Below, in pieces: positions 1 to 45,940 of a stretch of 45,940 nucleotides of DNA; positions within the stretch are counted from its first letter, which is position 1, and each line of letters begins with the position of its first letter. The DNA is taken from sequence record DRR723986_8621; one strand, 5' to 3'. Position numbers and translations under genes: made by a program. The notes beneath the pieces were generated by a model. It saw only the letters and a list, made by a program, of their open reading frames with translations. It was not told the origin of the DNA and searched no databases.

Positions 1-714
1 TCCACCCGGCACAACCCCGAGTTCACCATGCTCGAGTTCTACTGGGCCTATGCCGATTACCGGGATGCTATGGACCTCACTGAGGACCTGATGCGCCAGC
101 TGACCCTGGCGGTGCTGGGTACCAATAAGGTCAGCTCTGAGGGGAAGGAATACGACTTTTCCCAGCCTTTCGAGCGGCTGACGGTCATCGACAGCATTCT
201 GCGCTTCAATCCGGAGTTTACTGCGCAGCAGCTGGCCGACGATGGCGAGGCCCGGGATCTGGCCAGGTCGCTGGGTATCGAGCTCAAGGACAGCTGGGGA
301 CTGGGTAAGGTGCAGCTGGAAATTTTCGAGAAAACGGTGGAACACCGGCTGGAACAGCCCACGTTCATCACCGCCTATCCCACTGAGGTATCGCCCCTGG
401 CCCGCCGCAGCGACGACGACCCCTTCGTCACCGATCGCTTTGAGTTTTTTGTCGGCGGACGGGAGCTGGCCAACGGCTTCTCCGAGCTGAATGACCCGGA
501 AGACCAGGCAGAGCGGTTCCGGGCCCAGGTAGCGGAAAAGGATGCGGGCGACGAGGAGGCGATGCATTTTGATCACGACTACATCCGCGCCCTCGAATAC
601 GGTATGCCGCCGACAGCGGGAGAGGGGATAGGCATCGACCGTCTGGTCATGTTGTTGACCGACTCCCCGTCAATTCGTGACGTGCTGCTGTTCCCGCACA
701 TGCGTCCCGAGTAA
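1..714 (+). CDS. lysS: Lysyl-tRNA synthetase, class II (5'-truncated by the window edge)
   Basis: The frame is open from base 1 ([14 protein letters not shown], motif 2). It also has [12 protein letters not shown] and motif 3 [21 protein letters not shown]...IRDVLLFP. Confidence 0.98.
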
Positions 715-741
715 ACCGGCTTCTCCTGCTTCGCCAGGGAG

Positions 742-777
742 TGCTACACTCGCGCAACATCGCATCGCGCAAGGAGG
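742..777 (+). promoter_or_regulatory. Putative extended -10 element (TGcTACACT, 742-750) and strong Shine-Dalgarno (AAGGAGG, 771-777) for the lipoprotein gene
   Basis: Direct motif match. The SD lies 5 nt upstream of an in-frame TTG at 783. Confidence 0.55.
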
Positions 778-782
778 CCGGT

Positions 783-1367
783 TTGCCTCGTATCACGTGG
801 ACCCCCGTCCTGCTGCTAGCCGGCCTGTTACTGCAGGCCTGTAGCAGCGCCCCGCAGGAAAGCCAGGTACCGCTGGATCCCAATGCCGTGCCGGAGCTCA
901 CGCTCAACCTGCCTGGTGAAGGCGGCTGCAACTGCGTAGACCAGGAGCAGCGTGACTACACTTTCCTGGAGCGCGGCTACAGTGCCCTGGCGCTGGGCGA
1001 ACACATCGATGCGGTGGAGTATTTCGAAAGCTACCGGCGCCTGGAGAAAACTCCCGAGGCGGCTTGGGAGGCTGACATGGCCATTGCGTTTATCAGCATG
1101 CTGCCCTCAAGCCCCTTCTACGATACCCGCGCGGCACGCAAAAGCTTTGTCAGTCTGGACGCGGCGCTGACAGCCAATCCGGATATGCAGGTGCACAACA
1201 AGGCCATCATCATGCGCGAGGCCCTGGAGGCAATGGTGATCATGGACCGTCATATTGCGGATCTTGAAAATGCCAACGCCACCCTCAAGGACGATCTGGA
1301 GAAGCGGGAAGAAGCCCTCAAGCGGCTGCGTGAGCTAACTCTGGGTCAGCGGGGAGCACGAGAGTAA
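783..1367 (+). CDS. Hypothetical lipoprotein with a TPR-like helical region and C-terminal coiled coil
   Basis: Start moved from GTG 741 to TTG 783 because of the AAGGAGG SD. This gives the signal peptide [20 protein letters not shown] (lipobox LQAC). The C-terminus has a heptad pattern ([28 protein letters not shown]). Confidence 0.75.
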
Positions 1368-2847
1368 AGGTAGCACCTTCTCCCGGTGCGCTGGTGACGG
1401 AGATCGTCCCACCCATCATCTCGCAGTAGTCACGGCAGATCGCCAGACCGAGACCGGTGCCGCCGTAGTTGGCGCTGGTCGAGGAATCCGCCTGGACAAA
1501 GGCTTCAAACACCCGCGCCTGCTGCGCCTTTGTCATGCCGATCCCGGTATCCTGCACCGAGAACCGGAACCAGCCTTCACGGCCCTCAACCGGCCCGGCG
1601 GCGAGACTGATATACCCCTTGTCGGTGAATTTGCAGGCATTGCTGAGCAGGTTGACGAAGATTTGCCGAAACTTGGTGGCATCGTTGTACAGGGCCGGCA
1701 GCTCGGACAGGTCAGGCAGCTGCAGCACGTTACCGCTTTCCCGCAACAGGGGTTCCAGCGATTCACAGACCTGATTGACGATTTCCCCGGGATGGAAGCT
1801 CTCACAGTGCAGTGACATCTTGCCAGTCTCGATCTTGGACAGGTCGAGGATGTCGTTGATCAGCGACAGCAACTGCCGTCCGGAGCGGATAATCTTGTCC
1901 AGGTCGCGCTGGAACTGGCTGCGATCGACCTCGTTGCTATCGTCCAGTTCGTCATGCAGCATCTCGCTGTAACCGATGATGGCATTCAGCGGCGTGCGCA
2001 GTTCGTGGCTCACGTTGGCCAGGAAGATACTCTTGGCGGCGTTGGCCTCGTCCGCAGAATCCTTGGCCTGTTGCACGTCGTAGATGGCGTTGCGCAACTT
2101 GTCCGACATGGTATTGAAGGCGCCGGCGAGATCCCCCAGTTCGCCGTCATCATCGATATTGTCGATACGGAAGTTTAGGTCGCCGCTGCCGAAACGTTCG
2201 GTGCCTCGCTTGAGGCGCTTGAGCGCCGTATTGGTATAGCGCACCAGGAAGAAGCCGAGCATGGCGGTGAGGAAAATCGACGCGAAAAAGCCGATGACGG
2301 TGATGCGGTCGGTGAGGGCGATGGTCCGGTCGATGATGTTGGCGCGCTGCACCGAGATAAATGCCTGGCGTTGTTCCAGTTCTTTCAGGCGCTGGCTTGC
2401 CTCCAGGTAGGGAATAGGGTCATCGACGTCCGGCTCAAAGCTGGGGTCGTTATAGTTTCGGTAGAAGGCGGACCAGCTATCGAGCAGGGCGCCGCTGCTG
2501 GTGGACAGCCGCTGGTACTGCAGCTCTGTAACATCGGGGCTGAGGGTGCCGAGCGCGCGAACCTTGCTGCTTATGGTGTCGATATCAGTAATCGCCTGCG
2601 CCAGTTCCTGCGCGTCGAGCTGGTCCTCGGTGGTCTCGCGCAGGGTCGCCAGCACCAGGATCTGCTGGCGCTGGGCGTCGAGCAACTGCTCCACTTCGGC
2701 GGATAACTGGGCGGCTTTCACCGCATCGCGGTAGGCCACCATACTCTCGTTCCGCGCGAAGCTGCCCCAGAAATGGGTGCCGACGTTGACCGCGAACAGC
2801 ACCAGGATGGTGAACAGGGAGAGAGTAAGGCGTCGACGCAAGCTCAT
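1318..2847 (-). CDS. Membrane sensor histidine kinase (TM-periplasmic-TM-HAMP-HisKA-HATPase)
   Basis: Two hydrophobic segments; HAMP ([15 protein letters not shown]); H-box [19 protein letters not shown]-box [11 protein letters not shown]1 DTGIGM; F-box FEAFVQAD; G2 GGTGLGL. Confidence 0.95.
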
Positions 2848-3218
2848 GCGCGGGTCAGCTTCTCGATCTTGATCAGCAGTCCGGGGAAATCGATGGGCTT
2901 GGTGGCATAGTCATCGCAGCCGGCATCGAGGGCGCTGAGCCGGTCCGCTTCCATGGCGTGGGCGGTAAGGGCGATGATCGGGATATGGGCGATGCTCTCA
3001 TCCTCCCGCGCCCGCCGACAGGCCGTCCAGCCATCCATCACCGGCAGGTTCATGTCCATCAGCACCACCGATGGCTGGTGGCTGCGCATCTTGTCCAGCG
3101 CCTGCTGGCCATCTTCCGCCGGGATGACGTCGATGCCCGCCCGGTTCAGTCGCCGGATCAGCATGTCCCGGTTGAGTTCGTTGTCCTCGACCAGCAGGAC
3201 GGGGCCCTTGTTGCTCAT
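2844..3218 (-). CDS. Single-domain response regulator (DivK-like receiver)
   Basis: VLLVEDN, phosphoacceptor [16 protein letters not shown] and KP motifs. It has 4-bp overlaps with both neighbouring genes. Confidence 0.93.
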
Positions 3219-4690
3219 GCCAGCGGCGCCTCGATTCGGTGGACCACAACCATCTGGTTGATGCCCTTGACCTTGAGTTCCCGGCTGTCGAGGACCTGGT
3301 AGGGACTGGTCAGCTTGGCCAGGGTCGCATCGGATACGAGGATTTCCCCGCCCTCGCTGAGGTCCTCGATGCGTGAGGTCAGGTTCATGGGGTGGCCGAC
3401 GAAGCCGTATTTGCTGCGTCTTTCGGAGCCGATATTGCCGGCGATAACCTTGCCGGTGTTCAGGCCGATGCCGGTGGCGATTGCGGGCAGGCCCTCGGCT
3501 TCATTCTCCCGGTTGATGGCAGCCATGGCCGCCTGCATCTCCAGGGCGCAGCGGACTGCGCGCTCGGCGTCATCCTCGCGTCGCTGGGGTGCGCCGAACA
3601 CCGCCAGGATGGCGTCGCCGATGAATTCGTCGATGGTGCCCTGATGGGCCAGGATGATGTCGGTCATCGCGCCCAGGTAGCGGTTGAGCATGGTCACCAC
3701 CTGGGCCGGTGCCAGGTGTTCGCTGAGGGTGGTGAAGCCGCGGATATCCGACATCATGATGGTGACCTCGCGCAGATCGCCGCCCAGCTCCAGGCCTTCG
3801 GGGCGCTCCAGGATATCGGTAACGATCTCGTCGGACAGGTAGCGACCGAAGGTAGCGCGGATGAATTTTTCGTTGCGCTCCAGCTGCTGGCGATACTGCT
3901 CTTCCCGGTCGTGCCAGCGCTTGCGCTCGATGCCCGCCTTGATCCGGGCCTGCAACAGTACCGGGTTGAACGGCTTGAACAGGTAATCATCGGCCCCGGC
4001 CTCGATGCACTCGATGATGCCATCCATGTCCTGGCGCCCGGAGATCACGATTACCGGGGTGGCGCGCCACTCCGGGTGCTCTTTGATCCGGCGCAGGACT
4101 TCGCGCCCGTCCATCCCGGGCATGACCAGGTCAAGCAGCACCACGTCGACATCGGATTCGTCCAGCGTGGCCAGCGCTTCCTCGCCGCTGGCCGCGGTGA
4201 CCACGAAATGGCCGCTGCGGGACAGGTAGCGGGCCACCAGCTCGCGATTCTCCTGCAGATCGTCCACGGCGAGGATGAAACCGGGCTCCGAGTTGATGGA
4301 GCGTCGTTCGGCGGCGCTGTCGGGCGCGGTTTCCTCGCTGTGCGCGGTATGCACCGCTTTCACCAGGCGTGCCAGGTTGTCTGCCAGTGGCTGGTTCTCG
4401 GGGCCGAGATCTTCCTGCAGCATTTCGGCATAGCCGCGGATCGCCGCCAGCACGTTCATCAGGTCGTGGGTAGAGGCATCCGACTGTGGACCTGCGAGCA
4501 AGCCTTCAAGGCGGGTCGCGCCCTCGAACAGGTGGCTGAAGTCGTCCCGGGCGGCCTCATCCAGCCGCTCCTCGGCGCTGCTGAACAGGTCCCTCAGCTC
4601 CGCGATCGCGCGCAGCAGGACGTCACTCCACAGGGTGTTGGCCTGGGTATCGCTGGTCGTCACTGGCTTTGTGGCGCTCCGCTTTTTCAA
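3215..4690 (-). CDS. Receiver-fused class III nucleotide cyclase with an N-terminal DHp-like segment; probable guanylyl cyclase (start codon uncertain)
   Basis: REC domain (AVDD, LLDLVMP, KP). Cyclase motifs MSDIRGFT, IDEFIGD, GNIGSERRSKYG, NLTSR and KVKG. Confidence 0.92.
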   Translation of the reverse strand: MKKRSATKPVTTSDTQANTLWSDVLLRAIAELRDLFSSAEERLDEAARDDFSHLFEGATRLEGLLAGPQSDASTHDLMNVLAAIRGYAEMLQEDLGPENQPLADNLARLVKAVHTAHSEETAPDSAAERRSINSEPGFILAVDDLQENRELVARYLSRSGHFVVTAASGEEALATLDESDVDVVLLDLVMPGMDGREVLRRIKEHPEWRATPVIVISGRQDMDGIIECIEAGADDYLFKPFNPVLLQARIKAGIERKRWHDREEQYRQQLERNEKFIRATFGRYLSDEIVTDILERPEGLELGGDLREVTIMMSDIRGFTTLSEHLAPAQVVTMLNRYLGAMTDIILAHQGTIDEFIGDAILAVFGAPQRREDDAERAVRCALEMQAAMAAINRENEAEGLPAIATGIGLNTGKVIAGNIGSERRSKYGFVGHPMNLTSRIEDLSEGGEILVSDATLAKLTSPYQVLDSRELKVKGINQMVVVHRIEAPLA

Positions 4691-4855
4691 TATCGAGAGT
4701 ATAACGAGGCGAGCAGAGCTGTGGAAACGCTGAAGTTGTTCGTTTCATTGATCAGGAAGCGGATAAACGCCGGCGAAAGGTACGCAGTTCGGCGTGTTTG
4801 GGTTATTATCGGTGCCGAGCTAAAGGACAAGGCTTTGCACAGGGCGGGTTCGTAC

Positions 4856-5503
4856 ATGTTGCAGCAAGTAGAAATATTTCAGGGGCTCTCTCAGGAGGAG
4901 CTGGAGGCCCTGTCAGCCAGTAGCACCAATCGCTCCTTCCCCAAGAATACCGTGGTCATCCATGAGAATGATCCCGCGGACTCCCTGTTCGTGATCGAGA
5001 GCGGTAAGGTCAAGGTGTACTGCAGCGACAAGAACGGCAAGGAGTTCATCATGAACACCCAGGGCGCCGGCGACTACTTTGGCGAACTGGCCCTGCTGGA
5101 CGACTCCACCCGCTCGGCGTCGGTACGTACGGTTGAGAAATCCTCCTTCTGCATCATCTATAAGGAAGACTTTAACCGGGTACTCGATGAGCACCCGAAT
5201 ATCGGCCGCAAGCTGATCCGCAACCTCGCCCAGCGGGTGCGCAAGCTGACGGCAGACGTCAAGAGCCTCGCCCTGCAGGACGTGTATGGCCGGGTGGCCA
5301 ATGTACTGATGGACCTGTCGGAAGAGCGGGGCGATGGCACTCTGTACATTCCCGAGAAGCTGACCCAGCAGGACATCGCCGACCGGGTGGGAGCCTCCCG
5401 GGAAATGGTGGCACGTATCCTCAAGGACCTGACGATCGGCGAGTACATTCGCTTCGAGGGTCGGCATATCATCATCAATACGCGGCTGCCGGCCAAGTAC
5501 TGA
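4856..5503 (+). CDS. CRP/FNR-family transcriptional regulator (cNMP-binding domain + HTH)
   Basis: The real start is ATG 4856 inside the 703-aa ORF. Phosphate-binding cassette FGELALLDDSTRSA; HTH TQQDIADRVGASREMVARILKDL. Confidence 0.93.
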   Translation: MLQQVEIFQGLSQEELEALSASSTNRSFPKNTVVIHENDPADSLFVIESGKVKVYCSDKNGKEFIMNTQGAGDYFGELALLDDSTRSASVRTVEKSSFCIIYKEDFNRVLDEHPNIGRKLIRNLAQRVRKLTADVKSLALQDVYGRVANVLMDLSEERGDGTLYIPEKLTQQDIADRVGASREMVARILKDLTIGEYIRFEGRHIIINTRLPAKY

Positions 5504-5519
5504 GCATTCCGCCCGGGGG

Positions 5520-6911
5520 CTAGTCGCCCCCGCTGGCTTCATCCTCGTCCGCTGTCACACCAGTCACCTCGAGCTGCAGTCTGCCTTTCGCCAGGCGCGC
5601 TTTGAGCGGCTGTCCAGCCGTCGCCTGCGCCGCATCACTCACCACCTTGCCCTCGGTATCAGTGATGATGGCATAGCCCCGTTGCAAGGTGGCCAGCGGG
5701 CTCAGTGAGTCCAGCATCTGGGCGAGGTGGGCGAGTTGCGCACCGGCCGTTTCCAGGCGCTGGCGCATGGCGGCTTCCATGCGCTGTTGCGATGAACCCA
5801 GATCCTGCTGGAGCCGCCGGATGCGCGGTAGAGGGGATTGTGTCTGCAGTCGGCTCTCAAGCAGTGCCAGCTGTTGCCGGCGCTGGCGCATGGCATTGCG
5901 CTGCGCCAGGATCAGGCGCTGCTCCAGGTCATCCAGGCGCTGTGCCTGTTCCCGCAGCAGGGCACCCGGGTGCTTCAGGCGCCGCCGCAGGTGGTCCAGT
6001 TCCCTCGCGGCGTCCGCCAGTTTGCGCCGCATCTGCCGTTCCAGGGCCTGTTCCAGGGTGCGCAGCTTTTCCAGCCACTCCCGCTGGTCCGGGCTGAGCA
6101 GTTCCGCCGCCGCTGAGGGGGTGGGCGCGCGGTGATCGGCGACCATGTCGGCGATACTGAAATCGATTTCATGTCCCACGGCACTGACCACCGGCAGCTC
6201 GCTGGCAGCGATCGCGCGGGCCACACTTTCCTCGTTAAAGGCCCACAGGTCCTCCAGCGAGCCCCCGCCACGGCCCACGATCAGTGCATCGAGATCGATT
6301 TTCCCCTCGCGCTGCAAGCGGTTGGCCAGTTCTATAGCGGCGCAGATCTCGCCGGCAGCGGCATCACCCTGGACGGCCACCGGGATGATGTAGACCTCGA
6401 TGGAGGGGCAGCGCCGCTTGAGCACGGTCAGGATGTCGTGGATCGCCGCGCCGGTAGGTGAGGTAATCACCCCGAGGCGGGATACGGACGCCGGCAGGGG
6501 CTTTTTGCGGGCCGGCTCGAACAGGCCTTCGGCGAGCAGTTTGGCCTTCAGCTGCTCAAAAGCGAGCTGCAGGGCCCCGGCGCCGGCGTGCTCCAGGTGT
6601 TCCACGATCAGCTGGAACTCGCCGCGACCCTCGAACAGTGAGACCCGGCAGCGCAGGCGCAGGTGGTCCCCGTTTGCGGGCTGGAAGCGGATCCGCTGAT
6701 TGCGATTGCGGAACATGGCGCAGCGGACCTGCGCATCCCCGTCCTTGAGGGAGAAATACCAGTGGCCGGAGGAGGGTGCGGCGAAATTCGATACCTCGCC
6801 CTCTACCCAGACGAAATCGAAATGGCTCTCCAACAGGGTGCGGGCCTGCCGGTTGAGCTGGCTGACGGTCAGGATCTGGGGGGGCGGCGCGTCGCCGAAT
6901 GGATTAGACAC
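5520..6911 (-). CDS. xseA: Exodeoxyribonuclease VII large subunit
   Basis: VEGEVSNF..SGHWYFSLKD, GRGGGSLEDLWAFNEE, GHEIDF, TPSAAAE. Divergent from guaB, as is typical in Gammaproteobacteria. Confidence 0.97.
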   Translation of the reverse strand: MSNPFGDAPPPQILTVSQLNRQARTLLESHFDFVWVEGEVSNFAAPSSGHWYFSLKDGDAQVRCAMFRNRNQRIRFQPANGDHLRLRCRVSLFEGRGEFQLIVEHLEHAGAGALQLAFEQLKAKLLAEGLFEPARKKPLPASVSRLGVITSPTGAAIHDILTVLKRRCPSIEVYIIPVAVQGDAAAGEICAAIELANRLQREGKIDLDALIVGRGGGSLEDLWAFNEESVARAIAASELPVVSAVGHEIDFSIADMVADHRAPTPSAAAELLSPDQREWLEKLRTLEQALERQMRRKLADAARELDHLRRRLKHPGALLREQAQRLDDLEQRLILAQRNAMRQRRQQLALLESRLQTQSPLPRIRRLQQDLGSSQQRMEAAMRQRLETAGAQLAHLAQMLDSLSPLATLQRGYAIITDTEGKVVSDAAQATAGQPLKARLAKGRLQLEVTGVTADEDEASGGD

Positions 6912-6932
6912 GATTAGCGAGTGTGGAGTTTA

Positions 6933-6962
6933 TTTACCTGGGGCAACGCAAAGATTTATAAT
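6933..6962 (+). promoter_or_regulatory. Putative sigma70 promoter of guaBA
   Basis: Perfect TATAAT at 6957-6962 with a TTTACC -35-like hexamer at 6933-6938. Confidence 0.5.
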
Positions 6963-7001
6963 TGCACGTTTAACCTCGACCCGCCAGCCGGAGACGCCTG
7001 T

Positions 7002-8471
7002 ATGTTGCGCATCGCCCAGGAAGCCCTGACATTTGATGACGTTCTTCTGCTGCCCGGCTTTTCCGACGTGGTGGCGACCGATGTGTCACTGCGCACCCGG
7101 CTAACCCGCGGGATTGACCTGAACATCCCGCTGGTATCCGCGGCCATGGATACCGTCACCGAATCCCGGCTGGCTATCGCCCTGGCCCAGGAAGGCGGTA
7201 TCGGTATCATCCATAAGAGCATGACCATTGCCGAGCAGGCCGAGCAGGTACGCAAGGTCAAGAAATTCGAAAGCGGCGTGGTCAAGGACCCGATTACCAT
7301 CCAGCAGGATGCGACCATCGGCGAGCTCACCGAGATTACCGCAGCGCACGGCATCTCCGGGCTGCCGGTGCTGGATGGTGAGGACCTGGTCGGTATCGTG
7401 ACCCGGCGTGACCTGCGTTTCGAATCCAATCCCCTGAAGCGGGTGTCTGAGGTCATGACGCCCCGCGACAAGCTGGTAACGGTCAAGGAGGGCGCCAGCA
7501 CCGAGGAAGTCCAGCGCCTGCTGCACCAGCACCGGATCGAGAAGATCCTGGTGGTGAATGACAATTTTGACCTGCGCGGCATGATCACGGTGAAGGACTT
7601 CGACAAGGCCGAAAGCTTCCCCGACGCCTGCAAGGATTCCTATGGCCAGCTGCGGGTAGGTGCCTCGGTTGGTACCAGCCCCGATACCGATGACCGGGTC
7701 GAGGCATTGGTGCGCGCCGGGGTGGACGTGCTGGTGGTCGACACTGCCCACGGCCACTCGAAGAACGTGATCGACCGGGTGCGGATGATCAAGGCAGACT
7801 ACCCATCGATCCAGGTTATCGGCGGCAATATCGCCACCGCGGCAGCGGCGTTAGCCCTGGTGGATGCCGGAGCGGATGGCGTCAAGGTCGGTATCGGCCC
7901 CGGGTCGATCTGCACCACCCGGATTGTTACCGGCACCGGCGTACCGCAGATCACGGCGATAGCCAACGTGATGGAAGCGCTGCGCAACACCGATGTGCCG
8001 ATTGTCGCCGATGGTGGGGTGCGCTTTTCCGGTGATGTCGCCAAGGCGATCGTTGCCGGTGCGCATTCGGTGATGATGGGCAGTATGTTCGCCGGTACCG
8101 AGGAAGCGCCGGGCGAGGTCGAGCTCTACCAGGGTCGGACCTACAAGGCCTATCGCGGCATGGGTTCGCTGGGCGCCATGTCCCAGACCCAGGGTTCTTC
8201 GGATCGCTATTTCCAGGATGCGAGCAAGGGCATGGAAAAGCTGGTGCCGGAAGGCATCGAAGGCCGGGTGCCCTACAAGGGTCCGGTCTCGGCGATCATT
8301 CACCAGCTCATGGGTGGCGTTCGCTCCGCCATGGGCTATACCGGCAGTCGCGACATCGAAACGATGCGCAGCCGGCCGGAATTCGTGCGGGTCACGGCAG
8401 CGGGCATGTCCGAAAGCCACGTACACGACGTATCGATTACCAAGGAAGCGCCGAATTACCCGGTCAGGTAG
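7002..8471 (+). CDS. guaB: IMP dehydrogenase
   Basis: Start [16 protein letters not shown] at ATG 7002; CBS pair; catalytic [11 protein letters not shown]. Confidence 0.98.
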
Positions 8472-8522
8472 CCTTGACCGGGCCGTCCGGCCCTCACACA
8501 GCGCTTAGCATCGGGAAATTCA

Positions 8523-10100
8523 GTGACCGCAGACATCCATGCCCAGAAAATTCTCATCCTGGACTTTGGCTCCCAGTACACGCAGTTGATTGCCCGCCGG
8601 GTGCGCGAGGTTGGCGTATACAGCGAGATTCGTGCCTGGGATATGCCGGAGGCGGAAATCCGGGAGTTCAACCCCAGCGGGCTGATTTTGTCCGGTGGCC
8701 CCGAATCGGTTGCCGATCTGGACTCACCCCGGGCCCCGGCCTGTGTGTTCGAGCTGGGTATCCCGATTCTGGGTATCTGCTATGGCATGCAGACCATGGC
8801 CGAGCAGCATGGTGGCAAGGTCGCCTGTTCCAATGTCAGCGAGTTTGGCTACGCCCAGATACGGCAGGTCGGCAACGGCGGCTTGCTGCACGATATTCGT
8901 GACCATATAGATGCGAACGGCAGGGGCTTGCTCGATGTCTGGATGAGCCACGGCGACAAGGTCGTAGAGCTGCCTGAGGGCTTTGAAGTCATCGCTGAGA
9001 CTGACAGCTGCCCGATCGCCGGCATGGCGCACCGGGAGAAGCCCTGGTTCGGTATCCAGTTCCACCCAGAGGTCACCCATACCCTGCAGGGCAAGCGTAT
9101 ATTCGAGCACTTCGTCCAGGAGATCTGTGGCTGTGAAGTGCTCTGGACCCCGGCCAATATCGTCCAGGACGCTATTGACCGGGTCCGGGAACGGGTTGGC
9201 GGTGACAAGGTGCTGCTGGGACTGTCGGGGGGTGTTGATTCCTCGGTGGTGGCCGCGCTCCTGCATCGGGCAATTGGCGACCAGCTGACCTGCGTGTTCG
9301 TGGATAACGGCCTGCTGCGCCTGCACGAGGGCGACCAGGTGATGGACATGTTCGCCCGCAACATGGGCGTGAAGGTTATTCGCAGCGACTCCGAGGAACT
9401 GTTCCTGTCGCGCCTTGCCGGGGTCGCCGACCCGGAACAGAAGCGCAAAATCATCGGCAATACCTTCATTGAGGTGTTTGATACCGAGGCGGCCAAGCTG
9501 CAGGAGGTCAAGTGGCTTGCCCAGGGCACCATCTACCCCGATGTGATCGAATCCGCCGGCGCCAAGACCGGCAAGGCCCACGTGATCAAGTCCCATCACA
9601 ACGTCGGCGGCCTGCCCGACGATATGGCCTTTGAGCTGGTCGAACCACTGCGTGAACTGTTCAAGGACGAGGTGCGCCAGATCGGCCTGGAACTGGGCCT
9701 GCCCTACGACATGGTGTATCGCCACCCGTTCCCGGGCCCGGGTCTCGGGGTGCGCATCCTCGGCGAGGTGAAGAAGGAGTACGCGGAGCTGCTGCGTCAG
9801 GCAGATGCGATCTTTATCGAGGAACTGCATGCCGCCGACTGGTACCAGAAGACCAGTCAGGCCTTCGCCGTGTTCCTGCCGGTCAAGTCCGTCGGCGTGG
9901 TGGGAGATGGTCGCCGCTATGAGTACGTGATTGCCATCCGTGCGGTAGAGACGGTCGATTTCATGACCGCGCGCTGGGCGCACCTGCCCTACGAACTGCT
10001 GGAAAAAGTATCCAACCGTATCATCAACGAAATCTCTGGCGTGTCGCGGGTGACCTACGACATCAGCAGCAAGCCGCCGGCGACGATTGAGTGGGAATAA
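8523..10100 (+). CDS. guaA: GMP synthase (glutamine-hydrolysing)
   Basis: [36 protein letters not shown]-terminal KPPATIEWE. Confidence 0.98.
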
Positions 10101-10123
10101 CCCGGTCCTAGGCCCCCAGCGAC

Positions 10124-10564
10124 ATGGCTGTTTCCTACCGTGAAATGAACCAGGCAGCTATTGATGAGCTGCTTTCAGCGCCGAGGTTTGGCGTGCTGGG
10201 AACCAATCGCAAGAACGGTCCACCGCAACTCACCCCGGTCTGGTACCTGTATGAGGCTGGGCGGATTTATGTGTCCATGACGGTGGACAGTTACAAATAC
10301 CGTAACCTGCTGCGCGATCCGCGGGCCACCCTATGTATCAGTGCTGAGCATCCCGACGCGCGGGCGGTCGTGTTCAGCGGTTCCGTGGAGTTGCATCTGC
10401 AGCGCGGCGAGCCGTGGGTAGAGGACATTGCCTGGCGAATTGTGCGCCGTTATTACGACACCGACCAGCAGGCCCGTGATTATCTCGAGTCCGATGTTGG
10501 TGACGGCGAAAATGCGCTAGCGGTTCTGCTCCCGGACCGGGTCATGGCGCACGACTACAACTAA
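10124..10564 (+). CDS. Pyridoxamine 5'-phosphate oxidase-like split-barrel flavin/deazaflavin oxidoreductase (PPOX class)
   Basis: GVLGT...GPPQLTPVWY and KYRNLLRDPRATL motifs; 146 aa. Confidence 0.8.
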   Translation: MAVSYREMNQAAIDELLSAPRFGVLGTNRKNGPPQLTPVWYLYEAGRIYVSMTVDSYKYRNLLRDPRATLCISAEHPDARAVVFSGSVELHLQRGEPWVEDIAWRIVRRYYDTDQQARDYLESDVGDGENALAVLLPDRVMAHDYN

Positions 10565-10715
10565 TCGCTGGGCAGGCAGCTGGATCCGTCGTGGTCGCTT
10601 GTGCTGTCGGGCTGTCAGGGTTACGGTTACCCAGCCGTAAGCAACTATAACGATAAACAACTTATATACCGTGGCGGCGCGAGACCTGCTGCCGTCTACG
10701 AGTGGAGGAAGACGC

Positions 10716-13700
10716 ATGTCCTTTGCTTCTCCTGTGGCGATACGCCGCATCTGCGTGGCCCTGTTACTGGTCGCCGTTACGTACAGCTGCGGCGATGGCA
10801 GCAATCATCGCACCGTTAAGCCGGACCCTGAGCTGCCGATCCTGCCGCCGGCGCCGCTGCTTTCCGCTCGGGAGGCGATCGGCGATAGCGACTTGTTGGC
10901 GGGTCCACTCGCCCGGGGCCGGATCGGCGATTACGTGCTGGAGAACGAACTGCTGCGCGTGATCATCCAGCGCCCGGGTCGCCAATGGCTTGGGGTGGGC
11001 ACTTACGGCGGCAATATTATCGATGCCGGTGCAGTGACCGAGGATGGCGACTTCCTGCCCGACCACCTCGAGGAATTTGTGGTGGGCATTAATGTCGAGA
11101 ACACCCCGAATTACACCGAGGTCAGGGTAGAGAGTGATGGCAGTGATGGGGAGGCGGCTATTATCTGTGCCGCCGGTCCGGATGATCTGCTCGAATACGC
11201 CAACGCGAGTTCGGCAATCCGTGGGCTGGGTTTCCAGTTCCCTGACTCTGCCGATGACCGGGACCTCCCCCTCGAAATAGAGACCTGTTACACCCTGCGC
11301 GCAGATCAGGCCTATATCACCATGGATACGGTGCTGCGCAATACCAGTAGCGAAGAACTCGCCCTGTACCACGTGGAATACCTCAGTGGCTCCGGGCAGG
11401 TAGAGGCATTCCAGCCGCGCGCGGGATTTGGAGAACCCCAGATTACGCCGTCCTGTCCCGAGGAGAGCCGGGTGGCCTGTTCCTCGGCGGATGACGGCCT
11501 CTGCGACCAGTGTAATTTTCTCGCTTACGCGGGGATAGATGGGGCTGCCGGAGTGAGCTACGGCCTGATCCATGAGACGCCCGGTACCAGCAGTTTCGCT
11601 ACCTCAGGGATATCCGTGCTGGTGTTGGGCCAGAACCTGTTTGATTTGCTGCTGGGTTTATCAGATGCCAATTTTATTGTGCCTGCTGAGGGTGAGCTTA
11701 CCTTGCGCAGATACTTTGCCGTCGGTGATGGCACGGTCGCGAGTATTGCAGATATCCGCGATGAGTTATTCGGAATAGAGACCGGGGAGCTCGCGGGCCA
11801 GGTAAGCAGTGGCGGAGAAGCGATCGCCGGTGCACAGGTGGCCGTCTATCGCGAACTCGACGGGCGTACCGAGCCACCGAGCCTGTTCATGGCCGGGCAT
11901 ACGCGCAGCGACGAGGAGGGTAACTACAGCCTGCGGGTGCCGCCGGGCGAGTACCTCGTGCGAGCGAACAAGGATGGCTTCCCGTTTCCTGAGGACGACC
12001 CGTTTGCAGTCGCGATCGAAAGTGGCGTCCGGGTAGAGCGGGCTATTGAATTACCATCCCCGGGATTTCTGGAGGTCACTGTCCTGGATGACCTGGGGCC
12101 CGGTCCGGCCAAGCTGCAACTGGTGGGTTTCGACCCAAGCCCGCCGCTGGAGAACCGGGTGCAATTCTTCGATGCCGGCGTCTTTGGCGACGTCAATGCA
12201 GATGGGCTGCCGTTCGGCATCGCCTTCGTGTCGTTTATCGACCGCACGGGTGACAGTGGGAGGCTGGTGGTGGAACCCGGCGACTATGAATTGGTGCTGT
12301 CCCGTGGTCCTCGCTACTCGGCGTATCGCCAGCGCATCACGATTACACCGGGGCAGGTCACGGTCGTGCAGGGTGAGTTGGTCAAACTGGTCGATACCCC
12401 CGGATTTGTGCACGGTGATTTCCATGTCCATGGCATCGACAGCCCGGATTCGGAGGTGACGCGCGAAGAGCGGGTGGCAAGCTACCTGGCTGAGGGCATG
12501 GATTTCTTTACCCCTTCTGAACACGGCAGTCGGGTCGACTTTACCCCGACCCTGGAAGCCATGGGTGTCACTGACCTGTTGGCGACGGCCACCAACAGCG
12601 AGAGCACAACCTTTGACTACGGGCATTTCAACAGCTGGCCGCTCACTATCGACCCTGATTCACTCAGCGGTGGAACGGTGGACTGGGGCCGTGAGGCGCC
12701 GCCGGGAATGGATTTCCCCGAGTACGGCAGCTACAACCTGTCGCCGGCTGAAATTATCGAAGGACTGGCAGCCGACCCGAAGGGCAACGTGGTCCAGATC
12801 AACCATACGGCCTCCTTCTTTAGCGCGGAGGGACTGGGTATCGATACCGGACTCACGCCGCCGCAGTCGACGGTTGATGTCGTGACCCGGCGACTTGATC
12901 CAGCCCTGGCTAACGGCTTCGACGACGGCTTCGATACGCTGGAGGTCTGGATAGGTACCAATGGTCGCGGCGGCATTTTCGGGCAGTTTCTCGGCCAGAA
13001 CGCCGGTGACTGGTTCAACCTGCTCAATCAGGGGATTGTGCGTTTTGGTACCGCCAACTCGGACTCCCACAATCGCCGCTTCACCGGGCTGTCGGCGCGC
13101 AACCTGATCGCGAGCGAGATTTCCGCGCCGGGAGAGTTGGCCACTGAGGCAGAACGGCTGGCCGCGTCGGTTCGTGCGGGGCGCAGCATTGGCAGCAACG
13201 CCCCTTTCCTGCTGCTTACCGCCGAGGGTCGTTTCGCTGGACAGCCCCAGGTGGCGGGCCTCGCAACAGGACAGGATACGACCATCCCGCTGGACCCCAA
13301 TACACCGCTAGCCGTCTCGGTTCGTGTACAAACCCCGGGCTGGGCCCGAGTCGATCGGCTCGAGTTCTATATCAACTCGCGCACCGTGCCGAGGGAGGAG
13401 GGGGGCAGCCGCCGTTACGGCATTTGCGCCGACCTGGTTGTTGCGGCGGGCTCGCCGGACTGGACTGAGAAAGATGTTGTGGTCAATGAGCGGGTTGCCG
13501 GGGCAATCCGGCAGGAAGTGGAGGTTACGGTCAGTCTGCCGTCGCTTCCGGCGGATAGCTGGATCGTGGCCATCGCGCGCGGCAGCGACGGTGTGAGTTC
13601 GCCCCTGTTCCCGGTGCTTCCTGCGAGTCTTGATCAGCAGGGTAACGAGACCCTCGAGGATCTTGTCGACGGTAACGTAGGCCAGGGCGGCGTGCCGGCC

Positions 13701-13790
13701 TTTGCGTTCAGTAATCCCTTGTTTATTGATCTTGGCGGTGACGGCTGGCAGGCACCCGGGGTCAGTACGGGCAGCTGCGAGGACGGCTGA
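10716..13790 (+). CDS. Large lipoprotein with a carboxypeptidase-regulatory-like beta domain and PHP-type (CehA/McbA-like) metallohydrolase domain
   Basis: ATG 10716 follows a GGAGG SD. Signal peptide ends VTYS-C. GQV..G.AIAGAQV...SDEEGNY...PPGEY is a beta-sandwich pattern. Metal ligands GDFHVH, SEH, QINH and NSDSH. Confidence 0.75.
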   Translation: MSFASPVAIRRICVALLLVAVTYSCGDGSNHRTVKPDPELPILPPAPLLSAREAIGDSDLLAGPLARGRIGDYVLENELLRVIIQRPGRQWLGVGTYGGNIIDAGAVTEDGDFLPDHLEEFVVGINVENTPNYTEVRVESDGSDGEAAIICAAGPDDLLEYANASSAIRGLGFQFPDSADDRDLPLEIETCYTLRADQAYITMDTVLRNTSSEELALYHVEYLSGSGQVEAFQPRAGFGEPQITPSCPEESRVACSSADDGLCDQCNFLAYAGIDGAAGVSYGLIHETPGTSSFATSGISVLVLGQNLFDLLLGLSDANFIVPAEGELTLRRYFAVGDGTVASIADIRDELFGIETGELAGQVSSGGEAIAGAQVAVYRELDGRTEPPSLFMAGHTRSDEEGNYSLRVPPGEYLVRANKDGFPFPEDDPFAVAIESGVRVERAIELPSPGFLEVTVLDDLGPGPAKLQLVGFDPSPPLENRVQFFDAGVFGDVNADGLPFGIAFVSFIDRTGDSGRLVVEPGDYELVLSRGPRYSAYRQRITITPGQVTVVQGELVKLVDTPGFVHGDFHVHGIDSPDSEVTREERVASYLAEGMDFFTPSEHGSRVDFTPTLEAMGVTDLLATATNSESTTFDYGHFNSWPLTIDPDSLSGGTVDWGREAPPGMDFPEYGSYNLSPAEIIEGLAADPKGNVVQINHTASFFSAEGLGIDTGLTPPQSTVDVVTRRLDPALANGFDDGFDTLEVWIGTNGRGGIFGQFLGQNAGDWFNLLNQGIVRFGTANSDSHNRRFTGLSARNLIASEISAPGELATEAERLAASVRAGRSIGSNAPFLLLTAEGRFAGQPQVAGLATGQDTTIPLDPNTPLAVSVRVQTPGWARVDRLEFYINSRTVPREEGGSRRYGICADLVVAAGSPDWTEKDVVVNERVAGAIRQEVEVTVSLPSLPADSWIVAIARGSDGVSSPLFPVLPASLDQQGNETLEDLVDGNVGQGGVPAFAFSNPLFIDLGGDGWQAPGVSTGSCEDG

Positions 13791-13862
13791 TTTCCTGGCT
13801 GCGGGTTTGCAACTGCCGACGCAGGGTGGCATAAGGGTGCCTGTTGACGACAGGAGAAGACC

Positions 13863-15398
13863 ATGAATTCACAGGCGACGGCAACTGGCGCCCCGGAGGC
13901 GGAGCCTGCGCTCGACTTTGTCGATGTGCTCATCGTGGGTGCCGGCATATCCGGTATCGGTATGGCCGTGCATCTGCGAAAGCAGTGTCCCGGGCGGAGC
14001 TTTACCTTGCTCGATCGTCGCGATGACATCGGCGGTACCTGGGATCTGTTCCAATACCCGGGTATCCGGTCTGACTCCGATATGCATACCCTGGGTTACA
14101 GCTTTGAACCCTGGACCGAACAGAAAGCCATCGCCGATGGCCCCTCGATCATCGACTACCTGCATCGGATAGAGCACAAATACGAACTCGAGCAGCATAT
14201 CCGCCTTGGGCACAAGGTGCTGTCGGCCAGCTGGTCCAGCGAGGACGCCTGCTGGACGGTGACCGCAGAAAAGTCCGATGGCAGCCAGGTCCGGATCCAG
14301 GCAGGGTTCCTGTTCATGGGCGCCGGCTACTACGACTACGACCAGCCCTACGACGCTGGAATTACCGGGCTGGCTGATTTCCAGGGCGAGGTCGTTCACC
14401 CACAGTTCTGGCCGCAGGATCTCGATTACAGTGACAAGCGCGTGGTGGTGATTGGTAGCGGTGCCACCGCCGTTACTATCGTGCCGGTTATGGCGCAGAC
14501 CGCGGCCCACGTGACGATGCTGCAGCGAACCCCCACCTGGTACGCCTCACAACCGTCGCGGGACTGGTTGGCCAACCTTATGCGCAGGATCATGCCTGAC
14601 ATGTGGGCCTACCGGATCACCCGTTTCAAAAACGTCTGGATGCAGCGCATCATCTTCCGCACCGCGCGCAATAATCCTCAGAAGATCATCAAGAAGCTGG
14701 AAAAGCCGATGAAGAAAGACCTCGGCGACAAGTACAGCAAGGAAGACTACACACCGCCCTACGGTCCCTGGGAGCAGCGGCTGTGCCTGGTGCCCGATGG
14801 CGACCTGTTCAAGTCCATTGCCGCGGGCGACGCGGAGATCAAGACCGGGCATATCGACACGGTAACCGCCGAGGGCATCCGGCTTAGCTCGGGGGAAACA
14901 CTCCCCGCTGACATCATTGTTACAGCAACCGGTCTGCGTCTGGCGGTCGCCGGCAAGGTGGCCTTCGATGTGGATGGTAAGCCGGTCAACTGGCCGGATC
15001 ATTATTACTATAAAGGCTGCATGTTCTCCGATATCCCCAACCTGTCGATGGTATTCGGCTACCTCGCTGCAAGCTGGACCTTGAAAGCGGATATCGTCTC
15101 CGGGTACACCTGTCGCCTGCTCAATCACATGGCGGCATCGGGCAAGCGGATAGCCAACCCGGTTCTCGGCAGGGAACTGGAACAGGAAGATTTGTTCGAT
15201 TTCTCCTCAGGCTACCTCACCCGCTCGCTGGACGAGTTACCCCGTAACAGCACGGCAATGCCGTGGAAACTCGGCCAGGATTACCTGACTGACAAGAAAG
15301 TCCTGCTGCAGGAGCCTGTCGCTGACGGGGTGCTGGTGTTTTCCAGCCCGGCCGATCAGGCCGCAGCGCCCGAGCCCGGTCTCCGGGCGGCAGGGTAG
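13863..15398 (+). CDS. Flavin-containing Baeyer-Villiger monooxygenase (EthA-like)
   Basis: GAGISG and GSGATA Rossmann motifs, GGTWDLFQYPGIRSDSD, BVMO fingerprint FQGEVVHPQFWP. Confidence 0.9.
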   Translation: MNSQATATGAPEAEPALDFVDVLIVGAGISGIGMAVHLRKQCPGRSFTLLDRRDDIGGTWDLFQYPGIRSDSDMHTLGYSFEPWTEQKAIADGPSIIDYLHRIEHKYELEQHIRLGHKVLSASWSSEDACWTVTAEKSDGSQVRIQAGFLFMGAGYYDYDQPYDAGITGLADFQGEVVHPQFWPQDLDYSDKRVVVIGSGATAVTIVPVMAQTAAHVTMLQRTPTWYASQPSRDWLANLMRRIMPDMWAYRITRFKNVWMQRIIFRTARNNPQKIIKKLEKPMKKDLGDKYSKEDYTPPYGPWEQRLCLVPDGDLFKSIAAGDAEIKTGHIDTVTAEGIRLSSGETLPADIIVTATGLRLAVAGKVAFDVDGKPVNWPDHYYYKGCMFSDIPNLSMVFGYLAASWTLKADIVSGYTCRLLNHMAASGKRIANPVLGRELEQEDLFDFSSGYLTRSLDELPRNSTAMPWKLGQDYLTDKKVLLQEPVADGVLVFSSPADQAAAPEPGLRAAG

Positions 15399-15431
15399 TG
15401 GCCCCGCGCCCGCGTTGCATTTGACCACCCG

Positions 15432-15890
15432 ATGACCCGGCTTCCCGACGATAGCTACTGGATGGAGCGAGCGCTGGTGCTCGCGGCCGAGGGCGGCGCT
15501 CGCGATGAGGTACCCGTTGGCGCCGTGGTAGTGCGTGAGGGGCAATGTCTCGGTGAGGGTTATAACCAGGTGATAAGCGCTGCGGACCCTACGGCCCACG
15601 CGGAGATCGTAGCCTTGCGCCAGGCGGCCGCCGGAGTCGGCAACTACCGCCTGCCCGGTTCAACCCTGTACGTCACCCTGGAGCCCTGCACGATGTGCGC
15701 CGGCGCTATGATTCACGCGCGGGTTGAGCGTCTGGTATTTGCTGCCCGGGAACCTCGCGCTGGCGCGGTTTGCAGCACCTGCAGCCTGCTCGATGCGGCG
15801 CACTATAACCACCGCGTGGTCTGGGAGGAGGGGCCGCTCTCAGAGCAGAGTGCGCGCCTGTTACAGGACTTTTTCCGCGCCAGGCGCTGA
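15432..15890 (+). CDS. tadA: tRNA adenosine(34) deaminase
   Basis: EVPVGAV, DPTAHAE, TLEPCTMC, C-terminal FFRARR; adjacent to mltF and purL. Confidence 0.95.
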   Translation: MTRLPDDSYWMERALVLAAEGGARDEVPVGAVVVREGQCLGEGYNQVISAADPTAHAEIVALRQAAAGVGNYRLPGSTLYVTLEPCTMCAGAMIHARVERLVFAAREPRAGAVCSTCSLLDAAHYNHRVVWEEGPLSEQSARLLQDFFRARR

Positions 15891-15892
15891 GC

Positions 15893-17329
15893 TTACAGGG
15901 CCCGCAGCCCGTTACCGCTAACACTGTCCGGTACGAAGGCTTCCAGCGCCAGCGGCGGCTGCGCCTGCAGGTCCGGAATATCCTGCCATTGCAGGATGTT
16001 GTAGTAGTGGCGGATGTTCTGCACGTAGGTCACCGCCTCCTGGCCCCGGGCATAACCGTAGCGCGTCTCCAGGTAATGGGGGCTTTTCTGCAGCAGCGGC
16101 AGATGTTCCATGAGGTCCTGCCAGAGATGCGGGTCGCCACCGCGGCGCTCCGTCAGCACCCGACCATCTTCCAGGTGGCCCAGGCCGATATTGTAGGCCG
16201 CCAGGGCCAGCCAGGTGCGATCGGGCTCGTGGATATCGCGGGGCAGGCGGCGTTTCATGTTCTTGAAGTAGCGTGCGCCACCGCGCAGGCTCTCCCGCGG
16301 GTCGGTGCGGTTTTTTACTCCCACCTCGCGCGCGGTTGCATTGGTCAGCATCATCATCCCCTGCACGCCGGTGGGTGATTCTGCTGTCGGATCCCAGTGT
16401 GATTCCTGGTAGGCGATGGCCGCCAGCAGGTGCCAGTCCAGTTGGTATTCCTCTGCCACTTCCCGGATCAGGTCCCGGTACTCCGGCAGCCGGCTGCGCA
16501 TATTCATGGCAAAGGTGTGCGAGCCAATGCGGTTGACCGTATCCGCGTGCCCGAAGTTCAGGTCCTCCAGTCGCGCCAGAGTGCCGTTTTCGCGCAAATT
16601 GCCAAGGAAGTCGTTGATTTCTTGCTGCAGGTCCGACGCATCGCCGTTGCCGGCCAGGTACCACACCAGGTCCTGCTCGGAGCCGAGGTCGAAACCGACT
16701 TTCAGGCGAGGGTACAGGCTTTGCTGCACGCTGAACTCATTGGAGTCGACAATGGCCACATCGGCTTCACCGGCGTCGATCAACTCCAGAAGCACCATAG
16801 AGTCGACGCCCTCCACCTCTTGCCACTCCAGCGAGGGGAACCCGGTTTCTCGCAGCGCAGCCATGGCGCTGGCATGGCTGCTGCCGCGCAGGACGACCAG
16901 GCGTCGGCCCTGCAGGTCCTCGATTTCACGGGGGCGCCGTTTGCCGGCCCGATAGATTGCCTGGGGCCGGATGCTGGCATAGGCGGTGGAGTGGGCATAG
17001 CGGGCCTCCCGCTCTCCGGTCAGGGTGAGCCCGGCGGCTGCAAGATCGGCCTCGCCCCGGTCGAGGCTGGTGAAGATGTCATCCAGGCTGAACGCAAGCT
17101 GTACCCGCAGCTCCACCCCAAGATCCTCCGCCAGCAGCCGCGCAAGGTCGTACTCGAAGCCGGCCTCGCCGCCGTCTTCCTGGTAATAGGTCGTGGGGCT
17201 GCTGCGGGTCACCACCACCAGCTCGCCCCGCTGCTGTATCTGCTGGAGGCGATCCGGGTCGGCACAGGCTGCCAGCCCGCCAACAAGGACCAGCCACAGG
17301 GCAATCTTGGTCAATTTGCTCCCTCGCAT
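15893..17329 (-). CDS. mltF: Membrane-bound lytic murein transglycosylase F
   Basis: N-terminal substrate-binding-protein domain (GFEYDLA) plus SLT domain (AYQESHW, GMMMLT, AAYNIG, YGYARG.EAV.YV.NI); divergent from purL. Confidence 0.95.
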
Positions 17330-17401
17330 GGCCTGATTCTAGCCCCAATCCGGCCGCTGAGGCTGCGGCACAATTACCGTGGCCTAAACCCCGGAATTCG
17401 G

Positions 17402-17430
17402 TTAACGATGTCGCTGCAAGCCGGTACAAT
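17402..17430 (+). promoter_or_regulatory. Putative sigma70 promoter of purL
   Basis: TTAACG (17402-17407), 17-bp spacer, TACAAT (17425-17430). Confidence 0.55.
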
Positions 17431-17470
17431 ACTGCCCTTCTCGAATTCCCCCGCTGGAGCGCTGTACTGC

Positions 17471-20400
17471 ATGCTCATCCTCCCCGGATTGCCGGCACTG
17501 TCCGCTTTTCGCCTGGCCAAGCTGGGCCGTAAACTGGGCGCTATTCACCCGGACATTCACCTGCTGCACACGGCTTACATGCATTTCGCCGACCTCGAGG
17601 CGGAGCTGTCGCCCCCTGAGCAGGAGATACTGCAGAGTTTGCTGGAATACGGCCCCGGGAGCGGGGTCCTCCACGGGGCGCAGTCCGGTGACCCCGGTGA
17701 TGAAACTTTGCTGCTGGTCGTTCCCCGCCCGGGGACTATTTCGCCCTGGTCGAGCAAGGCCACGGATATTGCCCACAGTTGCGGTCTGGACAAGGTCCGG
17801 CGCCTCGAGCGAGGGCTCGCCTACACCCTGGCTCTGCCGGCAAACGCCACCCCGGATATCCGGCGGCAGGTTGCCGAACTGCTGCATGACCGCATGACCG
17901 AGGCAGTGTTGACCGATGCCGGTGAGGCGGCGAGCCTGTTTCACCGTGCCGCGCCGGCGGCCATGACCCAGGTCGACGTACTGGCCGGGGGGCGCGATGC
18001 TCTGCAGCGGGCCGATCGGGAACTGGGCCTGGCCCTGGCGGGCGATGAGATCGACTATCTCGTGGACAGCTTCATCGCCCTGGGTCGCAATCCCAATGAC
18101 GTCGAACTGATGATGTTTGCCCAGGCCAACTCGGAACACTGCCGGCACAAGATTTTTAATGCCAGCTGGACTATCGACGGGGAAGACCAGCCGCTGTCGC
18201 TGTTCAAGATGATCCGCAACACCCACGAACAGGGTGGGGAAGGGGTCCTGTCCGCTTATTCCGACAATGCTGCCGTGGTGACCGGTCACCGGGCCGGGCG
18301 CTTCTACCCCGACCCCCAGACCGGCGAGTACGGCTTCTCCAGCGAGGATATCCACCTGTTAATGAAGGTGGAAACTCACAACCATCCCACCGCCATAGCG
18401 CCTTTCCCCGGTGCCGGTACCGGCTCCGGTGGCGAGATTCGCGATGAGGGGGCCGTGGGGCGTGGCTCCAAGCCCAAGGTGGGCCTTACCGGCTTCTCCG
18501 TTTCCAATCTTCGCATACCCGATTTCCAGCAGCCCTGGGAAATGGAGTACGGCAAACCCGGAAGAATCGTCTCCGCGCTGGACATCATGCTCGAGGGGCC
18601 GATCGGTGGTGCCGCCTTCAATAACGAGTTCGGTCGCCCCAACCTGTGCGGTTATTTTCGCAGCTTCGAGCTGCCGGCTCCCGGGCCTGAAGGCGTCGAG
18701 GTGCGGGGCTACCACAAGCCCATCATGATTGCCGGTGGCTACGGTAATATCCGCGGCGAACACGTGGAGAAAGGCACGTTTCATCCCGGCGCGAAACTGA
18801 TTGTGCTCGGCGGGCCCGCGATGCTGATCGGTCTCGGCGGCGGGGCGGCGTCTTCCATGGCCAGCGGATCCAGTCACGAAGACCTCGATTTCGCCTCGGT
18901 CCAGCGCCAGAACCCGGAAATGGAGCGTCGCTGCCAGGAGGTTATCGATCGCTGCTGGCAACTGGGCGAGGATAACCCGATTGCCTTCATCCATGATGTT
19001 GGCGCTGGTGGCCTGTCCAACGCGCTGCCGGAACTGGTCAAGGACGGCGGCCGCGGCGGGCGCTTCGAACTGCGTGCGGTGCCCAACGATGAGCCCGGGA
19101 TGTCGCCGCTGGAGATCTGGTGCAACGAGTCCCAGGAACGCTATGTCATGGCGGTGGAGCCGGACAACCTGGCACGCTTTGAAGCGATTTGCGCCCGCGA
19201 GCGCTGCCCCTTCGCGGTAGTGGGCGAGGCGACGGCGGAACAGCACCTGGCTCTCGCCGATGCGGAATTCGGCAATGCCCCGGTTGACCTGCCCATGTCG
19301 GTGTTATTCGGCAAGCCGCCCAAGATGCACCGCAGTGCCAGTCGCGCGCAAATTGCCCACAGTCCCTTGCAGGTAAACCCGGAACCCGCTGATGCCCTGG
19401 AGCGGGTGTTGCAGCTGCCGACAGTGGCGAGCAAGCAGTTTCTTATTACCATCGGTGATCGCACCGTGACCGGCATGGTCGCGCGTGACCAGATGGTCGG
19501 TCCCTGGCAGGTACCGGTGGCGGATTGTGCGGTGACCACCGTGTCTTATGACAGCCACGCGGGGGAAGCCATGGCTATGGGTGAACGCACCCCGCTGGCA
19601 CTGCTGGACGGCCCGGCCTCGGGCCGCATGGCGGTGGCAGAGGCGATCACCAATATCGCTGCCGCGCCAATTGCCCGGCTCGCCGATGTGCGCCTGTCCG
19701 CCAACTGGATGTGTGCTGCCGGGCATGGCGCCGAAGATGCGATCCTGTTTGATACGGTGCGCGCGGTGGGCATGGATTTCTGCCCGGCACTGGGAATTAC
19801 CATCCCGGTTGGCAAGGACTCCATGTCCATGCGCACTACCTGGGAGCAGGACGGTGAGCAGCGTGCGGTTACCGCACCGGTGTCGCTGGTCGTGTCGGCA
19901 TTTGCCCCGGTCCTTGATGCCCGGCTGGTCGCCACCCCGCAACTCGACAGCGCTCATGACCAGCACTTGCTGCTGCTCGATCTTGGCCGTGGCGCCAACC
20001 GGCTGGGCGGCTCCGCCCTGGCCCAGGTGTATGGTGAACTGGGTGACCGGGCACCGGACATCGAGAATCCGGCCGACCTGGCCGCGTTTTTCGAGTTCGT
20101 CCAGGGCCTGCTGCAGGATGGCCTGCTGCAGGCCTACCACGATCGCTCCGACGGTGGCCTGGCTGTCACCCTGCTGGAAATGGCCTTCGCCGGGCACTGT
20201 GGCCTGGAAGTGGATCTGGCGGCTTTGTCAGGCAGCACCCTCGAGAAGCTGTTCACGGAGGAGGCTGGTGCCGTGTTGCAGGTGTCCGCCGCCCAGTTGG
20301 ACAACTGCCGCGAGCGCGCCGCAGCGCTGGGCATCGCCGACTGCCTGCACGTTATTGGCAGGGCCGTCCCGGGGGATGAGGTCCGGATCCTCAATGGCAG

Positions 20401-21376
20401 CGAAACTGTGCTGCAGGACAGCCGCGCACGCCTGCAACAGCTGTGGGCGCGCACCAGTTTTGAAATCCAGGCGCTACGCGATAACCCCGAGTGCGCCGCA
20501 GAGGAGTTCGCGGCCCTGGCGGAAGAGGATCCCGGTCTCTCGGTCAGTCTGAGTTTTGACCCGGACGAGGACATTGCTGCACCGTATATTGCCCGCGGCG
20601 TGCGTCCCGCGGTGGCGATCCTGCGGGAGCAAGGCGTCAATGGGCAGGTAGAGATGGCGGCGGCATTTCACCGGGCCGGCTTTGCGGTGCACGACGTGCA
20701 TATGAGCGATCTGCTCTCCGGCCGACGCGACCTGACGGCTTTCAAGGGTCTGGTCGCCTGTGGCGGTTTTTCCTTCGGTGACGTGCTGGGTGCGGGTGAG
20801 GGCTGGGCCAAGAGTATTCGCTTCAACGAACCGCTGCGGGAGCAGTTCAGCCAGTTCTTCCATCGCGCCGATACCTTCACCTTGGGCGTCTGTAACGGCT
20901 GTCAGATGGTGTCCACGCTCAAGGATCTCATTCCCGGGGCGGAGCACTGGCCGCGCTTCCTGCGCAATCGTTCCGAGCAGTTCGAGGCGCGGTTTGCCCT
21001 GGTGCGGGTCGAGGAGTCGCCGTCGCTGCTGTTGCAGGGCATGGCGGGATCACACCTGCCGATCGCGGTGGCGCACGGTGAAGGCCGGGCGGAGTTTGCC
21101 GACGAGCAGGCGGGGGTGGATTGCGAGGCCGCAGGCCTGGTGTCCATGCGCTACCTCGACAACGCGCTGCAGGTCACCGAGCGCTACCCGGCCAATCCAA
21201 ACGGTTCGCCAGCGGGCATTACCGGTCTGTGTAGCCTGGACGGTCGCGCGACCATCATGATGCCGCACCCGGAGCGGGTATTCCGCAGTGTCCAGTGCTC
21301 CTGGGCGCCGGGCGAATGGAGCGAAGATGGCGGCTGGATGCGCCTGTTTCGCAACGCCAGGCGCTGGCTGGACTGA
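17471..21376 (+). CDS. purL: Phosphoribosylformylglycinamidine synthase (large, fused type)
   Basis: Real start is ATG 17471 ([14 protein letters not shown]). Motifs [30 protein letters not shown] and MMPHPER. Confidence 0.98.
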
Positions 21377-21386
21377 CCAGGGCCCC

Positions 21387-21414
21387 TTGTGGGGTCCCGG
21401 CGTTACTTTATAAT
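21387..21414 (+). promoter_or_regulatory. Putative sigma70 promoter of secDF, overlapping a hairpin downstream of purL
   Basis: TTGTGG (21387-21392), 16 bp, TATAAT (21409-21414). Hairpin GGGCCCC-ttgt-GGGGTCCC at about 21380-21398. Confidence 0.45.
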
Positions 21415-21465
21415 GGCGCATTTTTTGCGAGGCACACCGTGTGTCACGCCTGCAAGAGCTAAATT

Positions 21466-23361
21466 ATGTTGAATAAATACCCGCTGTGGAAATACCTGCT
21501 GGTGCTGTTCGTGCTGCTGGTCGGTCTGTTTTACGCAGCGCCGAACCTCTACGCGCCTGACCCCGCGCTGCAGATCACCGGCGAGAGCAGTGCCCAGGTC
21601 ATCGATGAAGCGACGGTCAAGCGAGCCCTGGCTGCGCTGGAAGAGGCCGGAATCGACCATTTTGGCGAGGAAATCCAGCAGGATGGTCGCAACGCGCTGG
21701 TTCGTCTGCGTGATCGCGAGCGGCAGTTGGAGGCCCAGGCCAGGATCTCCCGCGCCCTTGGCGACGGGTTCATTGTCGCCCTGAACCTGGCGCCGACCAC
21801 GCCCGACTGGCTCAGCGATTACGGCGCATCCCCCATGAAACTGGGCCTGGACCTCAGCGGCGGGGTGCACTTCAAGCTGGAAGTGGACATTGATGCCGCC
21901 GTGGAACGGCGCATGGAATTCTACGAGACCGCGATCAAGCGGGCCCTGCGGGAAGAACGCATTCGCGGCCTGGTGTCGGTCGACAGCCAGCGTCGGGTCG
22001 AAGCCAGTTTTCGCAGCGAAGAGCTGAGGGAGCAGGCGCGTGACCTTATCGCCGAGAACCACCCCGAGCTCGCGCTTGACCGGGTCGATGACGGCGATAA
22101 CTGGGCCCTGTTTGCGGCGATGACTGAGCAAACCATCGCTGACATCGTTGATTATTCGGTCAGCCAGAACCTGACTACCCTGCGCAACCGGGTGAACGAG
22201 CTGGGTGTTTCTGAGCCGCTGGTCCAGCGCCAGGGCAAGAACCGCATCGTGGTGGAATTGCCGGGTATCCAGGACACCGCCGAGGCGAAGCGGATTCTGG
22301 GTAAGGTGGCCAACCTGGAGTTCCGCCTGGTGGCCAATATGGATGCCGCCGCGGCGGACAAGCAGCGCTTTGAGTACCGCAGCCCTGACCGTGCCGGCAT
22401 GACCGAATGGCTGGAGCGTGACGTCATTATCACTGGCGAACGGGTTGCCAATGCCCAGGCCAGTTTTGACCAGAACGGCATGCCCAACGTGCAGATCAGC
22501 CTCGACGGAGAGGGCGGCACCCTGATGTCCCGCGCCACCCGTAATAACGTCAAGCGCCGCATGGGTGTGCTCTTTATTGAACGCAAGTACCGCACGCGTT
22601 ACGAGACCGGCGAAGACGGTACCGAGGTGGCGGTCAAGATTCCCTACGATGAGAAGAAGCTGCTGACAGCACCGGTCATCCAGTCTGCGCTGGGCGCGCA
22701 GTTCCAGATCACCGGGCTGGACAGCCCGATGGAGGCCTCGGAGCTCGCGCTGATGCTGCGGGCAGGCGCCCTGGCTGCGCCGATCTCCTTTGTCGAGGAG
22801 CGTACGGTGGGCCCCTCCCTGGGAGCTGAGAATATCCAGCTTGGGGTGAAGTCGGTGCAGATGGGTCTGGCCCTGGTGGTTATCTTCATGGTGCTGTACT
22901 ACCGCGTGTTCGGCATCGCCGCGGTGATCGCGTTGAGCTGTAACCTGATTTTGCTGGTGGCTTTCATGTCCCTGATCGGTGCGACGCTCACCCTGCCGGG
23001 TATTGCGGGTATCGTGCTGACAGTGGGTATGGCGGTGGACGCGAACGTGCTGATTTTCTCCCGAATACGGGAGGAGTTGCGCAACGGGCTATCGCCACAG
23101 ATGGCGATTCATGCCGGCTTTGAGCGGGCCGTAGCGACAATTCTTGACGCCAACCTCACGACCCTGATCGTGGCGGTGATTCTTTACGCCGTCGGCACCG
23201 GCCCAATCAAGGGCTTTGCGGTAACCCTGTCGGTGGGCATTGTTACCTCCATGTTTACCGCGATCATGGGCACCCGCGCCCTGGTCAACCTCGTGTACGG
23301 CGGACGCCGGGTCAAGACCCTGTCCATTGGTCGCGACCTGCTGGGAGATGCCAAGGCATGA
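21466..23361 (+). CDS. secD: Protein translocase subunit SecD
   Basis: MLNKYPLWKY, LGLDLSGGVHF, RVNELGVSEP, VGPSLG, GMAVDANVLI. Confidence 0.98.
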   Translation: MLNKYPLWKYLLVLFVLLVGLFYAAPNLYAPDPALQITGESSAQVIDEATVKRALAALEEAGIDHFGEEIQQDGRNALVRLRDRERQLEAQARISRALGDGFIVALNLAPTTPDWLSDYGASPMKLGLDLSGGVHFKLEVDIDAAVERRMEFYETAIKRALREERIRGLVSVDSQRRVEASFRSEELREQARDLIAENHPELALDRVDDGDNWALFAAMTEQTIADIVDYSVSQNLTTLRNRVNELGVSEPLVQRQGKNRIVVELPGIQDTAEAKRILGKVANLEFRLVANMDAAAADKQRFEYRSPDRAGMTEWLERDVIITGERVANAQASFDQNGMPNVQISLDGEGGTLMSRATRNNVKRRMGVLFIERKYRTRYETGEDGTEVAVKIPYDEKKLLTAPVIQSALGAQFQITGLDSPMEASELALMLRAGALAAPISFVEERTVGPSLGAENIQLGVKSVQMGLALVVIFMVLYYRVFGIAAVIALSCNLILLVAFMSLIGATLTLPGIAGIVLTVGMAVDANVLIFSRIREELRNGLSPQMAIHAGFERAVATILDANLTTLIVAVILYAVGTGPIKGFAVTLSVGIVTSMFTAIMGTRALVNLVYGGRRVKTLSIGRDLLGDAKA

Positions 23362-24272
23362 ATACCATCAACTTCATGGGTGGCAGGACCCTGGCCGTGC
23401 TGTTCTCCGGCATCCTGCTCGTCGTATCCATTGGTTCGCTGGCAACCCGCCAGTTGAACTGGGGCCTGGATTTCACTGGCGGCACCCTGGTCGAGGTGCA
23501 CTACAGCGAGACGGCTAAGCTGTCCGCCATTCGCTCTACCCTTGATGGCGGCGGCTACGCCGGCGCTGTCGTGGTGAGTTTCGGCACCGACCAGGATGTT
23601 CTCATCCGCCTGCCCCAGGGCTATTCTGATGCCGAGGGCACGGCCATGCTCAAACTGCTGCAGGACAGTTTCACGGGCAACGTGGAGCTGCGACGTATCG
23701 AGTTTGTGGGCCCGCAGGTCGGCGACGAACTGCGGGAGCAGGGTGGTCTGGCCATGCTGCTCGCTCTCGGACTGGTGATGTTGTACATCGCCTTCCGCTT
23801 CCAGCTCAAGTTTGCTGTCGGTGCGGTAGCGGCGCTGGTTCACGACGTGATCATTACCCTCGGGTTTTTCTCGGTCACCAATATGGAATTCGACCTGACG
23901 GTACTGGCGGCGCTGCTGGCGGTGATCGGCTATTCCCTTAACGACACCATCGTGGTGTCCGACCGGATTCGTGAAAATTTCCGCAAGATTCGCCGTGCGG
24001 AACCTGTCGAGGTCATCAATATTTCGCTTACCGAGACCCTCGGGCGAACCCTGGTCACCTCCTTGACTACCTTGCTGGTGCTGCTCGCACTGGCCCTGTT
24101 CGGCGGAGAGATGATCAACGGCTTCGCTATCGCCCTGATCGTTGGTGTCGCCATCGGTACCTATTCGTCAATCTATGTCGCAGCCAACGTGCTGCTGCTG
24201 ATGGGGGTCAGCAAGGAGGACCTGATGATCCCGGTCAAGGAAGGGGCTGAGCAGGAAGATTTGATGCCCTGA
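23358..24272 (+). CDS. secF: Protein translocase subunit SecF
   Basis: GLDFTGG, VGPQVG, HDV, GYSLNDTIVVSDRIREN. Confidence 0.98.
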   Translation: MNTINFMGGRTLAVLFSGILLVVSIGSLATRQLNWGLDFTGGTLVEVHYSETAKLSAIRSTLDGGGYAGAVVVSFGTDQDVLIRLPQGYSDAEGTAMLKLLQDSFTGNVELRRIEFVGPQVGDELREQGGLAMLLALGLVMLYIAFRFQLKFAVGAVAALVHDVIITLGFFSVTNMEFDLTVLAALLAVIGYSLNDTIVVSDRIRENFRKIRRAEPVEVINISLTETLGRTLVTSLTTLLVLLALALFGGEMINGFAIALIVGVAIGTYSSIYVAANVLLLMGVSKEDLMIPVKEGAEQEDLMP

Positions 24273-24289
24273 GCACAACTGTCTTAGCG

Positions 24290-24316
24290 AGGCGGCCTGT
24301 TGGCCGCCTTTTTTTT
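24290..24316 (+). terminator. Rho-independent terminator after secF
   Basis: AGGCGGCC-tgtt-GGCCGCCT followed by a T-run. Confidence 0.9.
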
Positions 24317-24377
24317 GCGCCGGTTTTTGCCAGTTCTGCTCGCAGTCCCAGCGACCGTACACAGCCGCTTAACCAAT

Positions 24378-24433
24378 CTGTCATTAAATTGCCATCCGCA
24401 CGTCAAGAAAGCGTCATGCTTGATTGCTAGCGT
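24378..24433 (+). promoter_or_regulatory. Putative tandem Pho boxes (four 11-bp-period repeats) plus a -10 element
   Basis: CTGTCAT-taaa-TTGCCAT-ccgc-ACGTCAA-gaaa-GCGTCAT (24378-24417), then 10 bp, then TAGCGT (24428-24433). Confidence 0.7.
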
Positions 24434-24472
24434 GTCGGCTTCTTTAAACCTCTCACGGAGAAGCGTAACGCT

Positions 24473-25876
24473 ATGAAGAGCCCCCTCGGTTTTAAACAGT
24501 CCAGACTCAGTGCCGCAATCGGCTTCGCGGCGATCATGCTCGGCAGCGGTACCGCGCTGGCGCAGCCTGCAGTGGTAACGGAGGCGACAGAGGAAGCCTT
24601 CCAGGCGGCCCTGAGTTCGGGAGCCCGGGAGATTGTTATCGCCACCGAAGGCCCTATCGTGATCGACGACACCCTGACCTACGATGGTGATGATTCCCTG
24701 TCCATTTATGGTGCAGGTCAGACCATTGAGGCTGTGGCCGATGTCACCCTGTTGGAAGTCAGCAACGGCGCCAACCTCACGGTAGTTGGTCTCAACTTCC
24801 AGGGCCTGGGTGGCTTCGATATCGACAACCAGGGTAATGGCAAGGGTATCTTTGTCGACGTGCGTGACAACCAGAATGGGCTGGTCAAGCTCGTTCTAAA
24901 GGATGTTGCCGTGCGCGATGTGGCCAACCACGGGATACATGTGTCCGATTGTGACCTCGCCGATGATTGTGGTGGCGGCAGTGGCGGCTCAGGTGGCGGT
25001 TCATCCGCGTCGATTGTGGTCGAACTGACTAATGTCACCGTCGAAAACGCGGGTACCGGCAGGTTTGATGCCGACGGTGTGCGCGTGGATGAACGGGCCA
25101 ACGGGAATATCCTGTTTCGGGCCGACGGCTCTGTGTTTACTGGCGTTGGTGCCGACGGGGTAGAACTTGACGAAGGCCAGAACGGTATCGTCGAGGCGAT
25201 CGTCAGCAATAGCAAATTCAACAATAACGGCAGCTACTGCGCGCCGGTGGCGGAGTTTGCCGGGGAGCGTAAGGACATTCCCGCAGGTGAGCTCACGGTC
25301 GCGGAGTTCGAGGACACGATTGTCCCCTCCGGCACGGCAGATGATCGCTGCTTCGAAGTTGAATTCGACACCCATGAAGACGGCACGATCAGCGACTATG
25401 AGGTCGCGCTGGACCTGGACGACGGCTTCGATATCGATGAGGCCGGCAACGGCGGCCTGAGGGCGCGGGTGTTTAACTCCGAGGTGCTCGACAATGATGA
25501 TGAGGGCCTGGATTTTGACGAGGAAGACAACGGTCCGATCGATCTGGTGGTGGTGAATACCAATGCCTCCATGAACACGGATGACGGCATCAAGCTGTCC
25601 GAGGAGGATAGCGGGTATGTGCAGGTCCTGTTGCTCTCGGTACAGGCCATGGATAACGGCGGCAAGGGGTTTGTCTTCGAGGAAGCCGATGCGGGTGATC
25701 TGGACGCCACTGTTGAGGGTAGTGCAACCGCCGGCAATGATGGTGGTGATGTGGGTGTCGAGGCGGTGCAGGAAGACCAGGGTGTCGGCCTGCTGACTCT
25801 GCGCAACACAACGGTCGAAGAAACCGACAAGCAGGACGGCGTTGACGTCGACGGTGTTGAGCTGGTTGTTGACTAA
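24473..25876 (+). CDS. Secreted, highly acidic hypothetical protein; probable right-handed parallel beta-helix
   Basis: Sec signal peptide ending ALA-Q; GGAG SD. Repeated DG(V/F/L/I)x(V/L/I/F)(D/S)E motifs with N/G/V beta-helix-like periodicity. Confidence 0.75.
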   Translation: MKSPLGFKQSRLSAAIGFAAIMLGSGTALAQPAVVTEATEEAFQAALSSGAREIVIATEGPIVIDDTLTYDGDDSLSIYGAGQTIEAVADVTLLEVSNGANLTVVGLNFQGLGGFDIDNQGNGKGIFVDVRDNQNGLVKLVLKDVAVRDVANHGIHVSDCDLADDCGGGSGGSGGGSSASIVVELTNVTVENAGTGRFDADGVRVDERANGNILFRADGSVFTGVGADGVELDEGQNGIVEAIVSNSKFNNNGSYCAPVAEFAGERKDIPAGELTVAEFEDTIVPSGTADDRCFEVEFDTHEDGTISDYEVALDLDDGFDIDEAGNGGLRARVFNSEVLDNDDEGLDFDEEDNGPIDLVVVNTNASMNTDDGIKLSEEDSGYVQVLLLSVQAMDNGGKGFVFEEADAGDLDATVEGSATAGNDGGDVGVEAVQEDQGVGLLTLRNTTVEETDKQDGVDVDGVELVVD

Positions 25877-25921
25877 GACCTGCTAAGCAGCGGCTGCCCC
25901 GGCGCTTGCTGCCAATACGCG

Positions 25922-25945
25922 AAAGGCCCCAATGGGGCCTTTTTT
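25922..25945. terminator. Bidirectional intrinsic terminator between the acidic-protein gene and suhB
   Basis: AAAGGCCCC-aat-GGGGCCTTT followed by further Ts; lies between convergent genes. Confidence 0.85.
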
Positions 25946-26005
25946 CCTGGCGGCTTGCAGTCCTTTTGCGCCGCGGATGTCCTCGGGCTGAGCCCGGGTC
26001 GCTGC

Positions 26006-26800
26006 TTAGCCCAGCAGCGGCCGGGTGGCCTGCAACACGGCCTTGAAGCACTTGGGGTTACCCGCCACGATATTGCCGGACTGCAGGTAATTATCGGACC
26101 CGTCAATATCTGACACCAGACCGCCGGCCTCGCGGATCAGCAGGGCGCCAGCAGCGATATCCCACTGCGACAGACCGATTTCCCAGAACGCGTCGAGTCG
26201 ACCGGCCGCCACATAGGCCAGGTCCAGCGATGCCGCACCGGCGCGCCGGATGCCAGCGCACTGGGCGGCCAGGACCTGGATAGAGCGGGCATAGGGCTCC
26301 AGCTGATCGTCGCAGTGATCCTTGAAAGGAATGCCGGTACCCAGCAATGCGCCGTCGAGGCTGCTCAGTTCGCTGACCCGGATGCGGCGCCCGTTGAGCT
26401 GGGCTCCGCGACCCCGTGAGGCGGTGAATTCTTCCCGGCGCACCGGGTCGACTACCACGGCGTGCTCCACCTTGCCCTTGTGCAGGCAGGCGATGGATAC
26501 CGCAAAGTGGGGAATACCGCGAATAAAATTGGTGGTGCCATCCAGCGGGTCAATAACCCAGCGGTACTCAGCGTTCTCATCGCCCACCAGGCCACCTTCC
26601 TCGCCCAGAATGGCATGATCCGGATAGGCCTTGCGCAGGTGGTAGATGATTTCCTGTTCCGCGGTCAGGTCTACCTCGGTGACGAAGTTGTTGACACCCT
26701 TGGCCTTGACCTCGAAACGGTCCAGGTCATCGGAGGCGCGTACGATATTTTCCCCGGCCTTGCGCGCGGCTCGCAGCGCGATATTGATCATGGGTTCCAT
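26006..26800 (-). CDS. suhB: Inositol-1-monophosphatase / Nus antitermination factor SuhB
   Basis: Start MEPMINIALRAARKAG at 26800; WVIDPLDGTTNF, WDIAAG; divergent from trmJ. Confidence 0.96.
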   Translation of the reverse strand: MEPMINIALRAARKAGENIVRASDDLDRFEVKAKGVNNFVTEVDLTAEQEIIYHLRKAYPDHAILGEEGGLVGDENAEYRWVIDPLDGTTNFIRGIPHFAVSIACLHKGKVEHAVVVDPVRREEFTASRGRGAQLNGRRIRVSELSSLDGALLGTGIPFKDHCDDQLEPYARSIQVLAAQCAGIRRAGAASLDLAYVAAGRLDAFWEIGLSQWDIAAGALLIREAGGLVSDIDGSDNYLQSGNIVAGNPKCFKAVLQATRPLLG

Positions 26801-26923
26801 CTGGGGTGTCCTGGGCAGGGTGGCTGGGCGCGCGATTATAGCAGCAACGTCCATGCCCCTGAACAGCGAATCTGCTACACTTCGCGGCCGCCGCAAGAGC
26901 GCCTGGCCGCTGATTTTACAGAC

Positions 26924-27673
26924 ATGAACCTCGATAATATCCGCATCGTTCTCGTCAATACCTCCCATCCGGGGAATATTGGTGGTGTGGCGCGGGCAAT
27001 GAAGAACATGGGTCTCTCTCGCCTGGTGCTGGTTGCACCACGGGAGTACCCCGCACCGGAAGCCGAATGGCGCGCCGCTTCCGCCAACGACCTGCTGCAG
27101 CGCGCGGTGGTGGTCGATACCCTGGAAGAGGCGGTTGATGACTGCCAGTTCATCGTCGGCACCAGCGCTCGCGAGCGGCGGATTCCCTGGCCGCTACTGG
27201 ATCCCCGACGCTGCGCAGAGCAGCTGGCGCGCCATTCTGCCAATGAGCAGGTGGCGGTGCTGTTTGGTCGCGAGGACCGGGGGCTGACCAACGAAGAGCT
27301 GCAGCTGTGCAACCTGCACCTGAATATCCCGACATCCGCGGACTACAGCTCCCTCAATCTGGCGATGGCGGTGCAGATAGTCTGCTACGAGCTGCGGATG
27401 CTGCTGGTCGAGGATGCGCTGCCCCCCGAGGCGGATCATCAGTGGGATACACCGTTCAGCACCCGCGACAACATGGAGCGCTTCTATGTGCACCTCGAGC
27501 AGACCCTGGTCGACATCGGTTTTCTGGATCCCACGGCGCCGCGACAGTTGATGACGCGACTGCGCCGGCTCTATGGCCGGGTTCGACTGGACGAAATGGA
27601 ACTGAATATACTTCGGGGCATTCTAACCGAGACCGAAAAGTGGGTGGCCCGGGCGCGCGGTCGCGAGAAGTAG
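26924..27673 (+). CDS. trmJ: tRNA (C32/U32)-2'-O-methyltransferase
   Basis: Start [11 protein letters not shown] at 26924; [40 protein letters not shown]. Confidence 0.95.
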
Positions 27674-27678
27674 GGCGT

Positions 27679-28893
27679 ATGCAGAAACCGATTTACTTTG
27701 ATTACCTGGCGACGACGCCGGTAGACCCCCGGGTAGTGGACAAGATGACCCGCTGCCTGACGCTGGATGGTAATTTCGGCAATTCCGCGTCCCGCTCCCA
27801 TGTCTACGGCTGGCGGGCGGAAGAGGCGGTGGAGGAGGCCCGGCGGCAGGTAGCTGACCTGGTCAATGCCGACCCGCGCGAAATAGTCTGGACCTCGGGC
27901 GCGACCGAGGCGGACAACCTGGCAATCAAGGGTGTGGCCCACTTCTACCGGGATAAGGGAAAGCACATCATCACGTCCTGCATCGAGCACAAGGCGGTGC
28001 TCGACAGCTGCCATCAACTCGAGCAGGAAGGCTTCGAGGTGACCTACCTGGCGCCATCCCCCGACGGCCTGATTACCGCCGCTGCTGTCGCCGCGGCGCT
28101 GCGGGCAGACACGGTGCTGGTCAGTATCATGCATGCCAACAATGAAATCGGCACGGTCAACGATATCGCGAGCATCGGCGAGCTCACCCGTGAGTCGGGA
28201 GTGCTGTTCCATGTGGATGCGGCGCAAAGCGCGGGCAAGATCCGCATCGATCTTGAACGGCTGCAGGTCGACCTGATGTCCCTGTCGGCGCATAAGATGT
28301 ACGGCCCCAAGGGTGTGGGTGCGCTGTTTGTCCGCCGGCGGCCGCGGGTCCAGCTGGAAGCCCAGATTCACGGCGGTGGCCACGAACGCGGTATGCGCTC
28401 GGGAACCCTGGCCACCCACCAGGTCGTCGGAATGGGTGAGGCCGCCCGCATTGCGGCCGATGAACTGGTCGAGGAGGGCGCCAGGCTGGAGGCGCTGCGG
28501 CGGCAGTTCTGGGAGGGTATCCGGGATATCGAGGGCGTGGCGATTAACGGCCACCCCGAGGCGCACCTGCCGGGTGCGCTCAATATCCGCATCCCCTTTG
28601 TCGACGGGGAAACCCTGATCATGTCACTCAAGGACCTGGCCATATCCAGCGGCTCCGCCTGTACCTCGGCCAGCCTGGAACCGTCCTATGTGCTGCGCGC
28701 ATTGGGCCTGGAAGACGAGCTGGCGCACAGTTCCCTGCGGTTCAGCTTTGGCCGATTTACCACGGCTGAAGACGTCGCCTACGCAATCGCGCAGCTGCGT
28801 GAGGTGGTGGCGAAATTGCGCGAGCAGTCCCCGGCGTGGCAGCAGCACCTGCAGGCCCGGACCGGTAATCCGCAGCCAGGCGCGATCAACTAG
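27679..28893 (+). CDS. iscS: Cysteine desulfurase
   Basis: Start MQKPIYFDY at 27679; WTSGATE, PLP lysine [10 protein letters not shown], catalytic [14 protein letters not shown]. Confidence 0.95.
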
Positions 28894-29013
28894 CCACCGT
28901 GCGGCGGCCAATGGCCTGTGCCGGGGCGAGCGTAATTTAGTCGCAATCCGCAGTGTTTCGGCTAAGTCGCTGATTTGTAAGCGAAACAATCTTTCCCCGA
29001 AAGCCGAATCAGG

Positions 29014-29050
29014 GTGAAACCGGGGGCCAAAATCCGTATAATTGCGCGCG
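29014..29050 (+). promoter_or_regulatory. Putative sigma70 promoter of the ndk operon with a GC-rich discriminator
   Basis: GTGAAA (29014-29019), 17 bp, TATAAT (29037-29042), followed by TGCGCGCG. Confidence 0.55.
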
Positions 29051-29137
29051 TTTCGTGCACCTGCCCGGCGGTGCATCGCCCACCGGTGATGCATCAGGGG
29101 TGAGTGCATCCTGCTTTTCTTTTACTGGAGATATGTA

Positions 29138-29563
29138 ATGGCTGTCGAGCGTACCCTTTCAATCATCAAGCCCGATGCGGTTGGCAAGAATGTTATCGGC
29201 AAGATCTATTCACGCTTTGAGAGCAATGGCCTGCAAATCGTTGCAGCCCGCATGCTGCACCTGAGTGAAGAAGTCGCCGGCGGTTTTTACGCCGAGCACC
29301 GCGAGCGGCCTTTCTTCCCGGCCCTGATCGAATTCATGACCTCGGGCCCGGTAGTCGTGCAGGTGCTGGAAGGCGAAAATGCCATTGCCAGGAACCGTGA
29401 ACTGATGGGTGCTACCAACCCCCAGGAAGCGGCCGAGGGCACGATCCGTGCCGATTTTGCCGAGTCAATCGACGCCAATGCCGTGCACGGTTCCGACTCC
29501 CCGGAATCAGCCAGTCGCGAGATCGCCTACTTCTTCGCCGCCAGCGACATCTGCGGCCGCTGA
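29138..29563 (+). CDS. ndk: Nucleoside diphosphate kinase
   Basis: [26 protein letters not shown]. Confidence 0.98.
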
Positions 29564-29585
29564 GGGATCGATTGCCTTGTCATCG

Positions 29586-30725
29586 ATGATCGCCACCACT
29601 GCCGGCGAACCGCGGGTCAACCTGCTGGGGATGACCCGCGCCCAGCTGGAGGCGTTCTTCGTCGACATCGGTGAGAAAAGCTTCCGCGCCCAACAGGTGT
29701 TGAAGTGGATTCATCACCAGGGCGTGTGTGACTTTGAGCAGATGACCAACCTGGGCAAGGCGCTGCGCGACAAGCTCGGGCAGTGCGCTGAAGTGCGCCC
29801 GCCCGAGATCGTCAGCCAGCACGATTCCAGTGATGGAACCCGTAAATGGGCGGTCCGGGTTGAGGGTGGCGGACTGGTGGAAACGGTGCTCATCCCGGAT
29901 GGCACCCGGGCGACGCTTTGCGTCTCCTCCCAGGTCGGCTGCAGCCTGGATTGCAGCTTCTGCTCAACCGGCAAGCAGGGTTTCCAGCGGGATCTCACCG
30001 CCGCCGAGATCATCGGCCAGGTCTGGTTGGCGATCAAATCCTATGATGCCTTCCAGTCCGGCAAGGGCCGGGTTGTCACCAATGTGGTGATGATGGGCAT
30101 GGGCGAGCCGCTGCTGAATTTCGACAACGTGGTCAGCGCCATGGACCTGATGATGGAGGACCTCGCCTACGGTATTTCCAAGCGTCGGGTCACCCTCAGT
30201 ACTTCCGGTGTGGTGCCGGCCCTGGATCGGCTGGCCGAGGTCAGTGAGGCCAGCCTTGCGGTGTCGCTGCACGCACCCAATGATGCGCTGCGCAACGAGC
30301 TGGTGCCAATCAACCGGAAGTACCCGATTGCCATGTTGCTGGACAGCTGCCGCCGCTACATCGATGCCCAGCGCGACAACAAGCGTGTGGTTACCGTGGA
30401 GTACACCCTGATTGCCGGCGTCAACGACCAGCCGGATCAGGCCCGGGAGCTCGCGGAGCTATTGCGCGACTTTCCCTGCAAGATCAACCTGATCCCGTTC
30501 AACACTTTCGCCCAGTCTGATTACCGGCGCCCCAGCGGCAATGCGGTCTCGCGCTTCTGGCAAGTGCTTGTCGATGCGGGCTATATTGTCACTGTGCGAA
30601 CCACTCGCGGTGATGATATCGCCGCAGCCTGTGGCCAGTTGGTCGGTGAGGTAGTGGATCGTACCAGGCGCAGCGAGCGCTACCGACAGGCAGAAGCAGC
30701 GACAGTTGAGGCGGGACGAGCGTGA
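29586..30725 (+). CDS. rlmN: Dual-specificity 23S rRNA/tRNA m2A methyltransferase (radical SAM)
   Basis: [30 protein letters not shown]. The start is approximate (ATG 29586). Confidence 0.96.
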
Positions 30726-31507
30726 AAAGCAGACGGCAAACAAGATATGCAGGCCTGTTGGCGGTGATGATGGCGGTGCTGCTGAACGGCTGCATCACCA
30801 CCACCGAGAGTGTATTCACTGAGGAAGCCTCGCCGGAGAAAGCCCTTGAGCGGCGCGTAGAGCTGGCGCGGCAGTATATTGGTGAGGGCAACTGGGAAGA
30901 CGCCAAGCGCAACCTGAAGCTGGCGGCGGAAATCGACGACAGCAACCCCGAGGTACACGAGGCCTTTGCCCTGGTCTACCAGAGCACCGGAGAGACCGAG
31001 CTGGCGGAAGAGAGCTTTCGCAAGGCGATCAGGCTGGATAAGTCGTTTTCCCGCGCACGCAACAATTACGCGGCCTTCCTTTTCAGCCAGCAGCGCTACC
31101 GGGAGGCGGAAGAGCAGCTCGAATATGTCACCCGCGACACACTCTATAATGCTCGCCCCCAGGCCTTTGTGAATCTGGGCCTGTGCCGTCTCCAGCTGTT
31201 TAACGCGCAGGGCGCCGAGGAAGCGTTTGTGCGGGCCCTGTCAATGGACCGTCGGAACCCGATCGCGTTGCTGGAAGTCGCCCAACTGCGTTTCGATGCC
31301 CAGGATTACGCGAATGCCGAGACCTACTACGGGGTCTACCGTACCGTGGTTCGCCAGCAATCTCCGCGTGGCCTCTGGTTGGGCATCCGCCTGGCCCAGC
31401 AGAGCGGCAACCGCGACGCCGAGAGCAGTTATGCCCTGGCGCTGCGCAACCTCTACCCGCAATCAGCGGAGTATGAGGCCTACGTGCGGATTAGTTCAGG
31501 TGAGTGA
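30722..31507 (+). CDS. pilW: Type IV pilus biogenesis/stability TPR lipoprotein (PilW/PilF)
   Basis: Lipobox LNGC, TPR repeats (ARNNYAAFL), conserved position between rlmN and rodZ. Confidence 0.9.
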
Positions 31508-32000
31508 AGCCGAACTGCAGCTGGATCTGGTTGCGCCCTCCCCGGGCGAGATGCTGCGTGCCGGACGGCTTGCCCAGGAGTTGCAGTCCCGCGACACCGC
31601 CGACCGGTTGAACTGGCTGCCGAGTTACATCGATATCATTGAGCGGGATGACTACCAGGCGCTGCGCCGGCCAGCATTTGCGCGTGGCTATGTGAAGGCG
31701 TACGGTAAGTTGCTGGGCCTTGATGAGCGTACCTTGATGGATGCCTTCGAGCGTATCCAGGGCGACGATAACGCCGGGGCCGCCGCGCCGCGGGTGTCAC
31801 CCGGTCGGCCGGCACCGCTGCAGCGCACCGGGGTCGGAGTGGTCGTTGGCCTGGTCGTACTCGGCCTGCTACTGACCGGATTGTGGTTGTGGCAGAGTCG
31901 GGAGCCGGCAGCACCGGAGAACGAGCTCGCGCCGGCAGTCCGGGAACAAACCGACATTGAACGAGCCCAGGACGCGGTGAGCGTCATGTTGGGGCCCTGA
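31500..32000 (+). CDS. rodZ: RodZ-family cytoskeletal protein, short form (HTH + single TM)
   Basis: GTG 31500; PGEMLRAGR...IERDDY...FARGYVKAYGKLLGL HTH; TM segment; position before ispG. Confidence 0.8.
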   Translation: MSEAELQLDLVAPSPGEMLRAGRLAQELQSRDTADRLNWLPSYIDIIERDDYQALRRPAFARGYVKAYGKLLGLDERTLMDAFERIQGDDNAGAAAPRVSPGRPAPLQRTGVGVVVGLVVLGLLLTGLWLWQSREPAAPENELAPAVREQTDIERAQDAVSVMLGP

Positions 32001-32009
32001 GGACGGAGG

Positions 32010-33140
32010 ATGATGACCGAGTCCCCGATCAAGCGACGCAAAAGCCGGCAGATCCATGTTGGCAATGTGCCTGTGGGCGGCGATGCACCGATCAGCGTGC
32101 AGAGCATGACCAATACCGAAACCTGCGACGTCGATGCCACGGTTGCCCAGGTGAAGGCCATCCAGGAGGCCGGTGCCGACATTGTGCGAGTCTCGGTGCC
32201 CAGCATGGAGGCCGCAGAGGCCTTCCGTGAAATTCGAGCACGGGTCGACGTACCGCTGGTTGCGGATATCCACTTTGACCACAAGATAGCCCTCAGGGTG
32301 GCCGAATACGGGGTCGATTGCCTGCGCATCAACCCGGGCAATATCGGGCGCGACGACAAGGTGCGCGAAGTGATCGACAGCGCGCGGGACAAGGGTATAC
32401 CCATCCGCATCGGGGTGAATGCCGGCTCACTGGGCAAGGATTTGCAGCGCAAGTACGGAGAGCCCACAGCCGAGGCGCTGGTCGAGTCCGCGATGCGCCA
32501 CGTCGACATCCTCGACAAGTTCAACTACCCGGACTTCAAGGTCAGCGTGAAGGCCTCCGAGGTGTTCATGGCGGTAGAGGCCTATCGCCTGCTGGCCCGG
32601 CAGATCGATCAACCGCTGCACCTGGGAATTACCGAGGCCGGTGGCCTGCGCGGCGGTACGGTGAAGTCTGCGGTCGGCCTCGGCATGCTGTTGATGGACG
32701 GGATCGGCGATACCATCCGTATCTCGCTGGCGGCGGACCCGGTGGAAGAGGTCAAGGTCGGTTTTGAGATTCTCAAGAGCCTGAAGCTGCGCACCAACGG
32801 TATCAACTTTATCGCCTGTCCGAGTTGCTCGCGGCAGAATTTCGATGTCATCGGCACCATGAATGCCCTCGAGCAGCGGCTGGAGGATATTCGCACACCG
32901 ATGGACGTGGCGGTTATCGGCTGTATCGTCAACGGCCCTGGTGAGGCGCGGGAGGCCGATGTGGGCCTGACCGGCGCCACCCCGAACAATCTGATCTACG
33001 TGGCCGGGCAGCCCGACCACAAGGTCAGCAATGAGGATTTCATTGATCATCTCGAGCAGGTGATCAGGGACCGTGCCACCGTGCTGGAAAAGCAGCGCGC
33101 AGCGGACTCAGAACAGCTCATCGTCAAATCCTCTGTCTGA
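32010..33140 (+). CDS. ispG: (E)-4-hydroxy-3-methylbut-2-enyl-diphosphate synthase
   Basis: [39 protein letters not shown]. Confidence 0.98.
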
Positions 33141-33164
33141 GACAGGGATCACACTGGAGTAAGC

Positions 33165-34454
33165 GTGAGTAACATCAGAGCTGTCCGGGGGATGAACGAC
33201 ATACTCCCGGACGAATCGCTGTCATGGCAGGCCCTGGAGCGGACCGTCGCGGACCTGCTGGCAAGCTACGGCTATGGCGAGATCCGCCTGCCGGTGGTCG
33301 AGCACACCGAGTTGTTCCGGCGATCTATCGGGGAAGTCACCGATATCGTCGAGAAAGAAATGTACAGCTTCGATGATCGCAACGGTGAGAGCCTCACCTT
33401 GCGCCCCGAGGGTACGGCGGGCTGCGTGCGCGCCGCGATCCAGCAGGGCCTGCTGTCGGTGCCGCAGCGGCTGTGGTACGCGGGCCCCATGTTTCGTTAT
33501 GAGCGCCCCCAGAAAGGCCGCCAGCGGCAGTTCCACCAGGTGGGTGTGGAAGCTTTCGGTATCGCGACACCCGATGTCGACGCCGAGCTGATCCTGCTCA
33601 GCGCTCGGCTCTGGCGCCAGTTGGGCATTGCTGAACACGTGACCCTTGAGCTGAATTCCATCGGTTCACCCGCCGCCCGCGCGGCCTATCGCGAGGCCCT
33701 GGTGGCCTATCTCGAACAGCACCGCGATGCGCTGGATGAAGATAGCCAGCGGCGACTGGGCAGCAACCCCCTGCGTATCCTGGACAGCAAGAACCCCCAG
33801 ACCCAGGCACTGCTCGATGACGCACCGAACCTCGCCGATTACCTCGATGAGGAATCCCGTGCCGATTTTGAACGTCTTTGTGAGCTGCTGGAGGCGGCTG
33901 GCTTGCGTTTTACCGTCAATACCCGCCTGGTGCGCGGCCTGGATTACTACAACAAGACCGTGTTCGAGTGGGTTACCGACCAGCTCGGTGCCCAGGGTAC
34001 GGTCTGTGCCGGCGGTCGTTACGATGGGCTGGTCGAGCAACTCGGTGGCAAGTCCACCCCGGGCATTGGCTTTGCCATGGGCCTGGAGCGGCTGGTGCTG
34101 TTGGTGGAGGCGCTGCAATCTGCGCCCGCTATCGCCAGCGCGGCGGATGTATATGTGGTCGCGGTAGGGGATAATGCGCAGCGGGTTGCCCTGGCGGCGG
34201 CGGAAATGCTGCGTTCGGCTATGCCGGGCCGGCGGATCGTGCAACACCTCGGTGGCGGCAGTTTCAAGAGCCAGATGAAAAAGGCCGACAAGAGCGGGGC
34301 GGAGCTGGCGCTGATCTGGGGTGATGATGAGGTAGCGGCCAACGAGGTCACCCTGAAGAGCCTGCGGGACCAGGGTAGCCAGCAGCGGGTTTCCACGGTG
34401 GACCTGACGGCTGCCGTGCAGGCCGCCCTCGAAGACAATCCCTCGGGTTTGTAG
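33165..34454 (+). CDS. hisS: Histidyl-tRNA synthetase
   Basis: [41 protein letters not shown]. Confidence 0.98.
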
Positions 34455-34535
34455 GCCGACATGGCGGGTCCGGACCCGCAGATACCGCTCTGGTGAGCGG
34501 CTTAATAGGAACAGGTAAGTAAGGAATTAGCGACA

Positions 34536-35255
34536 GTGGAATCATATCGCACAGAAGAAGAACAGGTTGAAGCGCTCAAACGCTGGTGGGATGAAAATGG
34601 CCGGTCAACCATGGCTGCCATCGTGCTCGCGTTGATTGCCGGTTTTGGCTGGCAGGCCTATAAGGACTTCGATCAGCAGCAGCGGGAATCAGCCTCCGAT
34701 CTCTATCAGGTCATGCTCGATGCCATGAGTGTGCGCGAAGCCAGCGAGGCTGATGCTGATAACGCGCGCCGCATCGCCGGCCAGCTTAAAACCGATTTCG
34801 GCGGCAGCACCTACGCCCAGTTCGCAGCCTTGCACCTGGCCCGGATGGCAGTGGCCGATGCGGATCTTGCCGGGGCGGAAGCAGAATTGCGCTGGGTTCT
34901 GGCCAAGGCCGGCTCCGGTGACGATGTCGCCACGGTAGCCGCACTGCGCCTCGCCAGGGTACTGGCCGCCGCGGGTGATACCGAACAGGCGCTCGCCATC
35001 CTCGCGGAAGGCGAGGGTGGCACCTATGCCGCCTCCTACGCCATGGCCCGCGGTGATGTGCTGTTGGGTCTTGGTCGCAGTGACGAGGCGAGGTCCGCCT
35101 ACACCGAGGCGCGCGATCTCGCCGCTGCCAAAGGTGCGCAGGCCCAGCTGATTACGCTGGAGCAGAAGCTGGAAAGCCTCAGTCCGATTGCCGCGCCCGC
35201 GCTCGAGCTGCCGGTTACCCCGGTGGATGATCAACTGCCTGAAGGCGAGGGCTGA
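34536..35255 (+). CDS. yfgM: YfgM-family TPR membrane protein (SecYEG ancillary subunit)
   Basis: TEEEQVEALKRWWDENG N-terminus, TM segment, RLARV and GDVL motifs; lies between hisS and bamB. Confidence 0.92.
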   Translation: MESYRTEEEQVEALKRWWDENGRSTMAAIVLALIAGFGWQAYKDFDQQQRESASDLYQVMLDAMSVREASEADADNARRIAGQLKTDFGGSTYAQFAALHLARMAVADADLAGAEAELRWVLAKAGSGDDVATVAALRLARVLAAAGDTEQALAILAEGEGGTYAASYAMARGDVLLGLGRSDEARSAYTEARDLAAAKGAQAQLITLEQKLESLSPIAAPALELPVTPVDDQLPEGEG

Positions 35256-35258
35256 GTT

Positions 35259-36440
35259 ATGGTCGATCTCCTGATGCGCCGCATCCTGGCACTCGTGCTG
35301 GTCCTGAGCCTCGGTGCCTGTAGCACTGTCGGCGGCTGGTTTGACATGGATGACGAGGAAGACCCCACCGCCCCGGTTGAGCTGGTGGATATCGAGGAAA
35401 CGGTCAAGGTTCGCAAATTGTGGTCGGTTGGCGTGGGCAATGGCCAGGGTAAGGGCCTGTACAAGCTGCAGCCGGTTATCAGTGGCGACATGATTTATGC
35501 CGCCGCCGCCGATGGCGAGGTCGTCGCCGTCAATCGGCTTACCGGGCGCAAAGCCTGGGATACCGATCTCGACATGGGACTGTCCGGCGGGGTGGGTGTC
35601 TCCGACGACTCCCTGTTCCTGGGTAGCAGCGACGGTGGCGTATTGCGCCTCGATGTAGCCACTGGCGACCTGTTGTGGTCGACCCGCCTGACCGGCGAAG
35701 TGCTGGCTGCGCCCCAGGGTGATGGTCGCGTGGTGATCGCGCAGACCTATGACGGCAAACTGAGCGGCCTGGACTACGCGACCGGAGAGAAGCTCTGGAC
35801 CCACGACAGTAACGTGCCGGTCCTTACAATCCGCGGCACCAGCACGCCCATTCTGCGTAACGGGGTAGCCTATGCGGGCTTCGCCAACGGCCGGATCCTG
35901 GCGTTTGATGCCGCGACCGGCGCAGTCAACTGGGAAAGCCGGGTGGCAATCTCCCAGGGGCGTTCAGAGATCGAGCGGATCGTCGACGTCGACGGCACCA
36001 TGGCGTTGATCGGCAATGAGCTCTATGCCGCCAGCTACCAGGGCCGGGTCGTCGCCCTGGACGCTGCAGACGGGCGCAAGCTCTGGCAGCGTAATATCTC
36101 GTCGTTCTCCGGCGTGTCGCAGGGCTTTGGTAATGTCTACGTAACCGATGAAGACGGCACGGTTACCGCCTACCTGCGCAATGGCCAGGGAGTGCGCTGG
36201 CAGCAGGATGCGCTTGGTTACCGTGAGCTGTCGCGCCCAACCCCGGTCAGCAGTTACCTGGCGGTGGTGGATTTTGAGGGCTACCTGCACTTGTTGTCCC
36301 AGGTCGACGGGAGTTTTGTCGGCCGCGAGCGTCCGGATGGCGATGGTGCCCGCGCTGACATGTTGAGCGACGGCAACGTGCTTTACGTGTTCGGCAACAG
36401 CGGCAAACTCATCGCCTACGAAATTTCCCCGAAGAGCTAG
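35259..36440 (+). CDS. bamB: Outer membrane protein assembly factor BamB
   Basis: Lipobox LGAC, PQQ-like beta-propeller repeats, [12 protein letters not shown]; upstream of der. Confidence 0.95.
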
Positions 36441-36450
36441 GCCAACTACC

Positions 36451-37869
36451 ATGCTTCCCGTCATAGCCCTGGTTGGACGCCCCAATGTAGGGAAGTCCAC
36501 CCTGTTCAACCAGCTGACCCGTACCCGGGACGCGCTGGTGGCGGACTATTCAGGCCTGACCCGTGATCGTAAATACGGTGAGGCGCGGCTGGATGGCCGG
36601 CCGTATATCGTTATCGATACCGGTGGTATCAGTGGCGACGAAGACGGCATCGATTCCGCCATGGCCGGGCAGAGCCGGATGGCGATCGAGGAGGCGGATG
36701 CGGTCCTGCTGATGGTCGATGCCCGGGAAGGCTTGAACGCGGCTGACGAGGCCCTCGCGCGCCACTTGCGCCAGCGGGGCAAGGCCTTTCATCTGGTGGT
36801 GAACAAGGTCGATGGTCTCAATGCAGATCTCGCGACCAGTGACTTCTTCGCCCTCGGGGTAGAGTCCATGTACGGGATTGCCGCCGCCCACGGGCGCGGC
36901 ATACGGGCCATGATCGCAGCGGTGCTGGCGGAGTTTCCCGATGAGCAGGAAGAAGACCTCGCCGCACGTCCGGACAGCACCCGGGTGGCGGTGGTCGGCC
37001 GTCCCAATGTGGGCAAGTCGACCCTGGTCAACCGCCTGCTGGGCGAGGAGCGGGTGGTGGTGTTCGACCAGCCCGGTACGACCCGCGACAGTATTTATAT
37101 CGACTATGAGCGCAACGACAGGCTGTATACGTTGATCGATACTGCGGGTATCCGCCGGCGCAAGAACGTGCGCGAAACGGTGGAGAAGTTTTCCATCGTC
37201 AAAACCCTGAAAGCTATCGATGACGCCCACGTGGTGGTGCTGGTCATGGATGCCCACGAGGGGATCGTCGACCAGGATATGCACCTGCTGGGGCACTGCA
37301 TCGAAGCCGGGCGGGGGCTGGTACTGGCGATCAACAAGTGGGACGGCGTCGAGTCGGACAAGCGCGAGTGGATCAAGTCGGAACTTGGCCGGCGACTGAA
37401 ATTCGCCGACTACGCCGACACGCACTATATTTCAGCGCTGCACGGCACCGGTGTGGGACATCTCTATCGCTCCGTCGACGCCGCCTTCCAGTCTGCCACG
37501 CGCAAACTGAGCACCAATGTCCTGACCCGGATTCTCGAGGGCGCAGTGCTCGATCATCCGCCGCCCATGGTCAACGGTCGGCGGATCAAACTGCGCTATG
37601 CCCACGCCGGTGGCCAGAACCCGCCGCTGATCGTGATTCACGGCAACCAGGTAGGCAAGGTCCCGTCCAGTTACCAGCGCTACCTGGAAAAAATCTATCG
37701 CCGCCAGCTGGAGCTGGTTGGCACGCCGGTACGGATCGAATTCAAGACTGGCGACAACCCCTACGCCGACAAGCGCAACAAACTGACCCAGCGCCAGGTG
37801 CAGCGCAAGCGGCGCATGATGGCCCACGTCAAAAAGGCCAAGAAGAGTCGCAAACGCAAGGATCGCTAG
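36451..37869 (+). CDS. der: Ribosome biogenesis GTPase Der (EngA)
   Basis: Two GRPNVGKS P-loops, DTGG and DTAG, NKVD and NKWD. Confidence 0.98.
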
Positions 37870-37870
37870 C

Positions 37871-38269
37871 GTGCCCGGTTCGAATGCCACGCCCGACCTG
37901 AACAGCCGTGAACACATCGAGCGCTTCGTCGACCTGTTCTATGGGCGCATGCTCAAAGACCCAGAGCTGGCGCCGATCTTTATCGACGTGGCCGGCATCG
38001 AGCTCGACGTCCACCTACCGCATATCAAGGACTACTGGTGCAAGCTGCTCCTTGGGGAGCAGGCCTACCGCCGGCACACGATGAATATCCATCGCCAGCT
38101 GCACGGCAAGCGCCCGCTGCAGGCGCAGGATTTCGATCGTTGGCTGGCGCTATTTACCCGCACGGTGGACGATCACTTTGCCGGGGAGCGCGCCGAGCGT
38201 GCCAAGCAGGTGGCGGCCTCGATTGCCGCCAATATGCAGAAGAGCCTGCCGGGCCGGGTCGAAGATTGA
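37871..38269 (+). CDS. Group III truncated haemoglobin
   Basis: FVDLFYGRMLKDPELAPIF, HLPHIKDYW, a proximal His, and FDRWLALF..TVD..F.GE.AE; 132 aa. Confidence 0.85.
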   Translation: MPGSNATPDLNSREHIERFVDLFYGRMLKDPELAPIFIDVAGIELDVHLPHIKDYWCKLLLGEQAYRRHTMNIHRQLHGKRPLQAQDFDRWLALFTRTVDDHFAGERAERAKQVAASIAANMQKSLPGRVED

Positions 38270-38384
38270 TCTCCCTGAGGCGCTGCGACCGGGGCGGGGG
38301 GGTGTATGATTCCCGCATGGTGACGATCACCCCGGTTGGCGGCGGCACTGCCCGCACATGCCATCCCCAGCGATGGATGAGAAT

Positions 38385-39629
38385 ATGAGCGATACAAGGC
38401 TACCCGATATCCGCATTGACCCGAGCCGCCTCTGGTCGCGTCTCCTGGCCATGGCCGAGCACGGTGCGACCCCGGCTGGTGGCTGTAACCGGCAGGCCCT
38501 GACCGACGAAGACAAGGCCGGGCGCGACCTGTTCCTTGGCTGGTGTGAGGACGCTGGCTGTGAGGTCCGCGTGGATGCCATCGGCAATATCTTTGCCCGG
38601 CGCCCCGGTAGTGACCCGGACGCAGCGCCGGTCATGACCGGCAGTCACCTCGATACCCAGCCCAGCGGCGGGCGTTTTGACGGCATCTATGGCGTACTTG
38701 CCGGCCTTGAAGTGATGGAAACCCTAAACCAGGCGGGAGCCACTACGCGTCACCCGCTGGAGGTGGTGGTGTGGACCAACGAGGAGGGTTGCCGCTTCGA
38801 TACCGCGATGATGGGATCGGCGGTCTGGAGCGGTGCTATGCCAATCGAGGCCGCCTATGCGTTGGCGGACCGCGAGGGGCGGACGGTGCAGGCCGAGTTG
38901 CAGCGGATTGGCTATCTCGGTGACACAGCTGCCCGGGTGTCGCCGGTGCACGCGGCCTTCGAACTCCACATAGAGCAGGGCCCGGTTCTGGAAGACGAGG
39001 CCAAAGCCATCGGGGTGGTCATGGGGGTCCAGCATATGAGCCGCCATCGCATCGTTATCGAGGGTGAGGAGGCGCATGCCGGACCCACACCGATGTCCCG
39101 CCGCCGGGATCCGATGATGGCCCTGTCGGTTTTCCTGCCGCAGCTGTACCGACTGGCCACGACCCATGGGCCCGAGGGCCGCGTCACTTTCGGCTTCATC
39201 CAGGCTGAGCCGGGGTCCAGCAATACGGTGCCGGGTCGTCTCGAATTGACTTGCGATATTCGCCATCCCGACCTGGACAGCTACCGCGCCATGCTCGGTG
39301 CCTACCAGCAGATCGTTACCGCGGCCTGCGAGCAATTCCAGCTGCCCTGCAGCCTCGACTGCTTCTGGCAGGCCCCCGGGGTGGTGTTCGACAGCGCCTG
39401 CGTTGACGCGGTGCGCAGTGCGGTTAGCGCGCTGGGTTACAGCCATCAGGAGATCGTTTCGGGAGCCGGCCATGATGCCTGCAACCTGGCCGCAGTCGTC
39501 CCTACCAGCATGATCTTTATTCCCTGTGCCGGCGGGTTGAGCCACAACGAGGCGGAGTCCATTACTCCGGAGCAGGCCGAACAGGGTGCCAATGTGCTGC
39601 TGCACGCCATGCTTGAGCGCGCCGGCTGA
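38385..39629 (+). CDS. Zn-dependent M20 amidohydrolase (N-carbamoyl-amino-acid hydrolase / beta-ureidopropionase family)
   Basis: GSHLDTQPSGGRFDG, TNEEG, ELHIEQG, HAG, SGAGHDA, GLSHNEAE. Start could be 38358, 38373 or 38385. Confidence 0.9.
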   Translation: MSDTRLPDIRIDPSRLWSRLLAMAEHGATPAGGCNRQALTDEDKAGRDLFLGWCEDAGCEVRVDAIGNIFARRPGSDPDAAPVMTGSHLDTQPSGGRFDGIYGVLAGLEVMETLNQAGATTRHPLEVVVWTNEEGCRFDTAMMGSAVWSGAMPIEAAYALADREGRTVQAELQRIGYLGDTAARVSPVHAAFELHIEQGPVLEDEAKAIGVVMGVQHMSRHRIVIEGEEAHAGPTPMSRRRDPMMALSVFLPQLYRLATTHGPEGRVTFGFIQAEPGSSNTVPGRLELTCDIRHPDLDSYRAMLGAYQQIVTAACEQFQLPCSLDCFWQAPGVVFDSACVDAVRSAVSALGYSHQEIVSGAGHDACNLAAVVPTSMIFIPCAGGLSHNEAESITPEQAEQGANVLLHAMLERAG

Positions 39630-39781
39630 CGCATTCCCCAGGACGCTTACCAGCCGGTTTCAACAGCACTTCGCGGGCCGCGGTGTGTTCACTTTGAGGC
39701 TTTGCAGCCTCTCCTTAGGTTTTTATTCTTTCTCTAAGCTACTGAAATAAATAGAGAAAAAATAATATTTCACGGTAGGGC

Positions 39782-39822
39782 TTGCTGAAATCGATTTAGG
39801 TGTTATAGTTATGTATAACACC
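39782..39822 (+). promoter_or_regulatory. Promoter with an overlapping YtrA/GntR-type palindromic operator
   Basis: TTGCTG (39782-39787) and extended -10 TGtTATAGT (39801-39809). Perfect inverted repeat GGTGTTATA-N6-TATAACACC (39799-39822). Confidence 0.8.
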
Positions 39823-39842
39823 ATATCAATGAGGTGAACCAA

Positions 39843-40049
39843 ATGCGTTTCACAATGAACAAAAACCTGTTCTCGGGCGGTGATAACCAGGTGCTGTTGT
39901 ACGCCACCTTGTTTCTGCTGGCGGCACTGGCCAGTGCCCTCGGTGGCGGAGCCCTGGGCCTGCTTAGCTTCCTGCCCGCGGTAGCGCTGGCCGAAGGAGC
40001 TTCCCGTTGGGCGAGCGATGCGCAGGCCAGCACTGTGCAGGAGGATTGA
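39843..40049 (+). CDS. Small hydrophobic (membrane) protein, first gene of the GntR/ABC operon
   Basis: SD GAGGTG at 39831-39836 before ATG 39843. The 68-aa product has a long hydrophobic core and ends 4 nt before the next start. Confidence 0.6.
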   Translation: MRFTMNKNLFSGGDNQVLLYATLFLLAALASALGGGALGLLSFLPAVALAEGASRWASDAQASTVQED

Positions 40050-40053
40050 AGCC

Positions 40054-40881
40054 ATGATTATCCGACAGGCATTGTTTGGCGGTATTGCCGTGCTCATGTT
40101 GGGCTCAGCCATGCTGGCGTCGGCCGATACCCGCCGGGTCGAAGGGCTGTCCTTCGAGCGGGTGGTGGTGATGGGTCCGGTGGAGGTTGAGATCTCGCAG
40201 GGTGAGGACATCCTGCTGCAGATCAAGGGTTCCGAGGATTCGCTGGAGAAACAACCCTTCTATGTCGACGATGACACCCTGGTGCTAGGTGAAAGCCGGA
40301 AGGACCGGAAGGCCGACTTCGACGACGTTAAATTCAAGCTGACGGTAACCGAACTGGAGCACCTCAAACTCAAGGGCTCCGGCGAAGTCTTTGTCCGGCC
40401 GCTGGAGACTGGTGAACTGTACGTTGCCGTGGAAGGTTCAGGCGATATCAAGCTGTTCAAGGTGACCGCGGATGAGGCCGTGCTGCAGGTCAGCGGATCA
40501 GGGGACATCCAGGTTGTTGAACTCCAGGCACCGGAGTTACAGCTGGTGCTCTCAGGTTCGGGCGATATTCATCTCGGCGAGCTGACGGCCGAGGAGACGG
40601 ACGCTTCGGTGAATGGTTCCGGTGACATGAGCCTGGAGGGCGATGGCGCCAGCCATAGCGTAGACCTGAATATCGTCGGTTCGGGCGACATCGATTTCCG
40701 TCATCTCAATGCGCATAGTATCTCGGTCAACATCGTTGGCTCGGGAAGCGCGCGGGTCGGTGCCTCGGAAGAACTCGATGTCACCATCATGGGTAGCGGT
40801 GATGTCATTTACGCCGGCCGTCCGGAAATTGACCAGTCGATTATGGGCTCCGGCTCAGTCGCCTCCGGAGACCGGGACTGA
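40054..40881 (+). CDS. Exported DUF2807 / GIN-domain (beta-solenoid, adhesin-head-like) protein
   Basis: Signal peptide; about ten GSG(D/E/S)(I/V/A/M) repeats at roughly 19-21 aa spacing; GSGDVIYAGRP. Confidence 0.82.
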   Translation: MIIRQALFGGIAVLMLGSAMLASADTRRVEGLSFERVVVMGPVEVEISQGEDILLQIKGSEDSLEKQPFYVDDDTLVLGESRKDRKADFDDVKFKLTVTELEHLKLKGSGEVFVRPLETGELYVAVEGSGDIKLFKVTADEAVLQVSGSGDIQVVELQAPELQLVLSGSGDIHLGELTAEETDASVNGSGDMSLEGDGASHSVDLNIVGSGDIDFRHLNAHSISVNIVGSGSARVGASEELDVTIMGSGDVIYAGRPEIDQSIMGSGSVASGDRD

Positions 40882-40902
40882 ATCGTCCCACGGGAGCCGC
40901 CC

Positions 40903-41274
40903 ATGGCTATGGAATGGAATGAAAACCAGCCGATCTACAAGCAACTGCGGGATCTTGTTGTAGAGCGGATTATGGACGGTAGCTTCGCCGAGGGCGCAGC
41001 GGTTCCGTCGGTACGCCAGGTCGCCGCAGACTACCAGATCAACCACCTGACGGTGGGTAAGGCCTACCAGGAACTGGTGGATGTTGGCCTGTTGGAAAAG
41101 CGCCGTGGCCTCGGCATGTTCGTCACTGAGGGTGCGCGCGGCGCGCTCACTACTGACGAACAACAACGCTTCCTCGAGGAGGAATTGCCGGCCTTTGCCG
41201 ATCGGGTCGATGTTCTCGGCCTGGCGATGGACGACGTGGTGAAATTATTACTCGAAACCAGGGGTGAGGAGTAA
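40903..41274 (+). CDS. GntR-family regulator, YtrA subfamily
   Basis: PIYKQL, PSVRQVA, INHLTVGKAYQEL, RRGLGMFV; short C-terminal domain; directly precedes an ABC ATPase. Confidence 0.93.
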   Translation: MAMEWNENQPIYKQLRDLVVERIMDGSFAEGAAVPSVRQVAADYQINHLTVGKAYQELVDVGLLEKRRGLGMFVTEGARGALTTDEQQRFLEEELPAFADRVDVLGLAMDDVVKLLLETRGEE

Positions 41275-42137
41275 TGGAACAGATAATCGGGGCCACTGGC
41301 CTCAGGCGCAGTTTTGGTGATCTTCACGCGGTAGACGGGGTCGACCTGTCAGTAACTGCGGGGAGCGTAATTGGACTGATCGGACCTAACGGCGCAGGCA
41401 AGACGACCTTGCTACGGGCGCTGCTGGGGCTTACCCATTTTGACGGCGATGTCTCCGTGCTGGGGCGCGATCCACGGACCGAGCGTGCGCGGTTGATGGA
41501 AGAAGTGTGCTTCATAGCCGATACCGCGGTGCTGCCGCGCTGGATGCGGGTCGACCAGCTGCTGGACTATGTCACCGGCATCCACCCGCGCTTCGACCGC
41601 AGGCAGGCGGAGGAATTTCTGGCCACAACGGAAGTTACCCCGCGCCGCAGGGTGCGTGACCTGTCCAAGGGGATGACGGTGCAGCTGCATCTCGCTCTGG
41701 TTATGGCGATCGATGCGCGCCTGCTGATCCTCGATGAGCCCACCCTGGGCCTGGATATCCTGTTTCGCAAGCGCTTCTTCGAGCAGTTGCTCAACGATTA
41801 CTTCGATGACGAACGGACCATCATTATCTCCACTCACCAGGTGGAGGAGGTCCAGAATATTCTCACCGAGGTCATGTTCATGGACCGGGGCAAGCTGGTA
41901 TTGCAGCAGCCTATGGCCAACCTGGAAGAGGATTTCATCGAACTGCACGTGGTTGGCGACAAGGTTGCACAGGCGGAGTCCATCCCGCATGTCGGGGTCC
42001 GTAGCATCCTCGGTGGCAAGGCGATCATTTACGAGGGAGTGCCGCGCGACATGCTGGCCCAGCTCGGTGAGCTGCGCACGCCGTCCGTGTCCGACCTGTT
42101 CGTGGCCAAGGTAGGGGGGGAACATAACCATGGCTGA
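41274..42137 (+). CDS. ABC-2-type exporter ATP-binding protein
   Basis: Walker A GPNGAGKT, signature LSKGM, Walker B LILDEP, STH. Confidence 0.95.
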   Translation: MEQIIGATGLRRSFGDLHAVDGVDLSVTAGSVIGLIGPNGAGKTTLLRALLGLTHFDGDVSVLGRDPRTERARLMEEVCFIADTAVLPRWMRVDQLLDYVTGIHPRFDRRQAEEFLATTEVTPRRRVRDLSKGMTVQLHLALVMAIDARLLILDEPTLGLDILFRKRFFEQLLNDYFDDERTIIISTHQVEEVQNILTEVMFMDRGKLVLQQPMANLEEDFIELHVVGDKVAQAESIPHVGVRSILGGKAIIYEGVPRDMLAQLGELRTPSVSDLFVAKVGGEHNHG

Positions 42138-43173
42138 TAAATCACCGTCCCGCTATTTTTCGCTGGTGCAGCGGGAACTGCAGGAATACAAGAACTCCCT
42201 GTTCTGGACGCCGGTGGCGATTGCCATAGCGCTTACCGCTGTGATGCTGGTCAGCGTTGTGCTCGCCGGTCGGATCAGTGTCATGGGAGATGCGATCCTG
42301 CAGGTCCTGCTGTTAGAGGACACCGCCGGGGGTATGAATATTTCCATCCAGATCGATGAGGATGACCCCAGTGGTAACACCTACAGCTACACAATCGAGA
42401 CCGAGGAGTCCCTGGATGAAGAAGACTGGAACTTCTCCAGGGAGTGGAACTTCAACCCCACGACGAAGCCCAAGCTGGAGCAGGAGCTCGATGACCGGGT
42501 CGATACCCTCAACCCGATGCTGAACGTTCTGCACAGTATTCTCGTGTTGGTGTTGCTGTTCGTCACCGTCAACTACCTGCTGGGTACGCTTTACGATGAC
42601 CGCAAGGACCGCAGTTTCCTGTTCTGGCGCTCGCTGCCGGTGTCAGAGTGGGAGGAAGTTCTTTCCAAGCTGTCTGTCGCGCTGATTGTTGCGCCCACCG
42701 TGTTTATCGCCCTGAGTCTGCTGATGCAGCTGGCCTACATACTGCTGGCCATGCTGCTGGTGTGGCGCATGGACATGAACCCGCTGCAACTGGTGCTCGG
42801 CAACATCGAGTTCGGCAGGCTGCTGTTTGACCAGATATCCGGCTGGGTGCTGACAGCCCTGTGGGTCGCTCCGCTGTACGCCTGGCTGCTGCTGGCGTCC
42901 GCAGCAGCGCGTCGCTCACCTTTCATGTTCTCGGTAGCGCCGGTGATCGGTGTGATCCTGCTGGAGGAGTTCTTCCTGGGAACAGCCGTAGTGCGCACTG
43001 CCATCGCCAATCACATGCCGCACTACACGGACGGCGGAAGTTCGGTGGGTTTTTACTTTACCGGTGTCGACTGGGGCTCGGTCAACTATCTCAGGATCCT
43101 CTCCGGCCTGGTGTTCACCGCTCTGGCACTGTGGTGCACAGTGTTGCTGCGGCGCTATCGCTGGGAGATCTGA
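42130..43173 (+). CDS. ABC-2-type exporter permease
   Basis: About six TM segments; YDDRKDRSFLFWRSLPVS..E.VLSK motif; overlaps the ATPase gene. Confidence 0.85.
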   Translation: MADKSPSRYFSLVQRELQEYKNSLFWTPVAIAIALTAVMLVSVVLAGRISVMGDAILQVLLLEDTAGGMNISIQIDEDDPSGNTYSYTIETEESLDEEDWNFSREWNFNPTTKPKLEQELDDRVDTLNPMLNVLHSILVLVLLFVTVNYLLGTLYDDRKDRSFLFWRSLPVSEWEEVLSKLSVALIVAPTVFIALSLLMQLAYILLAMLLVWRMDMNPLQLVLGNIEFGRLLFDQISGWVLTALWVAPLYAWLLLASAAARRSPFMFSVAPVIGVILLEEFFLGTAVVRTAIANHMPHYTDGGSSVGFYFTGVDWGSVNYLRILSGLVFTALALWCTVLLRRYRWEI

Positions 43174-43194
43174 GACCTACATTCTGGAACAGAC

Positions 43195-43225
43195 CGGGGG
43201 CACCGTAAGGCGCCCCCGTTTTTTT
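43195..43225 (+). terminator. Intrinsic terminator after the ABC operon
   Basis: CGGGGGCACC-gtaa-GGCGCCCCCG followed by T7. Confidence 0.85.
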
Positions 43226-43237
43226 GTGCCGGAGGTG

Positions 43238-45226
43238 TTAAAAGTGCACCCCTTTCATCAGTGCCGCGAGTGCCACCTGCTCATTGGAAATCTGGGTAGG
43301 TTCACCCTGTTTTTCTCCGCGGGCTGCCGCTGAGTCGCCGAACATACGGAATACCACGTTCATCACTACCTCGGTGAACTTGGGTGCAACAGCGGTCATT
43401 ACCTGCAACCAGATACCCAGCGGGGTGGCAATACGCTTCGGCTTCTTGATGATCGCTTCAACAACCATGTCGGCGGCCTCGTCCGGTGTTAGTACCGGCA
43501 TGGAGCTGTACACCGTGGTTGCCTCGATCATGGGTGTCCTCACCAGTGGCATATTTATCGTGGTGAAGCGGACATTGCGGTCGGAGTATTCGACCGCGGC
43601 TGCCCGGGTCCATGCGTCCAGCGCAGACTTGGAAGCGACGTAGGCGGAGAACCTCGGGCTGGGAGTCAGGGTGCTGATCGACGATATGTTGATGATCTGC
43701 CCGGTCTTGTTTTGGCTCATGGACGGCAAAACCGCCATGGTCAGGCGAATCGCCCCGAAGTAGTTAATCTGCATAGTGCGTTCGAAATCGTGAAACCGAT
43801 CGTAAGAGAGCTCAATGGAACGGCGTATCGAGCGTCCTGCGTTGTTGATCAATACATCGACGAACCCCTGTTCCGCCAGGACTTTTTCCACCAGCCGGTC
43901 ACACTCGTCCATCCGCGATACGTCTGCCTGGTAGATGCTGGCTTTGCCGCCCAGTGCGGTGATGGCCGCTTCTGTTTCCTGCAACTTTTCAACGGTACGT
44001 GCAACGAGCAATACATGTGCACCTGCCTCTGCGAGCCTGATTGCCGCGGTCTTACCGATACCTGATGAGGCGCCGGTGATCAGTACCGTTTTGCCGCCGA
44101 TATTGCCCTCGAGCGAGTGATCTATGAACAGGTCCGGGTCCAGGTTCCGCTCCCAGTAGTCCCAGATTTTGGGCGCGTATTCACGCAGCCGTGGTGGTGA
44201 AATGCCAGAGCCCTTCAGCGCGCGTTCCGTATCTCGGTTGTCGTACTGGGTGGGGTAGTTCATAAACATCATGACCGAGTCCGGCATGCCCATGTCTGCG
44301 AGCATGGTGTGGACGATCCGCTTGATCTGGGGCAGGCCGGCGATAGTGTCCCGTACAACCCGGGGGATGAAGCCGAAAATGCGGGTATCAAGCCGCATGC
44401 TGAATCGGGGTGTATGGCCAGCCTCGGCGAAGATATTGATCAATTCGCCCATGCTGTAATGTTCCCGGTCGGTCAGGTGGAAACACTGCCCATCGTAGTT
44501 GGGCTGGTGGGCGATGTAGTCCATGGCATCGACCACATAATCCACCGGTACCACATTGAACTTGCCGCCCTCAATCCCTATCAGCGGTACCCAGGGGGGG
44601 AGTGCGCTGCGCAGCTTCTGTAAGGTCTTGAAGAAGTAATACACACCGTCAATCTTGTCGATAGCGCCGGTCTTTGAATCACCGACGACCATGGCGGGTC
44701 GGTAAATACGGAACGGGATCTCGCATTCCCGGCGCACGATTCCCTCGGATTCGTGTTTGGTGGCGAAATAGGGGTGTTCGTAGTTTTCGGCCTCTTCGAA
44801 CATGTCCTCGCGGAACGTGCCCTTGTACAAACCGCCTGCGGCGATGGAACTGACGTGCTGGAAGCAGTCGGCTTTGAGTTCCTTCGCCAGCTGTATCGCA
44901 TTTCGCGTGCCATCAATATTGGTAAGGGTTTGTGCCTCTTCCGATGCGCCAATGTCGTAGATCGCGGCGAAGTGGAAAAAGTGACCGATCTTACCCTTCA
45001 GGTCGCTGATTTTTTTCTTCTTCAGGCCCAGCAATGGGCTGCGCAGGTCACCAGTCACCGCGTGCAGCCTCTTGGCCAGCTCCGGGGCCAAACTGTCCCG
45101 CAGTTGCTCGAACTTGTGCTCCGAGCCTTCACGGGTCAGGACGTATATCTTGCCGTCGCGCTGCCCCAGACCTGCGATGAAATTGCGGCCGATGAACCCG
45201 GTCCCCCCGGTAATGAAATAATCCAT
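43238..45226 (-). CDS. Two-domain SDR oxidoreductase; probable alcohol-forming fatty acyl-CoA reductase (Marinobacter Maqu_2507-like)
   Basis: N-terminal extended SDR (YFITGGTGFIG, YFATK) fused to a classical SDR (ITGASSGIG, NNAGRSIRRS, DRFHDFERTMQINYFG, YVASK); 662 aa. Confidence 0.85.
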   Translation of the reverse strand: MDYFITGGTGFIGRNFIAGLGQRDGKIYVLTREGSEHKFEQLRDSLAPELAKRLHAVTGDLRSPLLGLKKKKISDLKGKIGHFFHFAAIYDIGASEEAQTLTNIDGTRNAIQLAKELKADCFQHVSSIAAGGLYKGTFREDMFEEAENYEHPYFATKHESEGIVRRECEIPFRIYRPAMVVGDSKTGAIDKIDGVYYFFKTLQKLRSALPPWVPLIGIEGGKFNVVPVDYVVDAMDYIAHQPNYDGQCFHLTDREHYSMGELINIFAEAGHTPRFSMRLDTRIFGFIPRVVRDTIAGLPQIKRIVHTMLADMGMPDSVMMFMNYPTQYDNRDTERALKGSGISPPRLREYAPKIWDYWERNLDPDLFIDHSLEGNIGGKTVLITGASSGIGKTAAIRLAEAGAHVLLVARTVEKLQETEAAITALGGKASIYQADVSRMDECDRLVEKVLAEQGFVDVLINNAGRSIRRSIELSYDRFHDFERTMQINYFGAIRLTMAVLPSMSQNKTGQIINISSISTLTPSPRFSAYVASKSALDAWTRAAAVEYSDRNVRFTTINMPLVRTPMIEATTVYSSMPVLTPDEAADMVVEAIIKKPKRIATPLGIWLQVMTAVAPKFTEVVMNVVFRMFGDSAAARGEKQGEPTQISNEQVALAALMKGVHF

Positions 45227-45416
45227 GCCTGTATCCCTGCGTTAGTCTTATGGTAGTTGCCTGCCAGGGGCTGGCATTGGCACTGGTTTGCGGCCCTCAG
45301 TTCCGCCCCCGGCATGAACTGAGTATAGATAAGATGCGCGATATCGTCCGCACAGCGCGGGGCTGGCCCACGGCCCGTGAAAGCCCGGATTAAAATTCGC
45401 CCGGTGAATACCAGAA

Positions 45417-45460
45417 ATACAAACTATTTATTTCATTTATAGTGGGCCCCTCCCTAAGAT
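45417..45460 (+). promoter_or_regulatory. Putative aceA promoter with an upstream AT-rich T-N11-A box
   Basis: TTCATT (45432-45437), 17 bp, TAAGAT (45455-45460). ATACAAACTATTTAT at 45417-45431. Confidence 0.4.
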
Positions 45461-45527
45461 ACGCCCCATCGACGCACCGGGTCGGCCCGGCGTCTCCCTG
45501 ATCAATCAAGTAAACCGAGGAATCACC

Positions 45528-45940
45528 ATGTCTTCTTATCAACAGGAAATTGGCGAGCTGGCCAAACTGCGTGACCAGTACGGTGACAGCTGGAGCGACA
45601 TCAACCCCGAGTATGCAGCGCGGATGAAGCTGCAGAACCGCTTCCGTACCGGTCTGGACATCGCCCGCTACACGGCGGACATCATGCGTAAGGATATGGC
45701 GGAGTACGACGCGGACACCAGCCAGTACACCCAGTCCCTCGGATGCTGGCATGGCTTCATTGGCCAGCAGAAGCTGATTGCGATCAAGAAGCACTTCGGT
45801 ACTACCAACAAGCGCTACCTCTACCTGTCAGGCTGGATGATCGCCGCGCTGCGCAGCGAGTTCGGCCCGCTGCCCGACCAGTCCATGCATGAAAAGACCA
45901 CGGTGCCCGGCCTGATCGAAGAACTGTACACCTTCCTGCG
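45528..45940 (+). CDS. aceA: Isocitrate lyase (Pseudomonas-type), 3'-truncated by the window edge; absent from the ORF track
   Basis: GAGG SD then ATG 45528. Translation: MSSYQQEI...INPEYAARMKLQNRFRTGLDIARYTA...YTQSLGCWHGFIGQQK...YLYLSGWMIAALRSEFGPLPDQSMHEKT. Confidence 0.93.
   Translation, partial: MSSYQQEIGELAKLRDQYGDSWSDINPEYAARMKLQNRFRTGLDIARYTADIMRKDMAEYDADTSQYTQSLGCWHGFIGQQKLIAIKKHFGTTNKRYLYLSGWMIAALRSEFGPLPDQSMHEKTTVPGLIEELYTFL

Follow-up and report, generated by a model that had tools for sequence, protein, structure and literature searches.

The minus-strand operon at 1318–4690 of the stretch of DNA analysed here (45,940 nucleotides, hereafter the window), which comes from a marine gammaproteobacterium, appears to encode a phosphorelay that ends in a guanylate cyclase of the Cya2 type, and the divergent crp gene likely encodes the receptor of the cyclase product; we put this reading at roughly 55%. 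It builds on the observed gene content, architecture, conserved residues and synteny, from which we infer the GTP preference of the cyclase, the receptor and the order of phosphotransfer. The locus comprises the following features:

783–1367, plus strand: lipoprotein-like ORF (194 aa; TTG start)
1318–2847, minus strand: membrane sensor histidine kinase (509 aa; HAMP-HisKA-HATPase)
2844–3218, minus strand: stand-alone receiver (124 aa)
3215–4690, minus strand: response-regulator cyclase (491 aa if the start is TTG 4690)
3224–3787, minus strand: class III catalytic domain of the cyclase (residues 302–489; Glu355 at 3626–3628, Gly429 at 3404–3406)
3941–4279, minus strand: receiver domain of the cyclase (residues 138–250; acceptor Asp187)
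4340–4558, minus strand: H-box domain of the cyclase (residues 45–117; HisKA-like, no ATPase domain; His75 at 4466–4468)
4691–4855, no strand: intergenic spacer separating crp from the divergent cyclase operon (165 bp, or 192 bp with a cyclase start at 4663)
4698–4727, minus strand: promoter-like element of the cyclase operon (TTTCCA or TCCACA, spacer, TATACT)
4856–5503, plus strand: CRP/FNR-family regulator (215 aa)

All five genes lie at the coordinates originally predicted, and the two 4-bp overlaps claimed for the cyclase-receiver-kinase operon are both ATGA junctions, one on each side of the stand-alone receiver gene. The lipoprotein gene does converge on the kinase gene, and their 3′ ends share 50 bp (1318–1367). 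Its TTG start lies 5 nt downstream of an AAGGAGG Shine-Dalgarno sequence (771–777), and its product carries a signal peptide with a terminal Cys. The ORF matched no family in Pfam or NCBIfam, and its resemblance to TPR proteins comes from language-model features only. Of the 21 Halieaceae-type loci, 17 have the gene (39–57% identity), all loci of other types lack it, and it is probably not part of the system. The predicted 165-bp divergent spacer is exact for a cyclase start at TTG 4690 but widens to 192 bp with GTG 4663, which is more probably the start and gives a protein of 482 aa, because the –10 hexamer of the conserved promoter-like element ends at 4698 and the N-termini of homologues align with residue 10. 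A promoter consensus scan returned two sites against 1.2 expected from shuffles, which is weak alone; the motif T[TA][CT]CAC-N17-TATACT recurs at the same place in the window and in 9 of 26 related spacers, while a tenth spacer (L011) has a looser N15/TACACT form at a different position.

The order crp-cyclase-receiver-kinase is kept in all 21 Halieaceae-type loci and in five further Cellvibrionales or Pseudomonadales MAGs, and this recurrence in 26 loci of other genomes shows that the arrangement is not due to chance. The expected synteny across Halieaceae and beyond thus holds for kinase, receiver, cyclase and crp but not for the lipoprotein gene, and in six related loci (L021, L023, L026, L028, L030 and L051) no crp adjoins the operon. 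All 26 CRP-linked loci share the flanking genes xseA and guaB, and 22 of them also lysS; given these common flanks at one chromosomal site, they represent approximately one ancestral arrangement and one evolutionary event.

Judged by its domains, the cyclase is a response regulator in its own right, with a HisKA-like domain without a kinase domain, a receiver, a linker helix and a Cya2-type class III cyclase in that order (Pfam matches; AF2 model, mean pLDDT 90.9). Homologues in Halieaceae are at least 74% identical. The receiver (Pfam Response_reg, residues 139–250, E 6.5e-30) retains D144, D187, K239 and P240 invariantly in 62 sequences. The N-terminal domain forms three helices in the model (45–66, 74–94 and 97–117) and matches Pfam HisKA over residues 74–108 at 20.2 bits, under the 26.9 cut-off; across the family, HisKA is recognised in 41 of the 62 sequences (E<=1e-3; lowest E 9.7e-30), and the Pfam families matched by the 62 do not include HATPase_c. 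Conservation over these 62 sequences, which range down to 37% identity, reaches at least 90% for His75, G86, Y87 and E89. Both the receiver and the N-terminal H-box domain within the cyclase had been overlooked in the original prediction.

The nearest solved structure to the catalytic domain is Cya2 (2w01; 187.6 bits, gapless alignment), with 48% identity, an rmsd of 1.1–1.3 Å and a TM score of 0.90–0.92 on the target; Pseudomonas aeruginosa CyaB and Spirulina CyaC score 120.2 and 102.2 bits, respectively. The Cya2 active-site residues named in the portion of PMC6005667 drawn on here (D448, R450, E488, D492, G562, N569, R573 and K608) all have identical counterparts at identical spacing (D315, R317, E355, D359, G429, N436, R440 and K475). 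The specificity pair Glu-Gly is among these eight; the two residues preceding the Gly, Lys-Tyr, are shared as well. The adenylate cyclase pair, as given in the same part of that paper, is Lys-Asp or Lys-Thr. Of 79 cyclases encoded in related loci, 75 have Glu-Gly, all 26 CRP-linked ones among them, as do 98 of the best 150 representatives. The signature is therefore that of a guanylate cyclase and not of an adenylate cyclase, and the enzyme probably prefers GTP, as originally predicted. However, Cya2 produces cAMP too, if more slowly than cGMP, its preference being kinetic (PMC4284465), and a homologue at 48% identity could be dual or cAMP-biased.

It is accordingly conceivable, although quite unlikely, that the same architecture makes cAMP or a mixture: the enzyme would then function in vivo as an adenylate cyclase beside an ordinary cAMP receptor protein, in a two-component-controlled cAMP-CRP system resembling cyanobacterial CyaC. 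Source annotations, which are automatic, do name the family adenylate cyclase and the regulator cAMP-dependent, and the regulator shares Arg-Ser with the cAMP-binding CAP and has cAMP-binding proteins as its closest solved relatives (mycobacterial CRP, 114.7 bits; GlxR, 110.5 bits). Nevertheless, the regulator scores only 130.9 where the canonical CRP equivalog requires 266, and the Glu of the cyclase pair is precisely the residue that was changed to Lys in turning Cya2 into an adenylate cyclase (chimera 6fht). With Lys at this position in 9 of the 150 representatives, change is tolerated in the family, and still Glu is kept here.

The regulator matches Pfam cNMP_binding, HTH_Crp_2 and Crp, and contains a phosphate-binding cassette with the Glu and the Arg-Ser of the nucleotide pocket as well as a recognition helix with R-E-x-x-x-R. 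It has Leu-Thr where characterised cNMP-responsive CRPs have Thr-Ser, Thr-Thr or Thr-Asn; no accepted sequence signature distinguishes cGMP from cAMP as the ligand, and the sequence of this CRP does not tell which of them it binds. On balance, the adjacent CRP is somewhat favoured as the receptor of the cyclase product. A rather unlikely alternative is that the operon does make up a cGMP or cNMP module but has its true receptor encoded elsewhere, the CRP being a strongly conserved global regulator whose place beside xseA goes back to the common ancestor of these Cellvibrionales. This would fit the conservation of the CRP, which at 80–97% identity in the 21 Halieaceae-type loci (72–76% in the five more distant ones) exceeds that of guaB (76–87%) and of every operon protein, as a global regulator should; it would also fit the single chromosomal position of the CRP-linked loci, the six related loci without crp, and the shared spacer, in which no CAP-type palindrome was found (<=2 mismatches), with eight CAP-type sites in the whole window against 14 expected. 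However, all 26 loci have crp and the cyclase gene in divergent orientation, even L037, where three genes are inserted between xseA and crp. Moreover, another cNMP-binding ORF lies near the module in 13 of 54 homologous loci that lack this CRP, eight of them directly adjacent and cNMP-patatin proteins among them; these include other phyla, which makes the pairing of cyclase and receptor genes a recurrent theme, and such pairing is also found in Rhodospirillum centenum and Xanthomonas.

The kinase has two hydrophobic segments around a periplasmic region of about 150 aa and matches Pfam HAMP (200–252), HisKA (271–342) and HATPase_c (389–501); Pfam searches found neither a receiver nor an Hpt domain in it. 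As a lead, and by language-model features only, its sensor part looks similar to four-helix-bundle sensors. Its best NCBIfam matches are hybrid-type kinases, every one under its cut-off, and orthologues measure 503–556 aa in the 21 Halieaceae-type loci and are hybrids of 646–820 aa elsewhere. The stand-alone receiver (Pfam Response_reg, 7–118) has D12, D55, T85 and K107 invariant among 37 orthologues (53–84% identical) that include acidobacteriotal and deltaproteobacterial loci, so that the acceptor Asp and catalytic residues are kept in both receivers.

These components may form a His-Asp-His-Asp relay that activates cGMP synthesis, although the four-step order is tentative. A periplasmic signal would alter autophosphorylation of the HAMP kinase (H1), and the phosphoryl group would pass to Asp55 of the stand-alone receiver (D1) as intermediate phosphocarrier, then to His75 (H2) in the kinase-less HisKA-like domain of the cyclase, and finally to Asp187 (D2) in its own receiver. 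Phosphorylation would, via the long linker helix (residues 243–281), arrange the two catalytic domains of the dimer productively; the activated cyclase would convert GTP to cGMP, and binding of cGMP by the CRP-family protein would change transcription. Such a relay would be more elaborate than originally described.

More doubtful is a branched scheme, in which the cyclase receiver obtains its phosphoryl group straight from the kinase, the stand-alone receiver acts as a phosphate sink or allosteric modulator, and the HisKA-like domain is a dimerisation module or phosphatase and not a second histidine carrier. The score of the N-terminal domain under the HisKA cut-off counts against a linear relay. 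In favour of the branched scheme, class III cyclases must dimerise (PMC6284317 and the consulted part of PMC6005667), and a DHp-like bundle would hold the dimer; the residue at H+4 is Asn (H-D-L-M-N), and H+4 is assigned a phosphatase role in the algal 2c-Cyclop (PMC6284317). Lineages with hybrid kinases have three receivers, exceeding the need of a linear relay. However, pure dimerisation would not need the conservation of His75, and the stand-alone receiver is tied to the H-box domain, the conserved receiver being present near 35 of 39 cyclases with an H-box and 7 of 40 without (uncorrected for phylogeny), five of these seven being regex misses or truncated ORFs. In distant loci the receiver shows higher conservation than the cyclase (for example L070, 58% versus 40%), as a carrier with several partners should. 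Moreover, no Hpt domain that could serve the hybrid kinases was found in nine partner kinases outside the Halieaceae-type loci (whole-protein scan, E<=1e-6) or in six kinase tails (E<=0.01). The receivers that the hybrid kinases carry themselves complicate the placing of the stand-alone receiver in a linear relay.

In PleD and WspR a receiver controls a dimerisation-dependent nucleotide cyclase. Among non-cyclase proteins, PleD gave the best match to the receiver part of the cyclase, and WspR chains appeared in the fold search; however, their catalytic domain is GGDEF, not class III, and their product c-di-GMP. Bacillus subtilis Spo0F/Spo0B and Caulobacter ChpT use a kinase-derived, DHp-like histidine carrier without kinase activity to reach a terminal response regulator, and the Spo0F/Spo0B-type logic, in which a stand-alone receiver feeds the histidine carrier, is that proposed here, except that Spo0B and ChpT are separate proteins whereas the carrier in the window would be fused to the terminal regulator. 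Cyanobacterial CyaC is a single fused polypeptide with a complete kinase and a receiver directly upstream of the cyclase domain. Its product is cAMP. Phosphorylation by a phytochrome-like kinase is said to activate it (PMC4284465). The 2c-Cyclop protein, a fused rhodopsin-kinase-receiver-guanylate cyclase with a complete kinase, likewise has its receiver directly upstream of the cyclase domain, and its guanylate cyclase activity requires His-to-Asp transfer (PMC6284317). In contrast to both, the kinase and relay receiver of the window are separate proteins, and the cyclase has only a histidine-bearing helical domain and no ATPase.

Cya2 itself is a CHASE2-transmembrane receptor cyclase (PMC6005667, in part) with no cGMP receptor known according to the sections of PMC10187061 consulted, whereas the catalytic domain in the window would be driven by a receiver and a HisKA-like domain, with separate kinase and receiver partners, and adjoins a crp gene. 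By analogy, the nearest precedent for pairing a cGMP cyclase with a CRP is R. centenum gcyB-gcyC-cgrA, where guanylate cyclase genes adjoin a cGMP-activated CRP-family regulator. As far as the same sections of PMC10187061 go, these genes belong to a single operon whose promoter holds a perfect CAP-type site and no two-component control is described, and CgrA, in its published description, has Arg-Thr and a longer nucleotide-binding domain; the window has a divergent crp, no such site was found, and its CRP has Arg-Ser.

The circuit had been proposed to be self-contained, which was not borne out, since no phosphodiesterase was found in the window. Literature searches found no paper on this kinase-receiver-cyclase-CRP system, in line with the suggestion that it is undescribed in this lineage, but cGMP signalling as such is documented in a gammaproteobacterium: Xanthomonas campestris has a pathway encoded by the adjacent genes XC_0250 (guanylate cyclase) and XC_0249 (cNMP-GGDEF effector). 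There, however, XC_0250 is a CYC-TPR protein without receiver control, and the effector is a diguanylate cyclase and not a transcription factor, with a guanine-binding Asn-Glu diad stated to be specific to xanthomonad homologues (PMC3770947). The locus described here would thus join a group, the Gammaproteobacteria, in which cGMP signalling is already known from Xanthomonas.

The five genes of the locus lie where the original prediction had placed them, as borne out by ORF listing and Pfam scans:

783-1367, + strand: lipoprotein-like ORF, with a TTG start and AAGGAGG in front of it
1318-2847, - strand: HAMP-HisKA-HATPase kinase (ORF listing and Pfam)
2844-3218, - strand: stand-alone receiver of 124 aa (ORF listing and Pfam)
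3215-4690, - strand: cyclase, 491 aa from TTG (ORF listing and Pfam)
4856-5503, + strand: CRP-family regulator of 215 aa (ORF listing and Pfam)

An ATGA overlap is present at each of the two operon junctions, and the 3′ ends of the convergent kinase and lipoprotein-like genes overlap by 50 bp (1318-1367), a stretch for which no terminator-like hairpin was reported. With TTG 4690 as the cyclase start, the spacer between crp and the cyclase measures 165 bp (4691-4855). A promoter-like element of the cyclase operon, whose -10 hexamer ends at 4698, was found again at the same place in nine of 26 related spacers, and the N-termini of homologues align with residue 10 of the cyclase, which is the position of GTG 4663. 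Because of the location of the hexamer and this alignment, GTG 4663 is more likely to be the start than the longest-ORF TTG 4690, and would yield a protein of 482 aa and a spacer of 192 bp; cyclase residue numbers are counted here from the TTG. A + strand ORF at 3392-5503 (703 aa) was discarded as a gene candidate: crp occupies the final 215 codons, and everything before them is antisense to the cyclase. This 703-codon frame is a typical high-GC artefact, which could mislead gene callers. Language-model features, taken as leads only, liken the lipoprotein-like protein to TPR proteins and the kinase sensor to a four-helix bundle or CHASE3. No RNA families (Rfam) were found across the whole window.

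The catalytic domain of the cyclase (residues 307-480; Pfam Guanylate_cyc, E 1.2e-28) has as its nearest solved structure by sequence the Synechocystis guanylate cyclase Cya2 (187.6 bits), followed by P. aeruginosa CyaB (120.2) and Spirulina CyaC (102.2). Fold comparison with Cya2 gave 48% identity, an rmsd of 1.1-1.3 Å and a TM score of 0.90-0.92 (on target), and the sequence alignment of the two is gapless. The eight active-site residues of Cya2 given in PMC6005667 (D448, R450, E488, D492, G562, N569, R573 and K608) correspond, with identical spacing, to D315, R317, E355, D359, G429, N436, R440 and K475. The roles tested were those of the two metal-binding Asp, the transition-state Asn and Arg, and the phosphate-contacting Arg and Lys, and across 62 sequences the residues concerned (D315, D359, N436, R440, R317 and K475) either do not vary or are conserved to at least 90%. 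The base-specifying pair is Glu-Gly (E355, G429). According to PMC6005667, Glu-Gly distinguishes Cya2 from adenylate cyclases, which have Lys-Asp or Lys-Thr at these positions; the engineered adenylate cyclase chimera 6fht has Lys at the Glu position in a sequence alignment. The GTP preference of Cya2 is described as kinetic, with some cAMP also made (PMC4284465). The protein of the window has a class III catalytic domain and is predicted to be a Cya2-type guanylate cyclase, with cGMP as a predicted product rather than a firm call. A whole-protein Cya2 orthologue was rejected: the protein has no CHASE2 domain and no transmembrane segments, its N-terminus consisting of a HisKA-like domain and a receiver, and it is therefore related to Cya2 only by the catalytic domain.

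The cyclase is itself a response regulator, which the original prediction overlooked. The Pfam receiver spans residues 139-250 and contains the pocket residues D143, D144, the acceptor D187 and K239, while a weak HisKA match surrounds the H-box at residues 74-108 (20.2 bits, cut-off 26.9). In the AF2 model (mean pLDDT 90.9), helices at 13-42, 45-66, 74-94 and 97-117 are followed by a receiver fold (138-250), a long linker helix (243-281) and a cyclase fold (302-489), and confidence is high for the 74-94 and 97-117 helices. All 62 aligned family members matched the receiver and cyclase models, and 41 of the 62 matched HisKA at E ≤ 1e-3 (best 9.7e-30). Conservation in these sequences reaches at least 90% at His75, Gly86, Tyr87 and Glu89, and distant members of the family have a canonical-looking H-box. 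On sequence grounds, the N-terminal domain is probably a true HisKA relative. HATPase_c was not among the seven families matched in the 62 members, and for this reason the cyclase is not considered a kinase and a sensor histidine kinase at its N-terminus was ruled out; the domain would be at most a phosphotransfer or phosphatase module.

The stand-alone receiver retains its pocket (E11, D12, D55, T85 and K107), and D12, D55, T85 and K107 are kept in all 37 of its orthologues, which are 53-84% identical to it. Homologous loci from other genomes (L-numbered handles) were returned by one genome scan, and in the distant ones the receiver is better conserved than the cyclase (tblastn identities of 58% vs 40% in L070 and 59% vs 40% in L049). 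Its presence tracks the H-box domain: a stand-alone receiver lies nearby in 35 of 39 loci with an H-box cyclase vs 7 of 40 without (Fisher 4e-11, kinship ignored) and, among the CRP-less loci only, in 12 of 16 with an H-box vs 4 of 37 without (8e-6, kinship ignored). Five of the seven exceptions, with a receiver and no H-box, are regex misses or truncated ORFs when judged against the cyclase ORF calls. The kinase has 503-556 aa and lacks a receiver in Halieaceae-type loci, and has 646-820 aa elsewhere. Pfam identified eight of nine long kinases as HAMP-HisKA-HATPase-receiver hybrids, that of L037 being without a receiver match at that threshold, and the kinase tails past the receiver resemble a degenerate second receiver. 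A hybrid-kinase phosphorelay with an Hpt domain was rejected, since Hpt was matched neither in the window proteins (Pfam) nor in 59 ORFs from 12 related loci, including nine partner kinases (E ≤ 1e-6), nor in the tails of six of the 13 long kinases (E ≤ 0.01).

The simplest reading of these sequences is a His-Asp-His-Asp relay, in which the kinase His would pass a phosphoryl group to Asp55 of the stand-alone receiver, Asp55 to His75 of the cyclase and His75 to Asp187 of the same protein, phosphorylation of Asp187 then activating the dimeric cyclase. Guanylate cyclase activity that requires His to receiver Asp phosphotransfer has been described for algal 2c-Cyclop (PMC6284317). In a rival reading, the N-terminal domain would serve for dimerisation or as a phosphatase, with the small receiver acting as a sink; consistent with this, the residue at His+4 of the cyclase H-box is Asn, a position with a phosphatase role in 2c-Cyclop (PMC6284317). 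A complex of the stand-alone receiver with a pair of cyclase segments (residues 15-135), predicted without custom alignments, scored 0.18 against a mark of 0.34 and counts neither way for binding.

The divergent regulator contains Pfam cNMP_binding and HTH_Crp_2 domains, a phosphate cassette with Glu and Arg-Ser (signature set as in PMC10187061) and the recognition helix R-E-x-x-x-R, whose Arg, Glu and Arg are the DNA-contacting residues of CAP. It bears the signature of the cNMP-responsive CRP/FNR family. Canonical CRP identity was rejected on a score of 130.9 bits vs the cut-off of 266 for the NCBIfam equivalog (E. coli CAP / Vfr), and the sequence places the protein in a distinct CRP subfamily. 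Among solved structures, mycobacterial CRP and GlxR are closest to it, then Plasmodium cGMP-dependent kinase domains, with E. coli CAP after these. The base-contact pair of the C-helix, Leu-Thr by alignment to mycobacterial CRP and conserved in orthologues, is not among the pairs listed for characterised CRPs in PMC10187061 (Thr-Ser, Thr-Thr, Thr-Asn, Leu-Asn or Ala-Asp). Arg-Ser versus Arg-Thr was rejected as a marker of cGMP, and no sequence rule tells cGMP from cAMP receptors, because Arg-Thr, as in the cGMP-activated CgrA of R. centenum, also occurs in the cAMP-binding mycobacterial CRP, and the Asn-Glu diad of Xanthomonas is lineage-specific (PMC3770947). In the phosphate cassettes of cNMP proteins neighbouring related modules, some have Arg-Ser and others Arg-Thr, and no common signature emerged. 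The spacer at 4691-4855 contains no CAP-type palindrome (TGTGA-N6-TCACA, at most two mismatches), the mark of autoregulation in a circuit of the R. centenum type. It is therefore by its gene neighbourhood that the regulator is a candidate receptor of the cyclase product. Window-wide, eight CAP-type palindromes were found vs 14 expected, which offers no regulon lead. The best of them (one mismatch, 33138-33153), which falls at the end of ispG, on its stop codon, and shortly before hisS, is probably meaningless because the window count falls below expectation.

Homologues at least 74% identical were found in Halioglobus, Seongchinamella, Parahaliea, Pseudohalioglobus and Halieaceae MAGs, and the window is therefore from a Halieaceae-like gammaproteobacterium. 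When the best 150 receiver-cyclase representatives (50% clustering) were read at the two specificity positions, 98 had E/G, 15 E/A, seven E/S, three E/T and one E/D; the remainder comprised two with Glu and an unaligned second position, nine with Lys first and 15 other combinations. The genome scan returned 80 loci with a cyclase ORF in 79, of which 75 were E/G, two E/A, one E/S and one N/S, a share biased towards the window's own family, from which the scan patterns were derived. One locus, L027, has two receiver-cyclase copies (2900-4015 and 7001-8116) 3 kb apart.

Synteny was assessed by tblastn of the window proteins against the 80 loci. The complete order guaB-xseA-crp-cyclase-receiver-kinase-lysS is present in 21 loci (L001-L020 and L024), with titles naming Halioglobus, Haliea, Pseudohalioglobus, Seongchinamella, Congregibacter and Halieaceae, and three MAGs named at higher rank only. 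Identities to the window proteins in these 21 loci are as follows:

Identity to the window protein in the 21 loci with complete gene order
CRP: 80-97%
guaB: 76-87%
Stand-alone receiver: 63-83%
Cyclase: 53-78%
Kinase: 51-75%

The order xseA-crp-cyclase-receiver-kinase also occurs in five further loci (L022, from Oceanicoccus, L031, L033, L034 and L037), where the CRP is 72-76% and the cyclase 44-47% identical; L037 has three genes inserted between xseA and crp, the latter still divergent from the cyclase. Of the five-gene arrangement in the original prediction, the four-gene order is thus kept in 26 loci, while the lipoprotein-like gene is found in 17 of the 21 and in none of the other loci, and six loci (L021, L023, L026, L028, L030 and L051) have cyclase-receiver-kinase without an adjacent crp; L038, whose stretch starts at the cyclase, was left out of the crp-adjacency count. 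All 26 CRP-linked loci sit at the same chromosomal position and represent roughly one ancestral event. In the L020 MAG the cyclase ORF (5319-7103) begins only at the receiver, yet tblastn covers residues 12-486, which suggests a frameshift or assembly error.

A link between cyclase and receptor has independent support from an HMM of our own, built from cNMP-binding domains of related loci and run on all ORFs of the 80 loci. A cNMP domain was found in 39 loci, 26 with CRP orthologues and 13 among the other 54, the latter a raw fraction that takes in any background rate; eight of the 13 non-CRP ORFs directly adjoin the module. Pfam identified cNMP-patatin proteins in L023 and L070, a cNMP protein of 276 aa just upstream of the cyclase in L028 and, in L025, a two-cNMP-domain protein immediately upstream of the kinase. 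Large proteins that contain one cNMP domain or two are encoded close to modules, at L023:7430-9226, L070:2680-4944 and L049:10983-13226, the last found by our HMM only, in hosts that are Wenzhouxiangella and Acidobacteriota-type MAGs. The L023 and L070 proteins combine the cNMP domains with a patatin-like phospholipase that has an NTE-type P-loop domain, and these two are possible cGMP-gated lipases. Two loci from deltaproteobacterial-type MAGs, L025 (1434-9424) and L029, have the inverted order hybrid kinase, stand-alone receiver, HisKA-receiver-cyclase. In L025, the one of the two scanned with Pfam, the two-cNMP-domain protein lies ahead of a PAS-GAF hybrid kinase that matches the receiver family twice, and the HisKA score of the cyclase's N-terminal domain is 73 bits; in L029, whose gene order was read from tblastn and ORF calls, our HMM found no cNMP ORF. 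Adjacent cyclase and cNMP-effector genes are also known from R. centenum (PMC10187061) and Xanthomonas (PMC3770947).

The flanks of the locus are housekeeping genes, lysS upstream and xseA, guaB and guaA downstream. The GMP synthesis genes guaB and guaA (6921-10100) are 1.4 kb away from the putative cGMP module; xseA and guaB keep this neighbourhood in 25 of the 26 CRP-linked loci, L037 being without guaB in the stretch examined, and this nearness is probably ordinary conserved synteny and not a functional link. The circuit had been proposed as self-contained, which was not borne out: no cNMP phosphodiesterase was found among the 36 window ORFs scanned, and for this reason the locus is not a complete circuit. 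Elsewhere in the window, two sizeable + strand ORFs, at 24473-25876 (467 aa) and 42130-43173 (347 aa), match no Pfam family at E ≤ 0.01, the second having a sub-threshold ABC-2 match, and a small gene for a bacterial-like (truncated) globin (37871-38269, + strand) directly follows the der GTPase gene.

Worked examples of bacterial cGMP signalling are few, namely Cya2, R. centenum and Xanthomonas (PMC10187061, PMC4284465 and PMC3770947), and for the Cya2 type PMC10187061 gives no known receptor. The locus resembles each of them: Cya2 in the type of catalytic domain, R. centenum in a candidate counterpart of its cGMP-activated CRP, although the spacer here lacks a CAP-type palindrome, and Xanthomonas in the adjacency of cyclase and effector genes. 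2c-Cyclop and CyaC are likewise receiver-controlled class III cyclases. Because Xanthomonas is a gammaproteobacterium with a cGMP cyclase-effector pair, the claim of novelty in this lineage was too broad; the observation behind it is confirmed and its interpretation partly supported. The parts are of known kinds, and what may be new is their combination: a separate kinase and putative relay receiver, a kinase-less HisKA fused to a receiver-guanylate-cyclase, a distinct CRP subfamily, and conservation across a marine family. This combination was not described in the literature searched, and nothing was found there on Halieaceae and guanylate cyclase. Such proteins may already be listed by Rauch et al. 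2008 and by Ryu et al. 2015 (Identification of bacterial guanylate cyclases), the latter perhaps with receiver-linked guanylate cyclases among them.

In the broadest reading, a tentative one with a probability of roughly 0.3, cGMP would be a global messenger in Halieaceae and related marine Cellvibrionales: a His-Asp-His-Asp relay, whose second histidine carrier would be a kinase-less HisKA domain fused to the terminal response regulator, would drive a Cya2-type cyclase, a dedicated and very highly conserved CRP-subfamily protein with the Leu-Thr base-contact pair would be the cGMP receptor, and in other phyla the module would have come to be coupled to different cGMP effectors, cNMP-gated patatin-like lipases for example. 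The module is spread over many phyla, with Glu-Gly in 98 of the best 150 representatives, and the host family consists of abundant marine bacteria, cultured isolates included. A Cya2-type cyclase whose input can be identified comes together here with a candidate receptor in a conserved gene neighbourhood, which would make three questions directly testable: the prevalence of cGMP among bacteria, the features that set a cGMP-CRP apart from a cAMP-CRP, and whether a kinase-less HisKA fused to a response regulator may act as a second histidine carrier. If the reading is true, bacterial cGMP signalling would be far more widespread than the few described cases.

Follow-up and report, generated by a model that had tools for sequence, protein, structure and literature searches.

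A candidate receiver-controlled guanylyl cyclase of the Cya2 type, encoded beside a CRP-family regulator in marine gammaproteobacteria

The locus raises the question of which nucleotide is made by the class III cyclase that it encodes, what would switch the enzyme on, and what would read its product. The window, meaning the whole stretch of DNA analyzed (45,940 nucleotides, sequence record DRR723986_8621), carries the cyclase gene on its minus strand, and the gene is of marine gammaproteobacterial origin. Strains of Haliea, Halioglobus and Pseudohalioglobus were represented in the orthologous loci, and Oceanicoccus and Dasania were among the named orthologous proteins. Two sets were compared: 81 sequences, comprising the window and 80 orthologous loci from Halieaceae, and 20 distant orthologues with 37–56% identity. 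All genome-level statements were drawn from the genomes of relatives. Nine marine metagenome runs of DNA type, belonging to four studies, contained parts of the stretch, and no RNA sequencing run containing it was among the runs listed. The gene and its predicted promoter are as follows.

3215..4663, minus strand: cyclase gene (His-box / receiver / cyclase protein), 482 aa from GTG 4663.
4698..4727, minus strand: predicted promoter of the cyclase operon from a consensus scan (TTTCCA, 18 bases, TATACT).

The open reading frame list placed the start of this gene at TTG 4690, giving a translation of 491 aa (P0001) which is used here for all residue numbers of the cyclase. A start at GTG 4663 is likelier, since this codon was kept across the 78 intergenic regions aligned and TTG 4690 follows the end of the predicted -10 hexamer by 8 bases. 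Both promoter hexamers were also conserved in the 78 aligned regions, and the orthologues were mostly 480–485 aa in length. Pfam matches to the protein were Response_reg (6.5e-30), Guanylate_cyc (1.2e-28) and HisKA (6.2e-4). The residues on which the substrate question turns lie in the C-terminal catalytic domain.

3251..3772, minus strand: class III cyclase catalytic domain, residues 307–480, from Pfam, phmmer and fold comparison.
3746-3748, minus strand: Asp315, in SDIRGFT.
3626-3628, minus strand: Glu355 (GAA), in GTIDEFIGD.
3614-3616, minus strand: Asp359, in the GD of IDEFIGD.
3410-3412, minus strand: Lys427.
3404-3406, minus strand: Gly429 (GGC), in RSKYGFVG.
3383-3385, minus strand: Asn436, in NLTSR.
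3371-3373, minus strand: Arg440, in NLTSR.

The domain scored 100.4 bits against the class III nucleotidyl cyclase model PF00211, for which the curated cut-off is 21.9. The first-pass annotation had singled out a Glu and a Gly as guanylyl-type specificity residues, with both metal-binding Asp residues and the N..R pair intact, and reading of the minus strand with translation placed Glu355, Gly429 and the four catalytic residues at exactly those codons and motifs. A phmmer comparison with PDB sequences aligned the domain with 2w01, which is Cya2 of Synechocystis PCC 6803, the first bacterial guanylyl cyclase, at an E value of 2e-54, ungapped over query residues 14–198 (185 residues) and with about 49% identity. 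Using the Cya2 residue numbering in Table 1 of PMC6005667, mapped through the phmmer alignment, Glu355 fell on Cya2 Glu488 and Gly429 on Cya2 Gly562, that is, on the specificity positions and not off them. Asp315, Asp359, Asn436 and Arg440 aligned with Cya2 Asp448, Asp492, Asn569 and Arg573, and the window residues were identical to Cya2 at all six of these positions as well as at Cya2 Arg450 and Lys608. Cya2 reads gtidefmgd and ekrtkygvvg in this alignment, which bears out the motifs that the first-pass annotation gave for it.

The same phmmer comparison gave gtidkfmgd for 6fht, an engineered adenylyl variant. Two adenylyl cyclases, CyaB of Pseudomonas aeruginosa (3r5g, E 9.9e-34) and CyaC of Spirulina platensis (1wc0, E 3.3e-28), share the fold and the catalytic residues of the window cyclase, but read gtidkfvgd and gtvdkfvgd and have Thr at the position of its Gly429. 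A structure model superimposed on 2w01 with an rmsd of 1.5 A over 187 columns (TM 0.90, 49% identity). Cya2 was the closest natural solved structure both by fold and by sequence, with the next natural enzyme at 9.9e-34, and the only structure ranked above it was its own engineered E488K fusion, 6fht.

Glu355, Lys427, Tyr428, Gly429, Asp315, Asp359, Asn436 and Arg440 were invariant in 81/81 sequences, so that the Glu355/Gly429 pair is more than a chance occurrence. The residues aligned with Cya2 Arg450 and Lys608 were likewise invariant in this set. Glu was also found in 20/20 distant orthologues (101/101 orthologues examined in all), and Gly in 17 of these 20, with Ala in the other three. Among 155 domains from the 150 nearest cluster representatives at 50% identity, Glu occupied the first specificity position in 146, of which 129 were Glu/Gly and 17 Glu/Ala, Glu/Ser or Glu/Thr. 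As a control, the extra cyclases of Halieaceae were aligned by the identical procedure and read Lys...Asp (17 complete rows, 2 partial); since these paralogues of the same family were resolved by it, the alignment does separate the Glu/Gly type from the Lys/Asp type, and in the tree the Lys/Asp-type cyclases lay across a long branch with 100% support. Of the Glu-type domains, 176/178 had Lys at the position two residues ahead of the second specificity site, versus 0/19 Lys-type domains. In the window protein this Lys427, with Tyr428, matches the ky that precedes Gly in Cya2, and the two may be the counterparts of the Lys and Tyr to which the review PMC6005667 gives a supporting role in Cya2.

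Cya2 has a strong preference for GTP, and a single E488K change makes it an ATP-specific adenylyl cyclase (PMC6005667 and PMC5995499); the Glu matters because this one change is enough for the conversion. We are reasonably confident that the window enzyme would likewise prefer GTP over ATP, a prediction that extends from one characterized enzyme, Cya2, at about 49% identity. The guanylyl-type reading of the first-pass annotation is therefore supported by the residue alignment and by Cya2 as the closest natural structure, with GTP as the predicted substrate. Its remark that generic annotation conceals the type was also apt, the orthologues being named "adenylate/guanylate cyclase domain-containing", "class 3 adenylate cyclase" or "response regulator". 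Catalysis by such a cytoplasmic, Cya2-type class III enzyme would, by homology, involve two subunits in the usual head-to-tail dimer, where Asp315 and Asp359 would bind two metal ions and Asn436 and Arg440 would stabilize the transition state. Guanine would be read by Glu355, backed by Lys427, and Gly429, beside Tyr428, would give it room. Because the active site is Cya2-like and a CRP-type regulator is encoded next to it, cGMP rather than cAMP is the probable product.

The question of what would switch the enzyme on concerns the rest of the protein and the two genes downstream.

3773..3940, minus strand: long helix and cyclase transducer element, residues 251–306, with FGRY at 3839-3850.
3941..4276, minus strand: receiver (REC) domain, residues 139–250 (Pfam 6.5e-30, 104 bits).
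4130-4132, minus strand: phospho-acceptor Asp187 of the receiver.
4331..4654, minus strand: N-terminal four-helix bundle with a HisKA-type H-box (model helices 13–42, 45–66, 71–94 and 97–120).
4466-4468, minus strand: His75, in the H-box.
2844..3218, minus strand: REC2, a stand-alone receiver of 124 aa (Pfam 7.3e-27).
1318..2847, minus strand: membrane histidine kinase, HAMP-HisKA-HATPase by Pfam, 509 aa.

The receiver domain carried the residue set that marks such domains, namely Asp187 (invariant in 81/81 orthologues and in 20/20 distant orthologues) with the acidic pair Asp143 and Asp144 and with Lys239, which were nearly invariant (at least 90% conserved). The long-helix and transducer region had a mean conservation of 0.98 across the 81 orthologues and was modeled as a helix at 243–281 followed by a helix at 287–295; FGRY is named as a conserved transducer motif in PMC5995499. 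The ATG of REC2 overlaps the stop codon of the cyclase gene and the start of the histidine kinase gene overlaps the stop of REC2. The three genes, with their stop and start codons overlapping, co-occurred in 80/80 loci, REC2 and the kinase each being present at every one, and the kinase was also found at 16/20 distant loci. Asp12, Asp55, Thr85 and Lys107 of REC2 were invariant in 34 sequences. In the algal protein 2c-Cyclop phosphorylation of a receiver activates the guanylyl cyclase fused to it, and mutagenesis attributes the switch to His-to-Asp phosphotransfer (PMC6284317). The activity of the window cyclase is likely to be controlled by receiver phosphorylation as well. Judging from the domain order and the operon, a periplasmic or membrane signal would be sensed by the product of the downstream gene, the HAMP histidine kinase, and the effect of receiver phosphorylation would reach the catalytic dimer by way of the long helix and then the FGRY transducer element.

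The phosphoryl group could reach Asp187 directly or through a four-step relay, from the kinase His to REC2 Asp55, then to His75 and on to Asp187. We put the relay forward tentatively, at somewhat short of even chances. A second account of the same parts, which is quite possible if not an even prospect, is that the N-terminal bundle is a dimerization scaffold only, with the kinase acting on Asp187 directly and REC2 serving as a phosphate sink. Class III cyclases must dimerize and DHp-like helices do so, and among 96 relatives scanned there were many REC-cyclases without any N-terminal domain. Three of the 20 distant orthologues had no alignable His-box region and one had Gln. The HisKA score of the window protein (20.2–23.3 bits) also lay under the Pfam cut-off of 26.9, although 29 of 30 orthologous N-termini matched HisKA at E ≤ 0.01. 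Fold searches with the N-terminal model returned generic four-helix bundles only, with a best Foldseek E of 0.083 and a top VIA-align Z of 12.9, which is within the range common for helical bundles with this tool, and no Hpt or DHp entry was among the matches listed. A scaffold alone does not readily account for the conservation pattern: His75 (81/81) and the other H-box residues (H-D/E-x-x-N and G-Y-x-E) were invariant while the remainder of the domain was only 42% conserved. The scan of 96 relatives likewise returned eight proteins with HisKA, REC and cyclase domains together and one in which a true Hpt domain occupies this position, and the Spo0B phosphotransferase model was touched by 4/30 N-termini, both of which favor a phosphotransfer role.

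Receiver control of a Cya2-type cyclase leaves the question of the reader of its product, for which the candidate is the gene on the other side of the promoter.

4856..5503, plus strand: CRP2, a CRP-family regulator of 215 aa (cNMP_binding 1.2e-26, HTH_Crp_2 1.9e-12).

CRP2 is transcribed divergently from the cyclase gene and was present at 77/80 loci, the three misses being contig ends. Within the family this adjacency is weak evidence, because all of the neighboring housekeeping genes are syntenic too. An order-level sample of 121 genomes contained 22 with both genes, which were adjacent and divergent in 18, and the divergent pair persisted down to 46% and 37% identity; as the genomes are related to each other, these counts do not represent independent events. 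Wherever CRP2 had at least 59% identity, which was so in 20 genomes, the cyclase was present too at E ≤ 1e-108, and in five of five genomes the strongest cNMP_binding match was CRP2. Equivalents of CAP Glu72/Arg82/Ser83 and Arg180/Glu181/Arg185, as characterize a CRP/FNR-type receptor, were present in 77/77 and 15/15 orthologues, and alignment with E. coli CRP indicated that the phosphate-ribose contacts are kept. The PDB matches of CRP2 included actinobacterial Crp (3e-32) and Clr (9e-22), of which the former is the nearer in sequence.

The binding pocket has Arg-Ser, as in cAMP-binding CAP, and the Arg-Thr of cGMP-specific CgrA is absent, which would lower the chance that CRP2 is a CgrA but not the chance that it binds cGMP. 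CRP2 has Leu at the position of CAP Thr127 and Leu-Thr on the C-helix. We considered this Leu as a marker of cGMP use and dropped it, since SYCRP1 has Leu at the same position and binds cAMP. T127L and T127I are CRP* alleles, hydrophobic residues at CAP 127 being typical of ligand-relaxed CRP*, and taken with SYCRP1 this means that the pocket gives no pointer to cGMP. A T127L mutant of CRP reportedly responds to cGMP.

On balance we lean slightly towards CRP2 as the receptor of the cyclase product. It is rather unlikely, though a serious contender, that cGMP is made and that CRP2, a neighbor by inheritance, has another ligand or none. This account draws on the synteny of everything around the pair and on the CRP*-like residue at position 127, as well as on the four of 22 genomes in which the two genes lie apart and on genome G074, which holds the cyclase and in which CRP2 was absent at E ≤ 1e-30. 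It also fits the shared intergenic region of the window, in which no CAP-type palindrome (TGTGA-N6-TCACA, at most 3 mismatches) was found; only weak matches occurred, in the intergenic regions of two of four other loci. Inheritance alone sits poorly with a divergent pair that persists to such low identities in 18 of 22 genomes, with the constant company of a cyclase wherever CRP2 has at least 59% identity, and with a regulator that keeps its phosphate-ribose contacts and is the best cNMP_binding match in five genomes.

The other cyclases of these genomes bear on the product itself. A search for class I adenylyl cyclase gave 0/151 Halieaceae genomes versus 59/121 genomes of the order, and about half of the Halieaceae genomes (76/151) had a single class III match. 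Of five Halieaceae genomes checked, three (G002, G003 and G005) encode an E. coli-type Crp with 55–60% identity; no class I or CYTH cyclase was found in these three, and their single class III match was the Cya2-type enzyme, which would be the only known source of cAMP for that Crp if it needs cAMP. Outside the family, 11 of the 22 order-level genomes holding the cyclase and CRP2 had a class I adenylyl cyclase, and an E. coli-type Crp, 62–65% identical, was present elsewhere in 5/5 of those 11 genomes that were checked. Since both coexist with it there, the cyclase/CRP2 pair looks like a second, separate circuit. That the enzyme is an adenylyl cyclase despite its Glu/Gly, or a dual cyclase supplying cAMP in vivo, would suit the Halieaceae genomes and the retention of Glu72, Arg82 and Ser83 of CAP by CRP2, but is improbable given that ATP use by Cya2 requires E488K (PMC5995499), that the Glu never varied among the orthologues, that true Lys/Asp cyclases are separate paralogues within the family, and that a second cAMP source is not an easy explanation for a pair kept beside class I cyclase and canonical Crp. 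The reading that we consider probable as a whole is a phosphorylation-gated Cya2-type guanylyl cyclase, converting GTP to 3',5'-cGMP and feeding a dedicated CRP2, which, as the conserved gene pairing suggests, would read the nucleotide and bind DNA.

To our knowledge few cGMP systems of bacteria have been characterized, namely Cya2, Gcy/CgrA of Rhodospirillum centenum, XC_0250/XC_0249 of Xanthomonas and Clr of S. meliloti. The window cyclase shares with Cya2 the Glu/Gly pair, the preceding Lys-Tyr, the metal and transition-state residues and the fold, together with an FGRY transducer element upstream of the catalytic domain. Cya2 resides in the membrane and has a CHASE2 sensor outside the cell (PMC5995499), whereas the window cyclase is predicted to be cytoplasmic; it carries a His-box bundle and a receiver instead, and shares its operon with REC2 and the kinase. 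No cGMP receptor is known for Cya2, while the window cyclase is paired with a CRP gene. In 2c-Cyclop of Chlamydomonas and Volvox the guanylyl cyclase domain also directly follows a receiver, but this eukaryotic protein joins rhodopsin, kinase, receiver and cyclase in a single chain of 2200–2500 aa (PMC6284317), whereas the window system has its kinase on a separate chain and includes, in addition, a lone receiver and a His-box domain that lacks a kinase.

The cyclase genes GcyB/GcyC of R. centenum are likewise linked to a CRP-family gene, and cGMP activates its product CgrA (PMC10187061). As described there, the motif of CgrA is Arg-Thr and its binding domain is longer, in contrast to the Arg-Ser of CRP2 and its Leu-Thr on the C-helix. 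Like XC_0250, the cyclase of R. centenum has an Ala at one specificity site and a Leu replacing the catalytic Asn (PMC3770947), and is for that reason not of the Cya2 type. XC_0250 of Xanthomonas campestris, again a guanylyl cyclase adjoining its cNMP-binding effector, differs from the window enzyme in its TPR repeats and in having Leu and Ala instead of the catalytic Asn/Arg pair, and its effector XC_0249 is a cNMP-GGDEF enzyme that recognizes guanine through an Asn-Glu dyad and is not a transcription factor (PMC3770947). Membership of the GcyA / XC_0250 type was considered for the window cyclase and ruled out, as it keeps Asn436 and Arg440 and has Glu/Gly.

If this reading is true, one compact conserved locus would combine a Cya2-type cyclase with its candidate receptor and a kinase that is the candidate for its input, and a role for cGMP in bacteria could be tested by ordinary genetics in cultivable marine gammaproteobacteria. 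The generic "adenylate/guanylate cyclase" names also conceal a large Glu-type clade (146/155 domains). As a more speculative extension, which we consider less likely than not, Halieaceae, Spongiibacteraceae and their relatives might possess a dedicated cGMP circuit beside classical cAMP-Crp, in which a membrane kinase would feed a His-Asp-His-Asp relay. The third step of the relay would be taken by a single-chain His-box bundle that lacks a kinase and is fused to a response-regulator guanylyl cyclase, and the cGMP would be read by CRP2, as a CRP subfamily marked by a hydrophobic-Thr dyad on its C-helix. Halieaceae, with class I adenylyl cyclase lost, may depend mainly or solely on the Cya2-type circuit for cyclic mononucleotide signaling.

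The coding sequences and codons considered here are as follows.

3215-4690, minus strand: cyclase open reading frame, whose translation is the 491-residue protein P0001
3626-3628, minus strand: GAA codon of Glu355, within GTIDEFIGD
3404-3406, minus strand: GGC codon of Gly429, within RSKYGFVG
4856-5503, plus strand: CRP2, a CRP-family gene of 215 residues, divergent from the cyclase gene

Translation of the minus strand confirmed the coordinates and motifs that the first-pass annotation had given for a cyclase with Glu and Gly at the two base-specificity sites, and SDIRGFT, the GD of IDEFIGD and NLTSR were each found in P0001. As a GTG codon ten codons inside the listed frame is conserved, together with an upstream sequence that is promoter-like (TTTCCA-18-TATACT), the start of the cyclase was placed at 4663. 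The numbering used here is that of the 491-residue version.

When residues 288-491 of P0001 were searched against all PDB sequences with phmmer, two matches were far ahead, 6fht (9.6e-58), a phytochrome fused to Cya2 E488K, and 2w01 (2e-54), the Synechocystis guanylyl cyclase Cya2. CyaB (9.9e-34) and CyaC (3.3e-28), both adenylyl cyclases, ranked next among natural enzymes. P0001 and 2w01 aligned without gaps across 185 residues, 91 of them identical (49%). With Cya2 numbering taken from Table 1 of PMC6005667 and the chain offset set from Asp448, Cya2 Asp448, Arg450, Glu488 and Asp492 corresponded to Asp315, Arg317, Glu355 and Asp359, and Gly562, Asn569, Arg573 and Lys608 to Gly429, Asn436, Arg440 and Lys475, so that Glu and Gly do fall on the Cya2 specificity sites as had been claimed. 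The phmmer alignments also showed Lys in place of Glu355 in 6fht, and Lys and Thr in place of Glu355 and Gly429 in CyaB and CyaC. An AlphaFold2 model of the whole of P0001 (mean pLDDT 85.9) was superposed on 2w01 with an rmsd of 1.5 Å over 187 columns (TM 0.90 by target, 49% identity).

In PMC6005667 Cya2 is described as strongly preferring GTP and as separated from the Lys-Asp/Thr adenylyl cyclases by its Glu-Gly pair, the Glu being helped by a Lys and the Gly acting sterically together with a Tyr. The single change E488K made Cya2 ATP-specific, the other nucleotide being converted only slightly by either form, according to an excerpt of Etzl et al. (PMC5995499), and a passage of PMC10127613 presents Cya2 as a functioning cGMP source within E. 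coli. By every sequence and fold criterion tested the catalytic domain belongs to the Cya2-type subgroup and would be expected to use GTP, which supports, at the level of sequence, the earlier Cya2-like guanylyl-type reading. Assignment to the XC_0250/GcyA type was rejected, that type being without the Asn/Arg pair (PMC3770947).

The best named homologues of P0001 were from Halieaceae, and the titles of the best 80 genome loci were all Halieaceae-type or unclassified gammaproteobacterial. Asp315, Arg317, Glu355, Asp359, Lys427, Tyr428, Gly429, Asn436 and Arg440 were invariant across P0001 and its 80 orthologues (81/81); at the Lys475 position 61 of these sequences have Lys and 19 have Arg, with one gap. 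Distant orthologues elsewhere in the same order (37-56% identity) had Glu in 20/20, with Gly in 17/20 and Ala in 3/20. A search with the domain against 1.84 billion cluster representatives, from which the best 150 proteins (155 alignable domains) were taken, gave 129 Glu/Gly, 10 Glu/Ala, 6 Glu/Ser and 1 Glu/Thr pairs, the rest being 6 with Lys at the first site and 3 others. The identical procedure, applied as a control to other class III cyclases of Halieaceae genomes, returned Lys...Asp in 17 complete and 2 partial rows, Arg in 1 and degenerate sites in 6; receiver-cyclase rows were Glu/Gly in 11/11. In a quick ML tree of 200 domains, a sample picked by similarity to the query and therefore silent on the superfamily as a whole, Glu-type rows fell in one 181-row group (178 Glu-type, SH-aLRT 93), and the 13 Halieaceae Lys/Asp paralogue rows in the tree lay across a branch with 100% support. 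Lys427 covaried with the Glu, being Lys in 176/178 Glu-type domains, with Lys or Arg in 0/19 Lys-type domains, which is compatible with its being the putative counterpart of the supporting Lys in the Cya2 review (PMC6005667).

Pfam matches to a receiver domain (residues 139-250, 6.5e-30) and to HisKA (residues 74-108, 6.2e-4, weak and under the cut-off) both precede the cyclase domain. The model contains N-terminal helices at 13-42, 45-66, 71-94 and 97-120; the receiver fold comes next, and two helices, one long (243-281) and one short (287-295), lie between it and the cyclase. Conservation of the N-terminal region is low overall (0.42), with His75 and the H-box (H-D/E-x-x-N ... G-Y-x-E) invariant; HisKA was matched by 29/30 orthologous N-termini at E <= 0.01, 4 of those 30 also matched the Spo0B helical model, and fold searches with the N-terminal model returned generic four-helix bundles only. 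Asp187 of the receiver is invariant among orthologues, and the linker 251-306, the most conserved part of P0001 (0.98), contains FGRY, a motif of the cyclase transducer element in the excerpt of Etzl et al. (PMC5995499). Among the 96 shortest of the 150 nearest representatives, on which Pfam was run, 44 had a receiver domain and 8 had HisKA, receiver and cyclase together, other domains being GAF (9), PAS (5), CHASE2 (4) and HAMP (3). One of these 96 carries a true Hpt domain (6.8e-15) where P0001 has the His-box bundle, and this replacement is the best pointer, a hint that the N-terminus may transfer phosphate and not merely hold the dimer. A tested precedent is the algal 2c-Cyclop, a guanylyl cyclase activated by phosphorylation of the preceding receiver, as described in part of PMC6284317.

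The start of REC2, a lone receiver gene of 124 residues, overlaps the cyclase stop codon, and the start of a HAMP-HisKA-HATPase kinase gene overlaps the REC2 stop. Asp12, Asp55, Thr85 and Lys107 of REC2 were invariant in 34 sequences. Cyclase, REC2 and kinase occurred together in 80/80 loci, and across 20 distant loci REC2 was next in 17 and the kinase was present in 16. Four operons lying away from CRP2 (L164-L167, in genomes G064, G007, G112 and G074) have a longer cyclase, with an open frame of 629-685 residues, and a third receiver-like gene after the kinase.

CRP2 was found in 77/80 loci, the 3 misses being loci that end at a contig edge, and across Halieaceae its identity is 90-98%, against 69-80% for the cyclase. 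As synteny within the family shows little, an order-level sample of 121 genomes was taken. A full-length cyclase orthologue (E <= 1e-78) was present in 23/121, and 22 of these 23 also had a CRP2-like gene (E <= 1e-30). In 18/22 the two genes were adjacent and divergent, with identities as low as 46% for CRP2 and 37% for the cyclase. A cyclase at E <= 1e-108 was found in 20/20 order genomes with CRP2 at at least 59% identity. The order genomes are kin, and these counts are hence not independent events. An identification of CRP2 as the classical Crp was rejected; it is 33% identical to E. coli CRP, and the best of its solved relatives are actinobacterial Crp proteins (3e-32; CAP ~1e-25, Vfr 3e-23, Clr 9e-22).

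CAP Gly71, Glu72, Arg82 and Ser83 are kept in the CRP2 pocket in 77/77 and 15/15 orthologues, and the Thr127-Ser128 position is occupied by Leu, Ile or Met and then Thr. The cGMP-specific CgrA has Arg-Thr where CRP2 has Arg-Ser; SYCRP1, with Leu-Asn at the Thr127-Ser128 position, binds cAMP (both from PMC10187061). Excerpts of PMC2743635 and PMC11445507 describe T127L and T127I as CRP* alleles. Such pocket residues do not settle whether the ligand would be cAMP or cGMP. An intergenic scan found no CAP-like palindrome between the cyclase and CRP2 genes.

A class I adenylyl cyclase was present in 11 of the 22 order genomes with cyclase and CRP2, and all 5 checked of those 11 encode, elsewhere in the genome, a protein with 62-65% identity to E. 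coli CRP. The cyclase/CRP2 pair therefore coexists with a classical cAMP pair, as expected if the two circuits employ different nucleotides. The cyclase of one of these 5 is identical to a protein named Oceanicoccus sagamiensis by NCBI, and further named relatives are Spongiibacteraceae and Dasania. Class I adenylyl cyclase was found in 0/151 Halieaceae genomes, against 59/121 in the order, a CYTH cyclase in none of 5 Halieaceae genomes searched, and a single class III match in 76/151 (counted from the table). An E. coli-type Crp (55-60% identity) is kept in 4/5 Halieaceae genomes, 3 of which have the Glu/Gly cyclase only and are without a recognisable adenylyl cyclase (among G001-G005). Either this Crp functions without cAMP, or cAMP comes from an unrecognised cyclase, or the Glu/Gly cyclase also produces cAMP; a Crp without adenylyl cyclase would be an orphan Crp or point to an unknown cAMP source.

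A 703-codon open frame (3392-5503, plus strand) runs antisense to the cyclase gene and continues into the CRP2 frame; the CRP2 gene is only its final 215 codons, from ATG 4856, and the remainder is a spurious long ORF such as a 62% G+C genome yields. Just past CRP2, at 5520-10100, lie xseA, guaB (IMP dehydrogenase) and guaA (GMP synthase), so that guanine nucleotide synthesis genes adjoin a putative GTP-using signalling locus. As xseA beside guaBA is a common gammaproteobacterial arrangement, this closeness is probably coincidence. The purL ORF as listed (16430-21376) starts ~380 codons ahead of the first purL domain, and the true start is therefore probably later. Other genes in the window were the following.

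741-1367, plus strand: 208-residue protein with lipoprotein-like N-terminus, between lysS and the kinase and convergent with the kinase; no Pfam match, in 77/80 loci at just 38-61% identity
15989-16378, 24473-25876 and 42130-43173, plus strand: ORFs of 129, 467 and 347 residues, coding-like GC3, no Pfam match at E <= 1e-5
37871-38269, plus strand: small bacterial-like (truncated) globin gene, immediately after the GTPase gene der/engA
43238-45226, minus strand: 662-residue two-domain reductase (NAD_binding_4 'male sterility' and short-chain dehydrogenase), similar to fatty acyl-CoA/aldehyde reductases yielding fatty alcohols

No description of the combination was found in literature on Cya2 and bacterial guanylate cyclases, where the Ryu 2015 survey, reportedly of bacterial guanylyl cyclases, may include receiver-fused Glu/Gly enzymes; nor was it found by title and abstract search of the Halieaceae literature, and the matches listed for receiver domain, guanylate cyclase, cGMP and bacteria concerned c-di-GMP or other subjects. 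As far as we have seen, what is new is the combination of a kinase-less His-box bundle with receiver, transducer and Glu/Gly cyclase, a receiver/kinase operon and pairing with a CRP subfamily. We agree with the first-pass annotation that a generic label conceals such a cyclase, and the cyclase/CRP2 locus as a whole is concealed in this way. The locus, conserved in Halieaceae and neighbouring families, most likely encodes a guanylyl cyclase that is gated by phosphorylation and has a dedicated CRP-type receiver, with predicted substrate, relay and receptor.

Follow-up and report, generated by a model that had tools for sequence, protein, structure and literature searches.

Growth in the surface ocean is widely limited by phosphate, while the known set of enzymes that allow bacteria to use dissolved organic phosphorus is incomplete. 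Does a gene that codes for an exported and extremely acidic protein, found in a window of 45,940 nucleotides (the whole stretch of DNA analysed here, record DRR723986_8621), belong to this domain of metabolism, and what would its product do there? The coding sequence extends over positions 24473..25876 of the plus strand, with its stop codon at 25874-25876, and the open reading frame list and its translation give a protein of 467 residues. A preliminary description had seen in it a candidate phosphorus-scavenging enzyme or binding protein. The reading that we favour, with a probability of about one half, is that the gene is under PhoB control and that its exported product uses Ca2+ bridges to bind polyanions carrying phosphate, and perhaps also to cleave them. 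Listed as sharing words with the gene are 12 DNA runs belonging to six marine-metagenome studies and no RNA run, half or more of the words being present in one of these runs only.

A stand-alone gene behind putative Pho boxes

The gene had been described as monocistronic and placed between terminators, and hairpins followed by T-runs are indeed present on both of its sides. The upstream element (24289..24318, plus strand) is the intrinsic terminator of a secD-secF operon, the two genes being named via Pfam. Its hairpin, 24289-24310, at which secF ends, has nine pairs, seven of them G-C, in the terminator scan, and a folding energy of -19.1 kcal/mol (z -3.0). The downstream terminator (25921..25946, plus strand), missed by the consensus terminator scan, was recovered by folding as a hairpin at 25921-25943 (-16.7 kcal/mol, z -2.9) that separates the gene from a convergent suhB-like gene. 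Translation would start from a Shine-Dalgarno-like GGAG (24457..24460, plus strand) located 12 nt 5' of the ATG, a rather long spacing.

Between the upstream terminator and this site lie two putative tandem Pho boxes (24378..24417, plus strand), with half-sites CTGTCAT, TTGCCAT, ACGTCAA and GCGTCAT, which score in that order 7, 5, 4 and 5 of 7. An exact match to CTGTCAT-N4-YTGYCAY occupies 24378-24395, and two more half-sites follow in phase up to 24417; among the four sites of the window that reach at least 11/14, this is the only intergenic one. A candidate -10 hexamer, TAGCGT (24428..24433, plus strand), unaccompanied by a -35 element, can be read 10 nt past the last half-site. The whole arrangement has the layout of a Pho promoter, with 7-nt repeats in an 11-nt phase standing in the place of the -35 element and the -10 element coming about 10 nt further on. 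No promoter was predicted near the gene by the sigma-70 consensus scan, as would be expected of an activator-dependent promoter devoid of a -35 element.

It is worth emphasizing that this promoter organization extends beyond the window. We scanned 47 non-redundant orthologue loci and 434 control regions upstream of other open reading frames with a fixed consensus, on the sense strand, from -130 to -40. A score of at least 11/14 was reached in 16 of the 47 orthologue loci as against a single control (Fisher p 8e-17), and a score of at least 10 in 27 loci as against 14 controls. The variant with A or C at position 5 of the half-site was met in 23/47 loci and 5/434 controls, a difference seen both in high-GC (17/40 versus 2/365) and in low-GC regions (6/7 versus 3/69). 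About half of the orthologue loci display weak Pho-box matches only. A Gibbs sampler run with no prior nevertheless converged, in 35 of 40 loci, on CTGTCAC-cAAA-ctGTCAC at -57..-105, a motif discovered de novo that equals the PhoB consensus. In SAR11, where pstS genes carry CTGTAAT-N4-CTGTAAT, similar repeats precede the copies of the gene studied here. Phosphate-starvation control, as predicted from these upstream regions, is conserved across classes. Putative membership of the PhoB (Pho) regulon, with predicted induction at low phosphate, is a component of the reading that we favour.

An exported and extremely acidic protein

The N-terminus has the features of a Sec-type signal peptide (residues 1-30; 24473..24562, plus strand): a basic stretch, then a hydrophobic one, then a predicted cleavage site after ALA and before Q, as read by eye, with equivalent N-termini in relatives. 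The sequence reads without a Cys lipobox and without a twin-Arg motif. The mature part, 437 residues long, has a pI of 4.05 and a net charge of -73, with 93 Asp and Glu residues (21.3%) for 20 Lys and Arg residues (4.6%). A ladder of similar motifs runs through it, beginning at residues 152, 200, 227, 316, 343, 370, 397 and 426, with a spacing of 27-29 residues save for two longer steps, the one from 152 to 200 going across a Gly-rich loop and that from 227 to 316 across an insert of 63 residues.

The four cysteines form two pairs, Cys160/Cys166 and Cys256/Cys293, and exactly four cysteines are found in 115 of the 121 relatives examined. The first pair belongs, together with the Gly-rich loop, to an insert located in turn T1 of the second coil (residues 160-179; 24950..25009, plus strand; pLDDT 85-91 in the model presented below), in which GGGSGGSGGGS makes up residues 167-177. 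Of 125 relatives, about 55-60% keep this region, with Cys160 conserved in 70 and Cys166 in 66. The second pair brackets a subfamily-specific insert (residues 251-313; 25223..25411, plus strand), for which the model predicts a helix at 276-282 as well as additional strands, and which is gapped in about 45-77 of the 125 relatives, depending on the column, and missing from a fusion protein of Halochromatium. A likeness of residues 262-312 to an EF-hand protein, met in the sequence search of the PDB, was not significant (E 0.61).

The protein matches no family of Pfam and none of NCBIfam at E<=10. PhoA, PhoD, PhoX and PstS are without a match in these two collections at that threshold, as well as in sequence searches of the PDB, and the Metallophos and 5_nucleotid_C domains of Pfam, absent here, are present only in fused relatives. 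The preliminary description, made from the letters of the DNA, therefore holds good as regards the signal peptide, the extreme Asp/Glu content, the motif ladder, the two Cys pairs, the Gly-rich loop and the lack of PhoA, PhoD, PhoX or PstS motifs.

A patchy family with phosphoesterase fusions

Homologues at E<=1e-3 number 796 among 8000 scored, and the family, when clustered at 50% identity, has 1203 representatives. It is present in marine groups of dominant ecological weight (OM60/Halieaceae, Rhodobacterales, SAR11 and Oceanospirillaceae), with a patchy distribution: 19 of 201 Halieaceae genomes carry it, and 11 of 401 sampled Pelagibacteraceae genomes (at least 80% complete). Carriers available in culture include Neptuniibacter caesariensis MED92, a Marinomonas, Parahaliea mediterranea DSM 21924, Parahalioglobus pacificus KCTC 23430 and Roseivivax lentus DSM 29430. 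The same 401 genomes comprise 17 carriers of PhnJ, of the C-P lyase; the overlap between the two groups is nil, for an expected overlap of only about 0.5. The family is without a curated model and without a characterised member, and the names given by the sources to the 120 close relatives listed are all 'hypothetical' or generic (right-handed beta-helix). Literature searches over titles and abstract openings returned no paper on the family or on any Pho-regulated beta-helix protein. Psip1 is PhoX-like and unrelated to the family (PMC11098088).

A second line of evidence comes from domain fusions. Eight relatives carry the domain on the C-terminal side of 5'-nucleotidase or metallophosphoesterase domains. 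In seven of them (P0122, P0123, P0181, P0195, P0210, P0274 and P0275) the N-terminus is 5'-nucleotidase/2',3'-cyclic phosphodiesterase-like, while P0152 associates a Metallophos domain, three Calx-beta domains and two copies of the domain. P0123 is 39% identical to the 467-residue protein over residues 28-448 (E 6e-68). The fusions hit the NCBIfam models for 2',3'-cyclic-nucleotide phosphodiesterase/3'-/5'-nucleotidase with E values of 1e-25 to 1e-42, all below the cut-off of the models. The family thus shares with secreted nucleotidases and phosphodiesterases of the YfkN/UshA/CpdB type, of which it forms a C-terminal module, a theme of extracellular phosphorus scavenging, with the difference that the present protein is the extra module alone, devoid of any nucleotidase or metallophosphoesterase domain. 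In Gram-positive relatives, to judge from the names of the NCBIfam models, a cell-wall anchor would replace the extra module. The C-terminal place of the domain and its tandem copies are as compatible with a role in binding or anchoring as with catalysis.

Gene neighbourhood provides a third line. In an alphaproteobacterial locus (L043) the order is ugpA-like, ugpB-like, OlsF-like, the acidic beta-helix gene, PlcP-like (a metallophosphoesterase), Agt-like (a glycosyltransferase) and ppk1. Judged by its gene content, this locus is a phosphorus-starvation island; plcP and agt are known to form together an operon with a Pho box (PMC4796936). At another locus (L003) a second predicted Pho box, scoring 12/14, lies 5' of an adjacent pair that codes for a PAP2 protein and a glycosyltransferase, while a neighbour codes for a PPK2 in L008 and for a PstS-family lipoprotein in L039. 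This neighbourhood is not conserved: over 180 flanking open reading frames, neighbours involved in phosphorus metabolism were met at four of 49 loci, and arsenate genes at one more.

A predicted beta-helix with a carboxylate-lined cleft

The parallel beta-helix that had been surmised from the motif ladder appears in the AlphaFold2 model (pLDDT 93.6, pTM 0.90; below 60 for residues 1-30) as a right-handed helix of about ten three-strand coils. Its best solved matches are the A-modules of the mannuronan C-5 epimerases AlgE4 and AlgE6 (PDB 2PYG, 2PYH and 5LW3), with Z scores of 33.7-33.9, an rmsd of 3.2-3.3 Å over 325-326 residues, 17-20% identity and a Foldseek E of 2e-7, residues 31-467 of the model being matched to residues 1-374 of the chains. 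The lyase RbmB (Z 31.5) and AlgG (Z 30.4-30.7) come next, about 2.4 Z units below. All 50 solved beta-helix proteins listed, adhesins included, fall between Z 22 and 34, and the fold therefore leaves the function unfixed. Twelve of 30 aligned relatives match the Beta_helix family of Pfam (PF13229; best E 5.3e-7), and a homologue (P0079) submitted to a protein-cluster search met Beta_helix/NosD-like clusters only. Run against the PDB, the family profile matches VexL at E 2e-7 (query 28-119 against chain residues 59-141) and RbmB at E 0.003, in both cases within the N-terminal cap and the first rungs, short of the catalytic rungs. VexL is the only solved protein that is reached by sequence; in the PDB sequence searches the AlgE epimerases have no profile match to the protein, and phmmer with residues 120-387 gave a best E of 0.27. 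The preliminary description had opposed its phosphorus proposal to a match with a characterised polysaccharide lyase or adhesin; at family level there is none, the likeness being to polyuronate epimerases and lyases at 11-20% identity.

The conserved acidic region (residues 199-377; 25067..25603, plus strand) corresponds to the PB1 strands of coils 3-7, located in the model at 203-207, 230-234, 319-323, 346-350 and 373-377. It comprises D199, D201, R204, D206, D228, E231, D233, E234, D314, D317, D320, D322, E323, D347, E350, K374 and E377. Each coil begins with the ladder strand, followed by a turn of five residues, a second strand, a turn of two residues and a third strand, and this order identifies the sheet as PB1. 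Most of these residues are kept in at least 116 of 125 relatives (D206 in 101, K374 in 100), the ladder Arg in 123, and all of them in the eight fusions, save E350, which is Thr in two. Since the ladder is conserved column by column across the 125 relatives, the most distant of which are about 30% identical, it is more than a product of chance. In the model, about 17 near-invariant Asp and Glu residues, together with R204 and the mostly conserved K374, would line the PB1 cleft, where proteins of this fold usually hold their substrate, on the strands and on the flanking T3 and T1 turns of coils 2-7. This agrees with the earlier idea of carboxylates stacked on one face, their geometry being derived here only from the periodicity of the sequence and from the DSSP string of the model. 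His153 and His156 were rejected as catalytic residues, since they are replaced by Phe or Tyr in 23 and by Leu, Tyr or Trp in 31 of the 125 relatives, respectively.

A comparison with known systems brings forward the most serious rival to a phosphorus role. AlgE enzymes depend on Ca2+ and have Ca-binding modules behind them; the catalytic residues of AlgE4 are Tyr/Asp/His/Asp. Ca2+-dependent pectate lyases, for their part, combine in PB1 an acidic cluster, an invariant Arg and a Lys. Like AlgE4 and AlgE6, the present protein is a secreted right-handed beta-helix in which the PB1 cleft would be the working surface, and its PB1 acidic cluster, with conserved R204 and K374, is reminiscent of the pectate lyase layout. 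One may imagine a Ca2+-dependent lyase, epimerase or hydrolase acting on an acidic polysaccharide, on the model of pectate lyases and alginate epimerases, in which the cleft carboxylates would hold Ca2+ ions that neutralise the carboxylates of the substrate, with Arg204 or Lys374 as the base. The link to phosphorus would then be indirect, for example via the release of phosphonate- or phosphate-decorated sugars from dissolved polysaccharide or the remodelling of exopolysaccharide made under phosphorus limitation. Epimerase and lyase folds are the nearest, and, even though the profiles reach no further than the VexL cap, a polysaccharide-active enzyme is therefore a live rival.

Several observations make this rival improbable. 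There is no match to any lyase, epimerase or glycosidase family of Pfam; none of the profile matches extends as far as the catalytic rungs; the fold, as we have seen, is not specific of a function; and the 180 flanking open reading frames comprise no polysaccharide-utilisation or exopolysaccharide gene. Copies exist in the streamlined genomes of SAR11. With about 17 carboxylates conserved across five coils, the need of a single catalytic Ca site is far exceeded, and the conserved Pho boxes as well as the nucleotidase fusions, neither of which is a known trait of the AlgE enzymes, would be left without a direct explanation. A further difference from the AlgE modules lies in the cleft, here a carboxylate ladder, whereas clefts that bind polyuronates are described as electropositive (PMC6003464, for VexL). 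The latter, a periplasmic Vi-antigen lyase of the PL1-like kind (PDB 6FI2), resembles our protein in its signal peptide, periplasmic location, disulfides and beta-helix, and differs from it in being metal-independent, with an electropositive groove and a catalytic Arg232 (PMC6003464, where PL1 lyase chemistry is also summarised); it has no Pho link.

Possible binding, cleavage or buffering of phosphate

The phosphorus link of the preliminary description now finds support in conserved Pho boxes, in phosphoesterase fusions and in one phosphorus-starvation island. From the phosphate-starvation promoter and the fusions to nucleotide enzymes it follows that the protein probably aids phosphorus scavenging. 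In the PhoB-controlled polyanion binder that we favour, phosphate scarcity would switch on the stand-alone gene through PhoB, and the Sec pathway would export its product to the periplasm, possibly beyond. There, Ca2+ or Mg2+ from seawater should load the carboxylate ladder, and the metal-loaded cleft, capped by Arg and Lys, would bind phosphate-bearing polyanions, with nucleic acid, polyphosphate, phosphorylated or phosphonylated polymers, and possibly Ca-phosphate as candidate ligands. Scavenging would rest on two forms of the domain, a free protein as found here and, in other lineages, a C-terminal module of secreted nucleotidases and metallophosphoesterases. In keeping with this picture, the best solved matches are enzymes whose cleft works on polysaccharides of polyanionic nature. 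Against it, ligands of positive charge, or metals alone, might suit so anionic a cleft just as well, and the proteins of closest solved fold have uronate polysaccharides as their substrates rather than phosphate esters.

Analogies exist on other scaffolds. Beta-propeller phytase, PhoX and Psip1 are exported, Pho-regulated proteins with carboxylate-Ca clusters, in which several Ca2+ ions held by Asp and Glu residues bind phosphate groups with the help of Lys and Arg. They may illustrate, by analogy only, how the present protein works; they are propellers where the latter is a beta-helix, and no sequence relationship appears in Pfam or NCBIfam. The active sites of Psip1 and PhoX are compared in PMC11098088.

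Would the cleft cleave P-O bonds, rather than only capture and present its substrate? Within the favoured reading the odds are about even. A stronger version of it, rather doubtful in our view, sees in the family enzymes of a new class, which would scavenge phosphorus as Ca2+-dependent depolymerases or phosphodiesterases with an AlgE-like beta-helix for a scaffold. The cleft would have been turned from a cationic one into a carboxylate-Ca2+ ladder, and extracellular nucleic acid or polyphosphate would be cut to units that nucleotidases and phosphatases finish. Such cutting of polymeric phosphorus would explain both the association of the domain with nucleotidases and its retention in streamlined oligotrophs.

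The bold proposal that the protein is the matrix of a periplasmic Ca/phosphate buffer belongs to a further alternative, that of a high-capacity envelope buffer for cations or phosphate, without an organic substrate. The protein might sequester periplasmic Ca2+ and Mg2+, keeping the large periplasmic phosphate pool of marine bacteria from precipitating; it might store Ca-phosphate clusters; or it might replace phosphate-containing anionic components of the envelope lost in phosphorus-sparing lipid remodelling. A net charge of -73 spread over a regular carboxylate array suits these roles, as do export by the Sec route without any further sorting signal in the sequence, Pho control as predicted from the upstream motifs, and the lipid-remodelling genes that adjoin the gene in L043 and L003. 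A large extracellular phosphate buffer has been described in SAR11 and Prochlorococcus (PMC4525184), and PMC7250820 puts periplasmic phosphate at about 0.3 M, with precipitation 'somehow' averted and divalent cations having to be low; the mechanism proposed in that part of the article is ion pairing, not a protein. With carriers in so few of the Pelagibacteraceae and Halieaceae genomes, and Prochlorococcus not among the matches listed, the family cannot account in general for a population-wide phosphate buffer. Furthermore, a pure cation buffer has no use for the ladder Arg kept in 123 of 125 relatives, nor for tethering to nucleotidases, and we regard this alternative as less probable still than a polysaccharide enzyme. 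As for an adhesin-like surface or secreted structural protein without a role in phosphorus metabolism, a different regulator of the OmpR family then binding its upstream repeats, structural matches with Z scores of 23-30 do include adhesins and autotransporter passengers (PfbA, Vag8, pertactin and UpaB), but the lack of any beta-barrel, anchor or secretion-signal domain in Pfam and NCBIfam, cleft residues near-invariant over 125 sequences, as adhesin surfaces are not, an upstream motif found de novo that is that of PhoB, and the phosphoesterase fusions make it very improbable.

Possible consequences for marine phosphorus metabolism

Promoter, fusions and one genomic island provide three independent lines that lead to phosphorus, so that a simple panel of assays has in this protein a clearly delimited target. 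If it is catalytic, it would add a new class of enzymes to marine phosphorus cycling, together with a new marker gene of phosphorus stress. As a module for Ca-dependent capture, it would instead show how secreted nucleotidases find their polymeric substrate. Either way, an acidic cleft on an AlgE-like scaffold would illustrate how the cleft of a beta-helix has been adapted to another type of ligand.

The gene and its setting

The window, from a marine gammaproteobacterium, is housekeeping DNA with the gene order lysS, two-component genes, xseA, guaB, guaA, purL, secD, secF, the gene studied here, suhB-like, trmJ-like, iscS, rlmN, pilW, ispG, hisS, bamB and der. The gene (24473-25876, + strand, 467 residues) stands alone between two hairpin terminators, one upstream (24289-24310; dG -19.1 kcal/mol, z -3.0) and one downstream (25921-25943; dG -16.7 kcal/mol, z -2.9). 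It gives the impression of having been inserted into a conserved block of housekeeping genes, and its placement between secF and suhB is shared, among the orthologue loci, with Parahalioglobus pacificus only. At 0.69, its GC3 is below the 0.73-0.78 of the adjoining secD, secF and suhB-like genes, and GC falls to 0.57-0.60 within 24001-26000, against about 0.62 around; these base compositions hint at acquisition by transfer. Elsewhere in the window, a 1039-residue ORF (10671-13790, + strand) carries CarboxypepD_reg at residues 375-438 and, below cut-off, a CehA/McbA-family metallohydrolase domain at 578-1019, its first 370 residues having no match. Further on (40018-43173, + strand), a 287-residue DUF2807 protein, with a putative adhesin head domain that is itself of a beta-helix-like family, stands ahead of genes for a GntR-type regulator and an ABC ATPase, and of a 347-residue ORF without family.

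The N-terminus of the product has the pattern of a Sec signal peptide, with ALA|Q as its end. The mature protein has a pI of 4.05, with 21.3% Asp+Glu against 4.6% Lys+Arg, and four Cys (160, 166, 256 and 293). The ladder of similar motifs pointed out in the preliminary description is present, at residues 152, 200, 227, 316, 343, 370, 397 and 426, and the remainder of that observation (lone gene between terminators, signal peptide, acidity, four Cys) was borne out in full.

Family and distribution

Searches of Pfam and NCBIfam found no family for the protein, even at E<=10. A word-indexed search nevertheless recovered 796 relatives at E<=1e-3 (8000 scored); the 120 matches listed are mostly of 415-560 residues, 46-72% identical to the window's protein, named by their sources, where named at all, hypothetical or 'right-handed beta helix', and drawn from organisms that include Halieaceae, Roseobacter-group genera and Pelagibacteraceae. 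A profile search covered 1.84 billion cluster representatives exhaustively: 1203 matched at E<=1e-3, of which 492 reached E<=1e-10 and 241 reached E<=1e-30. Among species-representative genomes, 205 of 600 pattern matches encoded a relative, the best 80 of these 205 belonging to Halieaceae, Rhodobacterales, Pelagibacterales, Hyphomicrobiales, Neptuniibacter and Marinomonas.

Its distribution marks the gene as accessory: 19 of 201 sampled Halieaceae genomes (13 with full-length matches) and 11 of 401 sampled Pelagibacteraceae genomes carry it. It is single-copy, with one copy in each of five named carriers. This low prevalence in SAR11 and Halieaceae argues against a universal role of the family. 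None of the sampled SAR11 genomes has both the gene and C-P lyase (about 0.5 such genomes expected), a result that is of no help to the phosphorus reading. A search of sequencing runs for the gene turned up DNA runs but no expression data. A maximum-likelihood tree of 48 non-redundant sequences placed the window's protein in a Halieaceae clade (support 100/99), with Oceanospirillaceae sequences nested among alphaproteobacterial ones; classes formed single groups in no bootstrap tree of these sequences. The tree is compatible with transfer between classes, without proving it.

Promoters and genomic context

The link to phosphorus comes from the promoter, from the neighbours at a few loci and from the domain fusions described further below. 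Four 7-nt half-sites in 11-nt phase lie upstream of the gene (24378-24417), the first pair matching the search pattern exactly, with a TAnnnT hexamer 10 nt downstream; no -35 element was found in the gene's upstream region. With a fixed consensus (at least 11/14, sense strand, -130 to -40), a site is present at 16 of 47 non-redundant orthologue loci; of 434 upstream regions taken as controls, one has such a site (p 8e-17). In about half of the orthologue loci matches are only weak, which does not favour the phosphorus reading. Upstream of three SAR11 pstS-like genes (L081, L082, L083), the Pho box occurs in a variant with A for C, the SAR11 pstS promoters reading CTGTAAT-N4-CTGTAAT or CTGTAAT-N4-CCTTAAT. 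Once this variant is allowed, with a consensus chosen post hoc, the counts become 17/40 against 2/365 controls at high GC, and 6/7 against 3/69 in the small low-GC set. The three best runs of a Gibbs sampler given no prior motif converged on CTGTCAC-cAAA-ctGTCAC, found at -57 to -105 in 35 of 40 high-GC loci, which is the sequence of the classical PhoB site, in its classical position. Upstream of one SAR11 copy (L069:1842-2041), a stretch of about 40 nt is duplicated, each copy with TTGTAAC-N4-TCGTAAT or TTGTAAC-N4-TTGTAAT, with a third phased triplet closer to the start.

Conserved neighbours are generally lacking among 180 flanking ORFs at 49 loci, with few exceptions. One is a compact phosphate-starvation island in a low-GC alphaproteobacterial single-cell genome (L043:2558-10605), where the beta-helix gene has ugpA-like, ugpB-like and OlsF-like acyltransferase genes on one side, and on the other a PlcP-like metallophosphoesterase, an Agt-like glycosyltransferase and ppk1. 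The plcP-agt pair is described as a Pho-box-controlled lipid-remodelling operon (PMC4796936). TTTTAAC / CTTTAAC repeats, phased at 11 nt, are found ahead of the OlsF-like gene and of the beta-helix gene in this island. In a Halioglobus locus (L003:7473-9125), a second Pho-box-like site (12/14) stands directly upstream of a PAP2-glycosyltransferase pair adjoining the beta-helix gene; the glycosyltransferase is of the MJ1255/VC2487 family, and the pair may be another one for lipid remodelling under phosphorus starvation. At two other loci, PPK2 or a PstS-family lipoprotein adjoins the gene. Downstream of the Roseivivax lentus copy (L012:7651-10753) lies an arsenate-detoxification set (ArsR-ArsC fusion, GAPDH, ArsJ); arsenate enters via phosphate transporters, and this set may therefore be a loose association with phosphorus stress.

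Fold and carboxylate cleft

The AlphaFold2 model, built from a 125-sequence alignment (pLDDT 93.6, pTM 0.90), shows about ten three-stranded coils wound into a right-handed beta-helix, and the motif G-hydrophobic-x-hydrophobic-D/E makes the first strand of each coil (203-207, 230-234, 319-323, 346-350, 373-377, and so on). Turns of five and of two residues separate this strand from the second, and the second from the third. From this order in the model's DSSP string, we may take the ladder strand as PB1, the sheet at the floor of the substrate cleft in enzymes with this fold. The predicted outward-facing PB1 columns are H156-R204-E231-D320-D347-K374 and S158-D206-D233-D322-D349-S376, and beside them run the turn columns D201-D228-D317-E344-D371 and D159-E207-E234-E323-E350-E377; taken together, they would make the cleft a sheet of about 17 carboxylates across five coils, bordered by an invariant Arg and a conserved Lys. 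At least 116 of the 125 relatives, which go down to about 30% identity, keep D159, D199, D201, G202, R204, D228, G229, E231, D233, E234, N252, G253, D314, D317, D320, D322, E323, N341, G345, D347, E350 and E377, and 100 keep K374. Other features belong to subfamilies and not to the core: His153 and His156, often replaced by aromatic or aliphatic residues, the four Cys, each kept in 66-78 of the 125, and the Gly loop and 251-313 insert, present in about 55-60%. A segment of the insert, FDTHEDGTISDYE (25361-25399, residues 297-309), aligns weakly and not significantly (E 0.61) with the EF-hand loop of a hippocalcin-like protein.

Both Foldseek and an independent aligner give as top match the A-modules of the mannuronan C-5 epimerases AlgE4 and AlgE6 (Z 33.7-33.9, rmsd 3.2-3.3 A over 325-326 aligned residues, 17-20% identity, Foldseek E 2e-7), ahead of the Vibrio lyase RbmB (Z 31.1-31.5) and AlgG (Z 30.4-30.7). 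That these nearest folds work on uronates is unhelpful to the phosphorus reading, and a polysaccharide-active enzyme is the alternative they bring to mind. Yet fold alone gives no function, since all 50 matches listed by the Foldseek-independent search have Z of at least 22. By sequence, the family profile meets VexL, the Vi-antigen lyase (E 2e-7), and RbmB (E 0.003) over the N-terminal cap and first rungs only, and the core region alone matched none of the solved structures. VexL is described as metal-independent, with an electropositive groove (PMC6003464), whereas the cleft of the window's protein is opposite in charge. An adhesin is a further alternative, the adhesin PfbA figuring with phage tailspikes and polygalacturonases among matches of lower Z than AlgG.

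Fusions and proposed working

Among domain-carrying proteins longer than 800 residues, seven join an N-terminal part resembling 5'-nucleotidase / 2',3'-cyclic-nucleotide phosphodiesterase to the domain (one, from Halochromatium glycolicum, is named by NCBI bifunctional metallophosphatase/5'-nucleotidase), and an eighth (P0152) combines a calcineurin-like phosphoesterase domain, three Calx-beta and two copies of the domain. Two more (P0124, P0165) are tandem beta-helices only, without a phosphoesterase part. Cleft residues are kept in all eight phosphoesterase fusions, E350 being Thr in two, and several (D233, D314, D322, K374) are replaced in the tandem-only proteins. Tandem copies, two or more, occur in some relatives (P0152, P0124, P0165). 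The fusions point to joint action with enzymes that take phosphate off monomers.

In the most likely picture, the protein would be produced under phosphate limitation and exported. In seawater, with about 10 mM Ca2+ and 50 mM Mg2+, carboxylates stacked at the beta-helix rise of 4.8 A would hold a row of metal ions, which with Arg204 and Lys374 would form, in the canonical cleft, a long surface for phosphate-bearing polyanions; from that rise, five to six coils give a cleft of about 25-29 A. Alternatively, the protein would be an envelope buffer for cations or phosphate. As a phosphorus-scavenging module, it would have one of two tasks, to capture and present polymers or to cleave them. Cleavage of P-O bonds by Ca-carboxylate sites with Arg/Lys is known from other folds, and almost all of the close structural neighbours act on polymers through their clefts; within the scavenging reading, we therefore put catalysis by the cleft at about even odds.

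The databases and literature searched yielded no curated family, solved structure or paper on this protein. The beta-helix fold and the PhoB regulon are already known; what appears new is the combination of a predicted AlgE-like helix bearing a carboxylate-ladder cleft, conserved PhoB control and recruitment into secreted nucleotidases. The family is a serious candidate for a new enzyme or binding class in the phosphorus cycle of the sea.
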